In this document: positions 1 to 64,000 of the stretch, piece after piece
Layout of the letters: each line of letters opens with the position of its first letter
How positions within the stretch are numbered: the stretch's first letter is position 1
Origin: Minisyncoccota bacterium
GTDB taxonomy: Bacteria; Patescibacteriota; Minisyncoccia; Phycocordibacterales; UBA2100
Direction of reading: 5' to 3'
Assembly (NCBI GenBank): GCA_035500505.1
Contig: DATJXE010000003.1
Coordinates: forward strand, 201,697-265,696
Length of the DNA: 64,000 bases
Translations under genes and position numbers: made by a program
The notes under the pieces: generated by a model
Told to the model about the DNA's origin: nothing
Seen by the model: only the letters and a program-made list of their open reading frames with translations
Database searches by the model: none

Positions 1-46
1 AACATCAATGGCTATAACTCCTTGCAGGTCCTGCTGAGCCCGTAAT

Positions 47-667
47 ATGAAAACTTCTCGCGCGTTCACGCTGATAGAAACACTCGTGACGATAGCGGTA
101 TTCGGACTGCTCATGGTCGTCGCGGCAGACCTTCTGCGCATCATTTTTACGAACTCTACGACGAATCCGAACGCGTTGAATGCCGTAGACCAGGCCCAAG
201 CTGCGGCGACGAACTTCGTTAATCAGATCCGCGATGCCGCGTATGGCAACGACGGCTCGTACCCGCTGAACGAAGCTTCGACGACGGAGATCATTTTCTT
301 CTCGCCGTACGGTACCGGCTCTTCAACGACCGTCGACCGCATCCGCTACTACCTGTCCGGAACGACGCTCTACGAAGGAGTGATCGTGCCCAGCGGTTCG
401 CCCTCGTCCTACAACTCTGGAAATGAAAAGGTCACGGGCGTAGTGACCGGCGTGTCCGGCGTTGGCACCTCGACCATTTTCTACTACTACGGAGGCACCT
501 ATGCTGGCACCTCGACACCCATCTCGCAGCCGGTCAACGTCAACCAAGTGACCTACGTCAGGCTCAATTTGTCAGTACAACTGAAAGAAGTGCGCGGACA
601 GGGCGCAACGTCCTCCATCTCGACCGGCGCGGCTATACGCAACCTCAAGACCAACTTGGGAAATTAG
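47..667 (+). CDS. Type IV pilin-like protein (prepilin N-terminal cleavage/methylation domain)
   Basis: N-terminus 'SRAFTLIETLVTIAVFGLL' matches the class III signal and conserved Glu+5 hydrophobic helix of type IV pilins/pseudopilins. Confidence 0.7.
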   Translation: MKTSRAFTLIETLVTIAVFGLLMVVAADLLRIIFTNSTTNPNALNAVDQAQAAATNFVNQIRDAAYGNDGSYPLNEASTTEIIFFSPYGTGSSTTVDRIRYYLSGTTLYEGVIVPSGSPSSYNSGNEKVTGVVTGVSGVGTSTIFYYYGGTYAGTSTPISQPVNVNQVTYVRLNLSVQLKEVRGQGATSSISTGAAIRNLKTNLGN

Positions 668-668
668 T

Positions 669-2069
669 ATGGGAACAAAAACAAGTGAACGCGGCGACGT
701 AATGATACTGGTGCTTCTTCTTATTGCGATCGTCTCGCTCATCCTGCTCCCGTTCTTCAACGTGATCGCCAAGGAATTGAGCGTCGCAAAGACGCGCATC
801 GATCGCGAGGAAGCCTTGCAGATAGCGGAGGCGGGAGTTGATTACTACCAGTGGCATCTCGCGCATTATCCCGCCGACTACCAGGACGGTACCGGACACG
901 CGGGCCCCTACGTGCACGTTTATACCGACCTCGATACGCAGCAGACCTTGGGGTCTTACAGTTTGGCTATCACGCCGCCTTCAACTGGTTCCACTATCGT
1001 CACTATCCGATCCACGGGTTGGACGGCGGATAACCCGGCAGTGACGCGTACCGTAACCGCGAAATACGGCGTTCCGTCACTCGCACTGTTCTCGTTCTTG
1101 AGCAACGACATCATCTGGATCGGGAGCGATGAAACCGTGAGCGGTCAAATGCAGTCGAACAACGGTGTACGCTTCGATGGCACGACCAACGCGCCGGTCA
1201 TGTCGGCTAAATCCACCTACACATGCCCCTCAGGACAAGGTTCTCCATGCCCTACAACCGAAAACGGCGTCTGGGGCTCCGCTTCGCAAGCCATCAAGGC
1301 GTTCTGGCAGTATCCGGTCCCCGCGGTCGACTTTTCTTCTCTTACGTCCAACCTCGCGAGCCTCAAATCGACGGCCCAGGCGGAGACGGGCGGCACCTAT
1401 TACCTTTCGCCATCCAACGCGCAGGGTTATTCGCTTGTTTTCAATTCAGCTGGCACCGTGAGCGTCTATAAAGTAACGTCGCTCCAAAGTGATCCGACGG
1501 GGTGGGACGTAAATAACAACGCAATAAACACCAGTAGTGATTACAGGAACCGAACATTCTTATATACAGAACCTATTCCTGCGAACGGCATTTTTTATAT
1601 TGAGGACAAGGTATGGGTCGAGGGTACGGTGAAAGGACGCGTCATGGTCGCTGCGGCGGCGTTGCCGTACAACGCCTCGACTGCTCCCACGATCTACATT
1701 CCCAATAACGTTATCTACGCAGCCAAGGATGGAACCAATAGTCTCGGTCTTCTGGCTCAGCAGAACGTCATCGTTTCCTACGGGGCACCGCAGAATTTGG
1801 AGGTTGACGGTGCGCTCATCGCACAGAACGGCAGTGTCGAGTTCCTGTATTATCAGAACGACAGAGCCCTCAAGAATTCGATAACCGTCTATGGCTCCAT
1901 CATGACCTACGGCCAGTGGACCTGGACGTGGGTGGACGGGAACAATAACGACGTTTCCGGCTACGCGACGACCAACGATACGTACGACAGCAATCTTCTC
2001 TATGCTCCGCCGCCGTCATTCCCGCTCTCAACATCCGGATATAAGCAATTGAGCTGGTACTCTAACTGA
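669..2069 (+). CDS. PilX-like minor pilin / pilus assembly protein
   Basis: N-terminal TM helix followed by 'REEALQIAEAGVDYY', resembling the PilX N-terminal domain. It starts 2 nt after the pilin stop. Confidence 0.45.
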   Translation: MGTKTSERGDVMILVLLLIAIVSLILLPFFNVIAKELSVAKTRIDREEALQIAEAGVDYYQWHLAHYPADYQDGTGHAGPYVHVYTDLDTQQTLGSYSLAITPPSTGSTIVTIRSTGWTADNPAVTRTVTAKYGVPSLALFSFLSNDIIWIGSDETVSGQMQSNNGVRFDGTTNAPVMSAKSTYTCPSGQGSPCPTTENGVWGSASQAIKAFWQYPVPAVDFSSLTSNLASLKSTAQAETGGTYYLSPSNAQGYSLVFNSAGTVSVYKVTSLQSDPTGWDVNNNAINTSSDYRNRTFLYTEPIPANGIFYIEDKVWVEGTVKGRVMVAAAALPYNASTAPTIYIPNNVIYAAKDGTNSLGLLAQQNVIVSYGAPQNLEVDGALIAQNGSVEFLYYQNDRALKNSITVYGSIMTYGQWTWTWVDGNNNDVSGYATTNDTYDSNLLYAPPPSFPLSTSGYKQLSWYSN

Positions 2070-2071
2070 TT

Positions 2072-2371
2072 ATGAAGCTTGCGCAGTTTCCCAATGGTCA
2101 ATCCTTGCAGCCACTCCCGGCGCAGGTGCATGCGGACACGTCCGAAAGTTTGCAACGCAACGCGACCCCTGCTGATACGGTACATATTGAAAATGCCCCC
2201 GTGCCCGTGCAAGCTCCCGCTCCGACCATCGACGCCGGCGCAGCGCCGCAGGGATTCAACGTCACACAATCGGTCAACTCGTTCGGCTCGGCTGCGCCGT
2301 GGGCTCTCCTTGTACTTGCGCTTCTCGCCGTTGCCGGAGGAGTACGATTGTGGAAATCGTTCGTCGAGTAA
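2072..2371 (+). CDS. Hypothetical small protein with C-terminal TM anchor
   Basis: ORF starts 3 nt after the PilX stop. Low-complexity Pro/Ala-rich region then a hydrophobic C-terminus. Weak support. Confidence 0.3.
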   Translation: MKLAQFPNGQSLQPLPAQVHADTSESLQRNATPADTVHIENAPVPVQAPAPTIDAGAAPQGFNVTQSVNSFGSAAPWALLVLALLAVAGGVRLWKSFVE

Positions 2372-2379
2372 GCGGGTAC

Positions 2380-2458
2380 CGAATGCGGCACAGCAAATTC
2401 ATTGTCTGTGAGACTTTCGCACAACATTCTCGACAATGAATTTGCTGTGCCGCATTCG
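2380..2458. repeat. Perfect 27-bp inverted repeat (arms 2380-2406 and 2432-2458, 25-nt loop)
   Basis: cgaatgcggcacagcaaattcattgtc ... gacaatgaatttgctgtgccgcattcg, read directly. It starts 9 nt after a stop codon and lies upstream of the tpiA promoter. Confidence 0.85.
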
Positions 2459-2468
2459 AGACGTCCCA

Positions 2469-2487
2469 TGCTACAATTCTGCAAATG
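2469..2487 (+). promoter_or_regulatory. Extended -10 (TGCTACAAT) 7 nt upstream of tpiA ATG (leaderless-type promoter)
   Basis: TGCTACAAT-tctgcaa-ATG. The same architecture recurs at several other genes in the window. Confidence 0.45.
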
Positions 2488-3231
2488 AAAACGACTCTCG
2501 TCGCGAACTGGAAGATGAATCCTCAGTCGATGCGCGAGGCGAAGAAACTTTTTGAAGTGACGAGGAAGGCGGCCGAAGTCGCAAAAGATGTTTCGGTCAT
2601 CGTCGCGCCGCCATCCGTCTTTTTGCGGGAGCTCGCGACGGGATACAAAGGCAAAAAAGCTTCATTCGCCGCCCAGAACGCACATTTTGAGAAGGGCGGT
2701 GCGTACACCGGAGAAATTTCCATGCAGGAAGTGAAGGATTCGAGGGCTTCTGCCGTCATCATCGGCCACGCTGAGCGCCGAGCGATGGGAGAGACCAACG
2801 AAGACACGCGAGCGAAGGTGCTCGCCGCGCTCGCCCAGAAATTGCACCCCATTTTTTGTGTGGGCGAACACAAACGCTCCGGCTCCGGCGAGCACTTTCT
2901 GTTCGTCAAAGAACAGCTGCGCGCCGGGCTCTCCGATATTACGCCCGGGAACCTCTCGAAGATCCTCATCGCGTACGAGCCGGTGTGGGCGATCGGCGCC
3001 GACAAGGCGATGTCACCCAGACAGATGCACGAAATGGCCATATTCATCAGAAAATCCATCGTCGCGATGCATGGTGATAAGGGCATGAGAATCAAAATAC
3101 TCTACGGGGGCTCGATAGATGAGGGCAACGCGCGCGAAATGATCGTCGAAGGAGACGTGCAGGGACTCCTGGTCGGGCGGGCTTCAACCGATGCGGAAAA
3201 GTTCGCCGCACTCATCAAGTCGCTGGCATGA
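2485..3231 (+). CDS. tpiA: Triosephosphate isomerase
   Basis: 'VANWKMN' N-terminal TIM signature, 'AYEPVWAIG' active-site region, 248 aa. Confidence 0.9.
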   Translation: MKTTLVANWKMNPQSMREAKKLFEVTRKAAEVAKDVSVIVAPPSVFLRELATGYKGKKASFAAQNAHFEKGGAYTGEISMQEVKDSRASAVIIGHAERRAMGETNEDTRAKVLAALAQKLHPIFCVGEHKRSGSGEHFLFVKEQLRAGLSDITPGNLSKILIAYEPVWAIGADKAMSPRQMHEMAIFIRKSIVAMHGDKGMRIKILYGGSIDEGNAREMIVEGDVQGLLVGRASTDAEKFAALIKSLA

Positions 3232-4364
3232 AATGCATCAATGAAATTCCCCCGGGCGAGCTGAAAGGCAAGCGCGTCGTCTTGCGCAGCGACTTCAACG
3301 TACCGCTCGATAGGGCCGGCAAAGCTTCCGACGTGTTCCGGCTCAAAAAAGGCTGGGCAACGGTCGAATACCTTTCAAAAGCGGGGGCGAAGGTCATCGT
3401 TCTCTCGCACATTGGCCGTGATCCGGGAGAATCGCTCGCGCCGGTCGCCGAGGCGTTGAAGCAATTCGGTACGGTCCACTACGTCCAAGACCTTCTCGGT
3501 CCAGCAGCGCGCAGCGCGGTCTCCGCCATAGCCGAAGGGGAGATCGTCCTGCTCGAAAATTTGCGGAGCGACCCGCGCGAAACCGCCAACGACGAGAGTC
3601 TCGCCAAAGAGCTTGCCGCGCTCGGTGAGGCATATGTCGATGATGCGTTCGCCGCGGCACACCGAGCCCACGCATCCATAGTTGGCATCCCGAAATTCCT
3701 CCCACACTATGCCGGCATACTTTTGTGCGAGGAGGTGAGGGCACTGAACGCAGCGCGAACTCCCTCTACGCCCTCTTTCGCCATTCTTGGCGGCGCAAAA
3801 TTCGAGACCAAGGCACCGCTCATCAAGTCACTTCTCGCGGCGTATGATCACCTCTTCCTGACCGGCGCGCTTGCAAATGATGTGTTCAAGGCGAAGGGCC
3901 TGCCCGTGGGCATTTCGCTCGTTTCCAAAGAATTGCCTGGGCAAGATGTTCTGAACCATCCACACTTCCTCGCACCCGTGGACGTCACTTCTGAATTGCC
4001 CAACAAACAGGCCCGAGTAGAGAAGCCCGAGCAGGTCGGTGCGGACGAAAAAATCGTCGACATTGGCCCCGATTCGATCGCGCTCATCGCGCCATACATC
4101 GAGCGTGCCAGTTTCATTCTCTGGAACGGACCGACCGGCATATATGAGAGCGGTTACACGCATTACACGCAGACGATAGCCCAGCTCATCGAACAAGCAG
4201 TAGCGCGCGGCGCAAAGGCAGTCATCGGCGGCGGCGACACCATCGCTTCAATACAAGAAAGCGGCATAGATGAATCGAAGGTCGGATTTCTCTCGACCGG
4301 TGGCGGCGCCATGCTCGAGTATTTGTTGCAAGGGACGCTGCCGGGGATAGACGCACTGAACTAG
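3228..4364 (+). CDS. pgk: Phosphoglycerate kinase
   Basis: 'RVVLRSDFNVPLD' N-terminal PGK signature, 378 aa. ATGA overlap with the tpiA stop. Confidence 0.9.
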   Translation: MKCINEIPPGELKGKRVVLRSDFNVPLDRAGKASDVFRLKKGWATVEYLSKAGAKVIVLSHIGRDPGESLAPVAEALKQFGTVHYVQDLLGPAARSAVSAIAEGEIVLLENLRSDPRETANDESLAKELAALGEAYVDDAFAAAHRAHASIVGIPKFLPHYAGILLCEEVRALNAARTPSTPSFAILGGAKFETKAPLIKSLLAAYDHLFLTGALANDVFKAKGLPVGISLVSKELPGQDVLNHPHFLAPVDVTSELPNKQARVEKPEQVGADEKIVDIGPDSIALIAPYIERASFILWNGPTGIYESGYTHYTQTIAQLIEQAVARGAKAVIGGGDTIASIQESGIDESKVGFLSTGGGAMLEYLLQGTLPGIDALN

Positions 4365-4410
4365 TTGCATTTATTCCGGCATCCTATTCAATGAAAAGAG
4401 GGAGGATAAC

Positions 4411-4542
4411 ATGAAACCGTACAGCACGTTCCCCCGGGAACGAATGACGAGTTTAGATGTCGCTTTCGCGATCGTCCTCATCGTGGGCATCACGGGAATT
4501 CTTGTCGGCCTGAGTAATGGTCAGGTTCCCTGGCCCTTTTAG
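4411..4542 (+). CDS. Small membrane protein (43 aa)
   Basis: Strong SD (GGGAGG) 7 nt upstream of ATG. Single TM helix 'VAFAIVLIVGITGILVGL'. Below the ORF-track size cutoff. Confidence 0.35.
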   Translation: MKPYSTFPRERMTSLDVAFAIVLIVGITGILVGLSNGQVPWPF

Positions 4543-4557
4543 CGGGGTTGAGATGAG

Positions 4558-4683
4558 ATGAGTCACCAGATACGAGAGACCATAATCAGGGCGGACTGGG
4601 GCGAGAAAGTCGTTACGGTCCTGGCCGCGAGCGCGGCAGTCTTCGTCATCGCGGCGATTGCCCTTCTGATGGGCACGATCTGA
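4558..4683 (+). CDS. Small membrane protein (41 aa)
   Basis: Lies in tandem with the previous small ORF. TM helix 'VVTVLAASAAVFVIAAIALLMG'. Confidence 0.3.
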   Translation: MSHQIRETIIRADWGEKVVTVLAASAAVFVIAAIALLMGTI

Positions 4684-4742
4684 AACGTTTCCAGTCAGTC
4701 TCGAACAAATGCACATGGCGCCACTCTCGGCGCCATGTATGT

Positions 4743-5153
4743 TTATCTCAACGCAGTGCGAAGTTTTTCTGCCGTTTGATCGGCTTCGCCTTCCAGATAT
4801 GAGCGTTGCGGCATGAGTTTGAGGCCGTCTCCTTTGAAGCGGGGGATGACGTGCACGTGCGGGTGGTGAACGACTTGCCCGGCATGTTCGCGATTGTTCA
4901 TACCGATGTTGACCCCGTCGGCTTTGAGTGTTTTTTCTATCGCTATCGCTATCTTACGCACCGCTTCCGTGACGGCTTGCCAATCCTCTGGAGCGATATC
5001 AAAGATGTTGGTCGAGTGTTTTTTTGGTATTACGAGGGTGTGTCCTGCGTTCACTGGGCGAATGTCGAGGAACGCGAGCGTCTTCTCGTCCTCGTACACC
5101 TTGTAACTAGGAAGTTCCCCGCGCACTATTTTGCAGAAGATACAGTCAGGCAT
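4743..5153 (-). CDS. HIT family protein (histidine triad nucleotide-binding)
   Basis: 'HHPHVHVIPR' histidine triad plus 'CIFCKIV' N-terminus. Start placed at MPDCIFCK; a -10 TATACT lies 6 nt upstream. Confidence 0.8.
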   Translation of the reverse strand: MPDCIFCKIVRGELPSYKVYEDEKTLAFLDIRPVNAGHTLVIPKKHSTNIFDIAPEDWQAVTEAVRKIAIAIEKTLKADGVNIGMNNREHAGQVVHHPHVHVIPRFKGDGLKLMPQRSYLEGEADQTAEKLRTALR

Positions 5154-5214
5154 AGCGAAAGTATAGCCCGCCCGTACCGAATGGTACATTCGGGCGGATG
5201 CTACAATTCGTTGA
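5154..5214. promoter_or_regulatory. Divergent HIT/recJ promoter region with imperfect palindrome
   Basis: GCTATACT (minus) and TGCTACAAT (plus) elements sit 6-7 nt from the respective ATGs. They flank ccgcccgtaccgaatggtacattcgggcgg (7-bp outer arms, inner gtacc/ggtac). Confidence 0.35.
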
Positions 5215-6891
5215 ATGGAAGTATCCGAACTCGTGCGCTCCCTCCTCTCAAAAAGAAGTATCGAGTCGGAGCTCGACATCGCCGCATTCCTGAATCCCGA
5301 CTACGACCTGCACACCCACGACCCATTTCTGCTGAAAGACATGGACGTAGCGGTCGCGCGGTTGCTATCAGCCATCGAGAGGAGTGAACACGCGGCCGTA
5401 TACGCCGATTTCGACTGTGACGGCATACCGGGAGCGGCAATTTTGTCTGATTTTTTTGAAAAAATCGGATATAAAAATTATGAAGTTTACTTGCCGCATC
5501 GCGACAGGGAGGGGTACGGCTTTCACCTCGACGCGATAGACGCGCTCGCGGCGCGCGGGGTGACGCTCATCATTACAATTGACGTCGGCACGACGGCGGT
5601 AGAGGCCGTCGCACACGCGAAACGAAAGGGGATCGACGTCATCGTTACCGACCATCACGAGATCCCGGGTGCTCTGCCTGACGCGGTAGCAATTCTCAAT
5701 CCGAAACTCGCTCCGTATCCGTTCGGGGGATTGTGTGGCGCAGCTGTCGCGTTCAAGTTCGCATGTGCGACGTTGCGAGAAGGGAAACAACGCGCGCTGC
5801 CCGCGTTCGCGTCCATCCAAGACGGCTGGGAAAAGTGGCTCTTGGACCTGGTCGCCATCGCCACCATCGCAGACATGGTCCCGCTCGTCGGAGAGAATCG
5901 CACACTCGCGTTTTGGGGCTTGCAGGTGTTGCGCAAATCCCCGCGGCTCGGTATTTCGGCTCTGTGCAATAAACTGCGCCTGCGCAAAGCGGAATTGACC
6001 GAGGACGACATTGGATTTTCCCTCGCTCCCCGCATCAACGCGGCTTCGCGCATGGACGACCCAGAACTTGCCCTTAGACTTTTGACGACGCACGATGCCG
6101 CTCAAGCCGATGCGCTTGCCGCGCAACTCGAGTCGCTCAATACGAAACGCAAAGGTCAATCGGGCGCCATCGTTCGCGAAGCAAAACGCCGCGCGCGCGA
6201 CAGGTTCCGCAAAGAAGAACAAGTCGTCGTTTTGGGCAACCCCGAATGGAAACCGGCGCTCCTCGGTCTTGCAGCCAACTCCGTCGTCGAAGAGCGCGGA
6301 GGAGTCGTGTGCCTGTGGGGCCGCGATGCGCTCGGCCGCCTGAAAGGTTCATGCCGCTCCGACGGCTCGCTTTCGGTCGTTGAATTGTTCTCCAACTCGA
6401 ACATTTTCGAAGAATTTGGCGGGCACGCAAAAAGCGGAGGATTTTCCGTTTCCCATGAGCGCGTGCACGAGTTGCAAGAAGCACTCGCAAGTGCAGCGGC
6501 CGCCTGTGCGACCACTGTTCTTCAGGAAACTGCCCAGCACGACGCCAGGATCACGCTTTCCGAGATCTCCCGACGGCTTTTCGACGAGATCTCTTCTCTT
6601 GCCCCTTTCGGTATCGAAAACCCGAAGCCAGTCTTTCTTATCGAGAAAGCGACGGTCACGGCGGTCCGTGCGTTCGGCAAAGAGAAGAATCACATCGAGT
6701 TGACCCTCGATGGCGACTGTTTCGCCCCCGTGCGTGCGTTCGATTTTTTCAGGCGGGCCGAGCAGTTTTCCCTTGCTCCCCAGGTCGGAAGTCCTGCAAA
6801 AGTATTGGCAACCATCGAGCGCGACTCGTTCCGTGGCGGTCTCGCGCTCCGGCTCGTCGACATCCTCGCTGTGGATGACTCTCGGAAGTAG
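5215..6891 (+). CDS. recJ: Single-stranded-DNA-specific exonuclease RecJ
   Basis: DHH motifs 'DFDCDGI' and 'TDHHE', DHHA1-like C-terminal part, 558 aa. Confidence 0.85.
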   Translation: MEVSELVRSLLSKRSIESELDIAAFLNPDYDLHTHDPFLLKDMDVAVARLLSAIERSEHAAVYADFDCDGIPGAAILSDFFEKIGYKNYEVYLPHRDREGYGFHLDAIDALAARGVTLIITIDVGTTAVEAVAHAKRKGIDVIVTDHHEIPGALPDAVAILNPKLAPYPFGGLCGAAVAFKFACATLREGKQRALPAFASIQDGWEKWLLDLVAIATIADMVPLVGENRTLAFWGLQVLRKSPRLGISALCNKLRLRKAELTEDDIGFSLAPRINAASRMDDPELALRLLTTHDAAQADALAAQLESLNTKRKGQSGAIVREAKRRARDRFRKEEQVVVLGNPEWKPALLGLAANSVVEERGGVVCLWGRDALGRLKGSCRSDGSLSVVELFSNSNIFEEFGGHAKSGGFSVSHERVHELQEALASAAAACATTVLQETAQHDARITLSEISRRLFDEISSLAPFGIENPKPVFLIEKATVTAVRAFGKEKNHIELTLDGDCFAPVRAFDFFRRAEQFSLAPQVGSPAKVLATIERDSFRGGLALRLVDILAVDDSRK

Positions 6892-6894
6892 GGA

Positions 6895-7605
6895 TTAGCC
6901 GGTGTTCCGCCATAGCAGACAGCGGGCGAAGGAGATCAACATCGCGAACCCATCGCGTGCGCGGATTTTTTTCCCGTGCGCGAAATCCCGCGGCTCGTAC
7001 GACACCGGTACGTCGCGGATAGACCGTCCATTCAGGAGCAAAAGCGTCGTGACTTCCATATCGAAGTCGAACCCATTACCGCGAAGCGATAGTGACTTGA
7101 GAGTCTTGGCATTGAAAAGTTTATATCCCGTCCCGATATCCCGCAGATGCGCCGAGAAAACAACATTTACGAGTTCAGTTAATGCCCAATTGCCGAGAGC
7201 ATAGAACGAGTTCCGCTTATGCGGATCGTTCTTCCGCGTACCATACACGGCCGCGGCTTTCGTGCGTTCGATCTGTGAGAGCAGAGCAGGGATGTCCTTC
7301 GGGCGATACTCAAGGTCGGCATCCTGAATGACCACGTACTCGCCGCTTGCCGCCACAAGAGCGGTGCGTATCGCAGCGCCTTTGCCGCGACTGCGAGGGT
7401 GTTCCAGGTAATGAATTTGGGGAAAGAACGGTTCCAGTGCTCGTTTGGTCCCGTCTGTCGAGCCATCATTGACGAGGATGACCTCTTTTTCCCATCCCAG
7501 CAGGGGTTGCGCTAATACCTCACGCAAGATGGTCGCAATGGTGTCCTCTTCGTTGAACACGGGAATTATGACAGAGAGGAGCCGCATAATCAGGCGTCTT
7601 CGCAT
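6895..7605 (-). CDS. Family 2 glycosyltransferase (polyprenol-phosphate sugar transferase-like)
   Basis: 'VIIPVFNEE', 'LVNDGSTDGT', 'VVIQDADLEY' GT2 motifs. Convergent with recJ, with the stops 3 nt apart. Confidence 0.8.
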   Translation of the reverse strand: MRRRLIMRLLSVIIPVFNEEDTIATILREVLAQPLLGWEKEVILVNDGSTDGTKRALEPFFPQIHYLEHPRSRGKGAAIRTALVAASGEYVVIQDADLEYRPKDIPALLSQIERTKAAAVYGTRKNDPHKRNSFYALGNWALTELVNVVFSAHLRDIGTGYKLFNAKTLKSLSLRGNGFDFDMEVTTLLLLNGRSIRDVPVSYEPRDFAHGKKIRARDGFAMLISFARCLLWRNTG

Positions 7606-7719
7606 TCATCCATATGTACCGGCGAATTCTATATAACTCCCGGTCGGTCAGCAAACATATTCTCCGGACTGTTCCACACACAGGATGTTTTTTTACTCAC
7701 AGCGTGCTACGCTCAAGAC

Positions 7720-8445
7720 ATGGAATTCTCAGCAGAGGCGAGCATCCGCTTGGGGTGGGAAACCTTCAAAAAGCGCCCGTGGTTTTTGATAGGCGTGCCA
7801 CTTCTCGCCGTTATCATCGTGGGCATCGTCAGCGCGGCGTTCGGCGAACTGCAAAAACTCGGCGCTGTTTTCGCCCTGTTGGTGTTCGTCGCGAACATAT
7901 ACGTGACGACGGTATACAAAATGGGGGCTACCAACTTCGTGCTGAAAGCGGTCGAAAATACCGAAACGCTGCAAGTCATGGACTATTGGCAACCGCACCC
8001 GTTCTGGAGATACCTTGGCGCAGGTATTCTTGTTGGGCTTTGCGTTCTGGCGGCGTTTATTCTGGCACTCGTTCTTTCCGGTCTTATCGCCGGGGTCGGA
8101 TACGCGATTGCGGGCAGTGCGGCGGCCGGCGTCTGGTTCGTCATCGCGCTCGTGCCGCTTTCGATAGTGTTCGTAGGCCTCGTCGCGATCGCGCTTGTTT
8201 TTGTTCGCTACCTCGTAATTGCCCGGGGACTCGGCCCGGTGGAAGCTCTTGAGGAGAGCGCTCGCATCACAAAAAGCCATCGGTGGGGCATTCTCTGGTT
8301 CTTGGTCCTCTGCTTGTTGCTGAACGTGCTTGGCCTCGTCTGCCTCATTGTCGGCCTCCTGGTGACCATTCCGGTCACATCGTTGGCGCTCGTGCACGCA
8401 TACCGCACGTTGGAGCAAAAAGCAGGTTCCTCCGTGATGGCATAA
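7720..8445 (+). CDS. Hypothetical polytopic membrane protein
   Basis: Six or more hydrophobic helices and no recognisable catalytic motif. A TGCTACGCT -10-like element lies 6 nt upstream of the ATG. Confidence 0.45.
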   Translation: MEFSAEASIRLGWETFKKRPWFLIGVPLLAVIIVGIVSAAFGELQKLGAVFALLVFVANIYVTTVYKMGATNFVLKAVENTETLQVMDYWQPHPFWRYLGAGILVGLCVLAAFILALVLSGLIAGVGYAIAGSAAAGVWFVIALVPLSIVFVGLVAIALVFVRYLVIARGLGPVEALEESARITKSHRWGILWFLVLCLLLNVLGLVCLIVGLLVTIPVTSLALVHAYRTLEQKAGSSVMA

Positions 8446-8446
8446 C

Positions 8447-8857
8447 ATGCCGAAGGTCGTCATCTACACCGACGGCGGTGCGCGCGGCAACCCCGGGCCT
8501 GCCGGGGCCGGCGTTGTTATTCAAGATGCCGCAAAAACATACGAATTCAAGAAATTTCTCGGCGAGAAACGGACAAATAACTGGGCAGAATACGAGGCTG
8601 TAGCGTTCGCGCTTGAAGAAGCAAAAAAGATCGGACTTGCCGGTCGCAGTATTGAATTTCGCCTCGACAGCCAACTCGTCGCCGAGCAACTTTCGGGCAA
8701 TTGGAAAATAAAAGAACCCGCGCTCAAGTCCCAAGCCGCAAAAGTCCGCGCGCTCCTTGCGGATTTTCCATCCAGAAAATTCGTCTACGTTCCGCGTGAG
8801 CAAAACAAAGAGGCGGACAGACTCGTGAACGAGGCGATAGATGGGGCAGGTGCATAG
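8447..8857 (+). CDS. rnhA: Ribonuclease HI
   Basis: 'IYTDGGARGNPGPAG', 'NNWAEYEA', 'REQNKEADRLVNEA' RNase H fold catalytic motifs. Confidence 0.8.
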   Translation: MPKVVIYTDGGARGNPGPAGAGVVIQDAAKTYEFKKFLGEKRTNNWAEYEAVAFALEEAKKIGLAGRSIEFRLDSQLVAEQLSGNWKIKEPALKSQAAKVRALLADFPSRKFVYVPREQNKEADRLVNEAIDGAGA

Positions 8858-8889
8858 CAGGCGATTTCTTATTGGTACAATTTTGATAA

Positions 8890-10371
8890 ATGGGGTCGAG
8901 AATTTTTTGGGCGCTTTGCGTTGGATTTTTATGCGGTGTTTTCGTACGTTCGTTCGTGCCGGTCGGATGGAGTTTCGTCGCACTTCTCGCACTGTTCGGA
9001 TCTGCCACCCTCGTTTTTCAGTTCATTGATCGCGAAAAGGCACAAACATATACCGTTGTGGCCGTCACGCTTTTTGCCTGCGCCGCGGGCATCGCTCGGA
9101 TGCATGTCGCTGTTGCGACAGGGGACCCGAGCCTCACGGCTGACCTCGGCAAAAACGTCATACTTGGAGGGATAATTTTGCAGGAGCCTGATGCGCGCGA
9201 TACGACGACGCTCGTAACACTCGACGTTTCCACACTCGTCGGCGCAAACGTGCCCGTACATGCTGGCGTTCTGGTGCAACTTCCTGCACACGCGCGAGTT
9301 GCGTACGGCGAGCATGTACAGGTGTCGGGAACGTTGAAATTACCCGAAGCGTTCGACACGGGGCTCGGCAGGCAATTCGAATATCCGGAGTATTTGGCGG
9401 CGCAAGGCATCCAATACCAACTTGGTTATGCGAAGATCGATTCGATACTCGGGCAAGGTGGAGACCCGATAAAAAAGTTTTCGATACGCACTAAAGAATT
9501 GTTCCTACAGGGGCTCGACTACGTCTTGCCCGACCCGGAGGCGGCGCTCGCAGGAGGGATCACCGTAGGCGATAAACGTTCGGTCGGCCCGGATCTCTCG
9601 AGAGATTTTCAACGCGACTCCCTGGTGCACATGATCGTGCTCTCCGGATACAACATCACGGTCGTTCTGAACGCGGTCGCACGGTTGCTCGCGTGGGCCC
9701 CGAGATCCTTGCAGTTCGGCGGCAGCATTGCAACGGTCGTCTTTTTCATTTGCATGTCGGGGGGAGCGTCGAGCGCGACCCGTGCTGGACTCATGGCGCT
9801 CATCGCCGTATTCGCGCGAGCAACGCACCGCACGTATCTTGGCGAACGTGTGCTCGCGTCCGCATCGCTCGTCATGGTCGCTTGGGATCCGTGGACGCTC
9901 TGCTTCGACCCGAGTTTCCAGCTCTCCGCGCTTGCGACGCTCGGTCTCATTTTGTTCACGCCAACCTTCGCAGGCTGGTTCTCAAGAGTGCCGGAAAAGC
10001 TCGGTGCGCGCGAAATTCTCGCCTCGACCTGCGCGACCCAACTCATGGTGTTGCCGCTTCTCCTCTATCAGAACGGCACGCTTTCGCTTGTCGCCCTTCC
10101 AGCCAACCTTCTAGCGCTTCTTCCCGTACCCTGGGCGATGTTCTTTTCACTCGTCGCGGCGCTCGCTGGGATGCTGTTCGGGGGAATTGCTGCAATGGTC
10201 GCCCTCCCGGCGTACGCACTTCTCTGGTACGTCATTTCCGTCGCGCATCTTTTTGCTTCACTTCCGTTCGCTGCCATATCGATTCCCGCGTTCAGTGCGT
10301 GGTGGATATTCCTTGCATATGCGACGCTTTTGGGGTCGTTTGCGGCCTTCAAAAAGAAAACGGCGGGGTGA
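8890..10371 (+). CDS. comEC: ComEC/Rec2 competence channel core (no C-terminal MBL domain)
   Basis: DUF4131-like N-terminus plus polytopic competence domain ('VHMIVLSGYNITVV'), 493 aa. It ends without a beta-lactamase domain. Confidence 0.7.
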   Translation: MGSRIFWALCVGFLCGVFVRSFVPVGWSFVALLALFGSATLVFQFIDREKAQTYTVVAVTLFACAAGIARMHVAVATGDPSLTADLGKNVILGGIILQEPDARDTTTLVTLDVSTLVGANVPVHAGVLVQLPAHARVAYGEHVQVSGTLKLPEAFDTGLGRQFEYPEYLAAQGIQYQLGYAKIDSILGQGGDPIKKFSIRTKELFLQGLDYVLPDPEAALAGGITVGDKRSVGPDLSRDFQRDSLVHMIVLSGYNITVVLNAVARLLAWAPRSLQFGGSIATVVFFICMSGGASSATRAGLMALIAVFARATHRTYLGERVLASASLVMVAWDPWTLCFDPSFQLSALATLGLILFTPTFAGWFSRVPEKLGAREILASTCATQLMVLPLLLYQNGTLSLVALPANLLALLPVPWAMFFSLVAALAGMLFGGIAAMVALPAYALLWYVISVAHLFASLPFAAISIPAFSAWWIFLAYATLLGSFAAFKKKTAG

Positions 10372-10386
10372 CCGCCGTTTTCTTGA
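10355..10386. terminator. Bidirectional hairpin terminator overlapping the comEC stop
   Basis: aacggcgg-ggtga-ccgccgtt followed by tttcttg. Convergent genes lie on either side. Confidence 0.45.
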
Positions 10387-10399
10387 AGCATCGATGAGA

Positions 10400-10876
10400 T
10401 TACATCGTCCGCTGCGGCATCGATACGCCGATCGAAGATTGCGGCATGTTCGAAGTCTTGCGGTTCATTAGCCAGCCGATGACAACGCCCGGCACGATCC
10501 AGTAGCCGAAGAGAACTGCCGTCGTCCAGCTCCAGAGGAAGGGCCCGAAGTTCGGAAGGACGCTCATGAGCGTCGAAAAGGAAGCGGTCTGGACCAAAAC
10601 GCCCGAGACGCCGGTCACGAACGCGGTCACGATGGATACGACGAAGCCGATGATGCCGAACCAAATGCCGGCTTTGAGAGCCATTGAAGGGGACACCGTC
10701 TTCAAGTACCACCAGGTCATGATGGCGATGAGGACTGCCGCCACCACGATAAAGGTGGCGTACTGGACCGTAAAGGTGCCCGTGCCGGCAGGAACGAACG
10801 CCGCAATGGCAGCGACGACGTTATTGACCAGGTAGTTACCCAAAAACGCGATTAAAATGGCTCGTTCGATTTTCAT
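10400..10876 (-). CDS. Hypothetical membrane protein
   Basis: Four or more TM helices. Start chosen at MKIER to avoid overlap with the SOD gene. Confidence 0.4.
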   Translation of the reverse strand: MKIERAILIAFLGNYLVNNVVAAIAAFVPAGTGTFTVQYATFIVVAAVLIAIMTWWYLKTVSPSMALKAGIWFGIIGFVVSIVTAFVTGVSGVLVQTASFSTLMSVLPNFGPFLWSWTTAVLFGYWIVPGVVIGWLMNRKTSNMPQSSIGVSMPQRTM

Positions 10877-10910
10877 AAAGTGTTTACTATTCCCTAATGC
10901 CCACAGGATA

Positions 10911-11501
10911 TCATGAAATAGGGGCTTCAAAACGCTTTTCCACAACACCCCAATTCAGGTTTTTGAAGAACGCATCCAGATACTTGCCCCTGCCGGAAGC
11001 GCCGTAGTCGAGGATGTAGGCGTGTTCCCACACATCGAGAGCGAGGACGATGGGAAGCGTGACGAAATGTCCTTGATGTTGCTCGCCGGTGAAGCCCGCG
11101 AGGAGCTGCCGACCGTATGCGTCCCAGTAAAGGATCGCCCAACCAGGGCCTCGCAGCGAAGCAACGGCCTTGAAGTAGGGTTCAAAATGTTCGAGCTTTT
11201 GATATTCTTTTTCAAACTGTGCGGCGAGCGCGCTTTTGGGGTCAAGCGCCTTCGCACCGCCTTCGAACTGCGGAAAGTAGTGTTCGTGGAGGCGCATGCC
11301 GCCGAACTCGAACGACCGTCGACGCAGCACCTCGTGAAGCGCCGGCATATACTTCGGGTCCTTCGAAAGTTCGGGCATCAACGCAGAAAGCGCATTGAAA
11401 TTTTTTACGTACCCTTGATAGAGCCCGATATGTTCGTCCATCGTTTTCTTTGAGATGCCCTCGAGCTCGGGAAAGGTGAATGTTTTGGCTTCGTAGTTCA
11501 T
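10911..11501 (-). CDS. Fe/Mn superoxide dismutase
   Basis: 'DVWEHAYILDY' C-terminal signature, and 'HEHYF' / 'EHIGLY' in the ligand positions. Confidence 0.7.
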   Translation of the reverse strand: MNYEAKTFTFPELEGISKKTMDEHIGLYQGYVKNFNALSALMPELSKDPKYMPALHEVLRRRSFEFGGMRLHEHYFPQFEGGAKALDPKSALAAQFEKEYQKLEHFEPYFKAVASLRGPGWAILYWDAYGRQLLAGFTGEQHQGHFVTLPIVLALDVWEHAYILDYGASGRGKYLDAFFKNLNWGVVEKRFEAPIS

Positions 11502-11578
11502 AAAGAAAATCTGAATAACGGGTAGATACGCAAAGTATAGCATCAAGGTTCCTGAAGGTGGCGTGAGAGACTTGCCGG

Positions 11579-12406
11579 ATGCGCAGGAGCGTGAAGGTTC
11601 TCGGAGCCGGCCTTCTCATACTGGCTGCGGCGACCAGTTTGATCTGGTACGCGGATGTACGAGAAGATCATCGCGGAATGCTGGTCGTTTCTTTTCTCGA
11701 CGTCGGAGCCGGAGATGCCGTTTTTATCCAAGCGCCATCGGGTCGGCAAGTATTGGTCGACGGCGGATCTGATGATTCGATATTGCGACAACTGGGCACC
11801 GTGATGCCTTTTTATGACCGCTCTCTCGATGCTGTCGTTGCGACCGCTCCGCTCGTCGACAAAGTCGGCGGGCTCACGAATGTACTCTCGCGTTACACGA
11901 TAGCAACGATAGTCCGCTCCGCGGCACGCTCCGGCGCACCGCAGGTGCAGGCTTTCGATGGCGCCCTCACGAGCGCGGAAGCTCGGGGCACTCGTTTGCT
12001 GGTCGCGCAGCGCGGGCAACTGATCGACCTCGACAGCGGTACATATATGGAAATATTTTTCCCGGATCGCGACGCATCCAACATGGCACCAAGCGACGGT
12101 TGCTTGGTCATGAGGCTCGTATACGGTAGAACATCGTTCTTCTTTTCGTGCGGTCCCCCTGCCCTCGAAAGTTACCTGGCGACGCTGGATGGCACAAAAC
12201 TCAAGTCCGATGTTCTCCTCGCGACAGGCAGGGACCCGGAGCTGTTCGTCGGATTCGTTTCTCCGCAATTCGCCGTCGTACCGCAATCGTGCAACATTGA
12301 AGCGACCTCCTCGGTATTCTCGGAACTTGGCGTCCAAACGCTCGACACCTGTGACGGGTCGGTCACCTTCGTTTCCGATGGGCAGACGGTCAGTACTTCT
12401 ACCTAA
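11579..12406 (+). CDS. Standalone ComEC-type metallo-beta-lactamase-fold domain protein (secreted/anchored)
   Basis: 'LVVSFLDVGAGDAVFIQAPSGRQVLVDGG' matches the ComEC C-terminal lactamase_B start. N-terminal signal/anchor present. Confidence 0.6.
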   Translation: MRRSVKVLGAGLLILAAATSLIWYADVREDHRGMLVVSFLDVGAGDAVFIQAPSGRQVLVDGGSDDSILRQLGTVMPFYDRSLDAVVATAPLVDKVGGLTNVLSRYTIATIVRSAARSGAPQVQAFDGALTSAEARGTRLLVAQRGQLIDLDSGTYMEIFFPDRDASNMAPSDGCLVMRLVYGRTSFFFSCGPPALESYLATLDGTKLKSDVLLATGRDPELFVGFVSPQFAVVPQSCNIEATSSVFSELGVQTLDTCDGSVTFVSDGQTVSTST

Positions 12407-12648
12407 CTAACGATCCCTGCAGCTTTGAGCGTTTTATATGCGCCGCGCTTTTTCATCGTTTTGAGCCCTTTCGTCGAAACGTTGATGGTTATCTTCCTGC
12501 CGAGCTCCGGCACGAAAATGGTTTTCTTTTGGATATTTACCTGACGGCGGCGAGCACCGGTCGGGTTGAACTTGGTCGCACGCGTGCGGTTGGAATACCC
12601 ACCGCCGACCTGGGACTTCTTGCCTGTTATGTCGCACACTTTTGCCAT
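12403..12648 (-). CDS. rpmB: 50S ribosomal protein L28
   Basis: 'MAKVCDITGKK...GGYSNRTRATKFNP' L28 signature. Confidence 0.75.
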   Translation of the reverse strand: MAKVCDITGKKSQVGGGYSNRTRATKFNPTGARRRQVNIQKKTIFVPELGRKITINVSTKGLKTMKKRGAYKTLKAAGIVS

Positions 12649-12706
12649 ACGTCGGCGCACTATACACAAAGAGACGTGAGCTGGCAATCCGGCTATACTT
12701 CAATGT

Positions 12707-13171
12707 ATGGGCAATCCGGAGCAACCGTCGTGGACCAATAAGAAGGGGTGGGCGCGCGCCGAAGATGCAGAAAAGCTGCTCGGGCCGGAAGAGGTGCAGC
12801 GGATACGCGACAAAAGAAAGCAAGAGCGCGAGACGCTGAGTTCTATGGATAAAATAGTGTTTGCCGAATATTATGAACACGTTAAAGAACTCGGTGGCGT
12901 TTTTGCGTACACGTATAACATAGATAAATACGGAAACTTAATTGATCCTGGAGACGGAATAGGGCCAGACCTACTTTCTTGCTCTCCATCCGAGGCGAAG
13001 AACATTGAAGGCAGGTTAGCGTATTGTTGTACAGCGGAAGACATTCGCGCAGGTGCCGCCGCGCTCACGCGGTCTTACCCGGACATGGAGTTCAGTTTCG
13101 AAGAGGATAGAACGAAGCGAACACTGGCGTATACCGTTACGCTGAAAAAGGAAGAGGGACCCGGAATTTAG
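12707..13171 (+). CDS. Hypothetical protein
   Basis: 154-aa ORF. TATACT lies 7 nt upstream of ATG (leaderless-type). No recognisable motif. Confidence 0.4.
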   Translation: MGNPEQPSWTNKKGWARAEDAEKLLGPEEVQRIRDKRKQERETLSSMDKIVFAEYYEHVKELGGVFAYTYNIDKYGNLIDPGDGIGPDLLSCSPSEAKNIEGRLAYCCTAEDIRAGAAALTRSYPDMEFSFEEDRTKRTLAYTVTLKKEEGPGI

Positions 13172-13192
13172 CAGAGTTGCTATACTGGCCCG

Positions 13193-13825
13193 ATGGATAT
13201 CACCGCCGATGTTTTCATCATCGTCATCGTCATATTCTCCGCCATCATCCACGAGGTGATGCACGGCGTTGCGGCCGATTACCTTGGCGACAAGACCGCG
13301 CGCTATGCCGGTCGCCTTACCCTCAACCCCATCCCGCACATCGATCCGTTCGGCTCCATTCTCTTGCCGCTTCTCCTCGCGTTATCGGGCTCTCCGATAT
13401 TTTTCGGTTGGGCCAAGCCGGTGCCATACAATCCCTACAACTTGCGGCCAGGACGATTCAGCGAGGCCATCGTCGCGGGGGCCGGACCTGCGTCAAACCT
13501 TGTCATCGCGCTCATCTTTGGTGCGATCGTTCGGTTTCAAGTTCTTGGCCCGACGGTCAATACGGCGCTCTTCCTCGTGGTCGTCATCAACGTCATGCTC
13601 TGCATCTTCAACCTCATTCCGATCCCGCCCCTGGACGGCTCCAAGGTGCTTGAAGCTCTCCTGCCTCGCTCTTGGCAGTACGGCTACTCCCGCTGGCGTC
13701 GGAGCATGGAGATGAATCCTTTCATCGGTATGGTATTGGTCGTCATCATTATCCTCCTTCTAGGCGGCGCGTTCAGTAACCTTATATATGCAGTTGCGAG
13801 CGGTATTGCGGGCTTTTCTTTGTAA
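13193..13825 (+). CDS. Peptidase M50 (site-2 protease) family membrane metalloprotease
   Basis: 'HEVMHG' HExxH in the first TM region, LDG motif 'PIPPLDGSKV', polytopic. TGCTATACT lies 6 nt upstream of ATG. Confidence 0.7.
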   Translation: MDITADVFIIVIVIFSAIIHEVMHGVAADYLGDKTARYAGRLTLNPIPHIDPFGSILLPLLLALSGSPIFFGWAKPVPYNPYNLRPGRFSEAIVAGAGPASNLVIALIFGAIVRFQVLGPTVNTALFLVVVINVMLCIFNLIPIPPLDGSKVLEALLPRSWQYGYSRWRRSMEMNPFIGMVLVVIIILLLGGAFSNLIYAVASGIAGFSL

Positions 13826-13885
13826 AAGCAAAAGAAGAATGCGCCCCCTATATGGAAGGCGCATTCTAGCCGCTCGAAGTGAAAA

Positions 13886-14287
13886 TTAGGCGGCTTTTGC
13901 CATAAGGCGATACGAATCGATAACCATTCTCCAAGCAAGATTCATGCTGCGGTTATCCAGCGAAATCGGTACCGTGAATCCGACGCCGACGGGACCGTAG
14001 CGAAGCTTCTCAGGTGCATCGTAGAAGTTGCCGAACACTTGAGCCAAGGCACACGCGCGATCCGACTCGATCTTGAGCGCTTTCGGATCTAATCGCGCGA
14101 CCGACCCCGGGACTTCGCGTTCTAGCGCTTCCGCACTACGGCGAGCATAGACCAGGGCGCTTTCGAGTCGTTTTGCTTTCCTCTCGGCCAAGGAAGCGCG
14201 ATAGTTGTCGACCCAAGAAAAGATCCTTCGAGCAAACGAAGGCGTCTTCGGCGTTGTCTGAAAGGGTAGGGCAAGTGCGGTGTTCAT
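13886..14287 (-). CDS. Hypothetical protein
   Basis: 133-aa ORF with no motif recognised. Confidence 0.3.
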   Translation of the reverse strand: MNTALALPFQTTPKTPSFARRIFSWVDNYRASLAERKAKRLESALVYARRSAEALEREVPGSVARLDPKALKIESDRACALAQVFGNFYDAPEKLRYGPVGVGFTVPISLDNRSMNLAWRMVIDSYRLMAKAA

Positions 14288-14383
14288 GTGTTCGTCCTCG
14301 TATTTCCGGGAGCTTATGCTCCCGGTCCGCTAAAAGCCTGCCATATCTTGCGTTTGTATTCAATAGATAGTACACTCGCCGAG

Positions 14384-14413
14384 TCCCCGTCGGGGATTTT
14401 TAGTTGAAACATG
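14384..14413 (+). promoter_or_regulatory. GC hairpin + U5 immediately upstream of rpsL start
   Basis: tcccc-gtc-gggga-ttttt ends 9 nt before the ATG. It could occlude an SD-like GGGGA. Confidence 0.3.
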
Positions 14414-14827
14414 GCCACAATAAACCAACTCACCCGCAAAGGCCGCACGGCCCGCCGCGGCAAGGACAAGACCATCGCGCTCTCGCGTGGCTTTAACACG
14501 CTCAAAAATCGCCCCACCTTCTATTCCTCGCCCTTCAAGCGCGGCGTCTGCACCCAGGTAACGACGAAAACCCCCCGCAAACCGAACTCCGCCATCCGCA
14601 AGATCGCGCGTGTTCGTCTCACCAACGGCATGGAGATTACCGCTTACATTCCGGGCGAAGGACACAACTTGCAAGAACACTCGGTCGTGTTGGTGCGCGG
14701 TGGGCGCGTGAAGGACATCGGTATCCGCTACACCATCGTGCGCGGCAAACTCGACACTGCCGGCATCGACAAGCGCCGTCGCGGCCGCTCGCTCTATGGC
14801 GCGAAGAAACCGAAGGGGGAGAAATAA
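14411..14827 (+). CDS. rpsL: 30S ribosomal protein S12
   Basis: '[12 protein letters not shown]', '[31 protein letters not shown]'. Carries a ~14-aa insertion and a C-terminal extension. Confidence 0.9.
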
Positions 14828-14830
14828 TAT

Positions 14831-15292
14831 ATGCGACGCCCCGTCAAAAATCGTAAACCAGTGCAGCCGGACGAAGTCTACGGCTCCGTGAAAGTATCGA
14901 AGCTCATCAATTATGTGATGGAGCGCGGCAAGAAGGACACCGCGCGCAAGATCGTCTACAAGGTGATGGAAGACCTTAAGAAAGACGGCGACCCTGTCGC
15001 GCTCTTGGAGCAGGCGCTCGAAAATGCATCGCCGACCGTCGAAGTCCGCTCACGTCGCGTCGGTGGTGCCAACTACCAGGTGCCGCGCGAGGTCAACCCC
15101 AATCGCCGCTTGAGTTTGGGCATGCGCTGGATAGTGGAAGCTGCGGAGGGCACGAAAGGTAAGCCGATGAACGAGTCGCTTTTGAATGAACTCAAAGCCG
15201 CCATCAAGAACGAGGGTGTAGCCGTCACCAAGAAAGAAACGACGCACCGCATGGCAGAGGCAAATAAAGCCTTCGCACACTTCGCCTGGTAA
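14831..15292 (+). CDS. rpsG: 30S ribosomal protein S7
   Basis: 'ANYQVPREV', 'RMAEANKAFAHF' S7 signatures, 153 aa. Confidence 0.9.
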   Translation: MRRPVKNRKPVQPDEVYGSVKVSKLINYVMERGKKDTARKIVYKVMEDLKKDGDPVALLEQALENASPTVEVRSRRVGGANYQVPREVNPNRRLSLGMRWIVEAAEGTKGKPMNESLLNELKAAIKNEGVAVTKKETTHRMAEANKAFAHFAW

Positions 15293-15314
15293 GTGCAGTT
15301 GTGCACTCGACCCC

Positions 15315-15341
15315 AAAAACCCCGCTTGGAGCGGGGTTTTT
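15315..15341. terminator. Rho-independent terminator after rpsG (bidirectional)
   Basis: aaaaaccccgc-ttgga-gcggggttttt, a perfect 11-bp stem with an A-run/U-run on both sides. Confidence 0.75.
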
Positions 15342-15359
15342 GGCGCTACAATAAATCTT

Positions 15360-15902
15360 ATGAAGCGGTACTTTATCGAGGAGTCACCGTTCTCGTATTT
15401 TTTCACCGCCGACACGCGAAGTGCGGGCCTGTGGTTCCTGGTACGCCTCTATCTCGCGTGGCAATGGTTGCAGGCCGGATGGGAGAAGCTGCACGATGCT
15501 GCGTGGGTGGGTGCCAGTGCGGGTACCGCGCTTTCCGGTTTTGTACAGGGAGCACTCGCCAAAACGACCGGCGCGCACCCGGACGTGCAAGGCTGGTACG
15601 CCTCGTTTTTGCAGACTTTTGTTCTGCCGCATGCCGCATTGTTCTCGCATCTCGTCGCGTGGGGAGAATTTTTGGTGGGGGTCGCGCTTGTCATCGGCTT
15701 CCTCACGGGCTTGTCGGCTTTCTTCGGCATCTTTATGAACCTCAACTACCTCCTTGCCGGAGCCGTGAGCGTGAATCCCATCATGTATACCCTCGGCATC
15801 GGGGTCGTGCTCGCGTGGCGCGTCGCCGGGTATTGGGGCGCGGATCGCTACGTGCTCCCGCTCTTGAGCAAGTATCTGCGGCCGCGTCTGCGGGAAGGAT
15901 GA
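15360..15902 (+). CDS. DoxX-family membrane protein
   Basis: 'RLYLAWQWLQAGWEKL' and 'AWGEFLVGVALVIGFLTG' match the DoxX/DoxD fold, 4 TM. Inserted between rpsG and fusA; TACAAT lies 7 nt upstream of ATG. Confidence 0.5.
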   Translation: MKRYFIEESPFSYFFTADTRSAGLWFLVRLYLAWQWLQAGWEKLHDAAWVGASAGTALSGFVQGALAKTTGAHPDVQGWYASFLQTFVLPHAALFSHLVAWGEFLVGVALVIGFLTGLSAFFGIFMNLNYLLAGAVSVNPIMYTLGIGVVLAWRVAGYWGADRYVLPLLSKYLRPRLREG

Positions 15903-15940
15903 ATTTCTTGCACTTTCTATTAAATCGGCTACATTACTGA

Positions 15941-15965
15941 AACGCCTCCGGGCGTTTTCTTTATG
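15941..15965 (+). promoter_or_regulatory. Leader hairpin (aacgcc-tccg-ggcgtt) + U-tract ending at fusA ATG
   Basis: A TTGCAC-16-TACATT promoter-like element lies upstream. The hairpin abuts the start codon and there is no SD. Confidence 0.4.
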
Positions 15966-18104
15966 GCACGAGACTATCCGTTGGAAAAAGTACGCAATTT
16001 TGGAATAGTGGCGCACGTAGACGCCGGTAAAACGACCACGTCCGAACGAATCCTTTACTACACCGGCGAGAGCCACAAGATCGGTGAGGTGCACGAGGGG
16101 AATACCGTAACCGACTGGATGGAACAGGAGCGCGAGCGCGGCATCACCATCACTGCCGCCGCCATCACCTGTTTTTGGAATCCGACCTACATGGGTACGG
16201 ATATTTCGCAAAAAGTCCGCTTCAACATCATCGACACGCCCGGACACATCGACTTCACCTCGGAAGTGAAGCGCTCCATGCGCGTACTCGACGGTGCGGT
16301 TGTCGTCTTTGACGGCGTTGCCGGCGTCGAGCCGCAATCGGAGACCAACTGGCGCTACGCGGAGGAGGCCAACGTGCCGCGCATCTGCTACATCAACAAA
16401 CTCGACCGCACCGGCGCATCATTCGAGAAATCCTACGCATCCATCCTCGATCGGCTTTCAAAAAAAGCGGTGCGCCTGCAGATCCCTGTCGGCGCGGAGG
16501 ATCAGTTCGAAGGCGTCATCGATCTTCTCAGCATGAAGGCATACAAGTTCGAAGGAGAAATGGGCAAGAACGTGATCGCCTACGATATTCCCGCCAATCT
16601 CATGGATGAAGCGAAGAAGTACCGCGCAGAATTGGTAGAACGCATCGTCGAAAATGATGACGTGGTCATGGCGGATTTCCTCGACGGCAAAGAAATTTCG
16701 TACGATGTCCTCAAGAAAACCCTCCGCAAAGGTGTCGTCGCGAATCAAATTTTCCCTGTCTTGACGGGTTCAAGCCTCAAAAACAAAGGGGTGCAACTCG
16801 TCCTTGATGCGGTCGTCGATTACCTCCCGTCGCCTCTGGATGTGCCGCCGGCGAAAGGTCACAACACGGATACCGGCGCAGAAGAAACTCGCCCAGCTTC
16901 CGACGAAGCTCCATTTTCCGCACTTGTGTTCAAAATTCAGACCGATCCGTTCGTCGGCCAGCTTTCGTTTTTCCGCGTCTATTCAGGAACCTTCGAAGCG
17001 GGCCAGACCATCTACGACTCCGCCAACAACAAGAAAGAACGCGTGGGACGCATCGTGCGATTACAGGCGGATAAACGCGAAGACGTGAAGACGGTCTACG
17101 CCGGCGAGATCGCCGCGGCGGTGGGCATGAAGGAAGTGAAGATCGGCCACACGCTCTGTGATGCGGATCACCCGATCGCGCTTGAATCCATCGTATTTCC
17201 CGAGCCTGTCGTTTCGATGCGTGTTGAGCCCAATACCAAAGCCGACCAGGAACGCATGGGCATGGCGCTTTCGAAGCTTTCCGACGAAGACCCGACATTC
17301 CGCGTTAAGTCCGATGCCGAGACAGGGGAGACCATCATTTCCGGCATGGGCGAATTGCACCTTGAGATCATCATCGATCGTATGAAGCGCGAGTTCAATG
17401 TGCAGGCGACGACCGGGAAGCCACAGGTCGCCTATCGCGAGACCATCCAGGGCACGAGCGACACGGAGTACAAACACATCAAGCAAACGGGCGGTCGCGG
17501 TCAGTACGGTCACGTGAAGATAAAGATGAAACCGCTCGAGCCGGTCGACCCGGACAAGAAGGTGAAGAACAATGTCGATCGCGAGGAACATTTCGAATTC
17601 ATCAACGACATTAAAGGTGGTGTCATCCCGCAGGAGTTCATTCAGCCGGTCAAAAAGGGCATCAAAGAAGCAATGGACCGCGGCGTCTTGGCGGGATTCC
17701 CCGTCGTCGACGTCTCTGTCGACCTCTATGACGGTTCCTATCACGACGTCGACTCGTCCGAAATCGCGTTCAAGCTGGCTGCCATCAACGCGTTCCAGGA
17801 GGGAATGAAAAAGGCGAAGCCGGTCATTCTCGAACCGATAATGAAATTGGAGGTCGTCGTGCCGGAGAAATTCATGGGCGACGTGACCGGCATGATAAAT
17901 TCCAAGCGCGGCGCGATAGAAGCGATGGGGGAGCGTGGACAAGCGCGCGTCATCACCGCCAAAGTGCCGCTCTCGGAACTTTTCGGCTTCACCACGCAGC
18001 TTCGTTCCGCTACCGAAGGCCGCGGTGTCCCCAACCTCGAATTCAGCCACTACGCGGTCGTTCCGCGCAATGTGCAGGAAGAGATCGTCGCGTCCAGGAA
18101 GTAA
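15963..18104 (+). CDS. fusA: Elongation factor G
   Basis: '[12 protein letters not shown]', 'DTPGHIDFT' G-domain, 713 aa. Confidence 0.95.
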
Positions 18105-18112
18105 TAAAAAGA

Positions 18113-18147
18113 CGAGGCCGTCGGCTTTACGCCGACGGCCTTTCGTT
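18113..18147. terminator. Bidirectional rho-independent terminator after fusA
   Basis: aggccgtcggc-tttac-gccgacggcct-ttcgtt. Confidence 0.65.
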
Positions 18148-18160
18148 AGTGCGCTCAGGG

Positions 18161-18562
18161 TCAATTCAAGCTGATTCCCGGAGGCCTCTGACCCACGCCG
18201 CGCTTCATGTTGAAGTTCTGCCCACCGACGAACGACTCCATGCAGTTTTGTCCGAGCGCATAGGTTAGTACGCGCAGCAGTTCATCGACGGCATTTTTTG
18301 TGCTCTCTTTGTCCGCTGGCGAAGTCCCGAACAGCACGAAGATTCCCGTTTCTTTCGTGTCGGAAAGCCATTTACCGTGAATCGTGAGCGGAAATTCATT
18401 TCGAGCCGCGCGCATCACGCAAAAAGTCGCGGCGACAGCCTTGATCTCATCGTCAGTGTGTATTTTTCCGGGCTCGATTTCGTCTGTGACGCAGCATAGA
18501 ATCGTCCAACCCACCTCCGACTTGCTCTGTTCCGGTAGTTCGACTCGCGGGCGCTCGTTCAT
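18161..18562 (-). CDS. Hypothetical protein
   Basis: About 133 aa from MNERPR. Convergent with fusA, no motif recognised. Confidence 0.3.
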   Translation of the reverse strand: MNERPRVELPEQSKSEVGWTILCCVTDEIEPGKIHTDDEIKAVAATFCVMRAARNEFPLTIHGKWLSDTKETGIFVLFGTSPADKESTKNAVDELLRVLTYALGQNCMESFVGGQNFNMKRGVGQRPPGISLN

Positions 18563-18657
18563 CGGACTTTCTCCGTTATCCGTCAGTCCACCACAACTTC
18601 GATTATGGCACATATAAAATTAACAGTCAATGAAGGCAGAGAAACCTGCTGACAAAG

Positions 18658-18720
18658 CCTTGACGCTCCAAAGCATTCTGCTACTATGTCGCCACGCACG
18701 CTCCGTGCGTATTCTTTTGC
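18658..18720 (+). promoter_or_regulatory. Sigma70-like promoter (TTGACG-16-TGCTACTAT) and 5' hairpin + U-tract leader of tuf
   Basis: Hexamers read directly. acgcacg-ctcc-cgtgcgt followed by attcttttg at the predicted 5' end. The leader is ~155 nt. Confidence 0.4.
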
Positions 18721-18845
18721 CTGAAACTTCGACTCGTGCGGATTAGCGACCCGCGTGACGCGAGCGAACGTGAAGCGAAGGATCCTGGAGCACCACTTAC
18801 TGCGTTGGCAATTAATAATTACAAGCTAATTTTTTTGTCAAAAAT

Positions 18846-20045
<1,200 letters not shown>

Positions 20046-20065
20046 TTCTCTCTAGAATTAAGCCA

Positions 20066-20100
20066 AGAAAACCCGCCGAACGGCGGGTTTTCTCGCTTTG
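20066..20100. terminator. Rho-independent terminator after tuf
   Basis: aaaacccgccg-aa-cggcgggtttt-ctcgcttt. Confidence 0.7.
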
Positions 20101-20138
20101 TCTCTTGCTAGTCCTGCGATACGGCATATAGTGAATTT

Positions 20139-20915
20139 ATGAAAGGGGTATTGTCTCCAATTGCTGCTTCGACAATCGTGCTCTTGCTTGCCTTTGCGCC
20201 ACTTTCAGCGAGTGCCGTAGTTCATGTCTCTGGATATGTAAATAGCCACGGCACTTACGTGGCTCCTTATGTGAGGAGTAATCCCAATGGTTTGAAATAC
20301 GATAATTACAGCTATACGCCTAGCCAGGGACTCTATAACCCAAGCTATGGCACAAAAGATACTGTGTGGGACACTCCAACATGGATTACAGATCCGAACT
20401 ATTATTCGGGACTGTCAGAATATCTTTCGACTCACGGTTCGTCGGGTTCCTTGGCCCCAGGTAATTACAGCGCGACATACCCAACAAATCTCTCTGTACC
20501 AGCTAATGCCACTGCATATGGTTCCACGTGGTATTGCAACAATGGCTATAAAACTATATACGACAGCTCGTACAACAAGATAGGTTGCACGCAAGTCGTC
20601 GCTCCAGCGAACGCAACGGTTTATGGCTCAGACTGGTATTGTAATACCGGATACAAAACGCAATATGATTCGTCGTTCAATAAAGTAGGTTGCACCAAAG
20701 TTGTGGCACCCGCGAACGCCTCCATCTATGGATCAGATTGGTATTGCAATACCGGTTATAAGACACAGTACGACAGCTCGTTTAATAAAATCGGCTGTGT
20801 GAAAGTTGTTGCACCACCGAATGCGACCGTTTATGGCAGTGATTGGTACTGTAATGCCGGGTATAAAACACAATATGATAATTCTTTCAATAAAATCGGA
20901 TGCATCGCAAACTAA
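20139..20915 (+). CDS. Secreted tandem-repeat protein (4 x ~40-aa Cys-containing repeats)
   Basis: Signal peptide, then four repeats 'VVAPANATVYGSDWYCNTGYKTQYDSSFNKIGC'. Markedly AT-richer than its flanks. Confidence 0.6.
   Translation: MKGVLSPIAASTIVLLLAFAPLSASAVVHVSGYVNSHGTYVAPYVRSNPNGLKYDNYSYTPSQGLYNPSYGTKDTVWDTPTWITDPNYYSGLSEYLSTHGSSGSLAPGNYSATYPTNLSVPANATAYGSTWYCNNGYKTIYDSSYNKIGCTQVVAPANATVYGSDWYCNTGYKTQYDSSFNKVGCTKVVAPANASIYGSDWYCNTGYKTQYDSSFNKIGCVKVVAPPNATVYGSDWYCNAGYKTQYDNSFNKIGCIAN
20490..20915 (+). repeat. Four tandem ~120-bp DNA repeats (coding)
   Basis: Near-identical units 'tatgg[ct]tcagactggtattgtaataccgg.tacaaaac.caatatga..cgtcgttcaataaa' read directly. Confidence 0.7.
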
Positions 20916-21004
20916 CTTAGAATACCAACTTGCGACCTCGCCATTCTGACGGAAGGGAAGTGGTGTCAGGTACCATTCTTTTTGCGCGATGATATTCTTC
21001 TGAT

Positions 21005-21400
21005 GTGAACTGGGACGAATTCGATAAGGAGATGCGCGAGCTGCAGAGCAGGATAGACTGGCGGCCGGATATTATTTGCGGGATCGCACGGGGCGGCGTG
21101 ATACCGGCGACTATTCTCTCGAAGCGAATGAAGGTAAAAGATATGTTCACGCTCTCGCTCGACAGGCAGGGCGAGCGCAAGATTTCTGCGTTCGCTATAG
21201 TCGACATTTCAGGGAAGAAAATATTGCTCGTTGAAGATATGCTCGAAACAGGTCGTGGTCTCATTGCCGGCAAGAAGTTCCTTGAAGAGCGCGGGGCGGA
21301 AGTGAGGACGGCCTGCCTCTATACGATGCCAAAATCAGAAATAGTCCCAGACTTTTTCCTGCGTCAATTTCCCGACGTCCAACATTTTCCCTGGGAGTGA
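21005..21400 (+). CDS. Small phosphoribosyltransferase-domain protein
   Basis: 'KILLVEDMLETGRGL' type I PRTase PRPP-binding motif. Only 131 aa. Confidence 0.5.
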   Translation: MNWDEFDKEMRELQSRIDWRPDIICGIARGGVIPATILSKRMKVKDMFTLSLDRQGERKISAFAIVDISGKKILLVEDMLETGRGLIAGKKFLEERGAEVRTACLYTMPKSEIVPDFFLRQFPDVQHFPWE

Positions 21401-21401
21401 T

Positions 21402-21935
21402 ATGAAGCTCGTGTTGCCCGATACGAAATATAAAGACTCGTTCATTCAGGCGGTGAAGGAGTTTCAGGGGGAGAACGATTATACGCATCGGAACCGATGG
21501 TACCGGAAATTATCGATTCTGGAACTTGAAGCGGACTTTGATGGATTCGTCGCCCGAGAGTTGAGCCATTCGCGCGGGGAGAATCTTTCCGAAGGATATG
21601 TGCCCATGACGGAGTACTGGCTTATTGATGGCAAAGAATTCATCGGGCACGCAACACTTCGTCATCGGCTCAACGATAAGTTGATGCAAATAGGCGGGCA
21701 CATCGGCTACGACATTCGACCAAGTATGCGCGGCAAGGGGTATGGCAACAAAATACTCGAACTCGCACTTAAGAAAGCAAAAGAACTTGGCATCAAGCGC
21801 GTTTTGGTAACGTCAGACGAAAGAAATATCGCCTCGCGCAAAATTATCGAAAAGAACGGCGGAGTTTTAGAGAATCAAATTCCGAATCCCGAAATGGGTT
21901 ACGACGCTCTTCGTTTCTGGATTGATATTTCCTAG
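21402..21935 (+). CDS. GNAT family N-acetyltransferase
   Basis: 'RGKGYGNKILELALKKAKELGIKRVLVTSDERNIASRKIIEKNGG' acetyl-CoA-binding motif A/B. Confidence 0.55.
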   Translation: MKLVLPDTKYKDSFIQAVKEFQGENDYTHRNRWYRKLSILELEADFDGFVARELSHSRGENLSEGYVPMTEYWLIDGKEFIGHATLRHRLNDKLMQIGGHIGYDIRPSMRGKGYGNKILELALKKAKELGIKRVLVTSDERNIASRKIIEKNGGVLENQIPNPEMGYDALRFWIDIS

Positions 21936-21937
21936 TT

Positions 21938-22480
21938 ATGGAGTCACAAACCGTTATAAGGTTTTGGTTCGAGGAGGCGACGCCTTCGCAGTGGTTCCGA
22001 AAGGATGAGAAATTTGATGCGGAGATCCGGCGGCGGTTTTTGGATGTTTACGAGGGCGCGATGAAAGGGGAGTTGGCCGATTGGCGGAAGTCGCCCGAGG
22101 GGCGGCTGGCAGAAATTATCGTGCTCGATCAGTTCCCGCGCAATATGTTCCGGAATTCACCGCAGGCCTTTGCGGGGGATGCGCTTGCGCTCAAGTTCGT
22201 GCAAGACGCCATCGCCGCAGGGGACGACAAAAAACTTTCTGTTCGTATGCGCCGTTTTCTCTACATGCCCTACATGCACAGCGAATCACGCGACGCGCAC
22301 AAAAAAGCACTCCGGCTTTTCTTTTCACTCCTCCCATCACAGTGGGCGGCCTTCAAATTCGAATGGAAGCACAAGCGCATCATTGATAGATTCGGCCGTT
22401 ACCCGAGCCGCAACGCAATTTTGAGGCGCGAGAGCACGCCGGCGGAAACAGAGTTCCTCAAAACACACAAGGGATTTTGA
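21938..22480 (+). CDS. DUF924 family protein
   Basis: 'IRFWFEE...QWF.KDEKFDAEIRRRF' and 'IIVLDQFPRNMFR...AFAGDALAL' match my recollection of the DUF924 consensus. Confidence 0.45.
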   Translation: MESQTVIRFWFEEATPSQWFRKDEKFDAEIRRRFLDVYEGAMKGELADWRKSPEGRLAEIIVLDQFPRNMFRNSPQAFAGDALALKFVQDAIAAGDDKKLSVRMRRFLYMPYMHSESRDAHKKALRLFFSLLPSQWAAFKFEWKHKRIIDRFGRYPSRNAILRRESTPAETEFLKTHKGF

Positions 22481-22580
22481 ATCGCGGGTGAGTTTGACAG
22501 GAACGTTGCGGTTGATGATAGTGGGGGCCGCTTCAACCCAGCTCTTTGATGTACGAAGAGCCCAACAGAAGGGGACGGTC

Positions 22581-23261
22581 ATGAGCAAGGTCATGGCAAC
22601 AGTCGTTGCGTTTTTCGGGGCGCTCATGCTTGCGACGCCGGTTCGCGCGGTTGAGTGCGTCGACCACGTCTCAAACGTGCTGAAGGATTCCGACATCAGG
22701 GCGCTCGATCTGACCGAACGTGTCAACGAGTTCTCAAAGGCGATGCAGGTTGTTTCTCAAAGAAGCCCGAACCGTATCGCCATCGACATCGTCGTGCGCG
22801 ATTGTCCGTACTACGGCACCCTCAACTCATTCTTCTCGTTCGCTGAAATGCCGGCGATAGGCATTCCGCGGACATACTCGGTGCATATCACGGCTGCGCG
22901 CCTCCGCAACACCGAAGATACACAACTGCTTCGCGATGCGCGCCGAGAAGCATGCGTCATCGTCTCCGGCATTCTGGATATGCCACAAGCATCCCCGCCG
23001 GCACAAGGGGAAGAGTCACCTGCCGTCGTCAGGTGCATGATCCAGGAATCCGTGCGTGCGAACGACATACAGTATGCGGAGTGGCTCGCACGGACGCACC
23101 ACGCGGAGGTACCGCAGCTACAGGCGGAAGTCAGCCCGCCGCAGGCGGAGATCGACCGGGCTATCGAGCAACTCAAGGATATTGGCGCTCCTCCCGGCAT
23201 GCTCGACTCATTGGAGAAACTCAAGCGTTCCTTCGACGACTTTCCTCCACGCTCCCGCTGA
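22581..23261 (+). CDS. Hypothetical secreted protein
   Basis: Signal peptide 'MSKVMATVVAFFGALMLATPVRA'. No motif recognised. Confidence 0.4.
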   Translation: MSKVMATVVAFFGALMLATPVRAVECVDHVSNVLKDSDIRALDLTERVNEFSKAMQVVSQRSPNRIAIDIVVRDCPYYGTLNSFFSFAEMPAIGIPRTYSVHITAARLRNTEDTQLLRDARREACVIVSGILDMPQASPPAQGEESPAVVRCMIQESVRANDIQYAEWLARTHHAEVPQLQAEVSPPQAEIDRAIEQLKDIGAPPGMLDSLEKLKRSFDDFPPRSR

Positions 23262-23385
23262 AGAGCGTGGATGTCCGGATCTTTGCCGCGCGGGTGACCG
23301 CGCGGTATTTTTTATATTCAATAACTTTGTGGGCAAATGAGAAGGCCGCGAGAGGGCGGCCCTCTGCGCGGCGTTGGTCGTGCGG

Positions 23386-23775
23386 TCAGCCGACGACTTT
23401 TTCGACGGTACTGAGCGCGAGCCGGAGATCGTCCATGTCCCCGCTCGTCATGAGCTCCTTCAGGCTCCTGCGGCCGAGCTCATTGTGCTTCACATTGATC
23501 CACCGCTCCGTTGCGTCGTTGTTTTCCTCGTTCGCGCCAAAGACCGCATCGAGCATGAATTTCAGCCTGACGATAACTTCAGCGCGGACAAGAACATCGC
23601 GACTCTTGGCGAGCCAGCTCCGCAGGCTATTGGTATCGGTTACGACCTCCGGTTCGAACCCGAATGATCGGGCTTGTTCCTGCAACGTGAAGGCGAGATC
23701 TTGAAGTGCCTTCAGAGCTTTCTCAGTTTTCTCGGGCAATGCAATCGTCCGATTCTCCTGCGCAACGCTTGTCAT
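23386..23775 (-). CDS. DUF2384 (Xre/MbcA/ParS-like antitoxin toxin-binding domain) protein, no adjacent RES toxin
   Basis: C-terminal 'DAVFGANEENNDATERWINVKHNELGRRSLKELMTSGDMDDLRLALSTVEKV' resembles the DUF2384 consensus. Confidence 0.35.
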   Translation of the reverse strand: MTSVAQENRTIALPEKTEKALKALQDLAFTLQEQARSFGFEPEVVTDTNSLRSWLAKSRDVLVRAEVIVRLKFMLDAVFGANEENNDATERWINVKHNELGRRSLKELMTSGDMDDLRLALSTVEKVVG

Positions 23776-23918
23776 AGCCGTCTCCCGACCAGTGTGCGAT
23801 ACGGCGTACCGCTTCCTATGCCGTAGGCTAGTACGGAACGGTGCAAGGGTCAATAAATAGGTTTTTCATGATAAGAGGCTTATACTTGCAGACTATTAAG
23901 AGGTAATTTCGTAAGCAT

Positions 23919-24248
23919 ATGAAAAAGTTTTTTGTTTTGTATAAGGCCCCTATTGAAGAGTTCACGGCGGCGATGAAAAAGATGACGCCGGAAGACCAGC
24001 AGAAAAGTAAGGCGGAGTGGCAGGAATGGATGACGAAGCACAAAGCAGATACCGTTGATATGGGCGCGCCGGTGGGGAAGACCAAGGCGGTTACTCGCAC
24101 GGGTACGAGTGACATCAAGAACGACATTGGCGGCTACTCTATTGTGCAGGCAGAATCGCACGATGCGGCAACGAAGATCTTCACCGACAGCCCGCACCTC
24201 AAGCGCATGAACGGTTCCATCGAGGTGATGGAGATTATGGAAATGTAG
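23919..24248 (+). CDS. Hypothetical protein (AT-rich gene)
   Basis: 109 aa with no motif recognised. Confidence 0.35.
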   Translation: MKKFFVLYKAPIEEFTAAMKKMTPEDQQKSKAEWQEWMTKHKADTVDMGAPVGKTKAVTRTGTSDIKNDIGGYSIVQAESHDAATKIFTDSPHLKRMNGSIEVMEIMEM

Positions 24249-24264
24249 GTGCTACAATGGGCCT

Positions 24265-24426
24265 ATGCCCCGGATCAAAATAGAGAACCACATGTTCTCC
24301 GGCGGGATTTGGTTCGCCGCCTGGCTTTTCACCATCGGATTCTTGAAGCTCTCCTTCTGGAGCGCCGTCCTCGCGATACTCATCTGGCCCTACTATATCG
24401 GCGCGGCATTCGCGCTGATGCATTGA
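24265..24426 (+). CDS. Small two-TM membrane protein (53 aa)
   Basis: TGCTACAAT lies 6 nt upstream of ATG. 'GIWFAAWLFTIGF...SAVLAILIWPYYIGAAFAL'. Below the ORF-track cutoff. Confidence 0.3.
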   Translation: MPRIKIENHMFSGGIWFAAWLFTIGFLKLSFWSAVLAILIWPYYIGAAFALMH

Positions 24427-24478
24427 GCAAGGCAAATGTTGCGTTTTTTAGAGGAGTAGTGCATACTCTGCGGGTTCT

Positions 24479-24847
24479 ATGACAGCGGAAAAGACGGCAA
24501 CCAAGAAACCTCGCACCTCGCGTGCGAAGAAAGAGGCTGGCCCCAGTCGGCTGCGCATTCGCGTGCGTGCCTACGAGCACGGCGTCTTGGACCGCTCCGT
24601 CAAGCAGATAATCGACACGGCGGCCCGCTACAACGCCAAGGTCGTTGGCCCTGTTCCGCTCCCCATCGATATAAAAAAGTACACCGTCAATCGCGCCGCA
24701 TTTATAGATAAAGACTCGCGCGAGCAATTTGAGATGCGCATCCACAAGCGCATGATAGACATTTTGAATCCCGAGGCGAAGGTCATCGAGGCCCTCACCA
24801 ACATTGATCTTCCTTCAGGCGTCAACATCGACGTGAAGATGATGTAA
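24479..24847 (+). CDS. rpsJ: 30S ribosomal protein S10
   Basis: 'RIRVRAYEHGVLDRSVKQIIDTAARYNAKVVGPVPLP...FEMRIHKRMIDI'. N-terminal Lys/Arg-rich extension. Isolated from the rest of the S10 operon. Confidence 0.85.
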   Translation: MTAEKTATKKPRTSRAKKEAGPSRLRIRVRAYEHGVLDRSVKQIIDTAARYNAKVVGPVPLPIDIKKYTVNRAAFIDKDSREQFEMRIHKRMIDILNPEAKVIEALTNIDLPSGVNIDVKMM

Positions 24848-24947
24848 GTAAACAGGCCAATCTTGACCAGATTGCCTATCATGGTATAATCCCCTTAGTC
24901 TTCGGAACGAGGTCGACCTCGTAGCCCCGGAGCGTTGGAGTAATCCG

Positions 24948-25190
24948 ATGGAAAAGATCGTTTTGGCCGTTTTTGCGGCCATGCTTGCCGTCGCGCCAGC
25001 GTCGGCGGCGTCGCGCTTTACGTCGGAATCGACGTCGGCGTATGCGGAGGCTTATCCGCCTCAGCCCCAGAGTCTCACCGGTAAGTGTAATCAGTGGGCG
25101 GGCGGGGTGTACAACCCCAGCATCCACAAATGGGTTATCACGAGCCGGTACCAGATGCTCCGGAAGTTGGCCTGTCCGTACTACAAATAG
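24948..25190 (+). CDS. Small secreted peptide (80-aa precursor, 2 Cys in mature part)
   Basis: Sec signal 'MEKIVLAVFAAMLAVAPASAAS'. TGGTATAAT promoter and a 16-nt palindromic 5'UTR hairpin (acgaggtcgacctcgt) lie upstream. Confidence 0.5.
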   Translation: MEKIVLAVFAAMLAVAPASAASRFTSESTSAYAEAYPPQPQSLTGKCNQWAGGVYNPSIHKWVITSRYQMLRKLACPYYK

Positions 25191-25268
25191 CGGCAGACCT
25201 GGAGACACTGCTGGAAGACGAATTTAGGCGGCCACATTGGCCGCCTTTTCATATGCGATGGTTCCCGA

Positions 25269-26657
25269 ATGGGATTCTTGTATAATCGTGCTGTGTCCGT
25301 CGCCCGTCGTTTTACGTTTGAATCATACTCGCTCGACACCGATCAGTCCGTAATCACGTTCACCTACCTGGTCGAATTTGAAGGCGGACACCAAGCGCGA
25401 TATGACGATCGGCTCGAATTTCCTGGCACCACGCGGACGATGTGGGAGCGTATTCCAAAGCCTGTTCTTTCGCAACTACTGCAAAGTCTGACCATACTGC
25501 ACGGCAGCGCGTATTGGAAACTCGATCATGCGGGAGAACTTGTCATCAGAGGATTTAGCCTGACTCGCGCGCAAGCAGATTTTTGGAATGAGGTGTATAC
25601 GAAGGGATTCGGGGAATTCTTTTATAGATCAAACATAGACCACAGAGGGCTGGTTTCCTTCCCATACCGCACTCGGTGGTGGTCAGGCCCGTTGTCAACA
25701 AGATTCAAACGTTCCCCACGCACCCTTCTCCTCAACGGCGGCGGCAAGGATACGGTCGTCTCCGCGGAAATGCTCAAAGAGGCCAGCATCGGCTTCGATC
25801 TGTTCACGTTGGCGAATGTTGGCGCAAAGAAGCGCGTCGCGGAGCACATCGGAACAAGGAACATCACGGTGAAACGCAGGGTCGATCCGGCAGCAGCGAG
25901 GACCGCACAGAGAATGAATGTCGCGCCCGGCGGACTTTTTACACTCACGCTCGGATTCCAGGCGCTCCTTGCGGCCACACTGTGGGACTATCGGTATGTT
26001 GTCTTCTCGAACGAGCAAAGCGCCGACATTGGCAACACCAAGTATCTCGGTCTTGACGTGAATCACCAGTGGACCAAGTCGAGGGAAGCGGAAGAACTCA
26101 CCCGGAAGTACGTGCGAACGTTCATCACGCCCGACGTGGAAGTTTTTTCGCTTTTGCGCCAATTCACCGAGATTGAAACGACGCGCCGCTTCAGCCTATA
26201 TTCGAAGTATTTCGATGCATTCTGCAGTTGCAACATGAATTCTCACGTGTCTCCTGACGAACAAGAAAACGCCCCGCGTTCCGGTTGGTGCGGCAAGTGC
26301 GCGAAGTGCATTTTCATATTTGCAGGTCTCACGGCGTTTTTACCGAAGGAGACGGTTGTCGGTATTTTCGGGCGCAACTTGTATCAAGATACGGCGCTGT
26401 TACCGGTGTTCAGGCAACTGCTCGGGCTGCAAGGCATCAAGCCATTCGAATGCGTGGGCACCTCCGAAGAAATGCTCGTCGCGATGCACCGAGCGGCGCA
26501 AACCGGTTTGTACGATACCGATCCCGCCATGGACATGTTCCTCAAAGAGATTCCACGGACAATACCATTCGATGATATAGAACACCGCGTCCTTTCCACT
26601 CACGGAGAGTCGACCGTTCCGACGGAGTTCAAGGCCATGATGGGCCTCGTCTCATGA
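25269..26657 (+). CDS. PP-loop-like ATP pyrophosphatase superfamily protein with C-terminal CxxC motif
   Basis: 'LLLNGGGKDTVVS' resembles an SGGxDS PP-loop. 'GWCGKCAKC' resembles the QueC-type zinc motif. The true start may be internal. Confidence 0.4.
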   Translation: MGFLYNRAVSVARRFTFESYSLDTDQSVITFTYLVEFEGGHQARYDDRLEFPGTTRTMWERIPKPVLSQLLQSLTILHGSAYWKLDHAGELVIRGFSLTRAQADFWNEVYTKGFGEFFYRSNIDHRGLVSFPYRTRWWSGPLSTRFKRSPRTLLLNGGGKDTVVSAEMLKEASIGFDLFTLANVGAKKRVAEHIGTRNITVKRRVDPAAARTAQRMNVAPGGLFTLTLGFQALLAATLWDYRYVVFSNEQSADIGNTKYLGLDVNHQWTKSREAEELTRKYVRTFITPDVEVFSLLRQFTEIETTRRFSLYSKYFDAFCSCNMNSHVSPDEQENAPRSGWCGKCAKCIFIFAGLTAFLPKETVVGIFGRNLYQDTALLPVFRQLLGLQGIKPFECVGTSEEMLVAMHRAAQTGLYDTDPAMDMFLKEIPRTIPFDDIEHRVLSTHGESTVPTEFKAMMGLVS

Positions 26658-26755
26658 GCCACACGAGCATTGCTTTTCTGTGTTTCGTGGCGCACAGTGG
26701 GTGCGGGCAGATTGCGGATGAACATGAACGCTGCCGCAGGTGGAGGATATAGAAA

Positions 26756-27211
26756 ATGGATCTTGAACTAAGGATCGAGGATCGCTCGTGGGACCGCGAA
26801 CGGCACTTGCGCCACATCAACGAAGGGGCATGGCTTCCCATGTTGGACGCGGATGGTAAGGTGCTCCCGGGTATTGTCGGAAAACGCGGCGTCGAAGGCG
26901 ACAAAAAAGACAGCACCAAGATCGGTGCCGATTTCGTGAAGATGAACCCGGGCACGAAATTTCCTCTACACGAGCATGAAGGCGAGCACGAGATCTTTTT
27001 CATTTCTGGTGAGGGGTTCGTGCATATCGATGGGGAAAATATCCCCGTCCGGGCGGGACACGTAATCCACATTCCGGGGGAATATCCCCATGGCGTGTGG
27101 GTTAGCGAAAATGTCAGCGAGCCGCTTATTTTCGTGGCCGCAGGGCATCCGCACAAACACGTCGATGCGGCCGATCGTATGCAACACCCACATGCACACC
27201 GGCACAGATGA
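26756..27211 (+). CDS. Cupin-domain protein with His-rich C-terminal tail
   Basis: 'PLHEHEGEHEIFFISGEG...HVIHIPGEYPHGV' cupin_2 motifs, and tail 'HPHKHVDAADRMQHPHAHRHR'. Confidence 0.6.
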   Translation: MDLELRIEDRSWDRERHLRHINEGAWLPMLDADGKVLPGIVGKRGVEGDKKDSTKIGADFVKMNPGTKFPLHEHEGEHEIFFISGEGFVHIDGENIPVRAGHVIHIPGEYPHGVWVSENVSEPLIFVAAGHPHKHVDAADRMQHPHAHRHR

Positions 27212-27268
27212 GTTCGAAAACACCACGCAAAAAGAAGGGCCGCCCTGCAAGGCGGTCCTTTATTTTTT

Positions 27269-27838
27269 ATGCAATACTTACGCCGTATGCTCATCTTGCT
27301 CGGCGGTTTTTTGGGGAGTGGACGAAAGATGCTCGCGAAACAGCTCGCTTACCGACAGAAGTTTTATCTCTATGACACGGAGGCAAAGAAGATGCACCAC
27401 CCCGAGTTCCAGTCGGACGGCAGCGTAAAAGAGGTGACCGAACCGCCAAAAAGCGAAGAACAACGGATGTTCCTGTACAAGCGCATCGTTGATGATTTCC
27501 CGCGTCTTTCAAAAATGTATCCGGACACCGTTATTGAGGAGGCATTTCACCGGATCGGACCGCGCGACTACTTCATTACCGAAGCGAAGAAGTTTTTCGA
27601 CCCGGTCGTGTTTGTATGGGTGGACTCTGACGAGGCGCATGTGGAGGAGCGGATGCGACGGATGGTAAAACTCGGGCTGGTAAAGAATCTTAGCGAGGCG
27701 ATGAACCGTCGTCGCAGAGCCGCCCGACATTTCAACCAGGACCCTTCGATGCGGGTGTTCAAGTGTGTCAAAGCCGATAGTGCTGAAGCAGATGCGTTGT
27801 GGACACTCGTTCGCGGAATCGCCGCAGGTAAAAGTTGA
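27269..27838 (+). CDS. P-loop NTPase-like (kinase-like) protein, atypical Walker A
   Basis: 'ILLGGFLGSGRKMLAKQLA' is a glycine-rich loop with RK in place of GK. Weak call. Confidence 0.3.
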   Translation: MQYLRRMLILLGGFLGSGRKMLAKQLAYRQKFYLYDTEAKKMHHPEFQSDGSVKEVTEPPKSEEQRMFLYKRIVDDFPRLSKMYPDTVIEEAFHRIGPRDYFITEAKKFFDPVVFVWVDSDEAHVEERMRRMVKLGLVKNLSEAMNRRRRAARHFNQDPSMRVFKCVKADSAEADALWTLVRGIAAGKS

Positions 27839-27952
27839 ACTATATAATTTTTTTATGACAGCTTTCAGGGGTGGGAGTGCGTGCGAAATTGACTTCCTGT
27901 GGGTAAAACGTACAATGTGAGTTCATCAACTGTCCTGTGAAGGAGAAGAGCG

Positions 27953-28162
27953 ATGAGAAAGCTCATGTTCTTTGCGGCTCTCGCGACGCTGGCGATGATC
28001 AATGTCTGTCAGGCCGCCGACGAGAAGAAAGTTACGACGGTCGACAAAGTCTGTGCGGACGACTGCTACAGTCACTGCGCGTCGCGCGTTGCGCAAAAGC
28101 TGACGGCAAACATTCCCGGCTGTCAGCGTTCGTGCAAGCGAACCCACAACTGCAGCAGTTAA
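27953..28162 (+). CDS. Small Cys-rich secreted peptide (69-aa precursor, 6 Cys in 48-aa mature part)
   Basis: Signal 'MRKLMFFAALATLAMINVCQA', SD AAGGAG. Spacing CxxxCxxxC...CxxxCxxxxxC. Followed by a hairpin + T-run. Confidence 0.5.
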   Translation: MRKLMFFAALATLAMINVCQAADEKKVTTVDKVCADDCYSHCASRVAQKLTANIPGCQRSCKRTHNCSS

Positions 28163-28185
28163 AGCACGAAGGGCGCGTCGGATGA

Positions 28186-28218
28186 AGGGGGTTGGGCGTT
28201 GCTCAGCCCCCATCTTTT
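28186..28218. terminator. Hairpin + T-run between convergent genes
   Basis: ggggg-ttgggcgttgctcag-ccccc-atctttt. Confidence 0.4.
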
Positions 28219-29329
28219 ATATGAAATCATTCTTCGGTTCGTAATACGTCGAGCGATCTAGTTCTTCGGAGAACTTAAATTGTTCGTCGATGAATGGCCA
28301 GACTTTCTGCTGGACCACAAGAAAATGAAGGGATCCGCGTTTCAGTTTATTGTCGCGATACTCCGCATCTTTGGTAAAGTCATAGATAACGTCTTTGCAC
28401 GGCCATTTGTAGGTGCGCCACTCATTTCTTATTTTTTTGTCGAGATTATTCATGCTCCAGAGTTGGAACTCGTCGGTGCGGTAGAACGGCAGGTACTTCG
28501 ATACAGCATATTCGGGCGTTATGCGTGGTGCCATGTATTTCGAAACGAACGTTAGCGTGCGCATGGAAACCGTTTGCCACTTCAACGCAAAATTTATCCA
28601 CCAGAAGAACAGGTAGTTCGTTTCTACGGGGACAGGAGCCGCGTCCTTAACACGCTCGAACATATCCATATAAAAATTCGTCACCTCGTCATCATGCACA
28701 AGGGAGTTGTAAAACGAGAAAATCGTGTCTCGGGAGTACGGCTGATGTAGTGGTGTCGTGCCCAGCATCGCAATGAACTTCGCAACGATGTCAGAGCCGA
28801 ACAGTTGGTCATTGTGTTCGCCGTTGACGATGACATGTTCGCCGCCGAGGAGGAGCGGAAAATGTCCAGACGATTCAGTCTGAAGTTTTCCGTGAATGTA
28901 TTCTTTGTAAAAGGTGGGATATTCGGCGATGGATTCTTCGCTCATGAGTACCGTAATATTCTTTTTCTGCTCAGGGGTAGCATTTTTTAGGAACGACACT
29001 AACACAAGGGTCGAATCTATGCCCCCCGACCAGAATGTGTAGAGCGGAACGCCGAGCTTATCTGCGTGTGCAAGCAATTCACGCGCCCGGTCGTTGCATA
29101 GTTCTTCGAACGTCTTCGTAGTTGATTTGAGTGTTGGAATGGGGAAAAGCGATTCCGTGCGTATGGGAAAACGCACAGTGCCAGTCCGGTCGTTCGGGGC
29201 GACTCCCTGGCCGTATATCTTGAAATAGTTGGAGAACCTCTCGATACCCGGCAGATCAAAATTCGCCGTGTTCGCAACAATGCGCGGCGCATAATGAAGG
29301 AGGCGCGGTGCGTCAGATGACCGCACCAT
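28217..29329 (-). CDS. Asparagine-synthetase-like PP-loop ATP pyrophosphatase
   Basis: 'LYTFWSGGIDSTLVLVSF' SGGxDS PP-loop. AT-rich gene, 370 aa. Confidence 0.55.
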   Translation of the reverse strand: MVRSSDAPRLLHYAPRIVANTANFDLPGIERFSNYFKIYGQGVAPNDRTGTVRFPIRTESLFPIPTLKSTTKTFEELCNDRARELLAHADKLGVPLYTFWSGGIDSTLVLVSFLKNATPEQKKNITVLMSEESIAEYPTFYKEYIHGKLQTESSGHFPLLLGGEHVIVNGEHNDQLFGSDIVAKFIAMLGTTPLHQPYSRDTIFSFYNSLVHDDEVTNFYMDMFERVKDAAPVPVETNYLFFWWINFALKWQTVSMRTLTFVSKYMAPRITPEYAVSKYLPFYRTDEFQLWSMNNLDKKIRNEWRTYKWPCKDVIYDFTKDAEYRDNKLKRGSLHFLVVQQKVWPFIDEQFKFSEELDRSTYYEPKNDFI

Positions 29330-30044
29330 AACAATCTTTGTAGAAACGCTGTAAAGTTGCCGTGAGTTCCTCTACCGTCTTTGCTTCACGGGCGTTGTTG
29401 AAGTAACGCAGCCGGAGCAATTCCGTTTTCGCGAGCTGGTCTTCATCCATTTGGGACTTGAAAAGGATGTCGTTGGCAGCCTGTTTCGGGTCGATGTTCG
29501 CGAAGTCGGCGTACTGAACGACGAAGGGAAATTCCAGCAGGCGTTGCTCGTCGTATCCTGAATCTTTGAAGCCCTTTGCTTGAGCGGCTTTCATTGCATA
29601 GACGGTTTCTTGGAAAGCGACGCCAGTTCCGACTCGATCGCGCGAGGCACTTATGGTGGTCATAATGCGTCCGACAACCTTTCCTTTTTCAGTTGTGAGG
29701 CTCGCCTGGCCACGCAACGCATCGGTTACCTGTTCGGACGGTGTGCGCACGAATAATCGCTCGTTCGTCCAAGTCCATTCGGGGTATGACTCGGAAGGGA
29801 CGCCTTCGAGAAAGAAAGAGTCGGGATAATTGGGATAGTTCACCTCCTGGACGTAAAACGAACCCGATGTGCACTCCTCTAAAAATACAAGGGTTGAGGG
29901 GTACGGGGAGATGGTAAGGAGTCGCTTTTCGCCATCGAGCAACGCACCATATCTGCGAGTAAATCTCGGTGCACCCGTATCCGGGGTATGAGAAAAAGGC
30001 CAGCGCATATGTACCCATTTTACTGGGGCGTTCTGGTCATGCAA
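29313..30044 (-). CDS. Hypothetical protein (operon with ycaO)
   Basis: 243 aa with no motif. Overlaps its neighbours by 17-25 nt. Confidence 0.35.
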   Translation of the reverse strand: MHDQNAPVKWVHMRWPFSHTPDTGAPRFTRRYGALLDGEKRLLTISPYPSTLVFLEECTSGSFYVQEVNYPNYPDSFFLEGVPSESYPEWTWTNERLFVRTPSEQVTDALRGQASLTTEKGKVVGRIMTTISASRDRVGTGVAFQETVYAMKAAQAKGFKDSGYDEQRLLEFPFVVQYADFANIDPKQAANDILFKSQMDEDQLAKTELLRLRYFNNAREAKTVEELTATLQRFYKDCYGAVI

Positions 30045-31639
30045 TAGAGTTCATTGGCAACGGTCGTCATGAAAAAACGCTTGGTCGCTGGGTTATATGC
30101 AATTTTATTGACGATACGTTCGGTCGCTTGAAAGACTGATTGCCCCGCGCCAGTCTCAGGATCTATCGCGTACAGTCTCCCATCGTTAGAGCCAATGTAA
30201 ATGGCATCTTCCACCAAAAGTGGAGAGGCAAAAATTCGGCCGGCAGTGCGGAACTCCCATTTTTTCGATCCGGTATCAAGGTCGAGGGCGTAGACGCCTT
30301 TGTCCAGCGAGGAGAAATACGCAGTCTCGCCAATAACGAGCGGTGTCGAGTAACTCCCCGCGCTCGGCTCGTACGCGAATATCGGCGTACCATCGGTATC
30401 AAGGGCGTAAAACAGTCCGCCGAGTGAACCGAAGAGAATAAGCTGCCGTTTCGGGTCGTACGCAAAGGATGATTTTACGCTACCTTGCACACGATACTGC
30501 CAAAGGGGAGCACCCGAATCGGCTCGATATGCGTACACGATGTCATCGTTGCTTCCGACGACGACCATGTTCTTTTCTCGTATGTACAGAGGAGATCCGT
30601 GCGTGCACTCGCCGCTATGGTGCTGCCATACAACCTCACCGGTATCCATTCTCAAGGCGACCATGCCGCCTTGTTTCCGGAAAAGCCCGAACTCAAGGCC
30701 GATGAAGAGAAGACCGAGGTCGGGCGCAAGCGACGGTGAAGAGCCGACCCAATCCGCGTCTTCGTACTTCCATTTGAGAGTGCCCGATCGTGCTTCGAGC
30801 GCATAGACGTTACCATCGTATGCGCCGAAATAGACGGTGTCCCGGTGGAGAGCGGGAGAGGAAAAGATTCCTTTACCAGCCGGATGTTTGCCCGTTTCGA
30901 ATGACCAGGCGACCGAACCATCATTCTGGTTCAGCGCATAAAAAGTTCCCGCATCGCTACCAAAATAGACACGCTCGGCATCCAGAACGGGGGCGGACTT
31001 TTGTACCACGTAGTTAAAGGCGGGGTTGGGAGCGGCAAAATGCCATAGCTGTGTGAGCGCCGCTCTCTTCGCCTTCGGCGTTGTAAGTGAGAGACCGAAA
31101 TCTTCGAGTGTGAAAAGCTTATGCATTGTGCGTTTTTTGTCGAGCAGCGGCGCGTACGCAGTGTCATCCCTGAACGCGATAAGCGCGAACATGTCAGACA
31201 CGGCCAGCCCCTCGCGTTCCAGGACCTGTATCTGCGTGGTGAAGGTATTCCCGGAATTGACGAGATCGTCCACCAAAATAACGGGATCGCGTGTCGGGGC
31301 ACCTTCGAGGCGTCTCATGAGTCCTTGTCGTTTACGCGACTTTCGAATAAAAAGCCCGTTCACTGGTGTTCCACGTTCCATGCTTTTCATCACGATAGCT
31401 GCTACGAGGGCAATGCCAGCGCTTTCCATAGCGCAAACTTGGAACGGATACCTTTTTGCGCATGCATCCCAGAAGAATTCCGCGTACGCATCCAGCCAAC
31501 GAGGCTGCAGCAAGAGCGCGCGGAAGTCGAAGAGCCACGGCGCATACGAAGCCTCATCGACCATGACGATGGGCCGTTCTGGAGAGAAATGTACGATCAC
31601 GTCTTTCGCTATCGCTTCGCGAAGGGTTTTTTTGTCCAT
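30020..31639 (-). CDS. Phosphoribosyltransferase-domain / PQQ-like beta-propeller fusion protein
   Basis: N-terminal 'DPVILVDDLVNSGNTF' PRTase motif. C-terminal 6-8 repeats 'VYFGSDAGTFYALNQNDGSVAWSF', 'VYALEARSGTLKWKY', etc. (PQQ/BamB-like). Confidence 0.6.
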   Translation of the reverse strand: MDKKTLREAIAKDVIVHFSPERPIVMVDEASYAPWLFDFRALLLQPRWLDAYAEFFWDACAKRYPFQVCAMESAGIALVAAIVMKSMERGTPVNGLFIRKSRKRQGLMRRLEGAPTRDPVILVDDLVNSGNTFTTQIQVLEREGLAVSDMFALIAFRDDTAYAPLLDKKRTMHKLFTLEDFGLSLTTPKAKRAALTQLWHFAAPNPAFNYVVQKSAPVLDAERVYFGSDAGTFYALNQNDGSVAWSFETGKHPAGKGIFSSPALHRDTVYFGAYDGNVYALEARSGTLKWKYEDADWVGSSPSLAPDLGLLFIGLEFGLFRKQGGMVALRMDTGEVVWQHHSGECTHGSPLYIREKNMVVVGSNDDIVYAYRADSGAPLWQYRVQGSVKSSFAYDPKRQLILFGSLGGLFYALDTDGTPIFAYEPSAGSYSTPLVIGETAYFSSLDKGVYALDLDTGSKKWEFRTAGRIFASPLLVEDAIYIGSNDGRLYAIDPETGAGQSVFQATERIVNKIAYNPATKRFFMTTVANELYCMTRTPQ

Positions 31640-31644
31640 GTGAT

Positions 31645-32388
31645 TCAATCGTGTACCTCTTGTAGGGAGCTCCTGGTGTCTTCTCCTCGGCACAGGATGA
31701 TCGAGAGGACTGGCTGCTCGAGCCGTTCGTCTATGTCGAGCAGAGATAGAGCAACTTCGTCAGAAAACCCGATGACAGGGCGCGCACCAATCTCGCACGC
31801 AGAAGCCGCGAGCAGGATATTTTCCGATAAATGTCCCGCTTCAAGTAGCGCCAGCATATAGGCGAAATCGCCGTACTTTGCGGACGAACGTTCCCACACA
31901 CTCGTGAAGAGGACGATTGAGGAAGCGGCGGGCGCCTCTGGGGCGCGTACCAGATCACTCATCGAAAAGTCAGTTGGAACGTCCCAGAGCCGCTCGAGCG
32001 CATGTTCGGTCGGATGATAATGGAACACCCCCGAGCCCGCCCCTTCGATCCCTCTGGAAACGATGTACGTTTCGATCGGAAAAAGCGCGCCGCCGGAAGG
32101 ATATCGACGCCGCACCGAACCATCGTGTCGCCGCAGCCCCGAAAACACTGCTCCCAGATCGTCAGTGGAAAGCGGTCCTTCGTTGCGCAGTTCGAGAAAG
32201 GAGCGTCTGTGGCGAAGCGCCTGAGAAAGCGGAGTTTGTAGCTCCGTTCGCGGCAAGACGAACTGCTGCATGCGAGGGTATTCTTTATGCAAACCCCTCG
32301 GGACGTCCTTCGGGTCGTGCGTTGCCCCGCGTCTAGTAAGGCGAGCGCGCCGCAAGTCGCCGTGGAGATCTGAAAGAAAAAAAGTCAT
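31645..32388 (-). CDS. SagB-type (TOMM/McbC-like) nitroreductase-fold dehydrogenase
   Basis: 'LRHRRSFLEL', 'YPSGGALFPIETYI', 'SIVLFTSVWERSSAKYGDFAYMLALLEAGHLSENILLAASACEIGARPVIGF'. Confidence 0.7.
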   Translation of the reverse strand: MTFFLSDLHGDLRRARLTRRGATHDPKDVPRGLHKEYPRMQQFVLPRTELQTPLSQALRHRRSFLELRNEGPLSTDDLGAVFSGLRRHDGSVRRRYPSGGALFPIETYIVSRGIEGAGSGVFHYHPTEHALERLWDVPTDFSMSDLVRAPEAPAASSIVLFTSVWERSSAKYGDFAYMLALLEAGHLSENILLAASACEIGARPVIGFSDEVALSLLDIDERLEQPVLSIILCRGEDTRSSLQEVHD

Positions 32389-32389
32389 A

Positions 32390-33823
32390 TCAACAGAATG
32401 GGTGCGGTCGTTCGACGAATGGTTGTTCTAAAGGTTCGTAGCCGAACAGGCGGGGGACAAGTTGAAGCCGTTCTCCCCCGAGATGTCGCATCCGCTCGGC
32501 AAGGTGTGTTGGATGCAAATCAGGCATAAGGATCATTTCGATGTGCCACGGGGTCGGATTCGCCTTAGAGGAGGTCAAGGGTACCGAAACACACTCATAA
32601 CCTTTTTCTCGGCACCAATTCTCGATCCGTTCCAACTGCATCTGCGGTGTGTCGTCTTCCCAGGCCGCCCGAACGGGGTCTTTCTCTTCCCCAGAGACTA
32701 GGAACTCAAGATGGCGTGCATGTTCGGGGTCTTGCCAGTAATGCACGCGACCTCGGTGGCCGATATCGTCGACCGGTTTTGATGGGTCATAAAACTCGTC
32801 GGGATCGGCCTTGCGCGTAAAGCGTCGCGCACGCAATGCTTCCAAGATTGCTTTTTCGGAAGCATCCGCAAGTGAGCGGTGTGCCTTAAGCCCGAAGGCG
32901 AAACGAGGACCGACCGGACTAGGGTCCTCAAGGATCGCACAAACGGCATGTGTCGGTGCATCAGTAAGCATTGTGATGATGTGTACGCGTAGGCCGTAGC
33001 GTTCGCAGCGAGAAATGATAGCGTCGAGTGTCTTTGATCGTGTTCGTAGCGAAGAGGGGTGTATGCGCGGCAGTGAAAGCTGATTAAACCACATGATCAT
33101 ATACGATTCTCGTTCGATACACTCAAGCGCCCCGGCGAGCCGCGCGCCGATCCTTGTCGGCCATGTCGCAAGTCCTGTGGTATGTTGCATTCGTATCAGC
33201 GGTTCCTGAGGAGATACTTTAAATGGACCCCACGCCGCACTAACAGTTTGCGCCGGCACGTAGATTTTTTTACCGCTTACGAGTGATGTCCCTTCAATCC
33301 ATAGATACGATGCTTCGGGAGGGAGGCGAAACTGTGACGATTGCAGGCGTTGTGCCTCTGAAAAAGAAACGAATTGATGTGGAGCGATGATAGGGAAGCG
33401 AGCTCGCATTTCGTCAATCGTGCCGCGTCGCGGACGGACGAAGTAATCGCGCTGTGTCCACCAAATGTAACGTTCAAGGCCTTCTGCGAGCGCTGCAAAG
33501 AGAGCAGACGTATCGTTGTCGACCGACGAACCGCCGGCGAAGTTTTCCGCGGAGTCTCTCACTCGACAGATCCAGTGTCGCACTCCTGGTTCATCTGGCA
33601 ATCCTTCCGTAGGACCGTACCAGCTCACGACGCCCCGGTCGATGAGCTTCGTCGCGACAGACAATGGTTCTGCTAGGTCAGCGCGACCGAACGGCACGCG
33701 CCTTTTATCGTACAGCACGGTGACGCCGAGCCTTCGCTCAATGAATTCGAGGAAAGAAACTATGGCTCGTCGCCCCCGATTTTCTTGAGCGACGTCATCA
33801 AACCGCACTCCGTCGATGAGCAT
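32390..33823 (-). CDS. ycaO: YcaO-domain ATP-dependent cyclodehydratase
   Basis: 'AGGSSVDNDTSALFAALAEGLERY' and 'TTGLATWPTRIGARLAGALECIERESYMIMW' YcaO signatures. Pro-rich C-terminus 'ERPHPFC'. Confidence 0.8.
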   Translation of the reverse strand: MLIDGVRFDDVAQENRGRRAIVSFLEFIERRLGVTVLYDKRRVPFGRADLAEPLSVATKLIDRGVVSWYGPTEGLPDEPGVRHWICRVRDSAENFAGGSSVDNDTSALFAALAEGLERYIWWTQRDYFVRPRRGTIDEMRARFPIIAPHQFVSFSEAQRLQSSQFRLPPEASYLWIEGTSLVSGKKIYVPAQTVSAAWGPFKVSPQEPLIRMQHTTGLATWPTRIGARLAGALECIERESYMIMWFNQLSLPRIHPSSLRTRSKTLDAIISRCERYGLRVHIITMLTDAPTHAVCAILEDPSPVGPRFAFGLKAHRSLADASEKAILEALRARRFTRKADPDEFYDPSKPVDDIGHRGRVHYWQDPEHARHLEFLVSGEEKDPVRAAWEDDTPQMQLERIENWCREKGYECVSVPLTSSKANPTPWHIEMILMPDLHPTHLAERMRHLGGERLQLVPRLFGYEPLEQPFVERPHPFC

Positions 33824-33928
33824 TCCGCGATTCTAGCACAAGGGCCATTCCACAGCCTGCCGCTTGGGTTACTGCAAAGTATCCACACGCCATGCGACTC
33901 AGCGGCAAGTACCTGGTACTATGGGTGC

Positions 33929-34234
33929 ATGCGTTCTGCCAATAAGAATACTCGGGGTCTCTTGCGGAAGATCTTTCTCTCCGCGACGATCGTATTCGGT
34001 TTTCTATCTATCATATTTTCAAGGGATTTTGGTGGAGCATCACGCCTGCTTTTCAGGGAACGGGACAACGGGATAGCGCATGCCGACGCGCCGAGTAGCG
34101 GCGGGGGCGGAGACGGGGGTGGAGGCGGCTCTGGCGATGCTCCCAGTTGCAACTACGGTGACGCCGGCAGTGGGTGCTCAGATTGCGGAGCCGATAGTGC
34201 GAGCGCGGACGCAGGCGGGGGCGATGCAGGGTAA
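33929..34234 (+). CDS. Candidate RiPP precursor: hydrophobic leader + Gly/Ser/Cys/Asp-rich C-terminal core
   Basis: Divergent from ycaO in a ~430-nt intergenic gap. Core 'DAPSSGGGGDGGGGGSGDAPSCNYGDAGSGCSDCGADSASADAGGGDAG'. Could instead be a chance ORF in G-rich DNA. Confidence 0.35.
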   Translation: MRSANKNTRGLLRKIFLSATIVFGFLSIIFSRDFGGASRLLFRERDNGIAHADAPSSGGGGDGGGGGSGDAPSCNYGDAGSGCSDCGADSASADAGGGDAG

Positions 34235-34254
34235 ACAACCCAGTAAATTTTTGT

Positions 34255-35400
34255 ATGAGCAAGACAACGGGAATAGCGATTGTAGGAATGGTGGTGGCGG
34301 TTCTGCTCGCTATAATTGCCGTCGTATTCCTGTATGAACAAAATTTTGTTGCACAGCCTTCTCACCCTTCAAACCAGGACCTCTGGTATGAAACCCTGCA
34401 GGACAATCCAGCGTTCGCACTTGCGCTCCAAGAAGAAGGACAAGGCGACTACGGCGCAGGCGCCGAGAGTGTAAAGCAGGCGCTTGCTTCAGCGGCAAAG
34501 TCCGACCAGATGCAGTTGCTTGCGGTGTATCTCGGGGTGGCGTATGGATACGCCGGGGACTACCAAAACGCCGTCACTCAGCTGGAACAAGTGGTTGCGA
34601 CGAACTCGGATACTCCGGATACACGTGCTTTTGCGGCCGAGCAACTAGCTCTTGCGTACTCGCGCAATCCGGCCGCGAACTCCGTGTTAGCAATGTTACA
34701 GCAACCCGCATATAAGAGTCTGTACGTAGCGACCAGCACAAATCTAACGGCGCGAGGACTCTTTCTGTATGCGACCGCGATCAAGCCGTTGCCACTTTCC
34801 GAATACAACATTGCGAACACGTTCGCTACCTCCATTTTCAACCAAAGCCTGGTTGGCACCACTTCTCCTGCCGGCAAGGCACAATTCGCATCCCTTGAAC
34901 AGAAGTTGAAGAACCGACTGCTTGCCGGGGATGCGGCTCTTGCCACGCTCGACCAGGTTCCTTATCCGAGTTATGAACCCGAAGCTCAGGCGTTGAAGGC
35001 TCTCGTTCTCGGAAAGCTTCAAATCATGGGCGACACAAGTTTGGGTGATGCTAGTCAGGCATACACAACTGCACTCGCAAGCTATGCGCTCCAGGGTGCC
35101 CAAGATGGACAAGTTCGCATATGGTATGCATCGTTCCTAGCGGCTGCTTACGGGACGTCGCGCCTCGCGGACATAGAATCTGTTCTCGCTCCGATTTATC
35201 AAGACCCGACGCACCGCGGCGTAACCGTGGTTTCCACCTTGCAATCGTATGTGGGTGCGCTCAATTCAAGCTCGAAACGAAGTCTTGCAACGCTCGCAGC
35301 CATCGACCCTCAGTTCAGGACATTTCTACAATCCTTAGGGTGGACGGCTAAGGATTTTTCAGCGACAATCGTTCAGACTTCGACAACGACGACAAAATAG
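34255..35400 (+). CDS. Hypothetical membrane-anchored Ala-rich protein
   Basis: N-terminal TM 'IAIVGMVVAVLLAIIAVVFLY', then a 350-aa Ala/Leu/Gln-rich extracytoplasmic domain. Confidence 0.45.
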   Translation: MSKTTGIAIVGMVVAVLLAIIAVVFLYEQNFVAQPSHPSNQDLWYETLQDNPAFALALQEEGQGDYGAGAESVKQALASAAKSDQMQLLAVYLGVAYGYAGDYQNAVTQLEQVVATNSDTPDTRAFAAEQLALAYSRNPAANSVLAMLQQPAYKSLYVATSTNLTARGLFLYATAIKPLPLSEYNIANTFATSIFNQSLVGTTSPAGKAQFASLEQKLKNRLLAGDAALATLDQVPYPSYEPEAQALKALVLGKLQIMGDTSLGDASQAYTTALASYALQGAQDGQVRIWYASFLAAAYGTSRLADIESVLAPIYQDPTHRGVTVVSTLQSYVGALNSSSKRSLATLAAIDPQFRTFLQSLGWTAKDFSATIVQTSTTTTK

Positions 35401-35402
35401 GC

Positions 35403-36209
35403 ATGGCGGCCGTGTCGACCGATCGACTGTTCTATCCGGCGTGGGCGATCGTGATCGCACTCGCGCTCTTTTTTTTGGCGCCTGAAGCGCACACGTTCGC
35501 GACGAATGTCTACGAGGACATGGCTTACGCGGTCGATCCCTCGGCGTCCCGGGCCTTCGCTTACGGAGAGCGACATTTCGATGCGACGAACCCGAGCGAG
35601 TATGACCTCGATCGTGCCGAGTATTTTTTCACTCTCGCGGCGAAGAAAGATCCGTCGACTCCCTATCTCTATCATGAACTGGCGCGCATTTCTTTTTTGC
35701 GCGGCGACTATAAGCAGGCACTGGCGAGGATCGACTTCCAGATAATGCTTCACGGTGACTCCGAGCCGAATTCCTATTACGTGCGCGGGCTCATTGAGGG
35801 ATACATGCGCGATTATGGAGACGCCATAACTGACTACACGCATTTCCTGCTGTTCGACCCCAACGACTGGGCCGCCATTAATGATGATGCGTGGGTCTTA
35901 CTCAAGGCGGGACGTTTTCAAGAAGCGGCCGATCTCACGACCAAAGGCCTGAAGATATATCCGGAGAATCCGTGGCTTCTCAACTCGAACGCGACCGCGC
36001 TTTATGAGTTGGGCCTCTACCAGCCTGCCCTTGCTGCTGCCGAAAAAGCCGAGGCTGCTGTAGCTACCGTCACGGATTCCGAGTGGTCACATGCCTATCC
36101 CGGCAACGACCCAACCATCGCGGGGGAAGGCGTCGCCTCCTTTAGGCAAGCCGTGGCTGACAATGTGCACACCATCCAACTGGCGCTTGCCACGAGTACG
36201 GTACAATGA
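35403..36209 (+). CDS. TPR-repeat protein with N-terminal TM anchor
   Basis: Several 34-aa TPR-like repeats ('YYVRGLIEGYMRDYGDAITDYTHFLLFDPND', etc.). Confidence 0.6.
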   Translation: MAAVSTDRLFYPAWAIVIALALFFLAPEAHTFATNVYEDMAYAVDPSASRAFAYGERHFDATNPSEYDLDRAEYFFTLAAKKDPSTPYLYHELARISFLRGDYKQALARIDFQIMLHGDSEPNSYYVRGLIEGYMRDYGDAITDYTHFLLFDPNDWAAINDDAWVLLKAGRFQEAADLTTKGLKIYPENPWLLNSNATALYELGLYQPALAAAEKAEAAVATVTDSEWSHAYPGNDPTIAGEGVASFRQAVADNVHTIQLALATSTVQ

Positions 36210-36220
36210 CGTAAAACCCT

Positions 36221-37933
36221 ATGAGCGGACAGAGTCATGCGCAAACGTTCGATATAAAGAGGTATGTTGCGTACGCATTTGCTCTCGCGATAGTCGCGCT
36301 GCTTATAGCCGGAGCATCGAGTCACGCGGCCGGCCACCTCTCGCCTGAAGTGAAATTCACCGATGCCTCCGGGGGCGGCCTCGCCATCGTGCCGGCGTCA
36401 TGCCCTTCCGACCCGCAATACCTTGGGGACTGCACAACTTCGTGCGACAACGGCCTCGACATCGCGCAATATCCTTCTTGCAGCTGCCCCGCCGGCCAAA
36501 CGCAAAGCGGAAGCACGTGCGTGTGCCCCTCGGGCCAGGTGTGGAACGGTACGCAATGCGTTTCGCAGACCGTGGGACCGAGTTGTACATGTCCGAGTGG
36601 ATATACGTTGAACGGCTCGACCTGTGCCGCAAACCCCGGCAGTCAGTCCTTTACGACCCCCACCCCCCCGGGAGGTACCACGTTCTCGGTGCCGCAAAAC
36701 TACGCATCTCTCACCGTAACCGTTCTGGGAGCAGGTGGTGGTGGTGGCGGCGGGGGTGGACCCATGTACTTCAACCCGACGAATGGCTGGATAAGCGGCC
36801 AGCCTGGAAGTTCGGGCGGGTCGGGCACTTCTTCTTCCTTCAATACGTCCGTCGTGGCTAACGGTGGCGGTGGTGGTGGCGGTGGTGGCGCGGGAAACGT
36901 GAACATAAGTGACGCTGGAGACTTTGGCACCAACGGAAGTCCTGGCTCGGACGGTTCCTCCGGGACTGCGAGCGGGGGCACTACCAACACAACAGGCGGA
37001 GGGGCATCCGGCGGCTCCGGCGGTCCTGGCTCGTCTTATACGAGCGACAGCGGCTCGGTCTCGGACTGGGGTGGCACCGGTGGAACCGGTGGCACGGGCG
37101 GTAAAGCAGTGAAAACCTATGCCTCGGGGGTGCTCACAGGGAACATCACAGTGACCGTGGGCTCCGGCGGCTCCGGCGGAGGCGGTCAACCATATGGCGG
37201 AAGCTCGGGCGGCAATGGCTCGGTGTCCATTACGTGGACGACCTCTTCCGACATCTCGGCGTCTTGCTCCTGCCCCAGCGGATACACCGACCAGGGCGGC
37301 GGTTCATGTGTTCTCTCACAATGCACAGGAGGAGAACTCCTTCAGGGCGGTTCCTGTGTTCCGACCTGTGGCATCGGATACACACAACAAGATTCCAGTT
37401 GTGTATTCGACCAGTGCCCCATCGGCTACGTGCAGGGGGCTGACAGCAATGGCAACACGACCTGCACCTTCTCCAGTTGCCCGGTCGGCTACACACAGCA
37501 AGGTCAACAGTGTGTCTTCACGAGTTGTCCTCTGGGCTACACGCAAGGAACCGATGCGAACAACAACGCCATCTGCACCTACACCGGTTGCCCGCGGTAC
37601 TACACGCTCCAGGATGGGCAATGTGTGCTCTCCACCCAGTCATCGCCTCTTGGGGAGATCGTCGCAGTCCCGTCGGTACTCAAGACAGGTGGCACATCCA
37701 AGATTTCCTGGAGTGCCGGCGGTGTCTCTTCCTGTACGGTTACCGGTTCCAATGGGGACGGCGGCTCGGGCTGGGGCTGCTCATCACAGATCGCTTGTGC
37801 TGCCACCACGACTCACCCAACGAGCCAAATACAATCGCAGACAATTTACACGCTCAATTGTACGGCCCTCGACAGCAGCACCTTCACTCGCTCCGCGACG
37901 GTGAATATCGTGCCGGTATTCCAGGAACAGTAA
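36221..37933 (+). CDS. Large surface protein: ~12 'CPxGYTxxGxxCV' Cys-hairpin repeats flanking a glycine-rich (Gly_rich-like) core
   Basis: Repeats such as 'SCPVGYTQQGQQCVFTSCPLGYTQGTD'. Core 'VTVLGAGGGGGGGGG...ITVTVGSGGSGGGG'. N-terminal TM/signal present. Confidence 0.55.
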   Translation: MSGQSHAQTFDIKRYVAYAFALAIVALLIAGASSHAAGHLSPEVKFTDASGGGLAIVPASCPSDPQYLGDCTTSCDNGLDIAQYPSCSCPAGQTQSGSTCVCPSGQVWNGTQCVSQTVGPSCTCPSGYTLNGSTCAANPGSQSFTTPTPPGGTTFSVPQNYASLTVTVLGAGGGGGGGGGPMYFNPTNGWISGQPGSSGGSGTSSSFNTSVVANGGGGGGGGGAGNVNISDAGDFGTNGSPGSDGSSGTASGGTTNTTGGGASGGSGGPGSSYTSDSGSVSDWGGTGGTGGTGGKAVKTYASGVLTGNITVTVGSGGSGGGGQPYGGSSGGNGSVSITWTTSSDISASCSCPSGYTDQGGGSCVLSQCTGGELLQGGSCVPTCGIGYTQQDSSCVFDQCPIGYVQGADSNGNTTCTFSSCPVGYTQQGQQCVFTSCPLGYTQGTDANNNAICTYTGCPRYYTLQDGQCVLSTQSSPLGEIVAVPSVLKTGGTSKISWSAGGVSSCTVTGSNGDGGSGWGCSSQIACAATTTHPTSQIQSQTIYTLNCTALDSSTFTRSATVNIVPVFQEQ

Positions 37934-37982
37934 GCGTGGGGAAAAACGTCCGCGCCGCCTGGCTCGATGCTATAGTTGTTGC

Positions 37983-38429
37983 ATGCAGAGAGTTTCTCTC
38001 CGGACGTTCGCTTTCCCGCTGGCCCTTGCGGTTGCGATAGTTTCGGCAAGCGCGGCGTTTGCGTATGCGCAGACCACAACCGACGCGCAACTTCGCGCGA
38101 CCATCCAGGCCGAAGTGACGGCCGATCCGCGTTCGCAAACGATGTCGCAGGCGCAGATACAAGCGCTTGTCGACTCGCTCACCGCCCAGGCACAGGCGCA
38201 AGGCCTCACGGCTTCGCAGCTCACCTATCGTGCGCCCACCCAAACTCCGGAGACTTCCTTGCCCGCGCCGAGTTCGCAGTGCACGACGTTCTCCTGTTCG
38301 CTCGCCCGCGCGTTCGGGCTCGACGGCTCCGTTCCCATCATCCCCATTGCGCTTTTTGTGGCGGCGGCACTCTTCATTCTTCTTTTCAGCATCATGCGCG
38401 AGTTAGGGCATCCGCACGCACAGGCTTAG
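37983..38429 (+). CDS. Hypothetical secreted protein with C-terminal TM anchor
   Basis: Signal 'AFPLALAVAIVSASAAFAYA'. C-terminal 'IIPIALFVAAALFILLF'. Confidence 0.4.
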   Translation: MQRVSLRTFAFPLALAVAIVSASAAFAYAQTTTDAQLRATIQAEVTADPRSQTMSQAQIQALVDSLTAQAQAQGLTASQLTYRAPTQTPETSLPAPSSQCTTFSCSLARAFGLDGSVPIIPIALFVAAALFILLFSIMRELGHPHAQA

Positions 38430-38434
38430 AGCGT

Positions 38435-38562
38435 GCGGCGAAGCAGCATGAGTTTTTGAATATCTCGGCTTTGCCACCGTTCTCTTTCTCTGTGCCGGAC
38501 TCTGCCGCAAGAAAACCATTTTGGAAAAATGTGGTAAACAAAAACTCATGCTGCTTCGCCGC
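38435..38562. repeat. Perfect 24-bp inverted repeat (arms 38435-38458, 38539-38562; 80-nt spacer)
   Basis: gcggcgaagcagcatgagtttttg / caaaaactcatgctgcttcgccgc. It starts 6 nt after a stop codon, upstream of the rplC operon. Confidence 0.85.
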
Positions 38563-38639
38563 ATAGCGGCATAGTTGCACGCCTTCTTTTTTCGTATATA
38601 GTGCTTCCACCCAAGTCCGTATATGGACCAATGGTGAGC

Positions 38640-38682
38640 TTCAAAAGCCCGCCATTGCGGGCGTTCACATTTTTAGGATATG
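38640..38682 (+). promoter_or_regulatory. Leader hairpin + U-tract + SD before rplC
   Basis: gcccgc-cattg-gcgggc-gttcacattttt-AGGAT-ATG. Confidence 0.35.
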
Positions 38683-39285
38683 AAATTCATCCTCGGAACC
38701 AAGAGCAAAATGACGCAAGTCTTCGACGAGAAGGGCGTCGTTTCCGCTGCGACGATGATAATCGCCGGGCCCTTGGTCGCGACGCAAGTGAAGACCAAAG
38801 AAAAGGACGGCTATGCGGCAGTCCAATTCGGCTTTGGCACGCGCAAGGAGAAAAACCTCGGCAAGCCGCTCATGGGGCACCTCAAGGACTTGCAGCCGGC
38901 CCGCTACTTGCGAGAATTTCCGGCCGAAGGCGTGGAACGCGGCGCCAAAATAGATGTATCGGTCTTTGCGCCGGGTGATGTCGTTGCCGTTTCGGCTATC
39001 TCAAAAGGGAAAGGGTTCCAGGGTGTCGTGAAGCGCCATGGTTTCAAGGGCGGTCCGCGCAGTCACGGTCAGAAGAACAGAGAGCGCGCGCCTGGTTCTA
39101 TCGGAGGTGGTGGTCGCGCAGGCGGCAGGGTGGTAAAAAATATGCGCATGGCAGGCCGCATGGGCAATGATCGCGTCACGGTGAAGAATCTGCGCGTCCT
39201 GCAAGTCGACCCCGCAACCAACACGATCCTTATATCCGGTGCCGTTCCCGGGCGCCCAGGCACGCTCGTCGAGATCCGCGGCTAA
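38680..39285 (+). CDS. rplC: 50S ribosomal protein L3
   Basis: 'KSKMTQVFDEKGV...VQFGFG', 201 aa. Confidence 0.9.
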   Translation: MKFILGTKSKMTQVFDEKGVVSAATMIIAGPLVATQVKTKEKDGYAAVQFGFGTRKEKNLGKPLMGHLKDLQPARYLREFPAEGVERGAKIDVSVFAPGDVVAVSAISKGKGFQGVVKRHGFKGGPRSHGQKNRERAPGSIGGGGRAGGRVVKNMRMAGRMGNDRVTVKNLRVLQVDPATNTILISGAVPGRPGTLVEIRG

Positions 39286-39296
39286 TCCATACAAGT

Positions 39297-39968
39297 ATGA
39301 AAACAGATATTTACAACATCCAAGGGAAAAAGGCAGGCAGCGTGGAATTGCCGGAGAGCATCTTCGGCGTCGCCTGGAACGAGTCGCTCATGCACCAGGT
39401 AGTGACTTCGATGCAGGACAACGCCCGCACGCCTGTCGCGCACGTCAAAGATCGCGGCGAAGTCCGCGGCGGCGGCAAGAAGCCCTGGCGGCAAAAGGGC
39501 ACCGGCCGCGCACGCCACGGCTCCATCCGCTCGCCCATCTGGCGCCATGGAGGCGTCACGCACGGGCCGCGCAAGGAAAAGGTCTTTGCCCGCGCGATCC
39601 CCAAGAAGATGCGCGCGAAGGCCCTTTTCATGGCGCTTTCGAAGAAATTGCGCGACGGCGAGGTCATCTTCGTCGACACGTTCAGCATCAGCCAACCGAA
39701 GACCGCCGTCGCGAAGAAAATGCTCACGGCCCTGAGCGGCGTCTCCGGGTTCGAGAAACTCTCGAGCAAGAAAAAGAACGCGGCGCTCGTCGCCATTCCC
39801 GAGATGAGCGAGGCCTCGAAGAAGAGCTTCCGCAACCTCGGCAACGTTTCGTGCATGAAGGTGGCCGATCTGAACCCGCTTGCAGTTCTCGGCAATTCCT
39901 ACCTCGTCATCGAGAATCCGGAAGCTGCTATCAAGGTCGTAGAAGGCAAAGTAAAGGCTAAAAAATAA
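39297..39968 (+). CDS. rplD: 50S ribosomal protein L4
   Basis: 'GGGKKPWRQKGTGRARHGSIRSPIWRHGGVTHGP'. Confidence 0.9.
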   Translation: MKTDIYNIQGKKAGSVELPESIFGVAWNESLMHQVVTSMQDNARTPVAHVKDRGEVRGGGKKPWRQKGTGRARHGSIRSPIWRHGGVTHGPRKEKVFARAIPKKMRAKALFMALSKKLRDGEVIFVDTFSISQPKTAVAKKMLTALSGVSGFEKLSSKKKNAALVAIPEMSEASKKSFRNLGNVSCMKVADLNPLAVLGNSYLVIENPEAAIKVVEGKVKAKK

Positions 39969-39971
39969 GAT

Positions 39972-40361
39972 ATGGCACTCTTTGGAAGAAATAAAAAGAC
40001 AGAGGAGGCGAAGCCCGTGGTTGCGGCACAGGTCGCGGAGACGAAAGCGCCCGCCCGCCGAAACCTTGGCGAAGGCCGGGGGAATTTCTCGCACGTCCTC
40101 AAAAATCCGCGCATTACGGAGAAGGCGACGATGCAACAGGGATTGGGCGTGTATGCGTTCGACGTTGCCGACAACGCGACCAAACAAGACGTCGCTGCTG
40201 CGGTGCGTCAGACATACAAGGTTTCCCCTCGAAAAGTTCGCATCGTCGCCATCCCGTCGAAGACGACGCGCAGCATGCGCACGGGTCGCGCCGGCTTGAA
40301 ATCAGGCGGAAAGAAAGCCTACGTCTATCTCAAGAGCGGCGAAACCATAACCATCAGCTAA
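39972..40361 (+). CDS. rplW: 50S ribosomal protein L23
   Basis: 'NPRITEKAT...YAFDVADNATKQDVAAAVRQTYKVSPRKVRI', with a ~30-aa N-terminal extension. Confidence 0.85.
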   Translation: MALFGRNKKTEEAKPVVAAQVAETKAPARRNLGEGRGNFSHVLKNPRITEKATMQQGLGVYAFDVADNATKQDVAAAVRQTYKVSPRKVRIVAIPSKTTRSMRTGRAGLKSGGKKAYVYLKSGETITIS

Positions 40362-40365
40362 TCAT

Positions 40366-41214
40366 ATGAGCATCAAAACCTATCGTCCGGTCACAAAAAG
40401 CTCGCGCCAGATGACCCGCGTGAATTATCGCGAGGCACTCTCCGGCCACAAGCCGCTGAAAGCGCTCCTCAAGGGCGCGAAGGGTCGCGGCGGGCGCAAT
40501 TCCTTCGGCCGTATCACGACGCGCCACCAGGGTGGCGGCCACAAGCAGCGCCACCGCAATGTCGATTTTACGTTCGACAAAAAGAACATTCCGGCGAGGA
40601 TCGCCTCGATCGAATACGACCCGATGCGCTCGGCCTTCATCGGTCTTGCTATCTATCGTGACGGCGAGAAGCGCTACGTCGTTTTGCCTCAGAAAATGAA
40701 AGTTGGCGATGAGTTCGTCGTTTCGGAAACCGCTCCTATCAAAACGGGCAACCGCTTGCCGATCGGAAGCATTCCCGTCGGCACGTTCGTCTACAACATC
40801 GAAATAAAGCCGGGCAATGGCGGCAAGATCGCGCGCTCCGCCGGCAACTTCGCCGAAGTCATCGCGCAAGACCAGGGCTACGCGAACCTCAAGATGCCGT
40901 CGAGCGAAGTGCGTCGCGTCATCGGGACCGCGTGGGCATCCGTCGGCGCCGCATCCAACGAAGATCATCGCCTCGAGAATTACGGCAAGGCCGGCAGAAG
41001 CCGCTGGAAGGGCATTCGTCCGACTGTCCGCGGTACCGCGATGAACCCAGTCGATCACCCGCACGGCGGAGGTGAAGGCCGCCAGGGCCGCGGCAGCCGT
41101 CGCGCCAAGTCCATGTGGGGCAAGCCGACAGGCAAGGGCCAAAAGACCCGCCACCCCAAGAAATACTCCAACGTATTCATCCTTTCTCGTCGAAAGGTCG
41201 GAAAGCGAAAGTAA
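40366..41214 (+). CDS. rplB: 50S ribosomal protein L2
   Basis: 'GRNSFGRITTRHQGGGHK', 'HPHGGGEGR', 282 aa. Confidence 0.95.
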   Translation: MSIKTYRPVTKSSRQMTRVNYREALSGHKPLKALLKGAKGRGGRNSFGRITTRHQGGGHKQRHRNVDFTFDKKNIPARIASIEYDPMRSAFIGLAIYRDGEKRYVVLPQKMKVGDEFVVSETAPIKTGNRLPIGSIPVGTFVYNIEIKPGNGGKIARSAGNFAEVIAQDQGYANLKMPSSEVRRVIGTAWASVGAASNEDHRLENYGKAGRSRWKGIRPTVRGTAMNPVDHPHGGGEGRQGRGSRRAKSMWGKPTGKGQKTRHPKKYSNVFILSRRKVGKRK

Positions 41215-41250
41215 AACAAAAGCCCGGCAATGCGCCGGGCTTTTTCGTTT
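41213..41250. terminator. Bidirectional rho-independent terminator after rplB
   Basis: aaaacaaaa-gcccggc-aatgc-gccgggc-tttttcgttt. Confidence 0.7.
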
Positions 41251-41263
41251 GCCGTGGTCTAGT

Positions 41264-41674
41264 TCAGGGAAGTTCCGCGATGTGAAAGTCAGGAAGCTCC
41301 CGCTTGAAGACCCCTAGGGTAATTTTCCGTTCCGATTCACGAACAATGTCCGGGCTTTCCCCTTGCAGGAAGATACACCTCGTCCCATAGGGCATGTAGG
41401 TGAGCTCCCCGCCGCCAAGCATTTCGAACTCGAGCGGCTGAACTTCGGTCTTGAAATTGTGAAGGACTTGCCCGACCAGGACGTTTCGAGCCGCTACACG
41501 GATAACGATCCGCTCCGTACCGCGTCCGTCGTTTACCTTGAAGACGACGTATCGATAGATCCTTTTTTCGGTCAGTACATTGCCGTTCAACAGCCTCAAA
41601 TCCAGAGCACAAGCCATGGAAGCCTCCCGATTAAACTCAACTTCCACCATAACCCGAAAAGTATTACTACACAA
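41264..41674 (-). CDS. Hypothetical protein encoded antisense within the ribosomal protein cluster
   Basis: 136-aa ORF between rplB and rpsS, with no motif. Flanked by the terminator and the rpsS promoter. Confidence 0.35.
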   Translation of the reverse strand: MCSNTFRVMVEVEFNREASMACALDLRLLNGNVLTEKRIYRYVVFKVNDGRGTERIVIRVAARNVLVGQVLHNFKTEVQPLEFEMLGGGELTYMPYGTRCIFLQGESPDIVRESERKITLGVFKRELPDFHIAELP

Positions 41675-41728
41675 TAATCTCGACGACCTGCAACAGGACC
41701 TCGATTTTTTCTAGGATTCTCGTGGAAA

Positions 41729-41796
41729 TTTGACGTACCAAAGTCTATCCTATATATTGTGCCAACGCCGTGCAGGCGTTTTTGTTTGAAGATATG
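41729..41796 (+). promoter_or_regulatory. rpsS promoter (TTGACG-16/18-TATATT) with 5' hairpin aacgcc-gtgca-ggcgtt + U-tract ending 8 nt before ATG
   Basis: Read directly. The hairpin 6-mers aacgcc/ggcgtt are identical to those before fusA. Confidence 0.45.
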
Positions 41797-42135
41797 ACAC
41801 GAAGCTTAAAGAAAGGTCCCTACGTGGACGAAAAACTGATGAAGAAAGTCGGCGCCCGCAAGCCGAATGCTGGCTCTATTAAGACGTGGGCGCGCGCTTC
41901 TTCCATCGCGCCGGAATTCGTCGGTTTCACCTTTGCCGTACACAACGGCAAGTCTTTTGAGGAGGTCTTCGTGACCGAGGACATGGTCGGGCACCGCTTG
42001 GGAGAATTTTCGCCGACGACGAAGTTCATCAAGCACGGAGGCAAGATGCAGAAGGAAGCCGAAATGGCCGCCAAGCAGGCGGAGATCGCAACGGCTCAAG
42101 CCGCAAAGGCGACCGCCGAGACCGCGAAGAAATAA
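41794..42135 (+). CDS. rpsS: 30S ribosomal protein S19
   Basis: '[15 protein letters not shown]...[23 protein letters not shown]'. Carries a ~25-aa Ala/Lys-rich C-terminal extension. Confidence 0.85.
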
Positions 42136-42141
42136 TTTTCT

Positions 42142-42495
42142 ATGAAAGCAACGCTCAAAAATTACCACCAGTCGCCCCGCAAGGTCCGCCTTGTAGCCGA
42201 CATGATACGCGGCAAGTCGGTGCCCGCCGCGCGCGCCGCACTCCACTTTCTTCCAAAGAAATCTTCTCCCACGATCGCCAAGCTGCTCGACTCCGCCGTC
42301 GCCAACTCCGGCGCGTCTCCGGACTCTCTGTACGTGAAATCCATCGCGGTCAACAAAGGCACTGTCATGCGCCGCTACCGCCCGTTCTCTCGCGGCCGCT
42401 CCGGTACGCTCAGGAAGACAATGTCCATCGTTACGCTCGAACTTGGCACGGGTGCGCCGGCCAAAAAGCCGAAGAAGGTCAAAAAAACCGAATAA
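42142..42495 (+). CDS. rplV: 50S ribosomal protein L22
   Basis: 'SPRKVRLVADMIRGKSV...RAALHF'. Confidence 0.9.
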   Translation: MKATLKNYHQSPRKVRLVADMIRGKSVPAARAALHFLPKKSSPTIAKLLDSAVANSGASPDSLYVKSIAVNKGTVMRRYRPFSRGRSGTLRKTMSIVTLELGTGAPAKKPKKVKKTE

Positions 42496-42496
42496 T

Positions 42497-43174
42497 ATGA
42501 CGCACACCGTACATCCATACGCCCACCGCCTTGGTATCATCCGCGACTGGAAATCGCGCTGGTTCGCTAAGAACCCGAAGGATTATCGCACCAACGTCAT
42601 GGTCGACTCGACCATCCGCCGCTTCCTCAAAAAGCGCTTGCGCGGCATGTACGTTACTTCGGTGGAGATCGAGCGTTCGCAGAATTCCATCCGCATCCTC
42701 ATCAAGACCTCGCGCCCGGGCCTCGTCATCGGTCGCGGCGGCGAAGGTTCCCAGAAAATAACGAAAGAGATCGAAACCCTTATGCGCACGGTGAAAGACG
42801 CGCCGAAGCTTTCGGTACGTCTCGATATTGAAGAGGTGCGCTCGCCCGAGTCGCAAGCTCCCGTCGTCGCCTATATGGTCGCCGAAGGCCTGGAGAAACG
42901 TCAGACCTTCCGTCGCGTGCTCAAGCAGACGGTAGAGAAGGTGATGGCCAACCGCGACGTGCAGGGAGTTCGCATCGCCATTTCCGGCCGCCTCGGCGGA
43001 GCCGAAATGTCGCGTCAAGAAGAGATAAAACGCGGCCGAGTTCCTCTCCAAACACTGCGCGCCGACATCGATTTCGCCAAAGAGATCGCCTATCTCCCGT
43101 ATGGTGTCATCGGCGTCAAAGTATGGATCTACCGCGGCGAGATTTTTGAGAAGGGAAAAGAGAACCGCGCATAA
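42497..43174 (+). CDS. rpsC: 30S ribosomal protein S3
   Basis: 'HPYAHRLGIIRDWKSRWFA', with a KH domain. Confidence 0.9.
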   Translation: MTHTVHPYAHRLGIIRDWKSRWFAKNPKDYRTNVMVDSTIRRFLKKRLRGMYVTSVEIERSQNSIRILIKTSRPGLVIGRGGEGSQKITKEIETLMRTVKDAPKLSVRLDIEEVRSPESQAPVVAYMVAEGLEKRQTFRRVLKQTVEKVMANRDVQGVRIAISGRLGGAEMSRQEEIKRGRVPLQTLRADIDFAKEIAYLPYGVIGVKVWIYRGEIFEKGKENRA

Positions 43175-43178
43175 ACGT

Positions 43179-43601
43179 ATGTTGGCACCGAAAAAAGCAA
43201 AACACCGCAAATGGCAAACGGGCAGGAGGAACCCGAAGCGCCTGATGCGCCCGGAGACGCGCGGTATCACCGTTGCTTTTGGCGCGTATGGCCTCAAAGC
43301 GCTTACGCAGGCCCGTATCACCTCCAATCAGATAGAGGCGGCTCGACGGGCGCTCACTCGCGCGGCGGGAAAGAGCGCCAAGGTCTGGGTGCGCATTTTC
43401 CCCGACCGTCCCGTCACGCAGAAAGCTGCGGAGGTGGGCATGGGTTCCGGCAAGGGAGACGTTGCAGGCTACGTCGTCGACGTGCGCCCGGGCCGCGTGC
43501 TTTTTGAAGTCGACGGTGCGCCGGAGGGAATGGCGCGCGAGGCACTGCGCAAGGCCGGCACCAAGTTGCCCCTGAAGGGCAAGGTCGTCGCTCGTGAATA
43601 A
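43179..43601 (+). CDS. rplP: 50S ribosomal protein L16
   Basis: 'MLAPKKAKHRKWQTGRR'. Confidence 0.9.
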   Translation: MLAPKKAKHRKWQTGRRNPKRLMRPETRGITVAFGAYGLKALTQARITSNQIEAARRALTRAAGKSAKVWVRIFPDRPVTQKAAEVGMGSGKGDVAGYVVDVRPGRVLFEVDGAPEGMAREALRKAGTKLPLKGKVVARE

Positions 43602-43609
43602 ATGATCAT

Positions 43610-43807
43610 ATGGCTAATCCGCTCAAAACACAGGAGGTAGGGGAATTGCAGAAGACGCTGGCCGACAAGCGCGAGGCATTGCGGAGTTTCCGCTTCGGCG
43701 GTGCCGGCTCCCGCAGCCGCAACGTGCGCGAGGGCCGCAACCTCCGCAAGGAAATAGCGCAGATCCTCACCGAGTTGCGCGAACGCGAACTCTCGAATAC
43801 AAAGTAA
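43610..43807 (+). CDS. rpmC: 50S ribosomal protein L29
   Basis: 'ELQKTLADKREALRSFRF', 65 aa. Confidence 0.85.
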   Translation: MANPLKTQEVGELQKTLADKREALRSFRFGGAGSRSRNVREGRNLRKEIAQILTELRERELSNTK

Positions 43808-43811
43808 TCGT

Positions 43812-44081
43812 ATGGATGCAAAATCAACAACCGGAAAGACATTCGAAGGCATTGTCGTGAAGTCGGCGATGAAAGACACCTGCACGGTGCAGGTAGAACG
43901 CTACGTGAAGCACCCGAAGTACAAGAAATACATCCGCCACAGCAAGAAATTCCTCGTGCACAACCCGGGCAATTCCGTGCAGGTCGGCGATAAGGTGACC
44001 ATTCGCGAGACGAGGCCGATCTCGCGCCACAAGCGCTTTGTCATCGCGTCCCGCATCGCCCGCGTCGAAACGACAGAATAA
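43812..44081 (+). CDS. rpsQ: 30S ribosomal protein S17
   Basis: 'GIVVKSAMKDTCTVQVERYVKHPKYKKY'. Confidence 0.85.
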   Translation: MDAKSTTGKTFEGIVVKSAMKDTCTVQVERYVKHPKYKKYIRHSKKFLVHNPGNSVQVGDKVTIRETRPISRHKRFVIASRIARVETTE

Positions 44082-44084
44082 TCT

Positions 44085-44465
44085 ATGATCCACGACCGAA
44101 CACTCGTAAAAATAGCAGACAACTCCGGCGGGCAGATCGGACGCGTTTTCAAGGTACTCGGCGGTTCAAAGAAGCGCTATGCAGGGATCGGTGAAGAGGT
44201 CGTCATCTCCATCCAGACCGCGCAGCCGCGCAAGGCCGTGAAGAAGAAGGAGATCCACCGCGCGGTCGTCGTCCGCACCAAGAACGCGCTGCGCCGCAAG
44301 GACGGTTCCTATATCCGATTCGATGAGAATGCGGTCGTTTTGGTCGTTGGTTCCGGCAAGGAGCCGAAAGAGCCCAAGGCGAACCGCGTGTTCGGCCCCA
44401 TCCCGCGCGAAGTCGTCGAAGCGGGCTATCAGAAGATCGGTTCGCTCGCGCCCGAAGTCGTGTAA
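44085..44465 (+). CDS. rplN: 50S ribosomal protein L14
   Basis: 'MIHDRTLVKIADNSGG...RFDENAVVLV'. Confidence 0.95.
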   Translation: MIHDRTLVKIADNSGGQIGRVFKVLGGSKKRYAGIGEEVVISIQTAQPRKAVKKKEIHRAVVVRTKNALRRKDGSYIRFDENAVVLVVGSGKEPKEPKANRVFGPIPREVVEAGYQKIGSLAPEVV

Positions 44466-44475
44466 ATACAACCGT

Positions 44476-44784
44476 ATGAAACTCAAGAAAGGAGACAAAG
44501 TCGTCGTTATCGCCGGCAAAGAGAAAGGCCAAACGGGCACCATCGTCCGCGTGCTTCCCGCACGCAGCATGTTGGTTCTCGACAAAATGAATCTCGTCAA
44601 AAAGCACCGCCGCCCCAACGCGCAATCGCGCAAAGGTCAGATAGTCGACGTCGCGATGCCCATCCACGTGTCCAACGTCATGCTCGCCGATCCCAAGGAT
44701 GGCAAACCGACCCGCATTAAGATCTCACGCAAAGAAGGCGCTCGTGCTCGCATCGCCGTAAAGAGCGGTCAAGAAATCGCATAA
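44476..44784 (+). CDS. rplX: 50S ribosomal protein L24
   Basis: 'MKLKKGDKVVVIAGKEKGQTGTIVRV', KOW motif. Confidence 0.85.
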   Translation: MKLKKGDKVVVIAGKEKGQTGTIVRVLPARSMLVLDKMNLVKKHRRPNAQSRKGQIVDVAMPIHVSNVMLADPKDGKPTRIKISRKEGARARIAVKSGQEIA

Positions 44785-44788
44785 TTAT

Positions 44789-45337
44789 ATGAACGCAGTT
44801 GCAACACAATCCAAAACATTCGACGCTCTCAAGGGCGAGTTCGGCTACACTTCGCCGATGCAGGCGCCGAAGGTGCTCAAGGTCATCGTTTCGACTGGTG
44901 TGGGCAAGGTCAACAAGGACAAAAAGCGTCTTGAACTCGTCGAAGACCGGCTCGAACGCATCACTGGCCAGCACGCGGCTCCCCGCGCAGCCAAGAAGGC
45001 TATTGCCAATTTCAAATCGCGCACCGGCGACGTCGTCGGCTACCAGGTAACACTCCGCGGCCCAAAGATGCAGGCGTTCCTCGACAAGCTCATTCACATC
45101 GTCCTCCCGCGCGTGAAAGACTTCCGCGGCATCCAACCCAAAGCCATCGATGAAATGGGCAACATCACCATCGGCCTGCGCGAACACACTGTTTTCCCCG
45201 AAACTGCAGACGAGGAATCCAAGGACATCTTCGGCATCGCCATCACCATCACAACCACCGCAAAGAACAAAAAAGAAGCGGAAGCTTTCTTCCGCCACCT
45301 CGGCCTCCCGCTTCGGGAAGTTGAAGCAAAGAAATAA
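44789..45337 (+). CDS. rplE: 50S ribosomal protein L5
   Basis: 'VLKVIVSTGVGKV...GYQVTLRGPKM'. Confidence 0.9.
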   Translation: MNAVATQSKTFDALKGEFGYTSPMQAPKVLKVIVSTGVGKVNKDKKRLELVEDRLERITGQHAAPRAAKKAIANFKSRTGDVVGYQVTLRGPKMQAFLDKLIHIVLPRVKDFRGIQPKAIDEMGNITIGLREHTVFPETADEESKDIFGIAITITTTAKNKKEAEAFFRHLGLPLREVEAKK

Positions 45338-45375
45338 AAACAAACGACCGCCGGGAGGCGGTCGTTTTCGTTTCT
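45338..45375. terminator. Bidirectional rho-independent terminator after rplE
   Basis: aaaaacaaacgaccgcc-ggga-ggcggtcgttttcgtttc. Confidence 0.7.
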
Positions 45376-45393
45376 TGTGTTAGCTGTGGTTCC

Positions 45394-45855
45394 TTAAACT
45401 GCGATTAAGGTCGCGCCAGTGTCGTCATGTACTTGATGGCCAGTATATGGGCCTTCATAAGCGTTTTTCGCGTACTCGATTGCTTTCTCTCGATCATCAA
45501 GGTCGGCAACAAGCTTAATTGTGCCGGTGGCAATATCGGCGCAGATGATGCGGAACTTGCCGGGTGGCGCTTTCCGCTCTTCTTCGCTGATGATGGCGCC
45601 GACCGCGTCAACGATGCGACCATGGTCATCGTAGATCCTGTAGCGGAGCACCTCCTTAACCTCGAGTCGTTTCTCATGGAGCAGCGTGCGCCAACGGTCA
45701 AGAGCGTCATGTCTGTCAACGAAGTCCTCGACGAGGAAGTATTCTGACGGCACGAGCTCGGTTTCTGCTCGCCGCATTTTGACCCTCACCACCCGGAATT
45801 GACCGGGCAATGCCTTCAGTTCGGCTTCGGTGAGGCGGTTGTTGAGAGCACTCAT
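45394..45855 (-). CDS. Hypothetical protein with internal duplication, antisense within ribosomal cluster
   Basis: Two related halves ('LPGQFRVVRVKM...', 'PPGKFRIICADIATG...'). About 154 aa from MSALNNR. Confidence 0.35.
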   Translation of the reverse strand: MSALNNRLTEAELKALPGQFRVVRVKMRRAETELVPSEYFLVEDFVDRHDALDRWRTLLHEKRLEVKEVLRYRIYDDHGRIVDAVGAIISEEERKAPPGKFRIICADIATGTIKLVADLDDREKAIEYAKNAYEGPYTGHQVHDDTGATLIAV

Positions 45856-46087
45856 CGTTCGTCCTCCTCTAAAGTGGTACGTGAGTGTCGACAATATATG
45901 CCGATTGCAATTTTTGTCCATTTGTTTGACTTTGCAAGAGACATCGCATATATTGTCGAAGCCTCGTAGGGGGTTCTGTCTTACCCGAAGTTAATTGAGG
46001 GATTCAGAGCCACGAACGGGAACGCGATAACTTTCGCCGCAAGGCCAAGTGCACGCCCCCGAATTCTCCTATAGGGCATCATCTTAT

Positions 46088-46273
46088 ATGGCAAAAAAGT
46101 CGATGGTCGTGAAGGCCAACAAGAAACCGAAATTCTCAACCCGCACCGTGCGGCGCTGCTTCAAGTGCGGCCGCCCGCGCGGTTTTATGCGTGATTTCAA
46201 TCTCTGCCGTATCTGTTTCCGCGAGGAAGCGTTGGAAGGCAACATCCCCGGAATAAAAAAGTCCTCCTGGTAA
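46088..46273 (+). CDS. rpsN: 30S ribosomal protein S14 type Z (zinc-binding)
   Basis: 61 aa, '[24 protein letters not shown]' with CxxC...CxxC. Confidence 0.85.
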
Positions 46274-46279
46274 TTTTGT

Positions 46280-46675
46280 ATGGTCACTGATCCTGTCGGA
46301 GATTTCTTGGTGCGGCTCAAGAACGCGGGCGCGGTCAAGAAGGCCAGCGTTTCCATCCCATATTCGGCCTTCAAGCTCGCTATCGCGGAGAAGTTGAAGG
46401 ACGCCGGTTTCGTCGCCGGTATCGAAAAGAAAGGTAAAAAGGTAAAGAAGACGCTCGACGTCGTTCTCAAATACAACGATGCCGGTGCCCCACTCATCCG
46501 CGGCGCGCGCCGCATTTCCAAGCCTGGCCGCCGCATGTACAGGAGCGTTCATGAGATCATGCCCGTGCGCCTCGGCCATGGCGCCTTGATCCTTTCGACC
46601 CCGAACGGCATCAAGACCGACAAGGAAGCCCGCAAAGAAAAGATAGGCGGTGAAGCCCTGTTCGAAATTTGGTAG
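46280..46675 (+). CDS. rpsH: 30S ribosomal protein S8
   Basis: 'DPVGDFLVRLKNAG...', 131 aa. Confidence 0.9.
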   Translation: MVTDPVGDFLVRLKNAGAVKKASVSIPYSAFKLAIAEKLKDAGFVAGIEKKGKKVKKTLDVVLKYNDAGAPLIRGARRISKPGRRMYRSVHEIMPVRLGHGALILSTPNGIKTDKEARKEKIGGEALFEIW

Positions 46676-46679
46676 TCAT

Positions 46680-47246
46680 ATGAGTCGCACCGGTAAACTT
46701 CCCATCAAAATTCCCGCAGGCACCGAAGTCTCGGTCGCTCGCCCCGCCAACGGCGGGGCAGGCGGCGAGATAACCGTCAAGGGCAAGGGCGGCACGCTCA
46801 AGCGTACGCTGCATCCGGCCGTTTCCATCACCGTTTCCAATGGTGAGGCGCTCGTCGCCCCCGCGCAGCAGACGCGTCTCGCACGCGCTTTGTGGGGCAC
46901 CTACGCCGCCCACGTGCGCAACATGATCGCAGGCGTCAACACGCCGTTCCAGAAGAAGTTGCAGGTCGAAGGCATCGGCTTTCGCGCAGAAGTGTCCGGC
47001 AAACAGCTGAAACTCCAGGTCGGATTCTCGCACCCGGTCATGGTCGCCATTCCCGAAGGCGTCACTGCGGCCGTGGACAAGAACATCATTTCCATCTCTG
47101 GCGCGAACAAGGAGCAGGTCGGGCAGTTCGCCGCGACGGTCCGAGCGGTAAAAAAGCCCGAGCCGTACAAGGGCAAGGGGATCCGCTACGAAGGCGAGGT
47201 CGTTCGCCAGAAGCAGGGCAAGAAGGCGGCGACTGCGGCTGCATAA
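46680..47246 (+). CDS. rplF: 50S ribosomal protein L6
   Basis: 'MSRTGKLPIKIPAGTEVSV', two L6 repeats. Confidence 0.9.
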   Translation: MSRTGKLPIKIPAGTEVSVARPANGGAGGEITVKGKGGTLKRTLHPAVSITVSNGEALVAPAQQTRLARALWGTYAAHVRNMIAGVNTPFQKKLQVEGIGFRAEVSGKQLKLQVGFSHPVMVAIPEGVTAAVDKNIISISGANKEQVGQFAATVRAVKKPEPYKGKGIRYEGEVVRQKQGKKAATAAA

Positions 47247-47251
47247 AACAT

Positions 47252-47599
47252 ATGGCGACCAACACGAAACAACTCAAACGACAGCGCCGGCACAACCGCG
47301 TCCGCGCAAAGGTCTTTGGAACGAGCGAGCGCCCGCGCCTTTCGGTGTACAAATCCAACACGAAGCTCGTCGCGCAAATAATCAACGACGACGAGATGAA
47401 GACGATAGTCGCCGTTTCTTCTGCCGCGCAAAAGGGGAAGACGCCGCGCGAGCGGGCCGAAGCTGCCGCATCCGCGCTCGCTTCGAGTGCCAAGGAAAAA
47501 GGCATTTCCAAGGTCGTGTTCGATCGCGGCGGATTCCAGTACCTCGGGACCATCAAGGCTTTCGCCGACGCGGCACGTGCGGCGGGACTCGAATTTTAA
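47252..47599 (+). CDS. rplR: 50S ribosomal protein L18
   Basis: 'RPRLSVYKSNTKLVAQIIND...VFDRGGFQYLGTIKAFADAAR'. Confidence 0.85.
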   Translation: MATNTKQLKRQRRHNRVRAKVFGTSERPRLSVYKSNTKLVAQIINDDEMKTIVAVSSAAQKGKTPRERAEAAASALASSAKEKGISKVVFDRGGFQYLGTIKAFADAARAAGLEF

Positions 47600-47615
47600 T
47601 TTCTAACTAGTACGT

Positions 47616-48230
47616 ATGGCAGACGAGATCATAAAAGAAGAGGGAACAGTTGAAGCGCAAACACCAGTCGTCGTTGACGCGGAGGCTCCTCGCGCATCGG
47701 AGCGCCGCGCAGTGCCTGCAAGAGGCGAGCGTCCGCAACGGGGCGACCGACGTCCGCGCGGAGACCGCCGTGGCGGTCCTCGGGATGGCGCGCGCAGCGA
47801 ATTCGCACAAAAACTCATCGGCATTCGCCGCGTCGCCCGCGTCATGGCCGGCGGCAGACGTTTCAATTTTTCCGCCGCGATCGTCATCGGCGACAAAAAA
47901 GGCCGCGTCGGCGTCGGACTCGGTAAGGCTGCCGACACGCAGCTTGCGATAGAAAAGGCGACCCGCGCCGCCAAAAAGGCGATGATATCCCTCAACCTCA
48001 CCAAGAGCCGTTCGATCCCGCAGGATGTCGAGGCGAAATACTGCGCTTCCGAGGTCATCATCCGCCCTTCTCCGGGCCGCGGACTCGTCGCGGGTTCTTC
48101 GGTGCGCACCGTGCTGGAGCTTGCCGGCGTCACCGACGTCACGGGGAAACTTCTCTCGCGCAGCCACAACCAGGTCAACAATGCGCGCGCCGCGATCGAA
48201 GCATTACGACAAGTAACGATTTCCAAGTAA
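47616..48230 (+). CDS. rpsE: 30S ribosomal protein S5
   Basis: 'RRFNFSAAIVIGDKKGRVGVGLGKA'. N-terminal ~60-aa Arg/Gly-rich extension. Confidence 0.9.
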   Translation: MADEIIKEEGTVEAQTPVVVDAEAPRASERRAVPARGERPQRGDRRPRGDRRGGPRDGARSEFAQKLIGIRRVARVMAGGRRFNFSAAIVIGDKKGRVGVGLGKAADTQLAIEKATRAAKKAMISLNLTKSRSIPQDVEAKYCASEVIIRPSPGRGLVAGSSVRTVLELAGVTDVTGKLLSRSHNQVNNARAAIEALRQVTISK

Positions 48231-48251
48231 CGATCTTCAGGCAGAATCCGT

Positions 48252-48704
48252 ATGGCAACCCTCAACCAACTCAAACGACCCGCAGGCATCAAGCGCCCGT
48301 ACCGCCGCGTCGGGCGCGGACAGTCCTCGACGCGCGGCAAGCAATCGGGCCGCGGTGGCAAGGGGCAGACCGCGCGCGCGGGCCACAAAATTCGCCCCGC
48401 GCTCCGCGATATCATCAAGAAGATCCCCAAGCGCCGCGGCTACGGTAAGAACCGCGGTCGCACGCACGTGCCGCGCCCTACCCCCATCGTCATCTCGCTC
48501 GACCGTCTGGAGAAACTCTTTGAGAACGGCGCGCAGGTCACGCGCAAATCGCTTGTCGAAAAGGGCGCGCTTTCTTCGCGGGGCAGCGTTCGCGTAAAAG
48601 TGGTTGGACAAGGATCGCTCAGCAAAAAACTTTCTCTCGTTGGTGTTGGCGCGTCGGCTTCGGCTAAGACCGCGATAGAGAAGGCCGGCGGTTCCATCGT
48701 CTAG
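48252..48704 (+). CDS. rplO: 50S ribosomal protein L15 (no rpmD/L30 gene between rpsE and rplO)
   Basis: 'GRGQSSTRGKQSGRGGKGQTARAGH'. Confidence 0.9.
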   Translation: MATLNQLKRPAGIKRPYRRVGRGQSSTRGKQSGRGGKGQTARAGHKIRPALRDIIKKIPKRRGYGKNRGRTHVPRPTPIVISLDRLEKLFENGAQVTRKSLVEKGALSSRGSVRVKVVGQGSLSKKLSLVGVGASASAKTAIEKAGGSIV

Positions 48705-48705
48705 T

Positions 48706-49980
48706 ATGTGGGAAGCCTTCGTTCAAAAACTCCGGGTCGTCGTCGAAGACGCGACGTTGCGCAACCGCATCCTGTTCGTCCTGGGTGCGCTCATCGTTTT
48801 CCGCCTGCTTGCCGCGATCCCCACTCCCGGCGTCAACGCGGTTGAGCTACAGAATTTTCTCGCCAACAACCAATTCTTCGGCCTTTTGAACGTCTTTTCC
48901 GGCGGCGGCTTCTCGACGCTCTCCATCGTGATGCTCGGCGTCGGCCCCTTCATCACCGCCTCCATCGTCATGCAGCTCATGACGGTCCTCATTCCGAAGT
49001 TGAAGGAAATGTACCAAGAGGAGGGCGACGCGGGCCGCATGCGCTTCACGCAGTACTCGCGCTACCTCACCGTGCCGCTCGCGCTCATCCAGGCGTTCGG
49101 ATTCGTTCTGCTATTGCAGCAGAACGGCATTGTGCCGGCGCTTACCCCGTTGCAGCTTCTCACCAACATGCTGGTCGTTTCTGCGGGTTCGATACTCCTC
49201 ATGTGGATCGGCGAACTCATTTCCGAATTCGGCGTGGGGAACGGCGTCTCGCTCATCATCTTCGCGGGCATCGTCGCGCGTATCCCGCGCGGACTCTCCC
49301 AACTCGCGTTCTCCTTTGAAGCCTCGCAGATCCCCGGTATCGTCGGGCTTGTCGCTGCGGCGCTCGTCATTACTGCGGGAGTTGTCTTTATCACCGAGGC
49401 CGAACGACCGATCCCTGTCACCTACGCCCGCCGCGTGCGCGGCATGAAGGTGATGGGCGGCGTGTCCACGTACCTGCCGCTTCGGGTGAACCAAGCCGGC
49501 GTCATCCCGATAGTCTTCGCACTCTCCATATTGCTGTTCCCGCAGATGATAGCGACGTTCCTTACGCACTCTTCTATCGGCTGGCTCCAATCCGGCGCGC
49601 AGAACGTCGTGAACGCGCTCGCCAATCAATGGGTCTACGGCTCGCTCTACTTCCTGCTCGTCGTGATTTTCACCTACTTCTACACCGCCATCACGTTCGA
49701 ACCGCATCAGGTGGCAAAGAACCTGCAGAAAAACGGCGCGTTCATCCCCGGGGTGCGCCCGGGCGGCACGACCGCAGAATACCTCGGCAACATCATCACC
49801 CGCATCACGCTGGTCGGCGCGCTTTTCTTGGGCGTACTCGCGGTCTTGCCGCTCATCGTTGAAGGTGTGACCGGCGTCACCGCGATCACCATCGGCGGTA
49901 CCGCGCTCCTCATCGTCGTCTCCGTCGTTCTCGATGTGGTCAAGAAAATTGACGCGCAGACCTCGATACGCGAATATTGA
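48706..49980 (+). CDS. secY: Preprotein translocase subunit SecY
   Basis: 10 TM, 'GVNAVELQNF', 'PFITASIVMQL', 424 aa. Confidence 0.9.
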   Translation: MWEAFVQKLRVVVEDATLRNRILFVLGALIVFRLLAAIPTPGVNAVELQNFLANNQFFGLLNVFSGGGFSTLSIVMLGVGPFITASIVMQLMTVLIPKLKEMYQEEGDAGRMRFTQYSRYLTVPLALIQAFGFVLLLQQNGIVPALTPLQLLTNMLVVSAGSILLMWIGELISEFGVGNGVSLIIFAGIVARIPRGLSQLAFSFEASQIPGIVGLVAAALVITAGVVFITEAERPIPVTYARRVRGMKVMGGVSTYLPLRVNQAGVIPIVFALSILLFPQMIATFLTHSSIGWLQSGAQNVVNALANQWVYGSLYFLLVVIFTYFYTAITFEPHQVAKNLQKNGAFIPGVRPGGTTAEYLGNIITRITLVGALFLGVLAVLPLIVEGVTGVTAITIGGTALLIVVSVVLDVVKKIDAQTSIREY

Positions 49981-50573
49981 GCGCAATGAACGCGCTTGAA
50001 AAACAGGTGGTCGTCATCGCCGGTCCGGCGGGAAGTGGCAAGGATTCCATCGCGCGAGAACTCGTAAAGCGTTTTTCCAACGTAACGCTTATGGTTACCG
50101 CGACGACCCGCGAGATCCGGCCCGGAGAGAAAGGAGGCATCAACTACCACTTCCTCACGAATGAGCAGTTCAAAAAAGAACTTGAGGTCGGAAATATCCT
50201 CGAGCATTACCACCGGATGGACACCGACACTTACTACGGGACATATAAACCCGATATCGAACGCAGGCTCAAAGAGGGAAAAGTCGTGCTTGCGGTCGTG
50301 CAGATAGTCGGCGCGAAATATTTGAAAGAGCACTACAACGCGACCACGATATTCATCATGCCGCCTTCGCTCGACGCCTTCGAGCGGCGCGTGCGCGAAC
50401 GCTCGCCGATGAGCGACGTAGAGTGGCAGGAACGTGTGAAATTCACGCAGAACGAAGTTGCAAACGAGGCTCCGTGGTATGACTACCGGATCTCCAACGA
50501 AGATGGGAAATTGGAATCCGCCGTTGGGGAAGTCGTTGGAATTCTGAAGAAAGAGGGCTACAATCTCGGATGA
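49977..50573 (+). CDS. gmk: Guanylate kinase
   Basis: 'IAGPAGSGKDSI' P-loop, 'ATTREIRPGEKGGINYHF'. Confidence 0.7.
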   Translation: MSAMNALEKQVVVIAGPAGSGKDSIARELVKRFSNVTLMVTATTREIRPGEKGGINYHFLTNEQFKKELEVGNILEHYHRMDTDTYYGTYKPDIERRLKEGKVVLAVVQIVGAKYLKEHYNATTIFIMPPSLDAFERRVRERSPMSDVEWQERVKFTQNEVANEAPWYDYRISNEDGKLESAVGEVVGILKKEGYNLG

Positions 50574-51160
50574 TGGAACCCGTCACCGTACTATTTTTCG
50601 GCTCGCAGGGCGCGGGCAAGGGCACGCAGGTGAAGATGCTCATGGAATTCCTGCGCGCGAAATCGAATCGCGGCATCATCCATATCGACATGGGGCAAGA
50701 ATTGCGGAATCTGCGCGATACCGGTTCGTACGCGGGGAAGCTCACCGGGCAAGTCATAGACGCAGGCGAACGCATGCCCGATTTCATGCCCATCTACCTG
50801 CAGTCGAAAAAGATCGTCGATAATCTTACGGGCAGTGAACACATCATCGCGGATGGTCTTGCGCGTGGTCCCGACCAAACCCGGTGTTTCGACGACATGA
50901 TGACCTTTCTGAAGCGAGATAATTTCCAGATAATCGACCTCGTCATCAACGACGACACCGCGGTGAAGCGGTTGCTCGCGCGCGGCCGCAACGACGACAC
51001 CGAAGAAGCCATTCGCAGGCGCCTCGCCTGGACGAAGACGGAAGTGTTGCCGCAGCTCGAACTTCTAAAGAGCCGTGGACGCACCATTCACACGATCGAC
51101 GGCGAACCGGACACGGAAACCATCCATAAGAGCATCCTCTCCGCGCTCAAACTCGCATGA
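50570..51160 (+). CDS. adk: Adenylate kinase-like nucleoside monophosphate kinase
   Basis: 'FFGSQGAGKGTQ' P-loop, short LID without Zn ligands. Confidence 0.65.
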   Translation: MMEPVTVLFFGSQGAGKGTQVKMLMEFLRAKSNRGIIHIDMGQELRNLRDTGSYAGKLTGQVIDAGERMPDFMPIYLQSKKIVDNLTGSEHIIADGLARGPDQTRCFDDMMTFLKRDNFQIIDLVINDDTAVKRLLARGRNDDTEEAIRRRLAWTKTEVLPQLELLKSRGRTIHTIDGEPDTETIHKSILSALKLA

Positions 51161-51927
51161 TAGCCAAAACGAAAGAGGAGCGGGAAATTTTACGTGAGGG
51201 CGGAAGACGCTTGGCCAAGCACGTGAGAGCGCTCGCGGAACTCGCGGTGCCGGGAATAACGGCGCGGGCGCTCGAAGAGCGCGCGAGAGAGATGGTCGAA
51301 AAGGACGGCGATAAGCCGGCCTTTTTGGGCCACAAGGACAAGCGCGACAAAGTGGGGTATCCCTCGGCCCTATGCCTTTCCGTCAACGACATCATCGTGC
51401 ATTCGCCAGCCGTGCAGAACAGCGCAACGCTCCAAGAGGGAGATGTGGTGTGCCTCGACTTCGGGATCTGGCACAAAGGGCTGTGCACCGACCACGCGGT
51501 CACCGTCATCGTCGGCCGCTCGAAGAGCAAGGAGGATGAAAAATTGTTGAAGGGCACGCAAGAAGCGCTCACTGCGGGCATCGCACAAGCGAAAATCGGC
51601 AACACGACCGGCGATATCGGCTATGCGGTCGAAGAGATCGCCGACAAGTACGGTTTCGGCTATCCGCGCAATCTTTCGGGTCATGGCGTCGGCAAGGAGG
51701 TGCACGAAGAACCGCACATCCCGAATTTCGGAAAGCCGGGCGAAGGGGCTCCGTTGGTCGAGAACATGGTCATCGCCATCGAGCCCATGATGACGCTCGG
51801 AAGCGGAGACCTTTTCGTCGACAAAGATGGCTTTTCGTATCGCACCAAGGATGGTAGCAACACCGCGCATTTCGAACATACGGTACTCATCACGAAAAAG
51901 GGGCCGGAAATTTTGACCCGGGAATAG
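51157..51927 (+). CDS. map: Type I methionine aminopeptidase
   Basis: 'VVCLDFGIWHKGLCTDHAVTV', 'HGVGKEVHEEPHIPNFG', 'HFEHTVLIT' metal ligands. Confidence 0.85.
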   Translation: MIAKTKEEREILREGGRRLAKHVRALAELAVPGITARALEERAREMVEKDGDKPAFLGHKDKRDKVGYPSALCLSVNDIIVHSPAVQNSATLQEGDVVCLDFGIWHKGLCTDHAVTVIVGRSKSKEDEKLLKGTQEALTAGIAQAKIGNTTGDIGYAVEEIADKYGFGYPRNLSGHGVGKEVHEEPHIPNFGKPGEGAPLVENMVIAIEPMMTLGSGDLFVDKDGFSYRTKDGSNTAHFEHTVLITKKGPEILTRE

Positions 51928-51928
51928 T

Positions 51929-52375
51929 ATGGAACGCGAGCCGATCCAGAAAGAATTTGGGGAGGCGAAACGTCGGCTCAACTTTATAGAGATACGGAAA
52001 TTCGGGCAAAGCACAAAAGAGCAAGGGGCTTTGAAAGAGGTAGTAGGGCACGTAACTGTCGAGGAGCAAACCTATCCGGTCCCACATTATAAAGTGCCGA
52101 GACTCGACGTTTACAAGCGCGAGAATCAGGGGAAGGGATTCGCGTCGCAGCTGCTTTCGGAGGTAGAAGACTTGAGTCGCACTTCCAAATTGCCAGTTGT
52201 CCTGGAGGATGGAATTGTGGAGCAAGACAATCCAGAAGCAGCCGGTATGTACGCACGACGGAAGGGGTGGATCGAGGTGAAAAGTCGAAGAGGCTCGGAT
52301 ATTAGGCATTACATTTTTGGTAATGAGGATGACGAGAACGTACAAAAACTGCTCGATTACTTTTTTTGGAAGTAA
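51929..52375 (+). CDS. Hypothetical protein (possible GNAT-like)
   Basis: 'VYKRENQGKGFASQLL' is faintly GNAT-like. 148 aa. Confidence 0.3.
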   Translation: MEREPIQKEFGEAKRRLNFIEIRKFGQSTKEQGALKEVVGHVTVEEQTYPVPHYKVPRLDVYKRENQGKGFASQLLSEVEDLSRTSKLPVVLEDGIVEQDNPEAAGMYARRKGWIEVKSRRGSDIRHYIFGNEDDENVQKLLDYFFWK

Positions 52376-52376
52376 A

Positions 52377-53696
52377 ATGATGGATATGGATAAGAGCCCG
52401 ATGCATGTTCTTCTTATCGGCAGTGGCGGAAGGGAACACGCGCTCGCATGGAAACTGAAGCAGTCACCCCGCATCGGGAAGCTGTACATCGCCCCCGGAA
52501 ACGGCGGCACGGAACGTCTGGGCGAGAACGTGCCCATCGTAGCGACAGACATCGAGAAACTCGCCGCATTCGCCAGTGAGAAGAAAATCGCGCTCACGAT
52601 AGTCGGGCCGGATGATCCGCTCGCTCTCGGCGTCGTCGATCTTTTCCGCGCGCGGAAACTGCGCATTTTTGGCCCTACGAAAGCGGCAGCGCGCATTGAG
52701 AGTTCCAAATCGTTCGCCAAGAAGTTGATGCAGGACGCAAAGATCCCGACCGCGCAGTTCAAGGCATTCGATTCTCACACGACCGCACTTGCCTATGTGC
52801 ACGCGCACGGCGTGCCTGTCGTCATAAAGGCAAGCGGGCTTTCGTTGGGTAAAGGGGTCTACATTTGCAAGACGATGGAAGAGGCCGAATCCTCACTCAA
52901 AGCCGTCATGGTGGACATGGTGCATGGCGAGGCAGGAAGAGAAGTCGTCATCGAGGATTTTCTTGAAGGGCCGGAAGTTTCCGTGCACGTGCTTTCGGAT
53001 GCCTTGAATCAGCTCGTATTTCCTTCATCGCAAGACCACAAGCCGGCGCTCGACGGCGATGAGGGAAACATGACCGGCGGCATGGGGACGATAGCGCCGG
53101 TCCCTTTCGTTTCGACGGAACTCATGGGGACGATAGAGCGCTCGGTCGTCCGCCCTGCGCTCGACGCGATGCTCAAGAGCGGCGCGCAGTTCGAAGGGCT
53201 CTTGTATCCCGGGCTCAAGATAACCAACGACGGCCCGAAGGTCTTGGAATTCAACGCGCGTTTCGGCGACCCGGAAACGCAAGTCTACATGCGGCTTTTG
53301 AAAAGCGATCTACTCGACCTTTTGGAAGCGTGCGTCGACCACACGCTCGGCAACTTACTTTCCAAAGTGGAGTGGGTGAGGGGATTCGCTGCCAACATCG
53401 TGCTCGCTTCCGGAGGGTATCCGGATTCGTATAAAAAAGGATTTCCCATCACCGGCATCGACGAGGCTGAAGCGATGGAGGGCATTGTCGTCTTCCACGC
53501 TGGCACTGCATTCAAAGACGGCAGTCTCGTCACGAACGGCGGGCGCGTACTCGGCGTTTCCGCCCTCGGTGGCACCCCAAAGGACGCTATCGACAAGGCA
53601 TATGCCGCCGTGCAGAAAATCCACTTCGAAGGCATGCACTACCGCAAAGACATCGGCGCCAAAGCGGCGAGCTTCTACGACTCGGTGCGGATATAG
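52377..53696 (+). CDS. purD: Phosphoribosylamine--glycine ligase
   Basis: 'MHVLLIGSGGREHALAWKL', ATP-grasp. Start chosen at MMDMDK to avoid a 58-nt overlap. Confidence 0.85.
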   Translation: MMDMDKSPMHVLLIGSGGREHALAWKLKQSPRIGKLYIAPGNGGTERLGENVPIVATDIEKLAAFASEKKIALTIVGPDDPLALGVVDLFRARKLRIFGPTKAAARIESSKSFAKKLMQDAKIPTAQFKAFDSHTTALAYVHAHGVPVVIKASGLSLGKGVYICKTMEEAESSLKAVMVDMVHGEAGREVVIEDFLEGPEVSVHVLSDALNQLVFPSSQDHKPALDGDEGNMTGGMGTIAPVPFVSTELMGTIERSVVRPALDAMLKSGAQFEGLLYPGLKITNDGPKVLEFNARFGDPETQVYMRLLKSDLLDLLEACVDHTLGNLLSKVEWVRGFAANIVLASGGYPDSYKKGFPITGIDEAEAMEGIVVFHAGTAFKDGSLVTNGGRVLGVSALGGTPKDAIDKAYAAVQKIHFEGMHYRKDIGAKAASFYDSVRI

Positions 53697-53705
53697 TCTT
53701 TAGGG

Positions 53706-54212
53706 TTATCGAACCACTTTGTAGTGAAGTTGGATTTCATTCGGTGAGAATTGCTTAGTTCCGAGCAGTTCGAGCTTGGTCTCAAAGTCACCATTCTTGA
53801 GTAGTTGTATACCGCTCCCCAGTATCGTTGGTTCCACATCCAGATATATTTCCCCTATAAGACCTTGGGACAGGAAAGCGGCGTTAACAAAACCTCCTCC
53901 TGCAACGATTATCTCGTCATTGCCTTCCAGAATCTTTAGAGCCTCTGAGGGAGAATGTGCGACAACATGATTTTTATTCAACATAGGAATGTCCGAGTGT
54001 GACAACACAACAATTTTTACATCTTTTAATTCTGAAAATTCTGGTTGTGTAGTTAAAATGCCGTAGGTTCGGTGTCCGATAATCATGTTTCTCGCTTTTT
54101 GAACAGCCGCACTGTAGCTATTCCACTCTTCTTTCGAGACCCAACTCGTATCGTCGTTTTCTTTCGCAATGTAGCCGTTCGCGGTCATCGCCATGTACAA
54201 AATTACCTTCAT
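53706..54212 (-). CDS. Dihydrofolate reductase family (RibD C-terminal-like) protein
   Basis: 'MKVILYMAMTANGYIA...VAGGGFVNAAFL...IGEIYLDVEPTILGSGIQLL'. AT-rich. Confidence 0.5.
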   Translation of the reverse strand: MKVILYMAMTANGYIAKENDDTSWVSKEEWNSYSAAVQKARNMIIGHRTYGILTTQPEFSELKDVKIVVLSHSDIPMLNKNHVVAHSPSEALKILEGNDEIIVAGGGFVNAAFLSQGLIGEIYLDVEPTILGSGIQLLKNGDFETKLELLGTKQFSPNEIQLHYKVVR

Positions 54213-54264
54213 ACAAAGCATAGTATCTCGTTCGGAGTTGAATCTAAAGTGATATACTTTCCCC

Positions 54265-57072
54265 ATGCCTCCGTCCACGATGGAGCGGCAGCGCGCGGCC
54301 GCTTTGGAGAAATTCAAGTCCCCAGAGGAGGAATTGCAGTATTTGCGCGAAAAAGTGGCTGAAAAGGAGCGCGAATTGGAAGCGGCACCCAATCGTTTTG
54401 AAAAAGACAGGATAGCCAAGCGGGAAATAGCAGAATACGCGGACACGCCGGCGACGACCATTTTGCATGAGGCGGTCGTCATGCCCGAGCACGAGATCTT
54501 GCGCAACGTTCTCCATCTCGAACCCGAAGCACACGACGGGCAGATTGACGGGTTGCTACAGATCGTGCAGGAAAAAGGCATCCGTAACGCGCTTTCCGTC
54601 GTCGCGCGGATGAAGAATCCTCATCTTGAAGATGATCTCCATCGCGTGCTCGTGCGATATCTCGCCGAAGGATTGCCGGACAAGGGTTTTGGGATACCGG
54701 AGAAAGTGAAGCGCGCGCTCCATCTCGCGCTTTTTGAAATAGAACCACAGGCGCACGGCGAGGGGACCAAAGAAGAAGCCCGCCAACAGAAATTAGAGTT
54801 GCTGCTCTCGTCGTCGGAGCAGCTGTACGCCGGGCTCATGTCGCTCATCGCGGAAGACGAGGGATTTTCGCTCGAGATAGCGGTGCCGGAGGGCAGCGAA
54901 GAGGCGACGCTCTACCTCGCAGTGCCGGGAGAGAAAAAAACGCTCGCAGAGCGGCTGATATCGTCGGTCTTCCCAAACGCGCGCATCAGCGAGCAGCGCG
55001 GCGACTACAACATCTTTAATTACGAAGGCGCTCACGCGGCCGCATACGCAACACTTGCCGAGCACCCCGCCTATCCGCTGAAAACGCCGGATCTGTTCGA
55101 ACACGACCCGATGAACGTGCTCCTTGCCGCGTTCGCCAAGATCGCCAAGCATGGCGAGGGCGCCGCAGCGCAGATAGTCGTCGGTACCGAAGGCGACCGC
55201 TACAACCGTCACTACAAGAAGATGGTCGAGGAGCTCGGCAAGGGCAAGACGCTCCACGAGGCACTCAGCGTTGCGGAAACAACGCTCGGGCAAGTGACGC
55301 ACGAAACATTCAAGTCGATCTTTTTGCCAAAATCACAGGAAGAGAAAGAAAAAGAAATGCGCCGTAGTGCGGACCAGGTCGCATCTGAAGAGATCGGGCG
55401 AAAGATAAAATCACGCATCGCGCCAACGGTGGTACGCCTTGTCGCATCTGCGCCGACGAAACAGCGCGCGGACGATATTCTCTCAAACCTTATCGCCCCC
55501 TTCAGCCAGTATGACGACCCCAAAGGTAACCGCCTTGTTTTCAAGAAAGTCGGCAGCTGGAGCCTTGCACAGTTCTTGCGGGAGTTCACCTATCGGGAAT
55601 TCGAGGCATCCTACGCGATGCCGCTCTCGCTCGGAGAGATCACTTCAATGTTCCACTTCACCGCCGAACGCGTAACGACCTCGCGTGAGCTCAAGCGCAG
55701 CTTCGCCAAACAGGCTCCGGCGCCCGTCGAGATGTCGCAAGAAGGCATCACGATAGGGGTGAATCGTTACGGCGCGACCGAAACCAGCGTGAAATTCGCG
55801 CCCCAAGACAGGCTTCGCCACGCGTACGTCATCGGTCAGACCGGCACCGGCAAGACGGGGCTCATAAAGAACATGATATTGCAGGATATAAAAAACGGCG
55901 ACGGCGTCGCGTTCATCGATCCGCACGGCAACGACATCGAAGATGTGCTCGCGAGCATTCCGCCCGAGCGCGCGGGCGATGTCATCTACTTCGACCCTGC
56001 CTACACCGCACGGCCGATGGGGCTCAACATGCTTGAGTACGACAGGAATCGTCCCGAGATGAAAACGTTCGTCGTGGACGAAGTGTACGGCATCTTTCGC
56101 AAACTTTACGCGGACGTGCCGGAAGCGTTCGGTCCCATGTTCGAGCAGTACTACCGCAATGCGGTGCAGCTCGTCGTCGAGGATCCCGATTCAGGCTCGA
56201 CGTTCGTCGAGATCCCTCGCGTATTCGCCGACCCGCAGTTCCGCAATTTGAAACTTTCGCGCTGCAACAACCCCATCATCGTGCAATTCTGGCGCAAGAT
56301 CGCGGAGCAAGCGCAAGGCGACCCATCGCTTGAGAACGTCGCGCCTTACATCACGAGCAAGTTCGACGTTTTCCTCACCAACGACATCATGCGGCCCATC
56401 ATCGCGCAGGAGCATTCCGCGTTCAATTTCCGCGAGATCCTCGACAAGAAAAAGATATTCCTCGCCAACCTTTCCAAAGGCCGCCTCGGCGACCGCAATA
56501 CGGCGCTCCTCGGGCTCGTCTTGGTCTCGAAATTCCTGCAAGCCGCATTCTCTCGTGTCGATACACGCGGCGAACTCCCGACGTTCTACCTCTACATCGA
56601 CGAATTCCAGAACTTCGCCACGCCTTCGATCGCGACGATCCTTTCGGAAGCTCGAAAATACAAGTTGTCGCTCACGGTCGCGCACCAGTTCATCGCGCAG
56701 CTCGAGGAGAACATCCGCGACGCGGTCATCGGCAACGTTGGTACGAAAATAGCGATGCGTATCGGCACGAGTGACGCGGAATTTCTCGAAAAGCAGTTCG
56801 CACCGACCTTCAACGCGCAGGACCTTGAGAATCTGCCCAACAGGACCGGTGTCGCGGCAATGCTCGTCAACGGCGCGCCGGCGCGCCCGTTCACCATCCA
56901 GACGGTCACTCTGCCGCAGTTCGATTATTCGTGCGTAGACGCTCTGAAGCAGCTCTCCTACACCACTTATGGCAAGCCGCGCGAAGAAATAGAAGAGGAA
57001 GTCCGGCGCAAGTTCGCCATGCCCTCGCGCCCGGCCACCGCTCAAAATTTGGACTCGGCTCAGCCACAATGA
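54265..57072 (+). CDS. Large P-loop NTPase, TraD/VirD4/HerA-like AAA-like C-terminal domain with long novel N-terminal region
   Basis: Walker A 'VIGQTGTGKTG', Walker B 'FYLYIDEFQNFA', 'LTVAHQF'. The N-terminal ~500 aa are unassigned. Confidence 0.5.
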   Translation: MPPSTMERQRAAALEKFKSPEEELQYLREKVAEKERELEAAPNRFEKDRIAKREIAEYADTPATTILHEAVVMPEHEILRNVLHLEPEAHDGQIDGLLQIVQEKGIRNALSVVARMKNPHLEDDLHRVLVRYLAEGLPDKGFGIPEKVKRALHLALFEIEPQAHGEGTKEEARQQKLELLLSSSEQLYAGLMSLIAEDEGFSLEIAVPEGSEEATLYLAVPGEKKTLAERLISSVFPNARISEQRGDYNIFNYEGAHAAAYATLAEHPAYPLKTPDLFEHDPMNVLLAAFAKIAKHGEGAAAQIVVGTEGDRYNRHYKKMVEELGKGKTLHEALSVAETTLGQVTHETFKSIFLPKSQEEKEKEMRRSADQVASEEIGRKIKSRIAPTVVRLVASAPTKQRADDILSNLIAPFSQYDDPKGNRLVFKKVGSWSLAQFLREFTYREFEASYAMPLSLGEITSMFHFTAERVTTSRELKRSFAKQAPAPVEMSQEGITIGVNRYGATETSVKFAPQDRLRHAYVIGQTGTGKTGLIKNMILQDIKNGDGVAFIDPHGNDIEDVLASIPPERAGDVIYFDPAYTARPMGLNMLEYDRNRPEMKTFVVDEVYGIFRKLYADVPEAFGPMFEQYYRNAVQLVVEDPDSGSTFVEIPRVFADPQFRNLKLSRCNNPIIVQFWRKIAEQAQGDPSLENVAPYITSKFDVFLTNDIMRPIIAQEHSAFNFREILDKKKIFLANLSKGRLGDRNTALLGLVLVSKFLQAAFSRVDTRGELPTFYLYIDEFQNFATPSIATILSEARKYKLSLTVAHQFIAQLEENIRDAVIGNVGTKIAMRIGTSDAEFLEKQFAPTFNAQDLENLPNRTGVAAMLVNGAPARPFTIQTVTLPQFDYSCVDALKQLSYTTYGKPREEIEEEVRRKFAMPSRPATAQNLDSAQPQ

Positions 57073-57524
57073 CTATGAAATGGGGTCGGGCAGTTTGGAT
57101 GGCGCTTTTGACCATAGTTCTGATGGCCCTTACTCCGGTCGTTGTAGGCTCACTTAGTTCGCGACCTGGCCCTGCATTGGAATTCATTCTTTCTCTGGCT
57201 ATCGCCGGAGTAGTACTTCCGCTCATATTCGCCTGGTGTTACTTCAAAATCACCGATGTCGTTCCGACACTAACGCATGGAATTTATCTTGGATTGTTGA
57301 TATTTCTCATACCATTAATTTTGATATTGGTAGGGTGGACCCTCTTCCCGATCGCGCTCGGCGCTCCACCGATCATTGGTGTCGCATTCGTTGTCGGTAT
57401 CATTACGGGGGGAGACAGCGTACTCCAAATGACAATACTCATTGCAGCGGCTCCTTATTTTTTAGGGCTACTTGTGGCGGCTCTCACGGGTTTCAGTATG
57501 GGCAGAAAACGCGGCCGTAATTGA
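57069..57524 (+). CDS. 4-TM membrane protein translationally coupled (ATGA) to the ATPase
   Basis: AT-rich. 'AVWMALLTIVLMALTPVVVG' and three further helices. Confidence 0.45.
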   Translation: MTMKWGRAVWMALLTIVLMALTPVVVGSLSSRPGPALEFILSLAIAGVVLPLIFAWCYFKITDVVPTLTHGIYLGLLIFLIPLILILVGWTLFPIALGAPPIIGVAFVVGIITGGDSVLQMTILIAAAPYFLGLLVAALTGFSMGRKRGRN

Positions 57525-57545
57525 GTTTGTGTTATAGTTCCAAAA

Positions 57546-57938
57546 ATGAGGACGGTATCGTCGATCGTGTGTAGCGCGTTGCTGTTGATGCCCGGTTTTG
57601 CCCTTGCGGACAGCGCAATTCCGGTCGAACCGACGCCTCTCCAGCTTGCGACCAGGGTCGCCACAGTCGAGGCACAAGTGGCCGCCATGCAAGGTGGTCA
57701 GTCGCTCGCGTGCGCAATGCTCTTCAGCACCTCAAGCGTTCCTGTCGGGCAAGAGGTCATACTGGCTTGGGGTTCTGTGGGCGCCGTCGAGCAAACAACC
57801 GACACGTTGAACACGCGGCCGACGAACGGTGCCGTGACACTTCTGTTCTCGCAAGCGGGGACCTGGACCTATTCATTCAAGTTTTATGACGCGAGCAGCA
57901 ACAGCGTCACTTGCAAGGCGCAGATAAAAGTCCAGTAA
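57546..57938 (+). CDS. Hypothetical secreted protein
   Basis: Signal 'MRTVSSIVCSALLLMPGFALA'. Confidence 0.4.
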   Translation: MRTVSSIVCSALLLMPGFALADSAIPVEPTPLQLATRVATVEAQVAAMQGGQSLACAMLFSTSSVPVGQEVILAWGSVGAVEQTTDTLNTRPTNGAVTLLFSQAGTWTYSFKFYDASSNSVTCKAQIKVQ

Positions 57939-58073
57939 ATGCAGGTAATCGTTATCGAGGGAGGGATGGAACTGTTCTAAAATAAAGATAAAATCCAGCA
58001 AAAGAATGAGGCTGGGCATATATGCGCGTTCCTGTTTGAATCCCCGTTCAGAGGGTCATGATATATTTCCATC

Positions 58074-58322
58074 ATGGTGAAACGAAAAGAAAATAACTTC
58101 GATACGCTTGCCCGGCTCATCAAGGAGGAGGGAGAAGACATCCGTATTGAACTCGGCGGTAAGATTGATGGGGTCGACAAAGGCTTAAGTGCACTGGAGA
58201 AGAAAATGGACGAGGGGTTCACGGCAGTAAACCGTCGCTTAGATACCATCATCCAGGTGCAGCTCGACGAGCACGGACATCGCCTGAAAAAACTCGAAAC
58301 AGCGGTGTTTTCGGGCAAGTAA
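58074..58322 (+). CDS. Hypothetical coiled-coil protein
   Basis: 82 aa, charged and heptad-like. Confidence 0.3.
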   Translation: MVKRKENNFDTLARLIKEEGEDIRIELGGKIDGVDKGLSALEKKMDEGFTAVNRRLDTIIQVQLDEHGHRLKKLETAVFSGK

Positions 58323-58351
58323 TAGCAGCTGCGAAGAAATGTGCTAGAGTA

Positions 58352-58963
58352 GTGCTCATGCAACACCCATCCAAAGAACGCACGCTCGTATTACTGAAGC
58401 CCGACGCCATCCAGCGCGCACTCATGGGCGAGATCATCACTCGCTACGAACGTTTGGGGTTGAAACTCGTCGGCCTGAAAATGATAGTGCCAACCGAAGA
58501 ACAGGTCGAAGGACATTACACGCTCGACCCCAACTGGCGCCGCGTAACCGGCGAGAAGACCATTAAAGGCTATCGCGACAGAGGCCTCACGCCGCCTTCG
58601 GAGGACCCGCTCGAGATCACCGCGAAGATATTGAAGGGTCTCAAAAAGTACCTCACCGCAGGTCCCGTTATCGCGATGGTGTGGGAAGGAGCACATGCGG
58701 TGGAGCTCGTCAGGAAGATCACGGGCGGTACCGAGCCGCGTGGCGCGGCGGTAGGCACCATCCGAGGCGATTTCGTCCTCGATTCATACGTTATGTCTGA
58801 CAACGACGATCGCGCGGTACGCAACCTGATACATGCCTCCGGTTCCGTCGACGAAGCAAAAATGGAGATCCCGCATTGGTTCAAGAAGGAGGAACTCATC
58901 GACTACAAAGTGAAACACGAGGATATTATTTACGCGAAAGAACTTGAAGGCATCTTCGAGTGA
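58352..58963 (+). CDS. ndk: Nucleoside diphosphate kinase (with ~50-aa insertion)
   Basis: 'ERTLVLLKPDAIQRALMGEIITRYERLGLKLVGLKM', 'GTIRGDF', 'NLIHASGSVDEAKMEIPHWF'. Confidence 0.75.
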   Translation: MLMQHPSKERTLVLLKPDAIQRALMGEIITRYERLGLKLVGLKMIVPTEEQVEGHYTLDPNWRRVTGEKTIKGYRDRGLTPPSEDPLEITAKILKGLKKYLTAGPVIAMVWEGAHAVELVRKITGGTEPRGAAVGTIRGDFVLDSYVMSDNDDRAVRNLIHASGSVDEAKMEIPHWFKKEELIDYKVKHEDIIYAKELEGIFE

Positions 58964-59247
58964 GTATGCAGTACCTGCACCAGTCGACCTACGGCCATGC
59001 AGGAGGACTTCACATCGCAAAGCCCATCATGGCGATGGACAAGGGGCATATCTACGACATTAAGGACGGACGTCCCGATCTTTCGAAGCCCCTGTATCGT
59101 GTGCAGGAAGGGAAGGCGTATGCGACCGAGCACCATCCAAGCGGCCCCTCGGTGCATGCGATGTTCGAGATAAAAGGCGACAAAGTGCACACGACGCAAT
59201 TCCACCCCGCACACAACCCTTCTTCGCACGTCTTTGAAATTAAGTAG
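58960..59247 (+). CDS. Hypothetical His-rich small protein
   Basis: 95-aa ORF (GTG/ATG start). Weak support. Confidence 0.25.
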   Translation: MSMQYLHQSTYGHAGGLHIAKPIMAMDKGHIYDIKDGRPDLSKPLYRVQEGKAYATEHHPSGPSVHAMFEIKGDKVHTTQFHPAHNPSSHVFEIK

Positions 59248-59249
59248 GA

Positions 59250-59388
59250 GGCAGAGGTGCGGGTGTGTTGTTTCTCGAACTCCTTACTCATCTCGGCTTC
59301 AACGCATATCACCACTGCAAAAAATACCCTCGGTAATCCGAACGTGTCGCGCGCGATGTTCGCTAAACAACACACCCGCACCTCTGCC
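59250..59388. repeat. Perfect 24-bp inverted repeat (arms 59250-59273, 59365-59388; 91-nt spacer)
   Basis: ggcagaggtgcgggtgtgttgttt / aaacaacacacccgcacctctgcc. Starts 3 nt after a stop codon. Its loop shares ATCTCGGCTT with the 38.4-kb IR loop. Confidence 0.85.
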
Positions 59389-59567
59389 GTACACTTCCTA
59401 CTTCCTCTACATGCGTTCTTAATTTTGTGGGTGTATACTTCCATGTAGCGGCTGGTACTTAAACCTGCTTGGTAGAAGTACGGGATTCTCATATTGCTGC
59501 GGACTATTGTTTGCATGCTGCGGAAACCCACCTGGTCTCTAAGCCCAGGCTTGCCGTACCCGCCGCA

Positions 59568-59600
59568 CCAAAAAACCCGCCGATAAGGCGGGTTTTTTGG
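59568..59600. terminator. Bidirectional rho-independent terminator
   Basis: aaaaaacccgcc-gataa-ggcgggtttttt. Confidence 0.75.
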
Positions 59601-59974
59601 TGTACGATACGGCGATGCGAGCATTCACGGCGCAGGCGGTCATATTCATCCTCATCGCTGTTCTCTACTTCTATTTTGGATTTCACGAACGGTATCTTTT
59701 CACGATCTGGTGGTGGGACATCCCGCTGCACATTCTCGGCGGACTTTGGGTCGCGTTGGCCGGCACGTGGTTCTTCGGACTGTTCGGCATACGAGTCCGT
59801 CCCATGCAGGCGATAGCGCTGGCATTTTCTGTGGGAGTCGCGTGGGAACTATTCGAATACCTTTTCGGTATCGGCGGTTCGTTGTTCATGAGCTATCCTG
59901 TCGACACGGCGAAAGACCTCTTCGACGACGTTCTGGGGGGCGCGGTCGGCGCGCTTCTCCTCGGATACCTATGA
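59597..59974 (+). CDS. Hypothetical membrane protein
   Basis: 3-4 TM, Trp-rich ('TIWWWDIPLHILGGLWVALAGTWFF'). Confidence 0.4.
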   Translation: MVYDTAMRAFTAQAVIFILIAVLYFYFGFHERYLFTIWWWDIPLHILGGLWVALAGTWFFGLFGIRVRPMQAIALAFSVGVAWELFEYLFGIGGSLFMSYPVDTAKDLFDDVLGGAVGALLLGYL

Positions 59975-61329
59975 GCGCGCGTATCACGTTCTGTGGCGGC
60001 GCAGGAACGGTGACGGGTGCGAATTTCTTGCTCGATACGGGCGACAAGAAGCTACTGGTGGATTGCGGCGCGCTCGAGCGCGAGCGCGTGTGCGACCCGG
60101 AGAACCTAAAAGCCTTCTCGTACGATCCTGCGTCCGTCGACGCGCTGTTCGTGACGCATGCGCACCAGGACCATATCGGCCGGGTGCCGAAGCTCGTGCG
60201 CGACGGATTTCGCGGCGCCATTTTCTCGACGCCCGCGACGAAAGAGCTGAGTGCGCTCATGTTCGAGGACGCGCTTTCCGTGATGCAGAACGAAAAGGAA
60301 CGGTACGGGTGCGATTTTTTGTATGAGCGACCCGATGTGGAGAGGGCCCTTTCGCTCTGGAAGACCCATGAATATCACGAATCGTTCGCCGTTGGGGACG
60401 CGCAGGTCGGATTCCTCGACGCAGGGCACATTCTCGGTTCGGCAATGGTCAAATTCGAGCGAGGCGGCAGGACAATTCTGTTTACCGGCGACATCGGCAA
60501 CTCTCCCGAACCGCTTTTGCATGACGTCGAGTCGGCGGCAGGTGCCAACTATCTCGTGATGGAAAGTGTGTACGGCGACCGTTCGCACGAAGACCGCGCC
60601 GCGAGACGCGAAATACTAAAGTCCGCTGTCGAAGAGACGCGAGAGAAAAAGGGAACGCTCCTCATCCCGTCATTTTCCATCGAGCGCACGCAAGTGCTCC
60701 TTTTTGAGCTGAAAGAAATGATGGAAAAAAAGGAGGTCCCGCTGACGCCGGTGTACTTGGATGCGCCGCTCGCGATACGGATAACCGAAGTATTCGAAAA
60801 ATATAAAAATGAGCTGAACGCGGCCGCTGCGGCGGAGGGTCGGGCCGGCCGCCCCCTCTTTTCTTTTCCGGAACTCCTCGAAACACCCCGCGTTTCCGAA
60901 TCTCGCGAGATACACGCGATGCCGGACCCGAAGGTCATCATCGCTGGTGCGGGGATGTCGTCCGGCGGAAGGGTCCGGGCGCACGAAAAACGCTACCTTT
61001 CGGAGAAAAACTCGGTCATTCTCTTGGTCGGCTACCAGGCGCCCGGAAGCCTGGGCAGGCGTATCCAGGACGGACAGCACAATGTCGTGATAGACGGGAA
61101 GAATATCCAGGTCCGCGCGCGCGTCATATCGCTCACCGGCTATTCCGGCCACGCGGACAAGGATCAGCTGCTCGCTTTTGCGGAAAGTGCGGGGGATTCC
61201 CTCGAAGAAGCCTTCGTTGTCATGGGAGAACCGAGGGCGTCCGGCTTTCTCGCGCAGCGCATCAAGGACTTTTTGGGCGTCGAGGCGCTCGTCCCGGCCC
61301 TGGGAGATTCGATTTCGATAAATTGGTGA
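59971..61329 (+). CDS. MBL-fold beta-CASP family ribonuclease (RNase J/CPSF-like)
   Basis: 'LFVTHAHQDHIGRVP', 'FLDAGHILGSA', 'GYSGHAD' beta-CASP motif C. ATGA overlap with the upstream stop. Confidence 0.7.
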   Translation: MSARITFCGGAGTVTGANFLLDTGDKKLLVDCGALERERVCDPENLKAFSYDPASVDALFVTHAHQDHIGRVPKLVRDGFRGAIFSTPATKELSALMFEDALSVMQNEKERYGCDFLYERPDVERALSLWKTHEYHESFAVGDAQVGFLDAGHILGSAMVKFERGGRTILFTGDIGNSPEPLLHDVESAAGANYLVMESVYGDRSHEDRAARREILKSAVEETREKKGTLLIPSFSIERTQVLLFELKEMMEKKEVPLTPVYLDAPLAIRITEVFEKYKNELNAAAAAEGRAGRPLFSFPELLETPRVSESREIHAMPDPKVIIAGAGMSSGGRVRAHEKRYLSEKNSVILLVGYQAPGSLGRRIQDGQHNVVIDGKNIQVRARVISLTGYSGHADKDQLLAFAESAGDSLEEAFVVMGEPRASGFLAQRIKDFLGVEALVPALGDSISINW

Positions 61330-61342
61330 TATAATCCTGCGA

Positions 61343-62023
61343 ATGGCGAAGCGAGTACTCCATCCAAATCACAGCGCGGTCCCACAGAATTTTTGCCGTT
61401 TGCCCGACGGGTACGGCATTGTGAAGGTCGCTGTTTCCGGTTCTGCCGACACGACCTATTCGGGTCTGGACGCGTTCGAAAAAGCGAAAGAGCTCGGGCG
61501 GGAGATCGCGAAAGCGGGAGCTATCATCAATACCGGCGCGACGACCGGATTCCCAATGTACGCCGCGATCGGTGCGAAGGACGAATGCGGATTTTCAATA
61601 GGATTTTCTCCGGCTTCCACCGAACGCGAACACCTCGAGACGTACAAGCTCCCGCTCGACTACATGGACGTCGTCGTCTACACGGGTTTTGGGTACTCGG
61701 GCCGCGATCTTCTCCTCGTGCGCTCGTCGGACGCCGTCGTTATCGGACCAGGCCGCATCGGCACCTTAAACGAGTTCGCGGTTGCATTCGAAGACCGCCG
61801 GCCCATCGGTATCTTGGAAGGCGATTGGCACACCGATGAATTCTTGCGGCAGGTCATCGACGCCGCGCACCGCCCCAATGAGAATATCGTCTTCGATCCC
61901 GACCCTAAAAAGCTCATCGATCGTCTCATCGAACTGGCCCAAAAACAGAAAGGGAAGGACCTCGTCTACAATAATCACGACACCTGGAGCGCGACGGGCA
62001 AGAATGCGGAGGTGATTTTGTAA
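61343..62023 (+). CDS. LOG/TIGR00725-like Rossmann-fold protein
   Basis: 'GATTGFPMYAAIGA' and 'GPGRIGTLNEFAV' resemble LOG family 'GGGxGxM' / 'PGGxGTxEE' motifs. Confidence 0.45.
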   Translation: MAKRVLHPNHSAVPQNFCRLPDGYGIVKVAVSGSADTTYSGLDAFEKAKELGREIAKAGAIINTGATTGFPMYAAIGAKDECGFSIGFSPASTEREHLETYKLPLDYMDVVVYTGFGYSGRDLLLVRSSDAVVIGPGRIGTLNEFAVAFEDRRPIGILEGDWHTDEFLRQVIDAAHRPNENIVFDPDPKKLIDRLIELAQKQKGKDLVYNNHDTWSATGKNAEVIL

Positions 62024-62043
62024 ACCGCACTTCGGCAAACAAT

Positions 62044-62616
62044 TCAAAAATCGTATACGAACAACAAATGCTGCCCGTGGGCGCCAACGGTTTCCGTGAG
62101 CGCGATCACGTTCGAAAGTTCCTTGCGAGCGAAGGGGAACGCGCGGGATGCGACGCGGCCCTTGAACTCGCGCTCGAACTTCGGCTGGAGGCGGTACATG
62201 ACCGAATCGAGCAGGTATGCGTACACCTTGTTCGCCTCCGAAAAATCCGTCCTGAAGAAATTCCCCCGACGGAATTCCACGTTGCCTGGATTGCCGGCGC
62301 GATACCTTCGGAAGAGCGCGGCCGCGTGAAGGAGGGGATTGCGTTCGATGCCGACGAATCGCGAACGTGGCGAAAGCGAGGCACACGCAAGGACGAAACG
62401 GCCGTCGCCGCTTCCCAATTCATACACCACATCGCCCGGCCAGACTTCCAGGGCGAGCGCGACGGTCGACGCATACCGAGGCGGCGTCGGTACGAACGGC
62501 ACATCCAAATGTCCGGAGATGACCCACACCAAGATGCGCACCAAAAAGACCGCTATCGCGGCCAAAAGCAAGAGTTGTACGACGAGCAGGACCACTTCAA
62601 GCAAAAGCGCCCCCAT
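62044..62616 (-). CDS. Class I SAM-dependent methyltransferase with N-terminal TM segment
   Basis: 'VVYELGSGDGRFVLA' motif I. Confidence 0.6.
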   Translation of the reverse strand: MGALLLEVVLLVVQLLLLAAIAVFLVRILVWVISGHLDVPFVPTPPRYASTVALALEVWPGDVVYELGSGDGRFVLACASLSPRSRFVGIERNPLLHAAALFRRYRAGNPGNVEFRRGNFFRTDFSEANKVYAYLLDSVMYRLQPKFEREFKGRVASRAFPFARKELSNVIALTETVGAHGQHLLFVYDF

Positions 62617-62633
62617 CCGCCTACTGTAGCATC

Positions 62634-62981
62634 TTAGCGCTTGAGGTGTTGGAGCACCCGGCTGAGAACTTCCGGATGCTTCATCGCAAGCGCGGAAAGC
62701 GACTTTCTGTCGAGCGCCACGCCTGCCTTTTTCAGCGCACTGATCAATTTCGAATAGGAAAGGCCGTTCTCGCGCGCCGCGGCGTTGATGCGCAGCGTGA
62801 AGAGCTGGCGGAATTCGCGCTTCTTTGCCCTTCGGTGGCGGAACGCGTGGGCGCCTGCGTGACGAATGGCTTCCTTGGCGACGCGCTCCTTGCTCTTGCG
62901 GCCGAAACGATAGCCTTTGGTCTGTGCAAGGATGTTCTTGCGACGTTTATTTTTTGAGACCCCACGTTTTACTCGTGCCAT
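62634..62981 (-). CDS. rplT: 50S ribosomal protein L20
   Basis: 'MARVKRGVSKNKRRKNILAQTKGYRFGRKS'. Confidence 0.9.
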   Translation of the reverse strand: MARVKRGVSKNKRRKNILAQTKGYRFGRKSKERVAKEAIRHAGAHAFRHRRAKKREFRQLFTLRINAAARENGLSYSKLISALKKAGVALDRKSLSALAMKHPEVLSRVLQHLKR

Positions 62982-62990
62982 AGAAAAAAG

Positions 62991-63176
62991 TTAGTTCAGA
63001 AAACGGCTCTTTGCGGTGTTGTCGAGCGCCGCGTGGAACGTGCCCGCGCGGTTATGCCGCTGTTTCTCGCTGCCGGAACGCTTGGCGTTGAAATGGTTCT
63101 GGCCCGGCGCCCGCGCGACGATTTTGCCGCGTTTGGTGACACGAAGCCTTTTCATGAACGACTTGTTGGATTTCAT
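62991..63176 (-). CDS. rpmI: 50S ribosomal protein L35
   Basis: 61 aa, 'MKRLRVTKRGKIVARAPGQNHF'. Confidence 0.85.
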   Translation of the reverse strand: MKSNKSFMKRLRVTKRGKIVARAPGQNHFNAKRSGSEKQRHNRAGTFHAALDNTAKSRFLN

Positions 63177-63783
63177 ATGGTTTTTTCTTCTTGAGAAGCG
63201 ACCTCTGCCTTTTGAGGGCGGTTTCCGCCAGATGCGCGGGCTCCGGACCCATCAGCCTTGGGCTGGGATCGGCCCTGGGCCGACTTCGAGGTATCCTTCT
63301 CGAGAACGACCGAGAGGCCTTTGGGGCTCATCTTGATCTCGTCGGCGATTTTATACGATTCCGGGATGATTGCAAGGAAGCGTTCGAGCCGCTCCTTGAG
63401 GAAAGCGAACTCCATGTACTTGTAGCGGCCCCACAAAAAGAGGTCGACCTTGACCCGGTGGCCCTCGCGCAGCCACGCCGCTATCTTCGAGGCTTTGATG
63501 TTCATGTCGTTCGCCGAGGTACCTATCTTCACCTGCGCCTCTTTCGTCTCGGTGACCTTCGCCCGCTGCTTTACTTCCTTGTCTTTTTTCTTCTGCTCGT
63601 ACTTGAACTTGCCGTAATCAGTGATCTTGCACACGGGAGGATTAGCGTTGGGCGATATCTCGATGAGATCGAGACCAAGTTCACGCGCTTTCGCGAGCGC
63701 CTCGGCTATCGCGACAACCCCGAAGTTCTCGCCTTCGGGCCCCAGGAGCCGCACCTCTTTGGCTCGTATGCCCTCATTCATGC
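63173..63783 (-). CDS. infC: Translation initiation factor IF-3 (with Gly/Ser/Ala-rich C-terminal extension)
   Basis: 'IRAKEVRLLGPEGENFGVV', 'PPVCKITDYGKFKYEQKKK'. C-terminal tail '...GSGARASGGNRPQKAEVASQEEKTI'. Confidence 0.85.
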
Positions 63784-64000
63784 GGACGCGCTCTTTGTCC
63801 GCTTGCGTCGTGTATTTAGTGAATCCCATTCGTCGCGGGATTGTAGCACGAAAAATCCAACGCCGCTACCGGGCGGAATGGACCCTATCGAGTGCCCAAG
63901 AACGAAAGGAGCCCGAGTAGAGCCGATTTTAGCGAGGAGAATAGTTGTTGGAAAGGAGAGTAGGACTGCGAGCCGAACGTGCTGCCCGAGACGGTACCGG

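Follow-up and report, generated by a model that had tools for sequence, protein, structure and literature searches.

Our preferred reading, held tentatively, of the two genes for PP-loop-type proteins in the window (the whole stretch of 64,000 nucleotides analysed) is that they do different jobs, one (25269-26657, + strand) encoding MurL and the other (28217-29329, − strand) an asparagine-synthetase-type enzyme that modifies the product of a neighbouring YcaO cluster. Judged by its sequence, the former clearly belongs to MurL, a housekeeping family of cell-wall epimerases. The latter is asparagine-synthetase-like by fold, and is an uncharacterised stand-alone synthetase domain. A first-pass annotation had proposed that both enzymes may act, by amidation or adenylation, on the peptides made by the adjacent YcaO system. 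For MurL this proposal falls, and for the second enzyme it can still be entertained as a hypothesis because that protein has an AsnB-like fold, its gene closes the YcaO operon, and about 55 % of the orthologous loci have YcaO or SagB close by.

The 462 aa product of 25269-26657 matches NCBIfam NF041275 with an E-value of 2.2e-77 (residues 11-456, profile positions 6-441 of 447), and its score of 260.5 bits lies below a cut-off of 700 bits that defines a Xanthomonadales-specific equivalog. In precomputed Pfam annotation, MurL_N (PF26299) and MurL_epimerase_C (PF26298) are assigned to the identical NCBI protein and to every homologue listed. The two strings picked out in the first-pass annotation, NGGGKDTVV (aa 156-164, nt 25734-25760) and WCGKCAKC (aa 340-347, nt 26286-26309), are present, the latter as part of a Cys cluster, SCN...WCGKCAKC, that spans nt 26226-26309. 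Their key residues are among those invariant in 82 MurL-family homologues (G159, K160, D161, C321, C341, C344, C347 and C395), and G157 and S162 are nearly so, the window protein having T at position 162 and thus GGGKDT in place of the family's GGGKDS. The family motifs GGGKD, NHQW.K, SCN, WC..C.KC and C.G were all found in it. Since these strings, and FWSGGIDSTLV in the second protein, are conserved in homologues, they are family signatures and not chance strings. The published MurL enzyme requires ATP and Mg2+, releases AMP and catalyses an L-to-D epimerisation (PMC5808125, PMC8788868); the same reviews describe it as lacking known domains, and CPR bacteria are absent from the hosts that they give.

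When a MurL-family profile was compared to the PDB, the seven best matches were all PP-loop proteins and covered the same 39-residue stretch. The matches to TtuA (E-value 0.0036), MJ0690 (0.16) and four MnmA sequences (0.5-1.2) have marginal E-values, and the PP-loops of these proteins are in register with the MurL GGGKD(S/T) at profile positions 134-175; set against QueC, TtuA and MnmA, the strand-GGGKDS-helix of MurL aligns with the PP-loops of tRNA-thiolating enzymes. In an hhalign comparison of the MurL family with the family of the 28217-29329 product the loops were also aligned, at a probability of 1 %. The GGGKD(S/T) strand-loop-helix is most likely an ATP-binding PP-loop with a degenerate motif, and the C-x19-C-x2-C-x2-C cluster, which we take to be similar to those in QueC and TtuA, is most likely a metal site. 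The initial description of this protein as QueC-like therefore fits the chemistry, a PP-loop-type motif with a Cys cluster, and not the protein, which is MurL. Unlike QueC, it has its PP-loop at residue 157 and not at the N-terminus, and has large extra N- and C-terminal regions. Neither PP-loop protein of the window has a significant QueC match in Pfam or NCBIfam, and no que genes turned up when ORFs were scanned in the island that holds both. One MurL homologue carries the JGI label QueC, and a separate 300 aa QueC-like protein is present in related loci and absent from the window.

In Roizmanbacteria and Uhrbacteria, the MurL orthologue lies directly upstream of murD amid peptidoglycan and division genes, the CPR dcw order with MurL being MraY-MurL-MurD-FtsW-MurG-FtsQAZ, and in two CPR relatives (L036 and L203) the gene after MurL scores 274.7 and 258.6 bits, above the murD cut-off of 211.95. 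The CPR orthologues that adjoin murD thus resemble Xanthomonas, where murD2 adjoins murL (PMC8788868), and the homology is full-length. Unlike the known MurL genes, that of the window follows rpsJ and is not beside a Mur ligase, none of which, murD included, was found among the scanned ORFs of the window. It is on the strand opposite to the YcaO genes, in a separate unit with a cupin gene and with a terminator-like hairpin at the end of the unit. Co-occurrence was assessed by counting neighbours within 10 kb in 23 non-redundant loci orthologous to 28217-29329 and 80 sampled viral loci; MurL was near a gene of the 28217-29329 type in just two of the 23 and in none of the 80. What speaks for a role of both in the YcaO system is the physical proximity of the two enzymes in the window, together with the fact that a few closely related loci (L034/L035, L039, L046 and L201) also have MurL near a YcaO-type cluster. 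MurL recurs near the cluster because it directly follows rpsJ in this clade. The first-pass annotation had stated that clear orthology to a housekeeping PP-loop enzyme, combined with a lack of co-occurrence with YcaO, would refute its proposal, and such orthology, to the MurL family and with murD neighbours in other CPR lineages, is what was found. Together with the opposite strand, the separate transcription unit and the rarity of MurL near the other enzyme, it makes joint action on YcaO products very improbable.

The island, of 13.8 kb, parts rpsJ (24479-24847, +; ribosomal protein S10, Pfam Ribosomal_S10 E-value 7e-31), its left border, from rplC (L3, 38680-39285), beyond which is the L4 gene (39297-39968). 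Upstream of MurL, an 80 aa protein with a signal-peptide-like N-terminus (24948-25190, +) is encoded in its own transcription unit. A promoter-like site with 11/12 matches precedes the gene (24863-24890), and a terminator-like hairpin follows it (25226-25246). The Cupin_2 protein with a His-rich tail, HPHKHVDAADRMQHPHAHRHR (26756-27211, +; Pfam E-value 1.1e-11), is in one predicted unit with MurL that has its terminator-like hairpin at 27234-27261. Cupin homologues sharing 41-70 % identity were found in seven related loci, and in related loci they are convergent with, and downstream of, the gene of the 28217-29329 type. Next is an AAA_33-like P-loop protein (27269-27838, +; Pfam AAA_33 E-value 0.019, below threshold), which has homologues of 30-48 % identity (tblastn) in six related loci and in some relatives recurs between rpsJ and the 28217-29329-type gene. 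It is followed by a 69 aa secreted-type peptide (27953-28162, +) with a signal-peptide-like N-terminus and then six Cys, flanked by a promoter-like site at 27889-27916 and a hairpin at 28187-28211. The cupin, the P-loop protein and the 6-Cys peptide do lie between the two enzymes, as first described; only one of the small secreted peptide genes said to be flanked by the enzymes does so, 24948-25190 being outside the pair. Neither peptide is a good candidate for the substrate that the first-pass annotation saw in them, as neither is conserved in any related locus: tblastn gave no match to the 24948-25190 product in 120 related loci, the 6-Cys peptide had no match in related loci, and the closest relative has only about 120 bp at its position.

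Five minus-strand genes run from 33823 to 28217 with overlapping or abutting frames, and the sole strong hairpin of this operon follows the last of them, 28217-29329. The first encodes a SagD-type YcaO cyclodehydratase (32390-33823; Pfam YcaO E-value 4.6e-40, TIGR03604 E-value 4.3e-52 and under its cut-off), and the next a SagB-type FMN dehydrogenase for the azoline-to-azole step (31645-32388; TIGR03605 E-value 8.9e-30, 103.4 bits with a cut-off of 78.4). The third (30020-31693) is a fusion of an orotate-PRTase-like domain (NCBIfam pyrE domain, E-value 2.6e-9) and a PQQ-type beta-propeller (Pfam Beta-prop_ACSF4, E-value 6e-52, and PQQ_2). No Pfam or NCBIfam domain for a leader peptidase (B2) or a recognition element (B1/PqqD) was found in the operon, which does not fit a lasso-peptide-type system.

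Divergent from ycaO lies a candidate precursor peptide (33929-34234, +), whose basic N-terminus and single hydrophobic helix are accompanied by a conserved GIAHADAP motif and a tail rich in Gly, Asp, Ser and Cys. The same architecture was found beside the cluster in ten related loci; one of these, L005, is without YcaO but retains two copies of the peptide gene, whose tails have no Cys, alongside the PRTase-propeller and the pair formed by the 28217-29329-type gene and its upstream partner. On sequence grounds, the membrane-anchored Gly/Asp/Ser/Cys-rich peptide, and not the 6-Cys peptide, is the likely YcaO substrate. LAP clusters are already known from CPR genomes, and those of Parcubacteria, as far as the portion of Sharrar et al. 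2020 (PMC7298704) used here describes them, likewise have YcaO beside a nitroreductase/SagB and a Ser/Cys-rich precursor close by. The clusters described in that portion have YcaO, a nitroreductase and a peptidase, whereas the operon in the window has instead the PRTase-propeller, a 231 aa partner protein and the AsnB-like enzyme, and its candidate precursor differs from theirs by its hydrophobic helix and its conserved A(H/Y)AD(A/V)P motif.

The 28217-29329 product (370 aa) contains FWSGGIDSTLV, as claimed in the first-pass annotation, at aa 99-109 (nt 29035-29003), and the canonical SGGxDS PP-loop within it, S101-G-G-I-D-S106, is invariant across 24 homologues. A second motif, GEHNDQLFG (nt 28822-28796), may correspond to the AsnB 'GEG(A/S)DE.FGGY' motif. 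After about 70 mostly unstructured residues the protein fits the fold of the AsnB C-terminal synthetase domain, and AsnB folds are its best structural match class, at an identity of 11-15 % to AsnB-type structures. The profile comparison suggested in the first-pass annotation gave a weak match to Asn_synthase (PF00733; E-value 0.18, 11.9 bits, below the cut-off of 21); such weak matches occur in nine of 24 family members, and no NCBIfam family matches the protein. Neither this protein nor its 231 aa neighbour showed a glutaminase (class II, Ntn) domain in Pfam, NCBIfam or structure matches. It thus differs from AsnB, beta-lactam synthetase, the carbapenam synthetase CarA and the hydroxyamidotransferase TsnB9, which are about 500-580 aa long, in having neither an Ntn domain nor a remnant of one, and from the AsnB superfamily in having an obligatory helical partner. 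AsnB-type enzymes sit in RiPP operons as lasso peptide cyclases and thiopeptide C-terminal amidotransferases, which amidate or cyclise a peptide carboxylate. Like these, the 28217-29329 enzyme is encoded inside a RiPP-type operon; unlike them, it belongs to a family that is found mostly in phages, away from RiPP contexts.

UniProt/BFVD gives some viral homologues the name 'Asparagine synthase'. This, with the best structural match class, would fit an asparagine synthetase that depends on ammonia and serves metabolism in CPR bacteria with reduced genomes, its gene being an auxiliary metabolic one in phages; free ammonia would be the nitrogen donor because there is no glutaminase domain. The low identity to AsnB-type structures and the sub-threshold Asn_synthase score argue against it, and a non-enzymatic partner that is obligatory and translationally coupled, several paralogues per contig and a place in a YcaO operon are unexpected for a metabolic AsnA or AsnB. 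We consider it improbable.

A more serious possibility, though still a doubtful one, is that the enzyme and its partner (with the cupin) form a module of their own, acting on a substrate that has nothing to do with the YcaO peptide; this could be the partner itself, a small molecule, or a target in the cell envelope or the host. The partner (29313-30008, −; 231 aa) has a small alpha/beta N-terminal domain, which gave no recognition-element matches, and a long helical bundle; its model gives generic helical matches only, with no recognisable catalytic fold, and an invariant G-x3-Q-E loop, which would suit this explanation, lies inside its single low-confidence segment. Its stop codon overlaps the start of the enzyme gene, consistent with translational coupling, and it is directly upstream of that gene in all 23 orthologous loci and in 75 of the 80 viral loci (same strand, median gap −4 nt). 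The pair occurs in all 80 viral loci sampled, and YcaO, SagB and MurL are each absent from all of them, as is the Gly-rich peptide. A cupin family adjoins the pair in 33 viral loci, and bona fide phage genes (PhoH, exonucleases) are present. The best BFVD match (TM 0.92) is an uncultured Caudovirales protein, phage-like soil contigs also carry the pair at about 52 % identity, and some genomes and viral contigs hold two or three paralogous pairs. Conversely, YcaO-SagB-propeller clusters exist without it (L034/L035, L201). The place of the pair in the operon would then follow from the tendency of the rpsJ-rplC island to collect accessory genes. Against this explanation, the pair in the window closes a compact operon of five genes that starts with YcaO, and of the 20 orthologous loci that are not phage-like, 17-18 (read from the match table) have at least one other cluster gene close by, be it YcaO, SagB, the PRTase-propeller, a CapK-like ligase or the Gly-rich peptide. 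For the co-conservation with ycaO that had been put forward as a check, the counts are mixed: YcaO is within 10 kb in 12 of the 23 orthologous loci, or 13 if L039, with SagB at the locus edge, is counted, and the PRTase-propeller gene is present in 13, in contrast to the viral loci and the clusters without the pair.

Partner and enzyme, often with a cupin, are a mobile module common to CPR bacteria and uncultured phages. Under our preferred reading of two separate jobs, MurL would be a housekeeping peptidoglycan enzyme unconnected with the YcaO genes, and the 28217-29329 enzyme would adenylate a carboxylate (ATP to AMP and PPi), after which attack on the adenylate by an amine or free ammonia would yield an amide, by amidation or as a lactam or isopeptide. 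A role in azole-peptide tailoring is plausible, if unproven, for this enzyme alone and not for MurL. In this Paceibacterota lineage, the pair would have become part of the YcaO-SagB-PRTase/propeller operon at its 3′ end, where its most likely job would be to modify a carboxylate of the cluster's product, the azole-bearing peptide rich in Gly, Asp, Ser and Cys that 33929-34234 encodes.

In the window, the S10 ribosomal operon is split by approximately 13.8 kb of accessory genes (24848-38679), which part rpsJ (24479-24847) from rplC (38680-39285) and rplD (39297-39968). From the left border, the plus-strand genes of this island encode an 80-aa secreted-type protein (24948-25190), a 462-aa protein (25269-26657), a cupin (26756-27211), a P-loop protein (27269-27838) and a 69-aa secreted-type peptide with six Cys residues (27953-28162). 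Convergent with these is a tightly packed row on the minus strand, made up of genes for YcaO (33823-32390), a SagB-type dehydrogenase (32388-31645), a phosphoribosyltransferase (PRTase)/PQQ-propeller fusion (31693-30020), a 231-aa partner protein (30008-29313) and a 370-aa AsnB-like protein (29329-28217). A strong, GC-rich hairpin of 11 pairs (28187-28211) occupies the 54-bp gap between the convergent six-Cys peptide and AsnB-like genes and may terminate the transcription units on both sides. Outside the island, a gene just after tuf (20139-20915, plus strand) encodes a secreted protein in which a unit of approximately 38 aa (YGSDWYCNTGYKTQYDSSFNK(V/I)GC...) is repeated in tandem about four times and which weakly matches an EGF-like Pfam model, and the 935-aa product of 54265-57072 (plus strand) carries TraG/TraD-type coupling-protein domains of type IV secretion, here in a genome of the candidate phyla radiation (CPR).

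The first-pass annotation had proposed that the 462-aa and 370-aa proteins are PP-loop enzymes that flank the small secreted peptide genes and may amidate or adenylate the peptide products of the adjacent YcaO system. All of the motifs quoted for the two enzymes are where they were said to be. All 24 homologues compared with the 370-aa protein keep its SGGIDS unchanged, and G159, K160, D161, C321, C341, C344, C347 and C395 of the 462-aa protein are invariant in 82 homologues; hence, the motifs are family signatures and not chance strings. The flanking arrangement applies to the six-Cys peptide gene, which does lie between the two enzyme genes, but to that one only.

The 462-aa protein is MurL, and is thereby ordinary and explained; the gene is a cell-wall housekeeping gene and its proposed role in peptide tailoring falls away. 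NCBIfam NF041275 (UDP-N-acetyl-alpha-D-muramoyl-L-alanyl-L-glutamate epimerase) matched it end-to-end (E 2.2e-77), with a score below the clade-specific equivalog cut-off. Pfam MurL_N and MurL_epimerase_C are assigned to the identical NCBI protein and to all 120 listed homologues; our local Pfam copy, which these models postdate, gave no match for either the 462-aa or the 370-aa protein. The search returned 816 MurL homologues, some inside dcw clusters, and the organism names supplied by the source for the 120 listed were all CPR or unclassified. The gene order is MurB, MurA, MraY, MurL, MurD-type ligase, FtsW, MurG, FtsQ/A/Z in a Roizmanbacteria contig (L036) and GlmM, MurL, MurD-type ligase in an Uhrbacteria contig (L203), both ligases scoring above the murD equivalog cut-off. 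In both contigs MurL immediately precedes murD, either within the dcw cluster or next to it (L036:8001-10572, L203:7001-9681). This suggests widespread use of the MurD/MurL route to D-Glu among CPR bacteria; reviews name only a few proteobacterial and actinobacterial genera as hosts of MurL and do not name the CPR (PMC5808125, PMC8788868). The YcaO genes of the window are on the strand opposite to MurL, which forms one unit with the cupin, closed by a hairpin with an 11-bp stem at 27234-27261. MurL is also found near the YcaO cluster in a few close relatives, because it lies directly 3' of rpsJ in this clade (L034/L035, L201).

The characterised Xanthomonas MurL requires ATP and Mg2+, releases AMP and has been proposed to adenylate the alpha-carboxylate of Glu; the reviews describe it as an enzyme without known domains (PMC5808125, PMC8788868). 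From sequence comparison, MurL is probably a PP-loop protein. When a profile of 82 MurL sequences was searched, alongside a smaller one, against all PDB sequences, the best seven matches were all PP-loop enzymes, namely TtuA PH0300 twice (E 0.0036), MJ0690 (0.16) and four MnmA entries (0.5-1.2), all in register over a single strand-GGGKDS-helix-strand stretch of MurL. Individual members also gave sub-threshold Pfam matches to ThiI, QueC and MnmA, and the published release of AMP fits PP-loop chemistry. Single-sequence PDB searches with MurL and with the AsnB-like enzyme gave no match, and hhalign assigned a probability of 1 % to an alignment of the two families. We found no description of MurL as a PP-loop enzyme in the literature.

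The product of the AsnB-like gene, 370 aa in length, is a synthetase domain of the asparagine-synthetase type that stands alone. It is identical (100 %) to a "hypothetical protein" of a metagenome-assembled Candidatus Paceibacterota genome and gave no match in Pfam, NCBIfam, PHROGs, PADLOC or PDB sequences, PADLOC thus offering no defence-system assignment. Its AlphaFold model is confident (pLDDT 92.6, pTM 0.90), and weak Pfam Asn_synthase matches were obtained for 9 of 24 family members. No glutaminase domain is present in the protein or its neighbour. The alignment by hhalign of the family with an AsnB-like ORF of 632 aa in a related locus (L017) was limited to the PP-loop, and the only fusion among the longer family members in a Rosetta-stone analysis was to one GNAT. 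These features support an ATP-pyrophosphatase that adenylates a carboxylate, and the chemistry can be inferred with fair confidence; the nitrogen nucleophile would be ammonia, a second substrate or an intramolecular amine. With 763 close homologues and 1771 clusters at 50 % identity, this is a real, uncharacterised enzyme family, on whose phage and CPR members we found nothing in the literature.

The gene for the 231-aa partner is directly upstream of the AsnB-like gene in all 23 non-redundant orthologous loci with at least 7 kb of upstream sequence. The partner has few invariant residues, among them G129, Q133 and E134 in its one disordered internal loop. A structure search with it retrieved generic helical bundles alone and nothing resembling a recognition element, and PHROGs gave a weak match of unknown function.

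Within 10 kb of the enzyme in these 23 loci, YcaO was found in 12 (13 if L039, with SagB at the locus edge, is counted), the PRTase-propeller in 13, rpsJ in 11, a QueC-like PP-loop protein of 300 aa in nine, a homologous cupin in seven, CapK-like adenylating enzymes in five and MurL in only two. Leaving aside the phage-like loci, we read the hit tables as showing one or more further components of this type of cluster in 17-18 of the remaining 20. The rpsJ-rplC position holds variable versions of the cluster in many Paceibacteria-type genomes, and both island borders are visible in L004 and L040. The PRTase-propeller fusion is unusual, combining an orotate-phosphoribosyltransferase-like domain with PRPP-binding loop VILVDDLVNSGNT and an apparently cytoplasmic PQQ-type beta-propeller; in some relatives, CapK/PaaK-like adenylate-forming ligases replace or join it in the interval between SagB and the partner (L040:6312-8970, L039:3883-5229, L201:8436-9833). 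The second PP-loop protein (FSGGIDSE; weak QueC/Asn_synthase matches) is in the same clusters (L038:8323-9228, L004:11072-11980, L005:13067-13939, L012:5129-6016) and in 16 viral loci (e.g. L178:5432-6367), and is not in the window.

At least 473 relatives of the AsnB-like enzyme were found in IMG/VR (473 of the 600 pattern matches listed), full length and sharing 30-50 % identity, with two copies on some contigs. The sampled viral loci encode PhoH and exonucleases that match PHROG families strongly. In 75 of the 80, the partner is upstream on the same strand, and the median gap of -4 nt corresponds to an ATGA-type overlap, typical of translational coupling. A Cupin_2 family member was present in 33 viral loci (no more than 500 bp from the enzyme gene in 25); 16 had a PP-loop paralogue of 311 aa, and 11 a B12-radical-SAM gene. 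YcaO, SagB and MurL were absent from all 80 sampled loci, and no Gly-rich peptides were found in the viral loci searched. The best viral structure match of the AsnB-like enzyme was an uncultured Caudovirales protein (TM 0.92). Some viral homologues are labelled "Asparagine synthase", and PHROGs has no family for either the window or the viral version. Among cultured phages, no match was obtained for the window protein and a single one for a viral homologue (23 % identity, annotated MnmA); their genomes are essentially devoid of the family. On three soil metagenome contigs (L052, L055 and L065), the partner, the AsnB-like enzyme (approximately 52 % identity) and a cupin that shares 54-60 % identity with that of the window are encoded immediately 5' of ORFs of great length (1,177-2,726 aa), which have the look of tail or tape-measure genes of phages. 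Such contigs could belong to relatives of the phages found in CPR bacteria, or the module could have come from them.

YcaO-nitroreductase LAP clusters were previously reported in 93 CPR genomes (PMC7298704). The two small secreted peptides taken as YcaO precursors in the first-pass annotation were discarded for want of conservation: neither recurs in the 120 related loci, the closest (71 % identity) included. A probable precursor of the CPR azole-peptide cluster is instead the 101-aa product of an ORF divergent from ycaO (33929-34234, plus strand), with a basic N-terminus, one hydrophobic helix, the sequence GIAHADAP and a Gly/Asp/Ser/Cys-rich tail resembling microcin B17-type cores. Peptides of the same architecture, with an A(H/Y)AD(A/V)P motif, lie beside the cluster in at least 11 related loci (L001, L004, L005, L007, L008, L012, L015, L034, L038, L046 and L061). 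L005, the only locus that lacks YcaO despite sufficient flanking sequence, encodes two copies with Cys-less tails, which fits the peptides being cyclodehydratase substrates.

Co-conservation of the partner and AsnB-like enzyme with YcaO is partial: YcaO is nearby in 12-13 of the 23 orthologous loci and in none of the 80 viral loci, and in L034/L035 and L201 YcaO or SagB-propeller genes are present and the pair is absent. The distribution in phages favours an autonomous pair whose target is more general, whereas the operon structure and the synteny among CPR genomes favour action of the enzyme, in this organism, on the product of the azole-peptide cluster. For this genome we rank the azole-peptide product slightly higher, at a little short of an even chance, with the autonomous module a possible but weaker candidate.

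A broader and more doubtful proposal is that a self-contained, translationally coupled module of partner and AsnB-like enzyme, common to CPR bacteria and numerous uncultured phages, performs an undescribed ATP-dependent amide-forming modification and was recruited by Paceibacteria into the conserved azole-peptide cluster sited between rpsJ and rplC. Such a module, often with a cupin and sometimes with the second PP-loop paralogue of 300 aa, might act on the partner's own invariant Gly-x3-Gln-Glu loop or, alternatively, on a host or envelope component.

The assignment of MurL to cell-wall housekeeping removes a false lead in peptide tailoring, and a PP-loop-type ATP site would be a testable answer to the reported lack of known domains in this enzyme. 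With a probable true precursor pointed out, the CPR azole-peptide pathway becomes testable by heterologous expression. In addition, phages and CPR bacteria share a large and as yet uncharacterised family of asparagine-synthetase-like enzymes that lack a glutaminase domain and have an obligate partner.

Follow-up and report, generated by a model that had tools for sequence, protein, structure and literature searches.

A short gene of Patescibacteria encoding a putative Sec-exported helical hairpin with six cysteines

A reading frame of 69 codons, situated in a 64-kb window of Patescibacteria DNA (the window is the whole stretch that was analysed), is a real gene, very rare, and belongs to a very small family. 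We hold with moderate confidence that its product is a Sec-exported helical hairpin carrying three disulfides, that it acts as an extracellular effector, and that it is independent of the YcaO-SagB gene cluster next to it. Confidence is held at that level because the gene has no immunity gene or transporter beside it, because a thiol oxidase was not found in the window, and because the three known members of the family are too few to point to a target. The proposed course of events is as follows. The product of the free-standing mini-gene would be exported via the Sec pathway, and signal peptidase would remove 21 residues to leave a cationic peptide of 48 residues. Outside the cytoplasm the mature peptide would fold into an antiparallel helix-loop-helix, in which the putative disulfides Cys13-Cys46, Cys17-Cys40, and Cys21-Cys36 would staple the helices into a compact, protease-resistant hairpin. 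Such a stable, polar, and cationic peptide could then bind something outside the producer cell. Most probably it would serve as an extracellular binding or effector peptide against the envelope or the enzymes of another cell, either as an antimicrobial or directed at a host or competitor, in the manner of plant alpha-hairpinins. The features on which the analysis is built are collected in Table 1.

Table 1. Mini-gene, neighbouring genes, and the L004 lipoprotein. Positions are those of the window, except in the last line, where they refer to locus L004.
Feature	Positions	Strand	Basis or remark
P-loop 'predicted kinase'-like gene	27269..27838	+	genomic context
Sigma-70-like promoter: -35 TTGACT (27889-27894), 16-nt spacer, -10 TACAAT (27911-27916)	27889..27916	+	10/12 consensus matches
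Shine-Dalgarno AAGGAG	27940..27945	+	7 nt 5' of ATG
Precursor coding sequence, 69 aa	27953..28162 (stop codon included)	+	ORF translation; NCBI HTR18614.1 / VMH91_01375, hypothetical protein
Sec-type signal peptide MRKLMFFAALATLAMINVCQA	27953..28015	+	by-eye reading of sequence; predicted signal peptidase I cleavage after Ala21
Mature peptide, 48 aa	28016..28159	+	5.23 kDa reduced, pI 8.6; composition computed
Intrinsic-terminator-like hairpin and T-rich tail	28187..28221	+	hairpin 28187-28211, 11 pairs, 8 G-C
370-aa protein with SGGIDS PP-loop motif	28217..29329	-	convergent with mini-gene
243-aa protein	29313..30044	-	
Phosphoribosyltransferase fused to PQQ-like beta-propeller (PRT-PQQ)	30020..31693	-	
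SagB-type dehydrogenase	31645..32388	-	family search
YcaO/SagD	32390..33823	-	Pfam/family search
L004 lipoprotein, 342 aa: Trypsin_2 domain (E 2e-08), then CGDDCYTHCRRKVLGNWVPNPGCESVCVAERQTDC	1710..2738	-	Pfam, motif scan

The sequence quoted for the reading frame in a preliminary description of this DNA is identical to the translation of the plus strand, and the database entry for the protein comes from a Candidatus Paceibacterota MAG, where it lies on a 366.7-kb contig. The TACAAT promoter, the strong Shine-Dalgarno sequence, and the terminator hairpin named in that description were all recovered. By match to the consensus, TTGACT-16-TACAAT is the top sigma-70-like site within a 2.5-kb region. 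The terminator hairpin starts 25 nt past the stop codon of the mini-gene and is followed by a T-rich tract that reads ATCTTTTATA. This tract overlaps the stop codon (28217-28219) of the convergent 370-aa gene, and the cassette as a whole occupies all 378 nt that separate the two convergent stop codons. That the gene is monocistronic, as was also stated, is plausible but unproven: there is no terminator between the upstream kinase-like gene and the reading frame, so that read-through is possible. The remark that the gene is AT-richer than its surroundings does not hold, since its GC content of 0.562 stands against a window mean of 0.558 (the 49th percentile among 210-nt windows) and both flanking genes, at 0.528 and 0.486, lie below it. 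The only AT-rich part is the 114-nt spacer upstream (GC 0.43). Around the mini-gene no convincing repeats were found of the kind that a mobile insertion leaves at its flanks.

Because the frame is short, has no match in Pfam, NCBIfam, or PHROGs, and is overlapped by an antisense frame of 95 codons, it could be taken for a chance, non-functional ORF between two convergent genes. The full set of expression signals argues otherwise, as does a third-position GC content of 0.73, which falls inside the range of sampled comparison genes (0.54-0.82). A homologue that keeps the cysteines and the signal peptide, together with a positional orthologue that has its own promoter and Shine-Dalgarno sequence (both described below), leaves this reading a very small probability; it is effectively refuted by conservation across genomes.

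The homologue came from an exhaustive phmmer search of 1.84 billion representatives, one for each of the clusters into which about 15 billion proteins fall. A single full-length relative was found, P0002, which is 67 residues long and matches with an E-value of 1.2e-11 and 52% identity. P0002, too, begins with a signal peptide, ending SSPTLA/AEKKK (here and below a slash marks the predicted cleavage point), and continues as a mature peptide of 44 residues in which all six cysteines are identically spaced. The segments that it shares with the window peptide are DKVCxDDCYSHC, RV, PGCQRxC, single Arg and His residues, and the last cysteine. A search for peptides with homologous Cys spacing was one of two checks proposed in the preliminary description, and the pattern is retained in the relative that it returned.

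A third member was found via the gene neighbourhood, at locus L033 (k141_379073 of ERZ27294416), where the upstream kinase-like gene has its closest homologue. The order there is cupin, terminator, kinase-like gene, promoter TTGACG-17-TATAAT, GGAGG, and ATG. The promoter matches the consensus at 11 of 12 positions and is the sole promoter-like match in the locus, and the GGAGG lies at a distance from the ATG similar to that of its counterpart in the window. The encoded peptide reads MRKIFLVAMMAAAVASPAFA/SDQKQAQSKSDPVCHDAC, including DPVCHDAC, after which the contig ends and truncates the gene; an exact look-up found this truncated peptide absent from the protein collection. The L033 gene is a positional orthologue that occupies the same genomic position as the mini-gene of the window. 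Taken over the family, the signal peptide is kept in three members and the six-cysteine pattern is invariant in both full-length ones. A six-frame search of the 277 kb of compared DNA turned this pattern up only twice.

Other searches returned no further relatives. A word-indexed search of 5.8 billion proteins gave the self-match only, and tblastn against phage and plasmid collections left the mini-protein unmatched. Back-translated scans of metagenome, genome, and viral contigs, run with the two-sequence alignment, likewise gave none; the window and P0002 contigs themselves apparently lie outside these collections.

The only recurring neighbour of the mini-gene is the kinase-like gene, the order cupin, kinase-like gene, mini-gene being found in the window and in L033. 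Among nine kinase-like loci, these two have the mini-gene downstream and six (L001, L002, L003, L032, L034, and the P0011 contig) do not; the remaining one, on the P0009 contig, is too short to score. The frame downstream of the kinase-like gene in L034 was considered as a candidate and is unrelated to the mini-gene. The mini-gene is thus a patchily distributed accessory gene of a few lineages of Paceibacterota (Patescibacteria/CPR). The window itself carries the str/S10 ribosomal region (S12, S7, EF-G, EF-Tu, S10, L3, L4, L23, L2, and SecY). Among the 120 of 144 matches listed for its 258-aa repeat protein, all named relatives are Parcubacteria, Kaiserbacteria, Nomurabacteria, or Patescibacteria. 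This gene content agrees with a Patescibacteria genome.

On the P0002 contig three genes have lengths (258, 131, and 189 aa) that equal those of three ORFs of the window, a likeness of lengths only by which synteny is not confirmed. No member of the 258-aa family from that contig was among the 120 of 144 matches listed, the search with the kinase-like protein returned no protein from it, and the contigs that carry the best 258-aa homologues show no synteny with the mini-gene locus.

The export signal was read by eye. At the N-terminus the n, h, and c regions of a classic Sec signal peptide can be recognised, namely MRK, a hydrophobic stretch of 15 residues, and then C-Q-A/A-D, in agreement with the Sec signal claimed in the preliminary description, and we infer cleavage after Ala21. 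The corresponding ends in the relatives read TLA/AE in P0002 and AFA/SD in L033, so that sites of the A-x-A type are seen by eye in all three members. The window also encodes SecY (48706..49980). A lipoprotein reading was rejected because the lipobox is not conserved: the I-N-V-C in the signal peptide of the window makes a poor lipobox, and there is no cysteine in the signal peptides of P0002 and L033. In the 48-residue mature peptide the cysteines stand at positions 13, 17, 21, 36, 40, and 46, which gives the spacing C-X3-C-X3-C-X14-C-X3-C-X5-C and upholds the six-cysteine mature peptide first described. Both full-length mature peptides are cationic, that of P0002 having a pI of 9.2. The surface of the mini-protein is highly polar and not amphipathic, and simple membrane lysis is therefore an unlikely mode of action. 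Exposure of the organism to oxygen is hinted at by a Fe/Mn superoxide dismutase encoded in the window. The 64 kb yielded no oxidase of the Dsb, VKOR, or thioredoxin-like kind.

Structure prediction, the second proposed check, gives a helix-loop-helix with the cysteines on the facing sides of the helices. The AlphaFold2 model of the mature peptide has helices at residues 8-26 and 33-43 joined by a loop at 27-32 (mean pLDDT 79.2), and the same arrangement is predicted with P0002 as the target (pLDDT 78.4); both models were built on a two-sequence alignment. On a helical wheel, Cys13, Cys17, and Cys21 fall within an arc of 80 degrees of the first helix, and Cys36 and Cys40 lie on one face of the second. 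The index sums are equal (21+36 = 17+40 = 57), so that an antiparallel register fits, and Cys46, in the C-terminal tail, is predicted to be within reach of Cys13. Three ladder disulfides, 13-46, 17-40, and 21-36, may be deduced from this register. Structure and sequence comparisons against PDB and BFVD gave no specific match; the shape of a two-helix hairpin is too generic for such methods to discriminate.

Signal peptides in three members, six invariant cysteines, and the predicted helix-loop-helix are consistent with the initial suggestion of a secreted disulfide peptide. The accompanying term 'defensin-like' is wrong if meant as a fold. Defensins are beta-sheet or CS-alpha/beta proteins, and a defensin-like fold was rejected on account of the all-helical AlphaFold2 models. 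'Bacteriocin-like', the other term used, names a possible function, but the usual genetic hallmark, a co-transcribed immunity gene or transporter, is absent, since a terminator directly follows the reading frame.

What the peptide would bind can be ranked. By analogy, an extracellular effector role is the most likely one. An antimicrobial or an effector directed at a host or competitor comes first, on the strength of the likeness to alpha-hairpinins and Sec-dependent bacteriocins. Second in rank is an inhibitor or partner of proteases, suggested by a fusion protein described below and by the trypsin inhibitors known among alpha-hairpinins. A metal-thiolate peptide comes third, suggested by invariant His and Asp residues beside the cysteines.

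In the last of these readings no disulfides would form; instead, Cu(I), Zn(II), or a small metal-thiolate cluster would be bound between the helices by six thiolates, with the help of His and Asp-Asp, for sequestration or delivery outside the cytoplasm. Both full-length members have His20, His44, and Asp15/Asp16 (mature numbering) unchanged beside cysteines, as in S-H-C and H-x-C, and a disulfide oxidoreductase was not seen in the window. Copper-storage proteins (Csp) line their cores with cysteines at i, i+4, and i+8 of a helix face, and the mini-protein has cysteines in the same positions. Cysteine pairs that face each other across an exported helical hairpin are, however, the standard geometry of the disulfide staple, as in alpha-hairpinins and glycocins. 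Nearby metal-handling genes are absent, and the His is replaced in the fusion module described next. We consider metal binding improbable.

The fusion emerged when the DNA of the metagenome and genome collections was scanned for the motif. Among 23 matches, one (L004) continues the cysteine pattern. It belongs to a lipoprotein in which a Trypsin_2 domain (E 2e-08) is followed by a C-terminal module, CGDDCYTHCRRKVLGNWVPNPGCESVCVAERQTDC, with 46% identity to the mini-protein over 28 residues. A PGC-X3-C at the right distance, which goes beyond the motif searched for, would be expected by chance about 5e-4 times among the 23 pattern matches, a figure for a criterion set post hoc. The last cysteine spacing of the module is X7, compared with X5 in both full-length members, and ERQTD stands where the mini-protein has KRTHN, so that the His is replaced. 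The module is called a probable relative, and no more, because the PGC criterion was picked after the match had been seen.

If the module is indeed related, the hairpin could be an inhibitor or partner that binds a trypsin-like serine protease, and L004 would be its 'Rosetta-stone' version. Some alpha-hairpinins, for example VhTI and BWI-2c, are trypsin inhibitors, and the loops of the free peptides carry Lys or Arg (K28 in one, K24/R27 in the other), which speaks for the idea along with the low chance expectation and the fusion itself. The loop of L004 is devoid of basic residues, the window yielded no trypsin-like protease, and the homology on which the idea depends is only probable and stems from a motif-directed scan. 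We regard this reading, too, as improbable. A Sec-exported, disulfide-stapled effector is the preferred explanation.

The gene cluster next to the mini-gene includes YcaO/SagD and SagB-type dehydrogenase genes, and the preliminary description had offered the mini-protein as an alternative substrate of these modification enzymes. It would then be a YcaO-SagB precursor whose cysteines are cyclodehydrated and oxidised to thiazoles before export. TOMM/YcaO precursors are short, Cys-rich, and encoded beside YcaO-SagB genes, as the mini-protein is, and its gene stops at a distance of 55 nt from the final gene on the minus strand of the block. It lies on the opposite strand, however, with its own promoter and terminator, and transcription is convergent. 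TOMM precursors co-occur with YcaO and dehydrogenase genes and have a cytoplasmic leader, whereas the mini-gene is not co-conserved with the cluster and encodes a Sec signal in three members. For RiPPs that are modified in the cytoplasm, export through Sec would be atypical. The cysteines, moreover, follow helical periodicity, and their partner cysteines are conserved on the second helix.

The distribution of the block bears on the same question. Homologues of the 370-aa gene (71% and 55% identity) and of the 243-aa gene lie directly beside the kinase-like gene, in convergent orientation, in L001 and L003; the kinase-like and 370-aa genes are 112 and 25 nt apart there, and a tblastn search of these loci gave no mini-gene. 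The kinase-like gene of L032 runs into a convergent 370-aa-like gene with an overlap that leaves the mini-gene no room. By gene calls, room is likewise lacking on the P0011 contig, where a partial convergent gene overlaps the kinase-like one. The adjacent part of the block, made up of the PP-loop, 243-aa, and PRT-PQQ genes, is thus kept in L001, L003, and L032 without a mini-gene at the junction. Conversely, the full-length homologue P0002 is encoded on a 14.6-kb contig of 20 genes from JGI 3300067032, none of them sized like the YcaO, SagB, or PP-loop genes, where the sole Pfam match is a phage-type integrase and the YcaO Pfam is absent. With the adjacent part of the block present without the gene, the gene present without the block, and a Sec signal in place of a RiPP leader, the substrate idea is not supported, and a precursor role seems very unlikely. 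A frame at 33929..34234, divergent from YcaO and with a tail rich in Gly, Ser, Cys, and Asp, is a more conventional candidate for the precursor of the cluster. For the 370-aa and 243-aa neighbours, sequence search found no relatives of solved structure. The practical consequence of this negative result is that the mini-protein should not be tallied as a RiPP precursor when this YcaO cluster is mined.

Cystine-stapled helical hairpins are prized both as hyper-stable scaffolds and for antimicrobial or protease-inhibiting activity, and most known examples come from plants and venoms. With a Sec-exported counterpart in the uncultivated Patescibacteria, both their sources and their cysteine frameworks would be extended, the latter by X3/X3...X3/X5. 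As it has only 48 residues, chemical synthesis is feasible, and the mini-protein could become a rare tractable handle on the interactions of tiny episymbionts with other cells. Tentatively, and with clearly less assurance than the exported hairpin itself, it may be proposed as the founding member of a group of bacterial three-disulfide, alpha-hairpinin-like hairpins. Their origin would be separate from that of the plant peptides. Secreted by episymbiotic Patescibacteria, they would kill the cells of hosts or competitors, manipulate them, or block their proteases, and L004 would be a case in which such a hairpin serves as part of a secreted protease.

Several known families share parts of this design. 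CX3C...CX3C motifs on antiparallel helices with nested disulfides are found in the twin-CX3C/CHCH proteins (small Tim proteins) and in the CS-alpha/alpha scorpion toxins (kappa-hefutoxin). These are eukaryotic, have two disulfides and not three, depend on the Mia40 pathway or on venom glands, and show no sequence relationship with the mini-protein. Sactipeptides such as thuricin CD and thurincin H are hairpins in which regularly spaced cysteines of the first half form nested cross-links to the second half, and they need a radical-SAM enzyme (PMC8172795). Their links are thioethers from cysteine to the alpha-carbon of non-Cys acceptors, made by radical-SAM/SPASM enzymes, whereas the second half of the mini-protein has matching cysteines. 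No Radical_SAM match was found in ORFs within about 10 kb of the mini-gene.

Sec-dependent class II bacteriocins of the enterocin P type are unmodified, small, cationic peptides with a Sec signal, one or more disulfides, and immunity genes (PMC6700250). The mini-protein resembles them as a small cationic peptide (5.2 kDa) with a Sec signal, and no sequence similarity to them was found. They also have an adjacent immunity gene and, in class IIa, the YGNGV motif, whereas the mini-gene is followed by a terminator and then a convergent gene, with no immunity candidate.

Glycocins consist of two helices held by nested disulfides, of which thermoglycocin and orniglycocin have three, and they need a glycosyltransferase and a PCAT transporter (PMC12457901). 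Sublancin, glycocin F, and thermoglycocin are thus bacterial antimicrobials with a disulfide-held pair of helices like the one predicted for the mini-protein. Glycocin production, however, takes a glycosyltransferase, an ABC transporter with a peptidase domain, and a C39 protease that cleaves off the leader, and the mini-gene has none of these nearby. Pfam scans of all ORFs between 18 and 38 kb found neither a glycosyltransferase nor a peptidase-containing ABC transporter, and the only GT2 gene (6895..7605) is about 20 kb away. The Cys spacing of sublancin and glycocin F is X6, not X3.

The closest likeness is to the plant alpha-hairpinins, which follow the four-cysteine rule C-X3-C-X4-20-C-X3-C and include six-cysteine variants (PMC11591084). 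The four-cysteine rule applies to the mini-protein, in which Cys17-X3-Cys21-X14-Cys36-X3-Cys40 is found. From the six-cysteine rule, C-X3-C-X3-C-X4-20-C-X3-C-X3-C, it departs in the last spacing only, which is X5 and not X3. With EcAMP1, MBP-1, and the six-cysteine peptide of Nigella sativa (PDB 2NB2) it has in common a small size, facing pairs of X3-spaced cysteines, a helix-loop-helix (predicted for the mini-protein), and a cationic character. Alpha-hairpinins come from plants and are cut out of vicilin-type or multi-module precursors, whereas the mini-protein is bacterial and has a simple Sec signal, and no sequence similarity between the two was detectable in Pfam, PDB sequence, or structure searches. 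The likeness is therefore most simply explained by convergence and not by membership in the family. As far as the predicted fold can be relied on, the alpha-hairpinin is the closest known counterpart of the mini-protein in both shape and cysteine logic.

The genes convergent with the mini-protein gene form a block (see table) that encodes a YcaO/SagD protein, a SagB-type dehydrogenase, a fusion of a phosphoribosyltransferase with a PQQ-like beta-propeller, a 243-aa protein, and a 370-aa protein with the PP-loop motif SGGIDS. For the 243-aa and 370-aa proteins, neither a Pfam match nor a relative among solved structures is found. The block lies in a 13.8-kb stretch that separates the ribosomal protein genes S10 (24479..24847) and L3 (38680..39285). 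The portion comprising the 370-aa, 243-aa, and phosphoribosyltransferase-PQQ genes is retained in L001, L003, and L032, loci from other contigs that bear homologues of the kinase-like gene of the window. The 370-aa gene is usually convergent with this kinase-like gene. The family of the kinase-like protein is small, with 9 sequences, and its Walker A motif, GGFLGSGRK, is deviant; among solved structures the protein resembles only shikimate kinases, and weakly so (E 0.004).

The YcaO gene diverges from a 101-aa ORF, which encodes an N-terminal hydrophobic helix followed by a C-terminal tail rich in Gly, Ser, Cys, and Asp (…GGGGDGGGGGSGDAPSCNYGDAGSGCSDCGADSASADAGGGDAG), and a Pfam search with it returns zero matches. 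This ORF is a candidate precursor for YcaO-SagB, and would be a more conventional one than the mini-protein.

Coordinates of features in the window and in loci from other contigs
Feature	Location	Strand	Remark
P-loop 'predicted kinase'-like gene	window 27269-27838	+	alignment A3 (kinase-like family)
Five-gene block	window 28217-33823	-	inside 24848-38679 stretch
101-aa ORF	window 33929-34234, within ORF 33785..34234	+	divergent from YcaO gene
258-aa secreted repeat protein	window 20139-20915	+	
221-aa ORF, 20 Cys	window 26629-27294	-	antisense to cupin gene 26756..27211
Type IV pilin-like protein (N_methyl motif)	window 47-667	+	
ComEC	window 8890-10371	+	
TraG/VirD4-like coupling protein, 935 aa	window 54265-57072	+	
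Small secreted Cys peptide, 72 aa	L002 2040-2258	+	near kinase-like homologue
Lipoprotein with trypsin-like peptidase domain	L004 1710-2738	-	

The TraG/VirD4-like protein, the pilin-like protein, and ComEC are DNA-uptake/transfer machinery typical of Patescibacteria. A search of the whole window yields no Rfam family at the gathering threshold. The tRNA-Phe(GAA) reported by ARAGORN at 14476-14573 (minus strand) is 98 nt long, about 20 nt above a standard tRNA, and may contain an intron or insertion.

Several other ORFs have Cys-containing translations. The 221-aa ORF could be misread as a Cys-rich protein; a cupin gene with good support (Cupin_2, E 1e-11) occupies the opposite strand there, and the ORF is almost certainly spurious. 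The 258-aa protein, encoded in the GC minimum of the window (0.449), contains a Cys-bearing repeat four times in tandem (…YGSDWYCNTGYKTQYDSSFNKIGC…) and gives a weak match to EGF_MSP1_1. It has at least 144 relatives, and every named one among the matches listed is from Patescibacteria. The 72-aa peptide of L002 (MRKLFMVLALVALTATSVTITNA|EPAKRG…CPYGFNAC…CHDRCNQ, 4 Cys) clusters as a singleton, and, signal peptide aside, its relationship to the mini-protein is not detectable. L004 is a locus identified by a motif-directed DNA scan; its lipoprotein occurs in public data on 12 contigs of up to 287 kb. Its last 120 residues are rich in Cys, Ala, and Gly, and this C-terminal region begins with a C-X3-C-X3-C-X13-C-X3-C-X7-C module similar to the mini-protein.

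What the first reader, a model, noticed from the sequence alone, without database searches (positions are those of the whole stretch)
30020..31639. Phosphoribosyltransferase domain fused to a PQQ-like beta-propeller, inside the YcaO operon
Seen:
- The N-terminal ~190 aa carry the type I PRTase PRPP-binding loop 'VILVDDLVNSGNTF'.
- The C-terminal ~330 aa are 6-8 classic PQQ/BamB-type beta-propeller blades (VYFGSDAGTFYALNQNDGSVAW, VYALEARSGTLKW, etc.).
- The protein has no signal peptide and directly follows the SagB-type dehydrogenase gene.

Inference: I am not aware of this domain architecture as a described family, so its role (substrate-recognition scaffold? phosphoribosylation of a peptide or nucleobase?) is open. 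A second, tiny PRTase-only protein sits at 21005-21400 in the same island.
Basis: partly seen in the sequence, partly recalled or inferred. Interest (0 to 1): 0.6.

Follow-up and report, generated by a model that had tools for sequence, protein, structure and literature searches.

The report
OPRT-like enzyme fused to BamB-like propeller
A real, widely conserved but uncharacterised two-domain protein of tiny "candidate phyla radiation" bacteria, an orotate-phosphoribosyltransferase-like domain fused to an eight-bladed propeller, travels with peptide-modifying enzymes and a new family of acidic, glycine-rich exported peptides, so it may add a modification not yet known in ribosomal peptides.

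Summary
The gene lies on the minus strand (30020-31639) and encodes 539 aa. Residues 1-185 form an orotate-PRTase-like domain in which the PRPP loop and the catalytic loop are intact. Residues 195-539 form an eight-bladed BamB-like propeller with no signal peptide. The gene starts 5 nt after the stop codon of a SagB-type dehydrogenase gene, which follows a YcaO gene.

The fusion is not an artefact. The 120 best of 1,948 hits span the query at 87-100% (mostly 99%) and 51-100% identity. At least 192 GTDB species carry relatives, nearly all Patescibacteria.

YcaO lies within 8 kb in 52 of 79 loci. The link to a divergently transcribed small precursor is equally frequent. That precursor has a basic N-terminus, a TM helix, an 'AHADAP' motif and an Asp/Gly/Ser/Cys-rich tail, and it comes with a 380-aa membrane protein.

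Distant family members sit in other RiPP-type clusters: a His-Xaa-Ser radical-SAM system, a C39-ABC exporter with a double-glycine Asp/Gly peptide, and fusions to an Asp hydroxylase, a formyltransferase and a sulfotransferase.

Best reading: a dedicated peptide-maturation component, in which the propeller docks and the OPRT-like domain uses PRPP. This is inferred; no experiment supports it. It is neither a housekeeping PyrE, a PQQ enzyme nor BamB. The small PRTase at 21005-21400 is unrelated. I found no literature on this architecture.

The parts
30020..31639 (-). PRT-propeller fusion gene (539 aa plus stop)
   Evidence: ORF and translation. Identical protein P0001 in an NCBI 'Candidatus Paceibacterota' MAG. 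The 120 best homologues cover 87-100% of the query, mostly 99%.
31085..31639 (-). OPRT-like type I PRTase domain (residues 1-185)
   Evidence: pyrE TIGR00336 2.4e-9. Profile against PDB: human, Corynebacterium and M. tuberculosis OPRTs at 1.7e-11 to 4e-10. Foldseek: top 22 hits are all OPRTs.
31301..31345 (-). Flexible catalytic-loop equivalent, R99-K100-S101-R102-K103...E112-G113
   Evidence: Aligns with RKETKDYG..EG and RKEAKKHG..EG of solved OPRTs. R99, K100, S101, R102, E112 and G113 are invariant in 35 sequences. The lowest pLDDT in the model (57-64) falls in the 10-residue block 101-110 within this loop, consistent with a mobile loop.
31244..31282 (-). PRPP-binding loop V120-ILVDDLVNSGN-T132
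   Evidence: D124, N128 and G130 invariant, D125 at least 90%. An acidic pair is present in 103/108 full-length representatives.
30023..31057 (-). Eight-bladed BamB/PQQ_2-type beta-propeller (residues 195-539)
   Evidence: Pfam. AF2 strand pattern of 8 x 4 strands with N-terminal velcro strand 195-202. Foldseek matches Cake8 and BamB.
31645..32388 (-). SagB-type FMN dehydrogenase gene, immediately upstream
   Evidence: TIGR03605 8.9e-30, 103 bits above cutoff 78; Pfam Nitroreductase.
32390..33823 (-). YcaO (SagD-like) gene, first gene of the operon
   Evidence: Pfam YcaO 4.6e-40. TIGR03604 4.3e-52, below cutoff. ExxER motifs invariant (E114, E117, R118, E234, R238); C-terminal PHPF.
33929..34234 (+). 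Candidate precursor (101 aa): basic N-terminus, TM helix, AHADAP motif, 49-residue Gly/Asp/Ser/Ala/Cys tail
   Evidence: Translation. 31 of 32 homologous small ORFs share the motif and tail composition. A strict pattern scan gives one hit in the 64-kb window, here, and zero in reversed-sequence nulls.
34255..35400 (+). u381: 381-aa N-terminally anchored helical protein, the second most frequent neighbour (52 of 84 sources; YcaO 57)
   Evidence: Cluster 2, in 52 of 84 sources. Only weak TPR-like hits.
35403..36209 (+). Membrane-anchored TPR protein, conserved neighbour
   Evidence: Pfam TPR families. Cluster 4, in 46 sources.
28217..30044 (-). u243 (29313-30044) and u370 (28217-29329, SGGIDS PP-loop motif): downstream operon genes, accessory
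   Evidence: The genes overlap one another and the stop of the fusion gene. The pair recurs in 10 loci. No family assignment.

Best explanation
The gene encodes a cytoplasmic two-domain protein that is a dedicated component of a peptide-maturation island. The island is specific to Paceibacteria-type CPR bacteria.

The substrate is most likely the small protein encoded divergently at 33929-34234. It has a membrane-targeting N-terminus, a conserved AHADAP motif that is probably a processing site, and an Asp/Gly/Ser/Cys-rich core.

Proposed sequence of events:
- YcaO uses ATP to activate backbone amides, and the SagB-type flavoenzyme oxidises the product. This is azol(in)e-type chemistry, known for these families.
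- The fusion protein is translationally coupled to SagB. Its BamB-like eight-bladed propeller serves as a docking platform for the unstructured peptide and/or the partner enzymes.
- Its OPRT-like domain binds PRPP-Mg and transfers 5-phosphoribose to a nucleophile on the peptide.
- The peptide is then exported.

Shown here: the architecture, the conservation of the catalytic motifs, the operon structure, the co-occurrence, and the family's presence in several independent RiPP-type clusters.

Inferred: that the small protein is the substrate, that the PRT domain is catalytically active, what its acceptor is, and that the propeller docks the peptide.

My sub-probabilities: component of the peptide-maturation system about 0.75; PRT domain binds PRPP about 0.6; it phosphoribosylates the peptide about 0.25-0.3.
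For: Real and conserved:
- The 120 best homologues cover 87-100% of the query (mostly 99%) at 51-100% identity.
- 192 GTDB species representatives carry relatives.
- A search with the N-terminal domain alone finds 354 clusters at E<=1e-10; 108 of the best 150 are 500-600 aa, i.e. fused.

Catalytic features kept:
- RKSRK...EG loop and the VDDxxNxG loop are invariant or nearly invariant.
- An acidic pair is present in 103/108 wider-family representatives, and a basic loop in 82/108.
- The fold is OPRT-like.

Operon: a 5-nt gap after SagB in the window, and a 4-nt overlap in L001-L004.

Co-occurrence:
- YcaO in 52/79 loci, SagB in 45/79, u381 in 50/79, YcaO or u381 in 69/79. Seven of the ten loci with neither are cut by contig ends.
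- Gene order is rearranged between loci while linkage is kept.
- Reverse test: about 16 of about 25 informative loci selected by a same-clade YcaO carry the fusion; no distant YcaO locus does.

Precursor family: present in 33/80 fusion loci and 15/39 same-clade YcaO loci, against 0/24 distant loci and 0 in nulls.

Independent RiPP contexts for distant members:
- Directly after an HxsA4 repeat precursor, with HxsB, HxsC-like and HxsD-like genes.
- Radical-SAM neighbours.
- A double-glycine Asp/Gly peptide with a C39-ABC exporter.
- Gene fusions to an Asp/Asn hydroxylase, a formyltransferase, a sulfotransferase and a B12-rSAM.

No E1-like, Ocin-ThiF-like or TfuA partner was found among the frequent neighbour families scanned.
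Against: - There is no biochemical evidence of any kind.
- No type I PRTase is known to act on a peptide, and the acceptor is unknown.
- About one third of loci have no YcaO within 8 kb, so the protein is not an obligate YcaO partner.
- Most loci come from one bacterial class, so shared ancestry inflates the co-occurrence figures.
- Conservation of the PRPP loop would also fit a PRPP-sensing domain.
- The tools gave no inter-protein or inter-domain contact information.
- The precursor assignment rests on position and composition only.
Confidence: 0.5

Rival explanations
1. Non-catalytic partner or scaffold. The fusion replaces the E1-like 'C protein' or RRE of classical azoline synthetases. 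The propeller binds the leader or core peptide, and the PRT-fold domain (Rossmann-like, as the E1-like partner is) only potentiates YcaO, or binds the polyanionic Asp-rich tail in the former PRPP site.
For: No E1-like, Ocin-ThiF-like or TfuA gene in the operon or among frequent neighbours. The gene order YcaO-SagB-X mimics a SagBCD-type three-gene set. BamB-type propellers are interaction scaffolds. The catalytic loop is unusually basic (RKSRKR) next to very acidic substrates.
Against: The D124-D125 ribose/Mg pair and the whole OPRT catalytic loop are under strong purifying selection, which a pure scaffold would not need. The protein also occurs without YcaO and with radical-SAM systems. Standalone YcaOs without partners are known from the bottromycin pathway (my own knowledge), so a partner is not required.
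Confidence: 0.2
2. PRPP or nucleotide sensor. The PRT domain binds PRPP as an effector, as in B. subtilis PurR, and gates peptide maturation or export according to nucleotide status. The propeller is the output or interaction domain.
For: The PRPP loop is conserved. CPR bacteria depend on salvage, so PRPP status is physiologically meaningful (my own knowledge). Regulatory PRT-fold proteins exist; PyrR appears among the weak hits.
Against: The OPRT-type catalytic loop, with Lys and Arg residues that act on the pyrophosphate leaving group, is also conserved. Fusions to tailoring enzymes (hydroxylase, sulfotransferase, formyltransferase, B12-rSAM) look like biosynthetic modules rather than regulators.
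Confidence: 0.1
3. Housekeeping orotate PRTase (PyrE) that happens to be fused to a propeller. Its linkage to YcaO is inherited synteny without functional meaning.
For: The closest sequence and structure relatives are all genuine OPRTs.
Against: The pyrE equivalog model scores 37 bits against a cutoff of 107. No pyr genes occur among the conserved neighbour families. There are up to two paralogues per island. The N-terminal SG motif of OPRTs is lost and family-specific invariants PFQ and E72 replace the PPi-binding segment. Linkage survives gene-order rearrangement, and the family recurs in unrelated RiPP clusters outside CPR-type loci.
Confidence: 0.05
4. Assembly, frameshift or gene-calling artefact that joins two genes.
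For: None found.
Against: A single uninterrupted ORF. An identical protein in an independent NCBI MAG, and over a hundred near-full-length homologues from NCBI, JGI, ENA and Logan assemblies. A confident single-chain model in which the propeller is closed by the strand that follows the PRT domain.
Confidence: 0.01

Closest known systems
Orotate phosphoribosyltransferase (PyrE; short actinobacterial/human-type OPRT, e.g. PDB 5hkf, 2p1z, 2wns)
   Same: Same type I PRTase fold including the hood. Same PRPP loop with an acidic pair. Same flexible RK..K..G....EG catalytic loop. Arg at the position of the orotate-binding Arg (AFR against LDR).
   Different: Only 15-25% identity and far below the equivalog cutoff. 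The N-terminal SG motif is lost. Family-specific PFQ and E72 residues are present. It is fused to a propeller, has no pyrimidine-pathway context, and sits in peptide-maturation clusters.
BamB / YxaL-type eight-bladed PQQ_2 propellers
   Same: Eight blades of the same repeat family. TM 0.8-0.87 normalised to BamB. Same size, about 340 aa.
   Different: Cytoplasmic, with no lipoprotein or signal sequence. TIGR03300 scores 111 bits against a cutoff of 285. The host is a CPR bacterium with no sign of a BAM context here. In close relatives it carries extra invariant polar residues (D296, W297, E316, H347, D446, K447, R468, E507, R508).
TOMM/linear azol(in)e RiPP clusters (SagBCD, McbBCD type)
   Same: A YcaO cyclodehydratase homologue plus a SagB-type dehydrogenase in one operon, next to a Gly/Ser/Cys-rich small ORF reminiscent of the microcin B17 core.
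   Different: No E1-like C protein or RRE was found. The third operon gene is the PRT-propeller. The precursor has a TM/signal-like N-terminus with an AHADAP motif instead of a classical leader. The core is strongly acidic (17% Asp). The island is embedded between rpsJ and rplC.
HXS antiphage system (HxsA-D; Li et al. 2026, PMC13128918)
   Same: The same logic: a small signal-peptide-bearing protein with a low-complexity repeat region is matured by cytoplasmic enzymes, N-terminally processed and exported. One distant PRT-propeller (L149) sits directly after an HxsA4 precursor alongside HxsB, HxsC-like and HxsD-like genes.
   Different: The window has no radical-SAM genes and no His-Xaa-Ser repeats. 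Its tail is acidic, not His-rich. The published E. coli HXS system has no PRT-propeller; the paper contains no occurrence of 'phosphoribosyl', 'PQQ' or 'propeller'. No PADLOC model hits any gene of the island.
AASDH/ACSF4-type beta-propeller (Pfam PF13570)
   Same: The best Pfam match for the propeller, 5.5e-52 and above the gathering score. In both cases a PQQ-like propeller is appended to an enzyme whose domain binds an activated phosphate ester.
   Different: The partner domain there is an adenylation/NRPS-like module, not a PRTase. The function of that propeller is also unknown.

Membership tests
Type I phosphoribosyltransferase superfamily | PRPP-binding loop: four hydrophobic residues, two acidic residues, then x-x-(T/S/N)-(S/T)-G-x-T | tested here: met
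   V120-ILVDDLVNSGN-T132. D124, N128 and G130 are invariant in 35 sequences. An acidic pair is present in 103/108 representatives.
Type I phosphoribosyltransferase superfamily | Five-stranded alpha/beta core fold with hood | tested here: met
   AF2 model of the domain has pLDDT 89.6. Foldseek gives TM 0.77-0.87 to OPRTs and 457 PDB hits at E<=1e-3, with OPRTs and APRTs among the 50 listed.
Orotate phosphoribosyltransferase (PyrE equivalog) | Score above the curated cutoff of the equivalog model | tested here: not met
   TIGR00336 37.2 bits against 106.8. NF001729 30.8 against 245.
Orotate phosphoribosyltransferase (PyrE equivalog) | Flexible catalytic loop with conserved Arg/Lys (R99, K100, K103 in Salmonella numbering) | tested here: met
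   RKSRKRQG....EG aligns with RKETKDYG..EG (human) and RKEAKKHG..EG (Corynebacterium).
Orotate phosphoribosyltransferase (PyrE equivalog) | Orotate-binding residues and OMP-forming activity | tested here: inconclusive
   R157 aligns with the orotate-binding Arg. However, the N-terminal S-G-x-x-S/K segment is replaced and PFQ...E72 replaces the Tyr-Lys segment. Activity cannot be tested with these tools.
Orotate phosphoribosyltransferase (PyrE equivalog) | Pyrimidine-biosynthesis gene context | tested here: not met
   No pyr gene was identified among the neighbour clusters that were annotated, out of the 30 most frequent in 84 sources.
PQQ-dependent dehydrogenase (quinoprotein) | Score above the family cutoff, and a propeller of about 550-600 aa with cofactor and metal ligands | tested here: not met
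   TIGR03075 80 bits against 480. TIGR03074 51 against 833. The propeller is only about 345 aa, and PedH aligns with TM about 0.5.
PQQ-dependent dehydrogenase (quinoprotein) | Periplasmic location (signal peptide) | tested here: not met
   The N-terminus is the first helix of the PRT fold, with no hydrophobic leader.
BamB (outer-membrane assembly lipoprotein) | Eight-bladed propeller | tested here: met
   Foldseek E 1e-27 to 1e-24 and TMt 0.8-0.87 to BamB structures.
BamB (outer-membrane assembly lipoprotein) | Lipoprotein signal peptide, and the equivalog cutoff | tested here: not met
   No signal sequence. TIGR03300 111 bits against 285. NF008351 83 against 423.
TOMM-type azol(in)e peptide maturation cluster (system level) | YcaO cyclodehydratase with ATP/Mg-binding glutamates | tested here: met
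   Pfam YcaO 138 bits against a cutoff of 25.7. E114, E117, R118, E234 and R238 are invariant. The SagD subfamily model is below cutoff, 177 against 219.
TOMM-type azol(in)e peptide maturation cluster (system level) | SagB-type FMN dehydrogenase | tested here: met
   TIGR03605 103.4 bits against a cutoff of 78.4.
TOMM-type azol(in)e peptide maturation cluster (system level) | E1-like (C protein) or Ocin-ThiF-like partner carrying an RRE | tested here: not met
   No such family in the operon or among frequent neighbour clusters. The YcaO N-terminal 105 aa has no NCBIfam hit. A remote RRE fold was not excluded by structure.
TOMM-type azol(in)e peptide maturation cluster (system level) | Adjacent precursor with a Cys/Ser/Thr-rich core | tested here: met
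   The 33929-34234 ORF has 3 Cys and 8 Ser in a 49-residue tail. The family-wide tail composition is G 32%, D 17%, S 17%, C 8%. Actual modification cannot be tested with these tools.
HXS (His-Xaa-Ser) system | HxsA repeat protein plus HxsB/HxsC radical-SAM maturases | tested here: not met
   NCBIfam found no HxsA model for the window precursor, and none of the window island genes scanned is a radical-SAM enzyme. These features are met only in the distant locus L149.

The most novel reading that the evidence does not exclude
The OPRT-like domain is a peptide phosphoribosyltransferase. It would use PRPP to N-ribosylate a heterocycle embedded in the precursor. Candidate acceptors are an azole made by YcaO and SagB, a His imidazole in the HxsA4-type loci, or an orotate-like pyrimidone-carboxamide ring made from Asp/Asn by YcaO amidine chemistry followed by SagB oxidation. 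The product would be a ribosomally encoded 'peptide nucleotide' displayed on, or exported from, CPR cells. This would explain why the recruited PRTase is specifically of the orotate type and why the cores are Asp/Gly-rich.
Probability: 0.12. Interest if true: 0.9.

Novelty: new variant of a known kind. Interest (0 to 1): 0.64.

Why it matters
If the PRT domain is active on the peptide, this would be the first PRPP-dependent modification in ribosomal peptide biosynthesis, and a new enzyme class for RiPP genome mining.

Even if it is only a docking subunit, it defines a partner of YcaO and radical-SAM maturases that has not been described, along with a new precursor family: TM/AHADAP leader and Asp/Gly/Ser/Cys core.

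The system is among the few conserved 'accessory' functions in the very small genomes of Paceibacteria. It is inserted between rpsJ and rplC, inside the most conserved operon in bacteria, which suggests strong expression and importance at the cell surface. Possible roles there are metal binding, host or phage interaction, or envelope function.

The parallel with the HXS antiphage effector, described in 2026, gives a testable framework.

Tried and rejected
1. Artefactual fusion: rejected.

2. Genuine PQQ quinoprotein or BamB: rejected on cutoffs, size and the lack of a signal peptide.

3. Relation between the fusion's N-terminal domain and the small PRTase at 21005-21400: none.

4. Known defence system: no PADLOC hit for any island gene.

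5. Literature on PRTase or propeller with YcaO or RiPPs: six searches found nothing relevant. The one paper with several 'phosphoribosyltransferase' mentions concerned hisZ.

6. Foldseek against AFDB50 to find annotated proteins with the same two-domain architecture: the library was not available.

7. Metagenome scan with a broad YcaO alignment failed because no stretch was conserved enough. It was repeated with closer sequences.

8. The first strict precursor detector missed even the window peptide. A relaxed TM criterion with a reversed-sequence null was used instead.

9. Exact-sequence look-up of P0001 found no record, so the window's own contig context came from the window itself.

10. Predicting a YcaO/SagB/fusion complex was considered but not attempted.

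11. I did not test whether the YcaO N-terminal 100 aa is a cryptic RRE.
Full report
**Observation**

The ORF at 30020-31639 is real, but it lies on the minus strand. It has an ATG at 31639 and a stop codon at 30020-30022. The open frame could start at a GTG at 31693, but homologues align from the ATG. It encodes 539 aa.

Pfam sees only the propeller with confidence: Beta-prop_ACSF4 5.5e-52 and PQQ_2 5.5e-38. Generic PRTase models barely detect the N-terminal domain (UPRTase 0.002). NCBIfam pyrE aligns residues 43-179 at 2.4e-9. The domain alone hits human OPRT at 1.4e-7. A 19-sequence family profile hits solved OPRTs at 1.7e-11 to 4e-10 over nearly the whole fold.

**Not an artefact: a large family**

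A protein identical to the query exists in an NCBI 'Candidatus Paceibacterota' MAG on a 367-kb contig. The 120 best of 1,948 hits cover 87-100% of the query (mostly 99%) at 51-100% identity. They come from NCBI, JGI, ENA and Logan assemblies. Automatic names include 'PQQ-binding-like beta-propeller repeat protein' and 'BamB/orotate phosphoribosyltransferase'.

- A scan of one genome per GTDB species found 192 relatives, almost all labelled Patescibacteria: Kaiser-, Nomura-, Adler-, Giovannoni- and Moranbacteria, Paceibacterota and Minisyncoccia.
- A search of 1.84 billion representatives with the N-terminal 200 aa alone gave 1,107 clusters at E<=1e-3 and 354 at E<=1e-10. Of the best 150, 108 are 500-600 aa long, so this PRTase subfamily is essentially always fused to the propeller.

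**Anatomy**

AlphaFold2 with a 35-sequence alignment gives pLDDT 91.7 and pTM 0.86.

Residues 1-185 form an alpha/beta PRTase fold. Modelled alone (pLDDT 89.6), its top 22 Foldseek hits in the PDB are all orotate PRTases. M. tuberculosis OPRT gives TM 0.84-0.87, followed by the Burkholderia, Corynebacterium, human, yeast and Salmonella enzymes. Adenine PRTases come lower.

- The PRPP loop (V120-ILVDDLVNSGN-T132) and the OPRT flexible catalytic loop (R99-KSRKRQG....E112-G113) are both present. The catalytic loop aligns with RKETKDYG..EG and RKEAKKHG..EG of solved OPRTs.
- These loops are invariant or nearly so in 35 family members.
- Among 108 full-length representatives of the wider family, 103 keep the acidic pair and 82 keep a basic loop followed by EG.
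- The loop is the least confident part of the model, as expected for a mobile catalytic loop.
- The family differs from genuine PyrE. The N-terminal S-G motif is lost, and an invariant P65-F66-Q67 and E72 occupy the segment that binds pyrophosphate in OPRTs. The pyrE equivalog model scores 37 bits against a cutoff of 107.

Residues 195-539 form eight four-stranded blades. The ring is closed by strand 195-202, which follows the PRT domain after a short linker, so the two domains are tightly tethered.

- The best structural matches are the designed 8-blade protein Cake8 (TMt 0.93), BamB from many BAM structures (E 1e-27 to 1e-24) and YxaL. A genuine quinoprotein, PedH, aligns poorly (TM about 0.5).
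- Quinoprotein and BamB equivalog models are all far below cutoff.
- There is no signal peptide. 'PQQ' here names a repeat family, not a cofactor.

**Context in the window**

The gene is the third of five tightly packed minus-strand genes:

| Gene | Coordinates | Note |
|---|---|---|
| YcaO | 32390-33823 | first gene |
| SagB-type dehydrogenase | 31645-32388 | starts 1 nt after YcaO |
| PRT-propeller fusion | 30020-31639 | starts 5 nt after SagB |
| u243 | 29313-30044 | ORF from its first possible start (TTG at 30044) overlaps the fusion's stop |
| u370 | 28217-29329 | overlaps u243; carries an SGGIDS PP-loop motif |

Transcribed divergently from YcaO are four plus-strand genes:

- a 101-aa ORF at 33929-34234;
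- a 381-aa N-terminally anchored helical protein (u381);
- a membrane-anchored TPR protein;
- a 570-aa Cys/Gly-rich protein.

The whole 13.8-kb island sits between rpsJ (24479-24847) and rplC (38680-39285). It therefore splits the S10 ribosomal operon, downstream of fusA and tuf. The same placement is seen in other genomes.

**Comparative context**

I called ORFs in 84 sources, clustered them, and counted neighbours. In 79 non-redundant loci selected by the fusion:

| Neighbour within +/-8 kb | Loci |
|---|---|
| YcaO | 52 |
| SagB | 45 |
| u381 | 50 |
| YcaO or u381 | 69 |
| Neither | 10, of which 7 are truncated by contig ends |

- The fusion is directly adjacent to YcaO or SagB in 29 loci, and within three genes in 42.
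- Gene order varies while linkage persists. Observed orders include YcaO>SagB>X, X>SagB<YcaO<, X>YcaO>SagB, and versions with a multi-TM protein inserted. This argues for functional coupling rather than frozen synteny.
- In the reverse test, loci were selected by a YcaO profile from metagenomes. About 16 of about 25 informative same-clade loci (at least 38% identity) carry the fusion. No locus with a distant YcaO (below 30% identity) does.
- Other recurrent neighbours are a membrane-anchored rhodanese, a DsbA-like thioredoxin, a PaaK-like adenylating enzyme, PP-loop ATPases, and unassigned multi-TM and Cys-rich proteins.
- No E1-like, Ocin-ThiF-like or TfuA partner was seen.

**The precursor family**

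The small ORF 5' of u381 is conserved. It has a basic N-terminus, one hydrophobic helix, a spacer, the motif [AV]-[HFY]-A-[DE]-[AV]-P (an AxA-like site), and then a 19-74-residue tail (31 of 32 examples).

- The tail composition is G 32%, D 17%, S 17%, A 9.5%, C 8%, with virtually no K, R, H or N.
- A strict pattern detector finds it in 33/80 fusion loci and 15/39 same-clade YcaO loci. It finds none in 24 distant YcaO loci, none in reversed-sequence nulls, and exactly one in the 64-kb window, at 33929-34234.

**Distant members point the same way**

| Locus | Context of the PRT-propeller |
|---|---|
| L149 (AT-rich 1.5-Mb contig) | Directly follows a His-Xaa-Ser repeat precursor (HxsA4 model, 69 bits against cutoff 55). 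Neighbours are HxsB (456 bits against 370), an HxsD-like protein, several HxsC-like radical-SAM enzymes, and a B12-rSAM fused to a second OPRT-like domain |
| L150, L151 | Abuts radical-SAM genes. L151 also encodes a TM peptide ending GGGGGDGDGDGDGGDSDSNN |
| L152 | A 1,235-aa version precedes a peptide with a double-glycine leader (LKYVAGG) and a DGDGDG/poly-Gly core, an Rce1-like protease, an HlyD-like protein and a C39-peptidase ABC exporter |
| Rare gene fusions | An Asp/Asn beta-hydroxylase, a formyltransferase (next to rhodanese and thioredoxin) or an Stf0-type sulfotransferase (next to an Asp hydroxylase) is joined to the N-terminus |

The family is therefore a recurrent module of peptide-maturation clusters whose substrates are low-complexity, mostly Asp/Gly-rich, exported peptides.

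**Mechanism**

Most likely (0.5 overall), the protein is a dedicated maturation subunit. The BamB-like propeller would dock the unstructured peptide and/or the partner enzymes. The OPRT-like domain would bind PRPP and transfer 5-phosphoribose to a nucleophile on the peptide. This would happen in the cytoplasm, before export and cleavage near AHA|DAP.

Only the architecture, motif conservation, operon structure and associations are shown. Catalysis, the acceptor and the docking role are inferred.

| Rival | Confidence |
|---|---|
| Non-catalytic partner replacing the E1-like C protein or RRE | 0.2 |
| PRPP sensor | 0.1 |
| Housekeeping PyrE with accidental linkage | 0.05 |
| Artefact | 0.01 |

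Retention of both the Mg/ribose acidic pair and the leaving-group loop favours catalysis over scaffolding. That retention would also suit a sensor.

**Comparison with known systems**

The N-terminal domain works like, and folds like, an OPRT, but it fails the PyrE membership tests on cutoff, context and N-terminal motif. The C-terminal domain is a BamB-type propeller, but it is neither BamB nor a quinoprotein.

At system level the operon is a TOMM-like YcaO/SagB cluster that lacks the canonical partner. Its closest conceptual analogue is the HXS antiphage system (PMC13128918). There, a signal-peptide-bearing repeat protein is matured by cytoplasmic enzymes, N-terminally processed and exported. 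The published HXS system has no PRT-propeller, and no PADLOC model matches the island.

**Novelty and limits**

I found no paper describing this architecture or any PRTase in a RiPP pathway. The searched library is incomplete. Databases hold the proteins only under automatic names. I rate it a new variant of a known kind: a YcaO/rSAM peptide-maturation cluster with a new accessory enzyme and a new precursor family.

Limits:
- Most loci come from one class, so co-occurrence is partly phylogenetic.
- No inter-protein contacts could be computed.
- A cryptic RRE in the YcaO N-terminus was not excluded.
- Nothing here is biochemical.

Noticed in passing
window 24479-39285: The 13.8-kb YcaO/PRT-propeller island is inserted between rpsJ (S10, 24479-24847) and rplC (L3, 38680-39285), splitting the S10 ribosomal operon. 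fusA and tuf lie upstream; rplD, rplW and rplB follow. The same placement recurs in other Paceibacteria contigs. The precursor, u381, TPR and Cys-rich genes are co-oriented with rplC.
   Followed up: partly
window 33929-34234 (+): A new small-protein family: basic N-terminus, TM helix, AHADAP motif (AxA-like cleavage site?) and a Gly/Asp/Ser/Cys-rich tail. It is the likely substrate of the island. Found in 33/80 fusion loci and absent from nulls.
   Followed up: yes
window 28217-30044 (-): u243 and u370 overlap each other and the stop of the fusion gene. u370 carries an SGGIDS PP-loop (adenylating ATPase) motif but matches no curated family. The pair recurs in 10 loci.
   Followed up: partly
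window 21005-21400 (+): A 131-aa standalone type I PRTase (Pribosyltran 1.1e-17, xanthine-PRT-like but below cutoff), next to GNAT and DUF924 genes between tuf and rpsJ. It is unrelated to the fusion's PRT domain (BLASTP E 0.58).
   Followed up: yes
window 25269-26657 (+): A 462-aa protein resembling MurL, the UDP-MurNAc-L-Ala-L-Glu epimerase (NF041275 2.2e-77, 260 bits, below the cutoff of 700). It lies just after rpsJ inside the island.
   Followed up: no
window 36221-37933 (+): A 570-aa N-terminally anchored protein with many CxxGY/Cys-rich EGF-like repeats and long Gly runs. Homologous Cys-rich proteins (clusters c7 and c27) are frequent island neighbours.
   Followed up: no
L149 1-16916: A His-Xaa-Ser (HXS) type-4 cluster on a 1.5-Mb AT-rich contig. 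It contains an HxsD-like gene, HxsB, an HxsA4 precursor, a PRT-propeller, several HxsC-like rSAMs and a 971-aa B12-rSAM::OPRT-like fusion. It links the family to a system recently shown to be antiphage in E. coli.
   Followed up: partly
L152 780-9655: A 1,235-aa PRT-propeller with a 690-aa unassigned C-terminal extension. It is followed by a double-glycine-leader peptide with a DGDGDG/poly-Gly core, an Rce1-like protease, an HlyD-like protein and a C39-ABC exporter.
   Followed up: partly
L016 and L078; L025 and L053; L040: Some genomes carry two PRT-propeller paralogues 10-20 kb apart in one enlarged island. One is next to YcaO-SagB and one is next to the precursor/u381 pair. Multiple precursor copies also occur.
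   Followed up: no
window 31301-31345 (-) compared with L149 4396-6015: The catalytic-loop sequence is very basic (RKSRKR) in loci with Asp-rich precursors, but REERKEK in the single locus with a His-rich precursor. This may indicate charge complementarity with the substrate. It is anecdotal (n=1).
   Followed up: no
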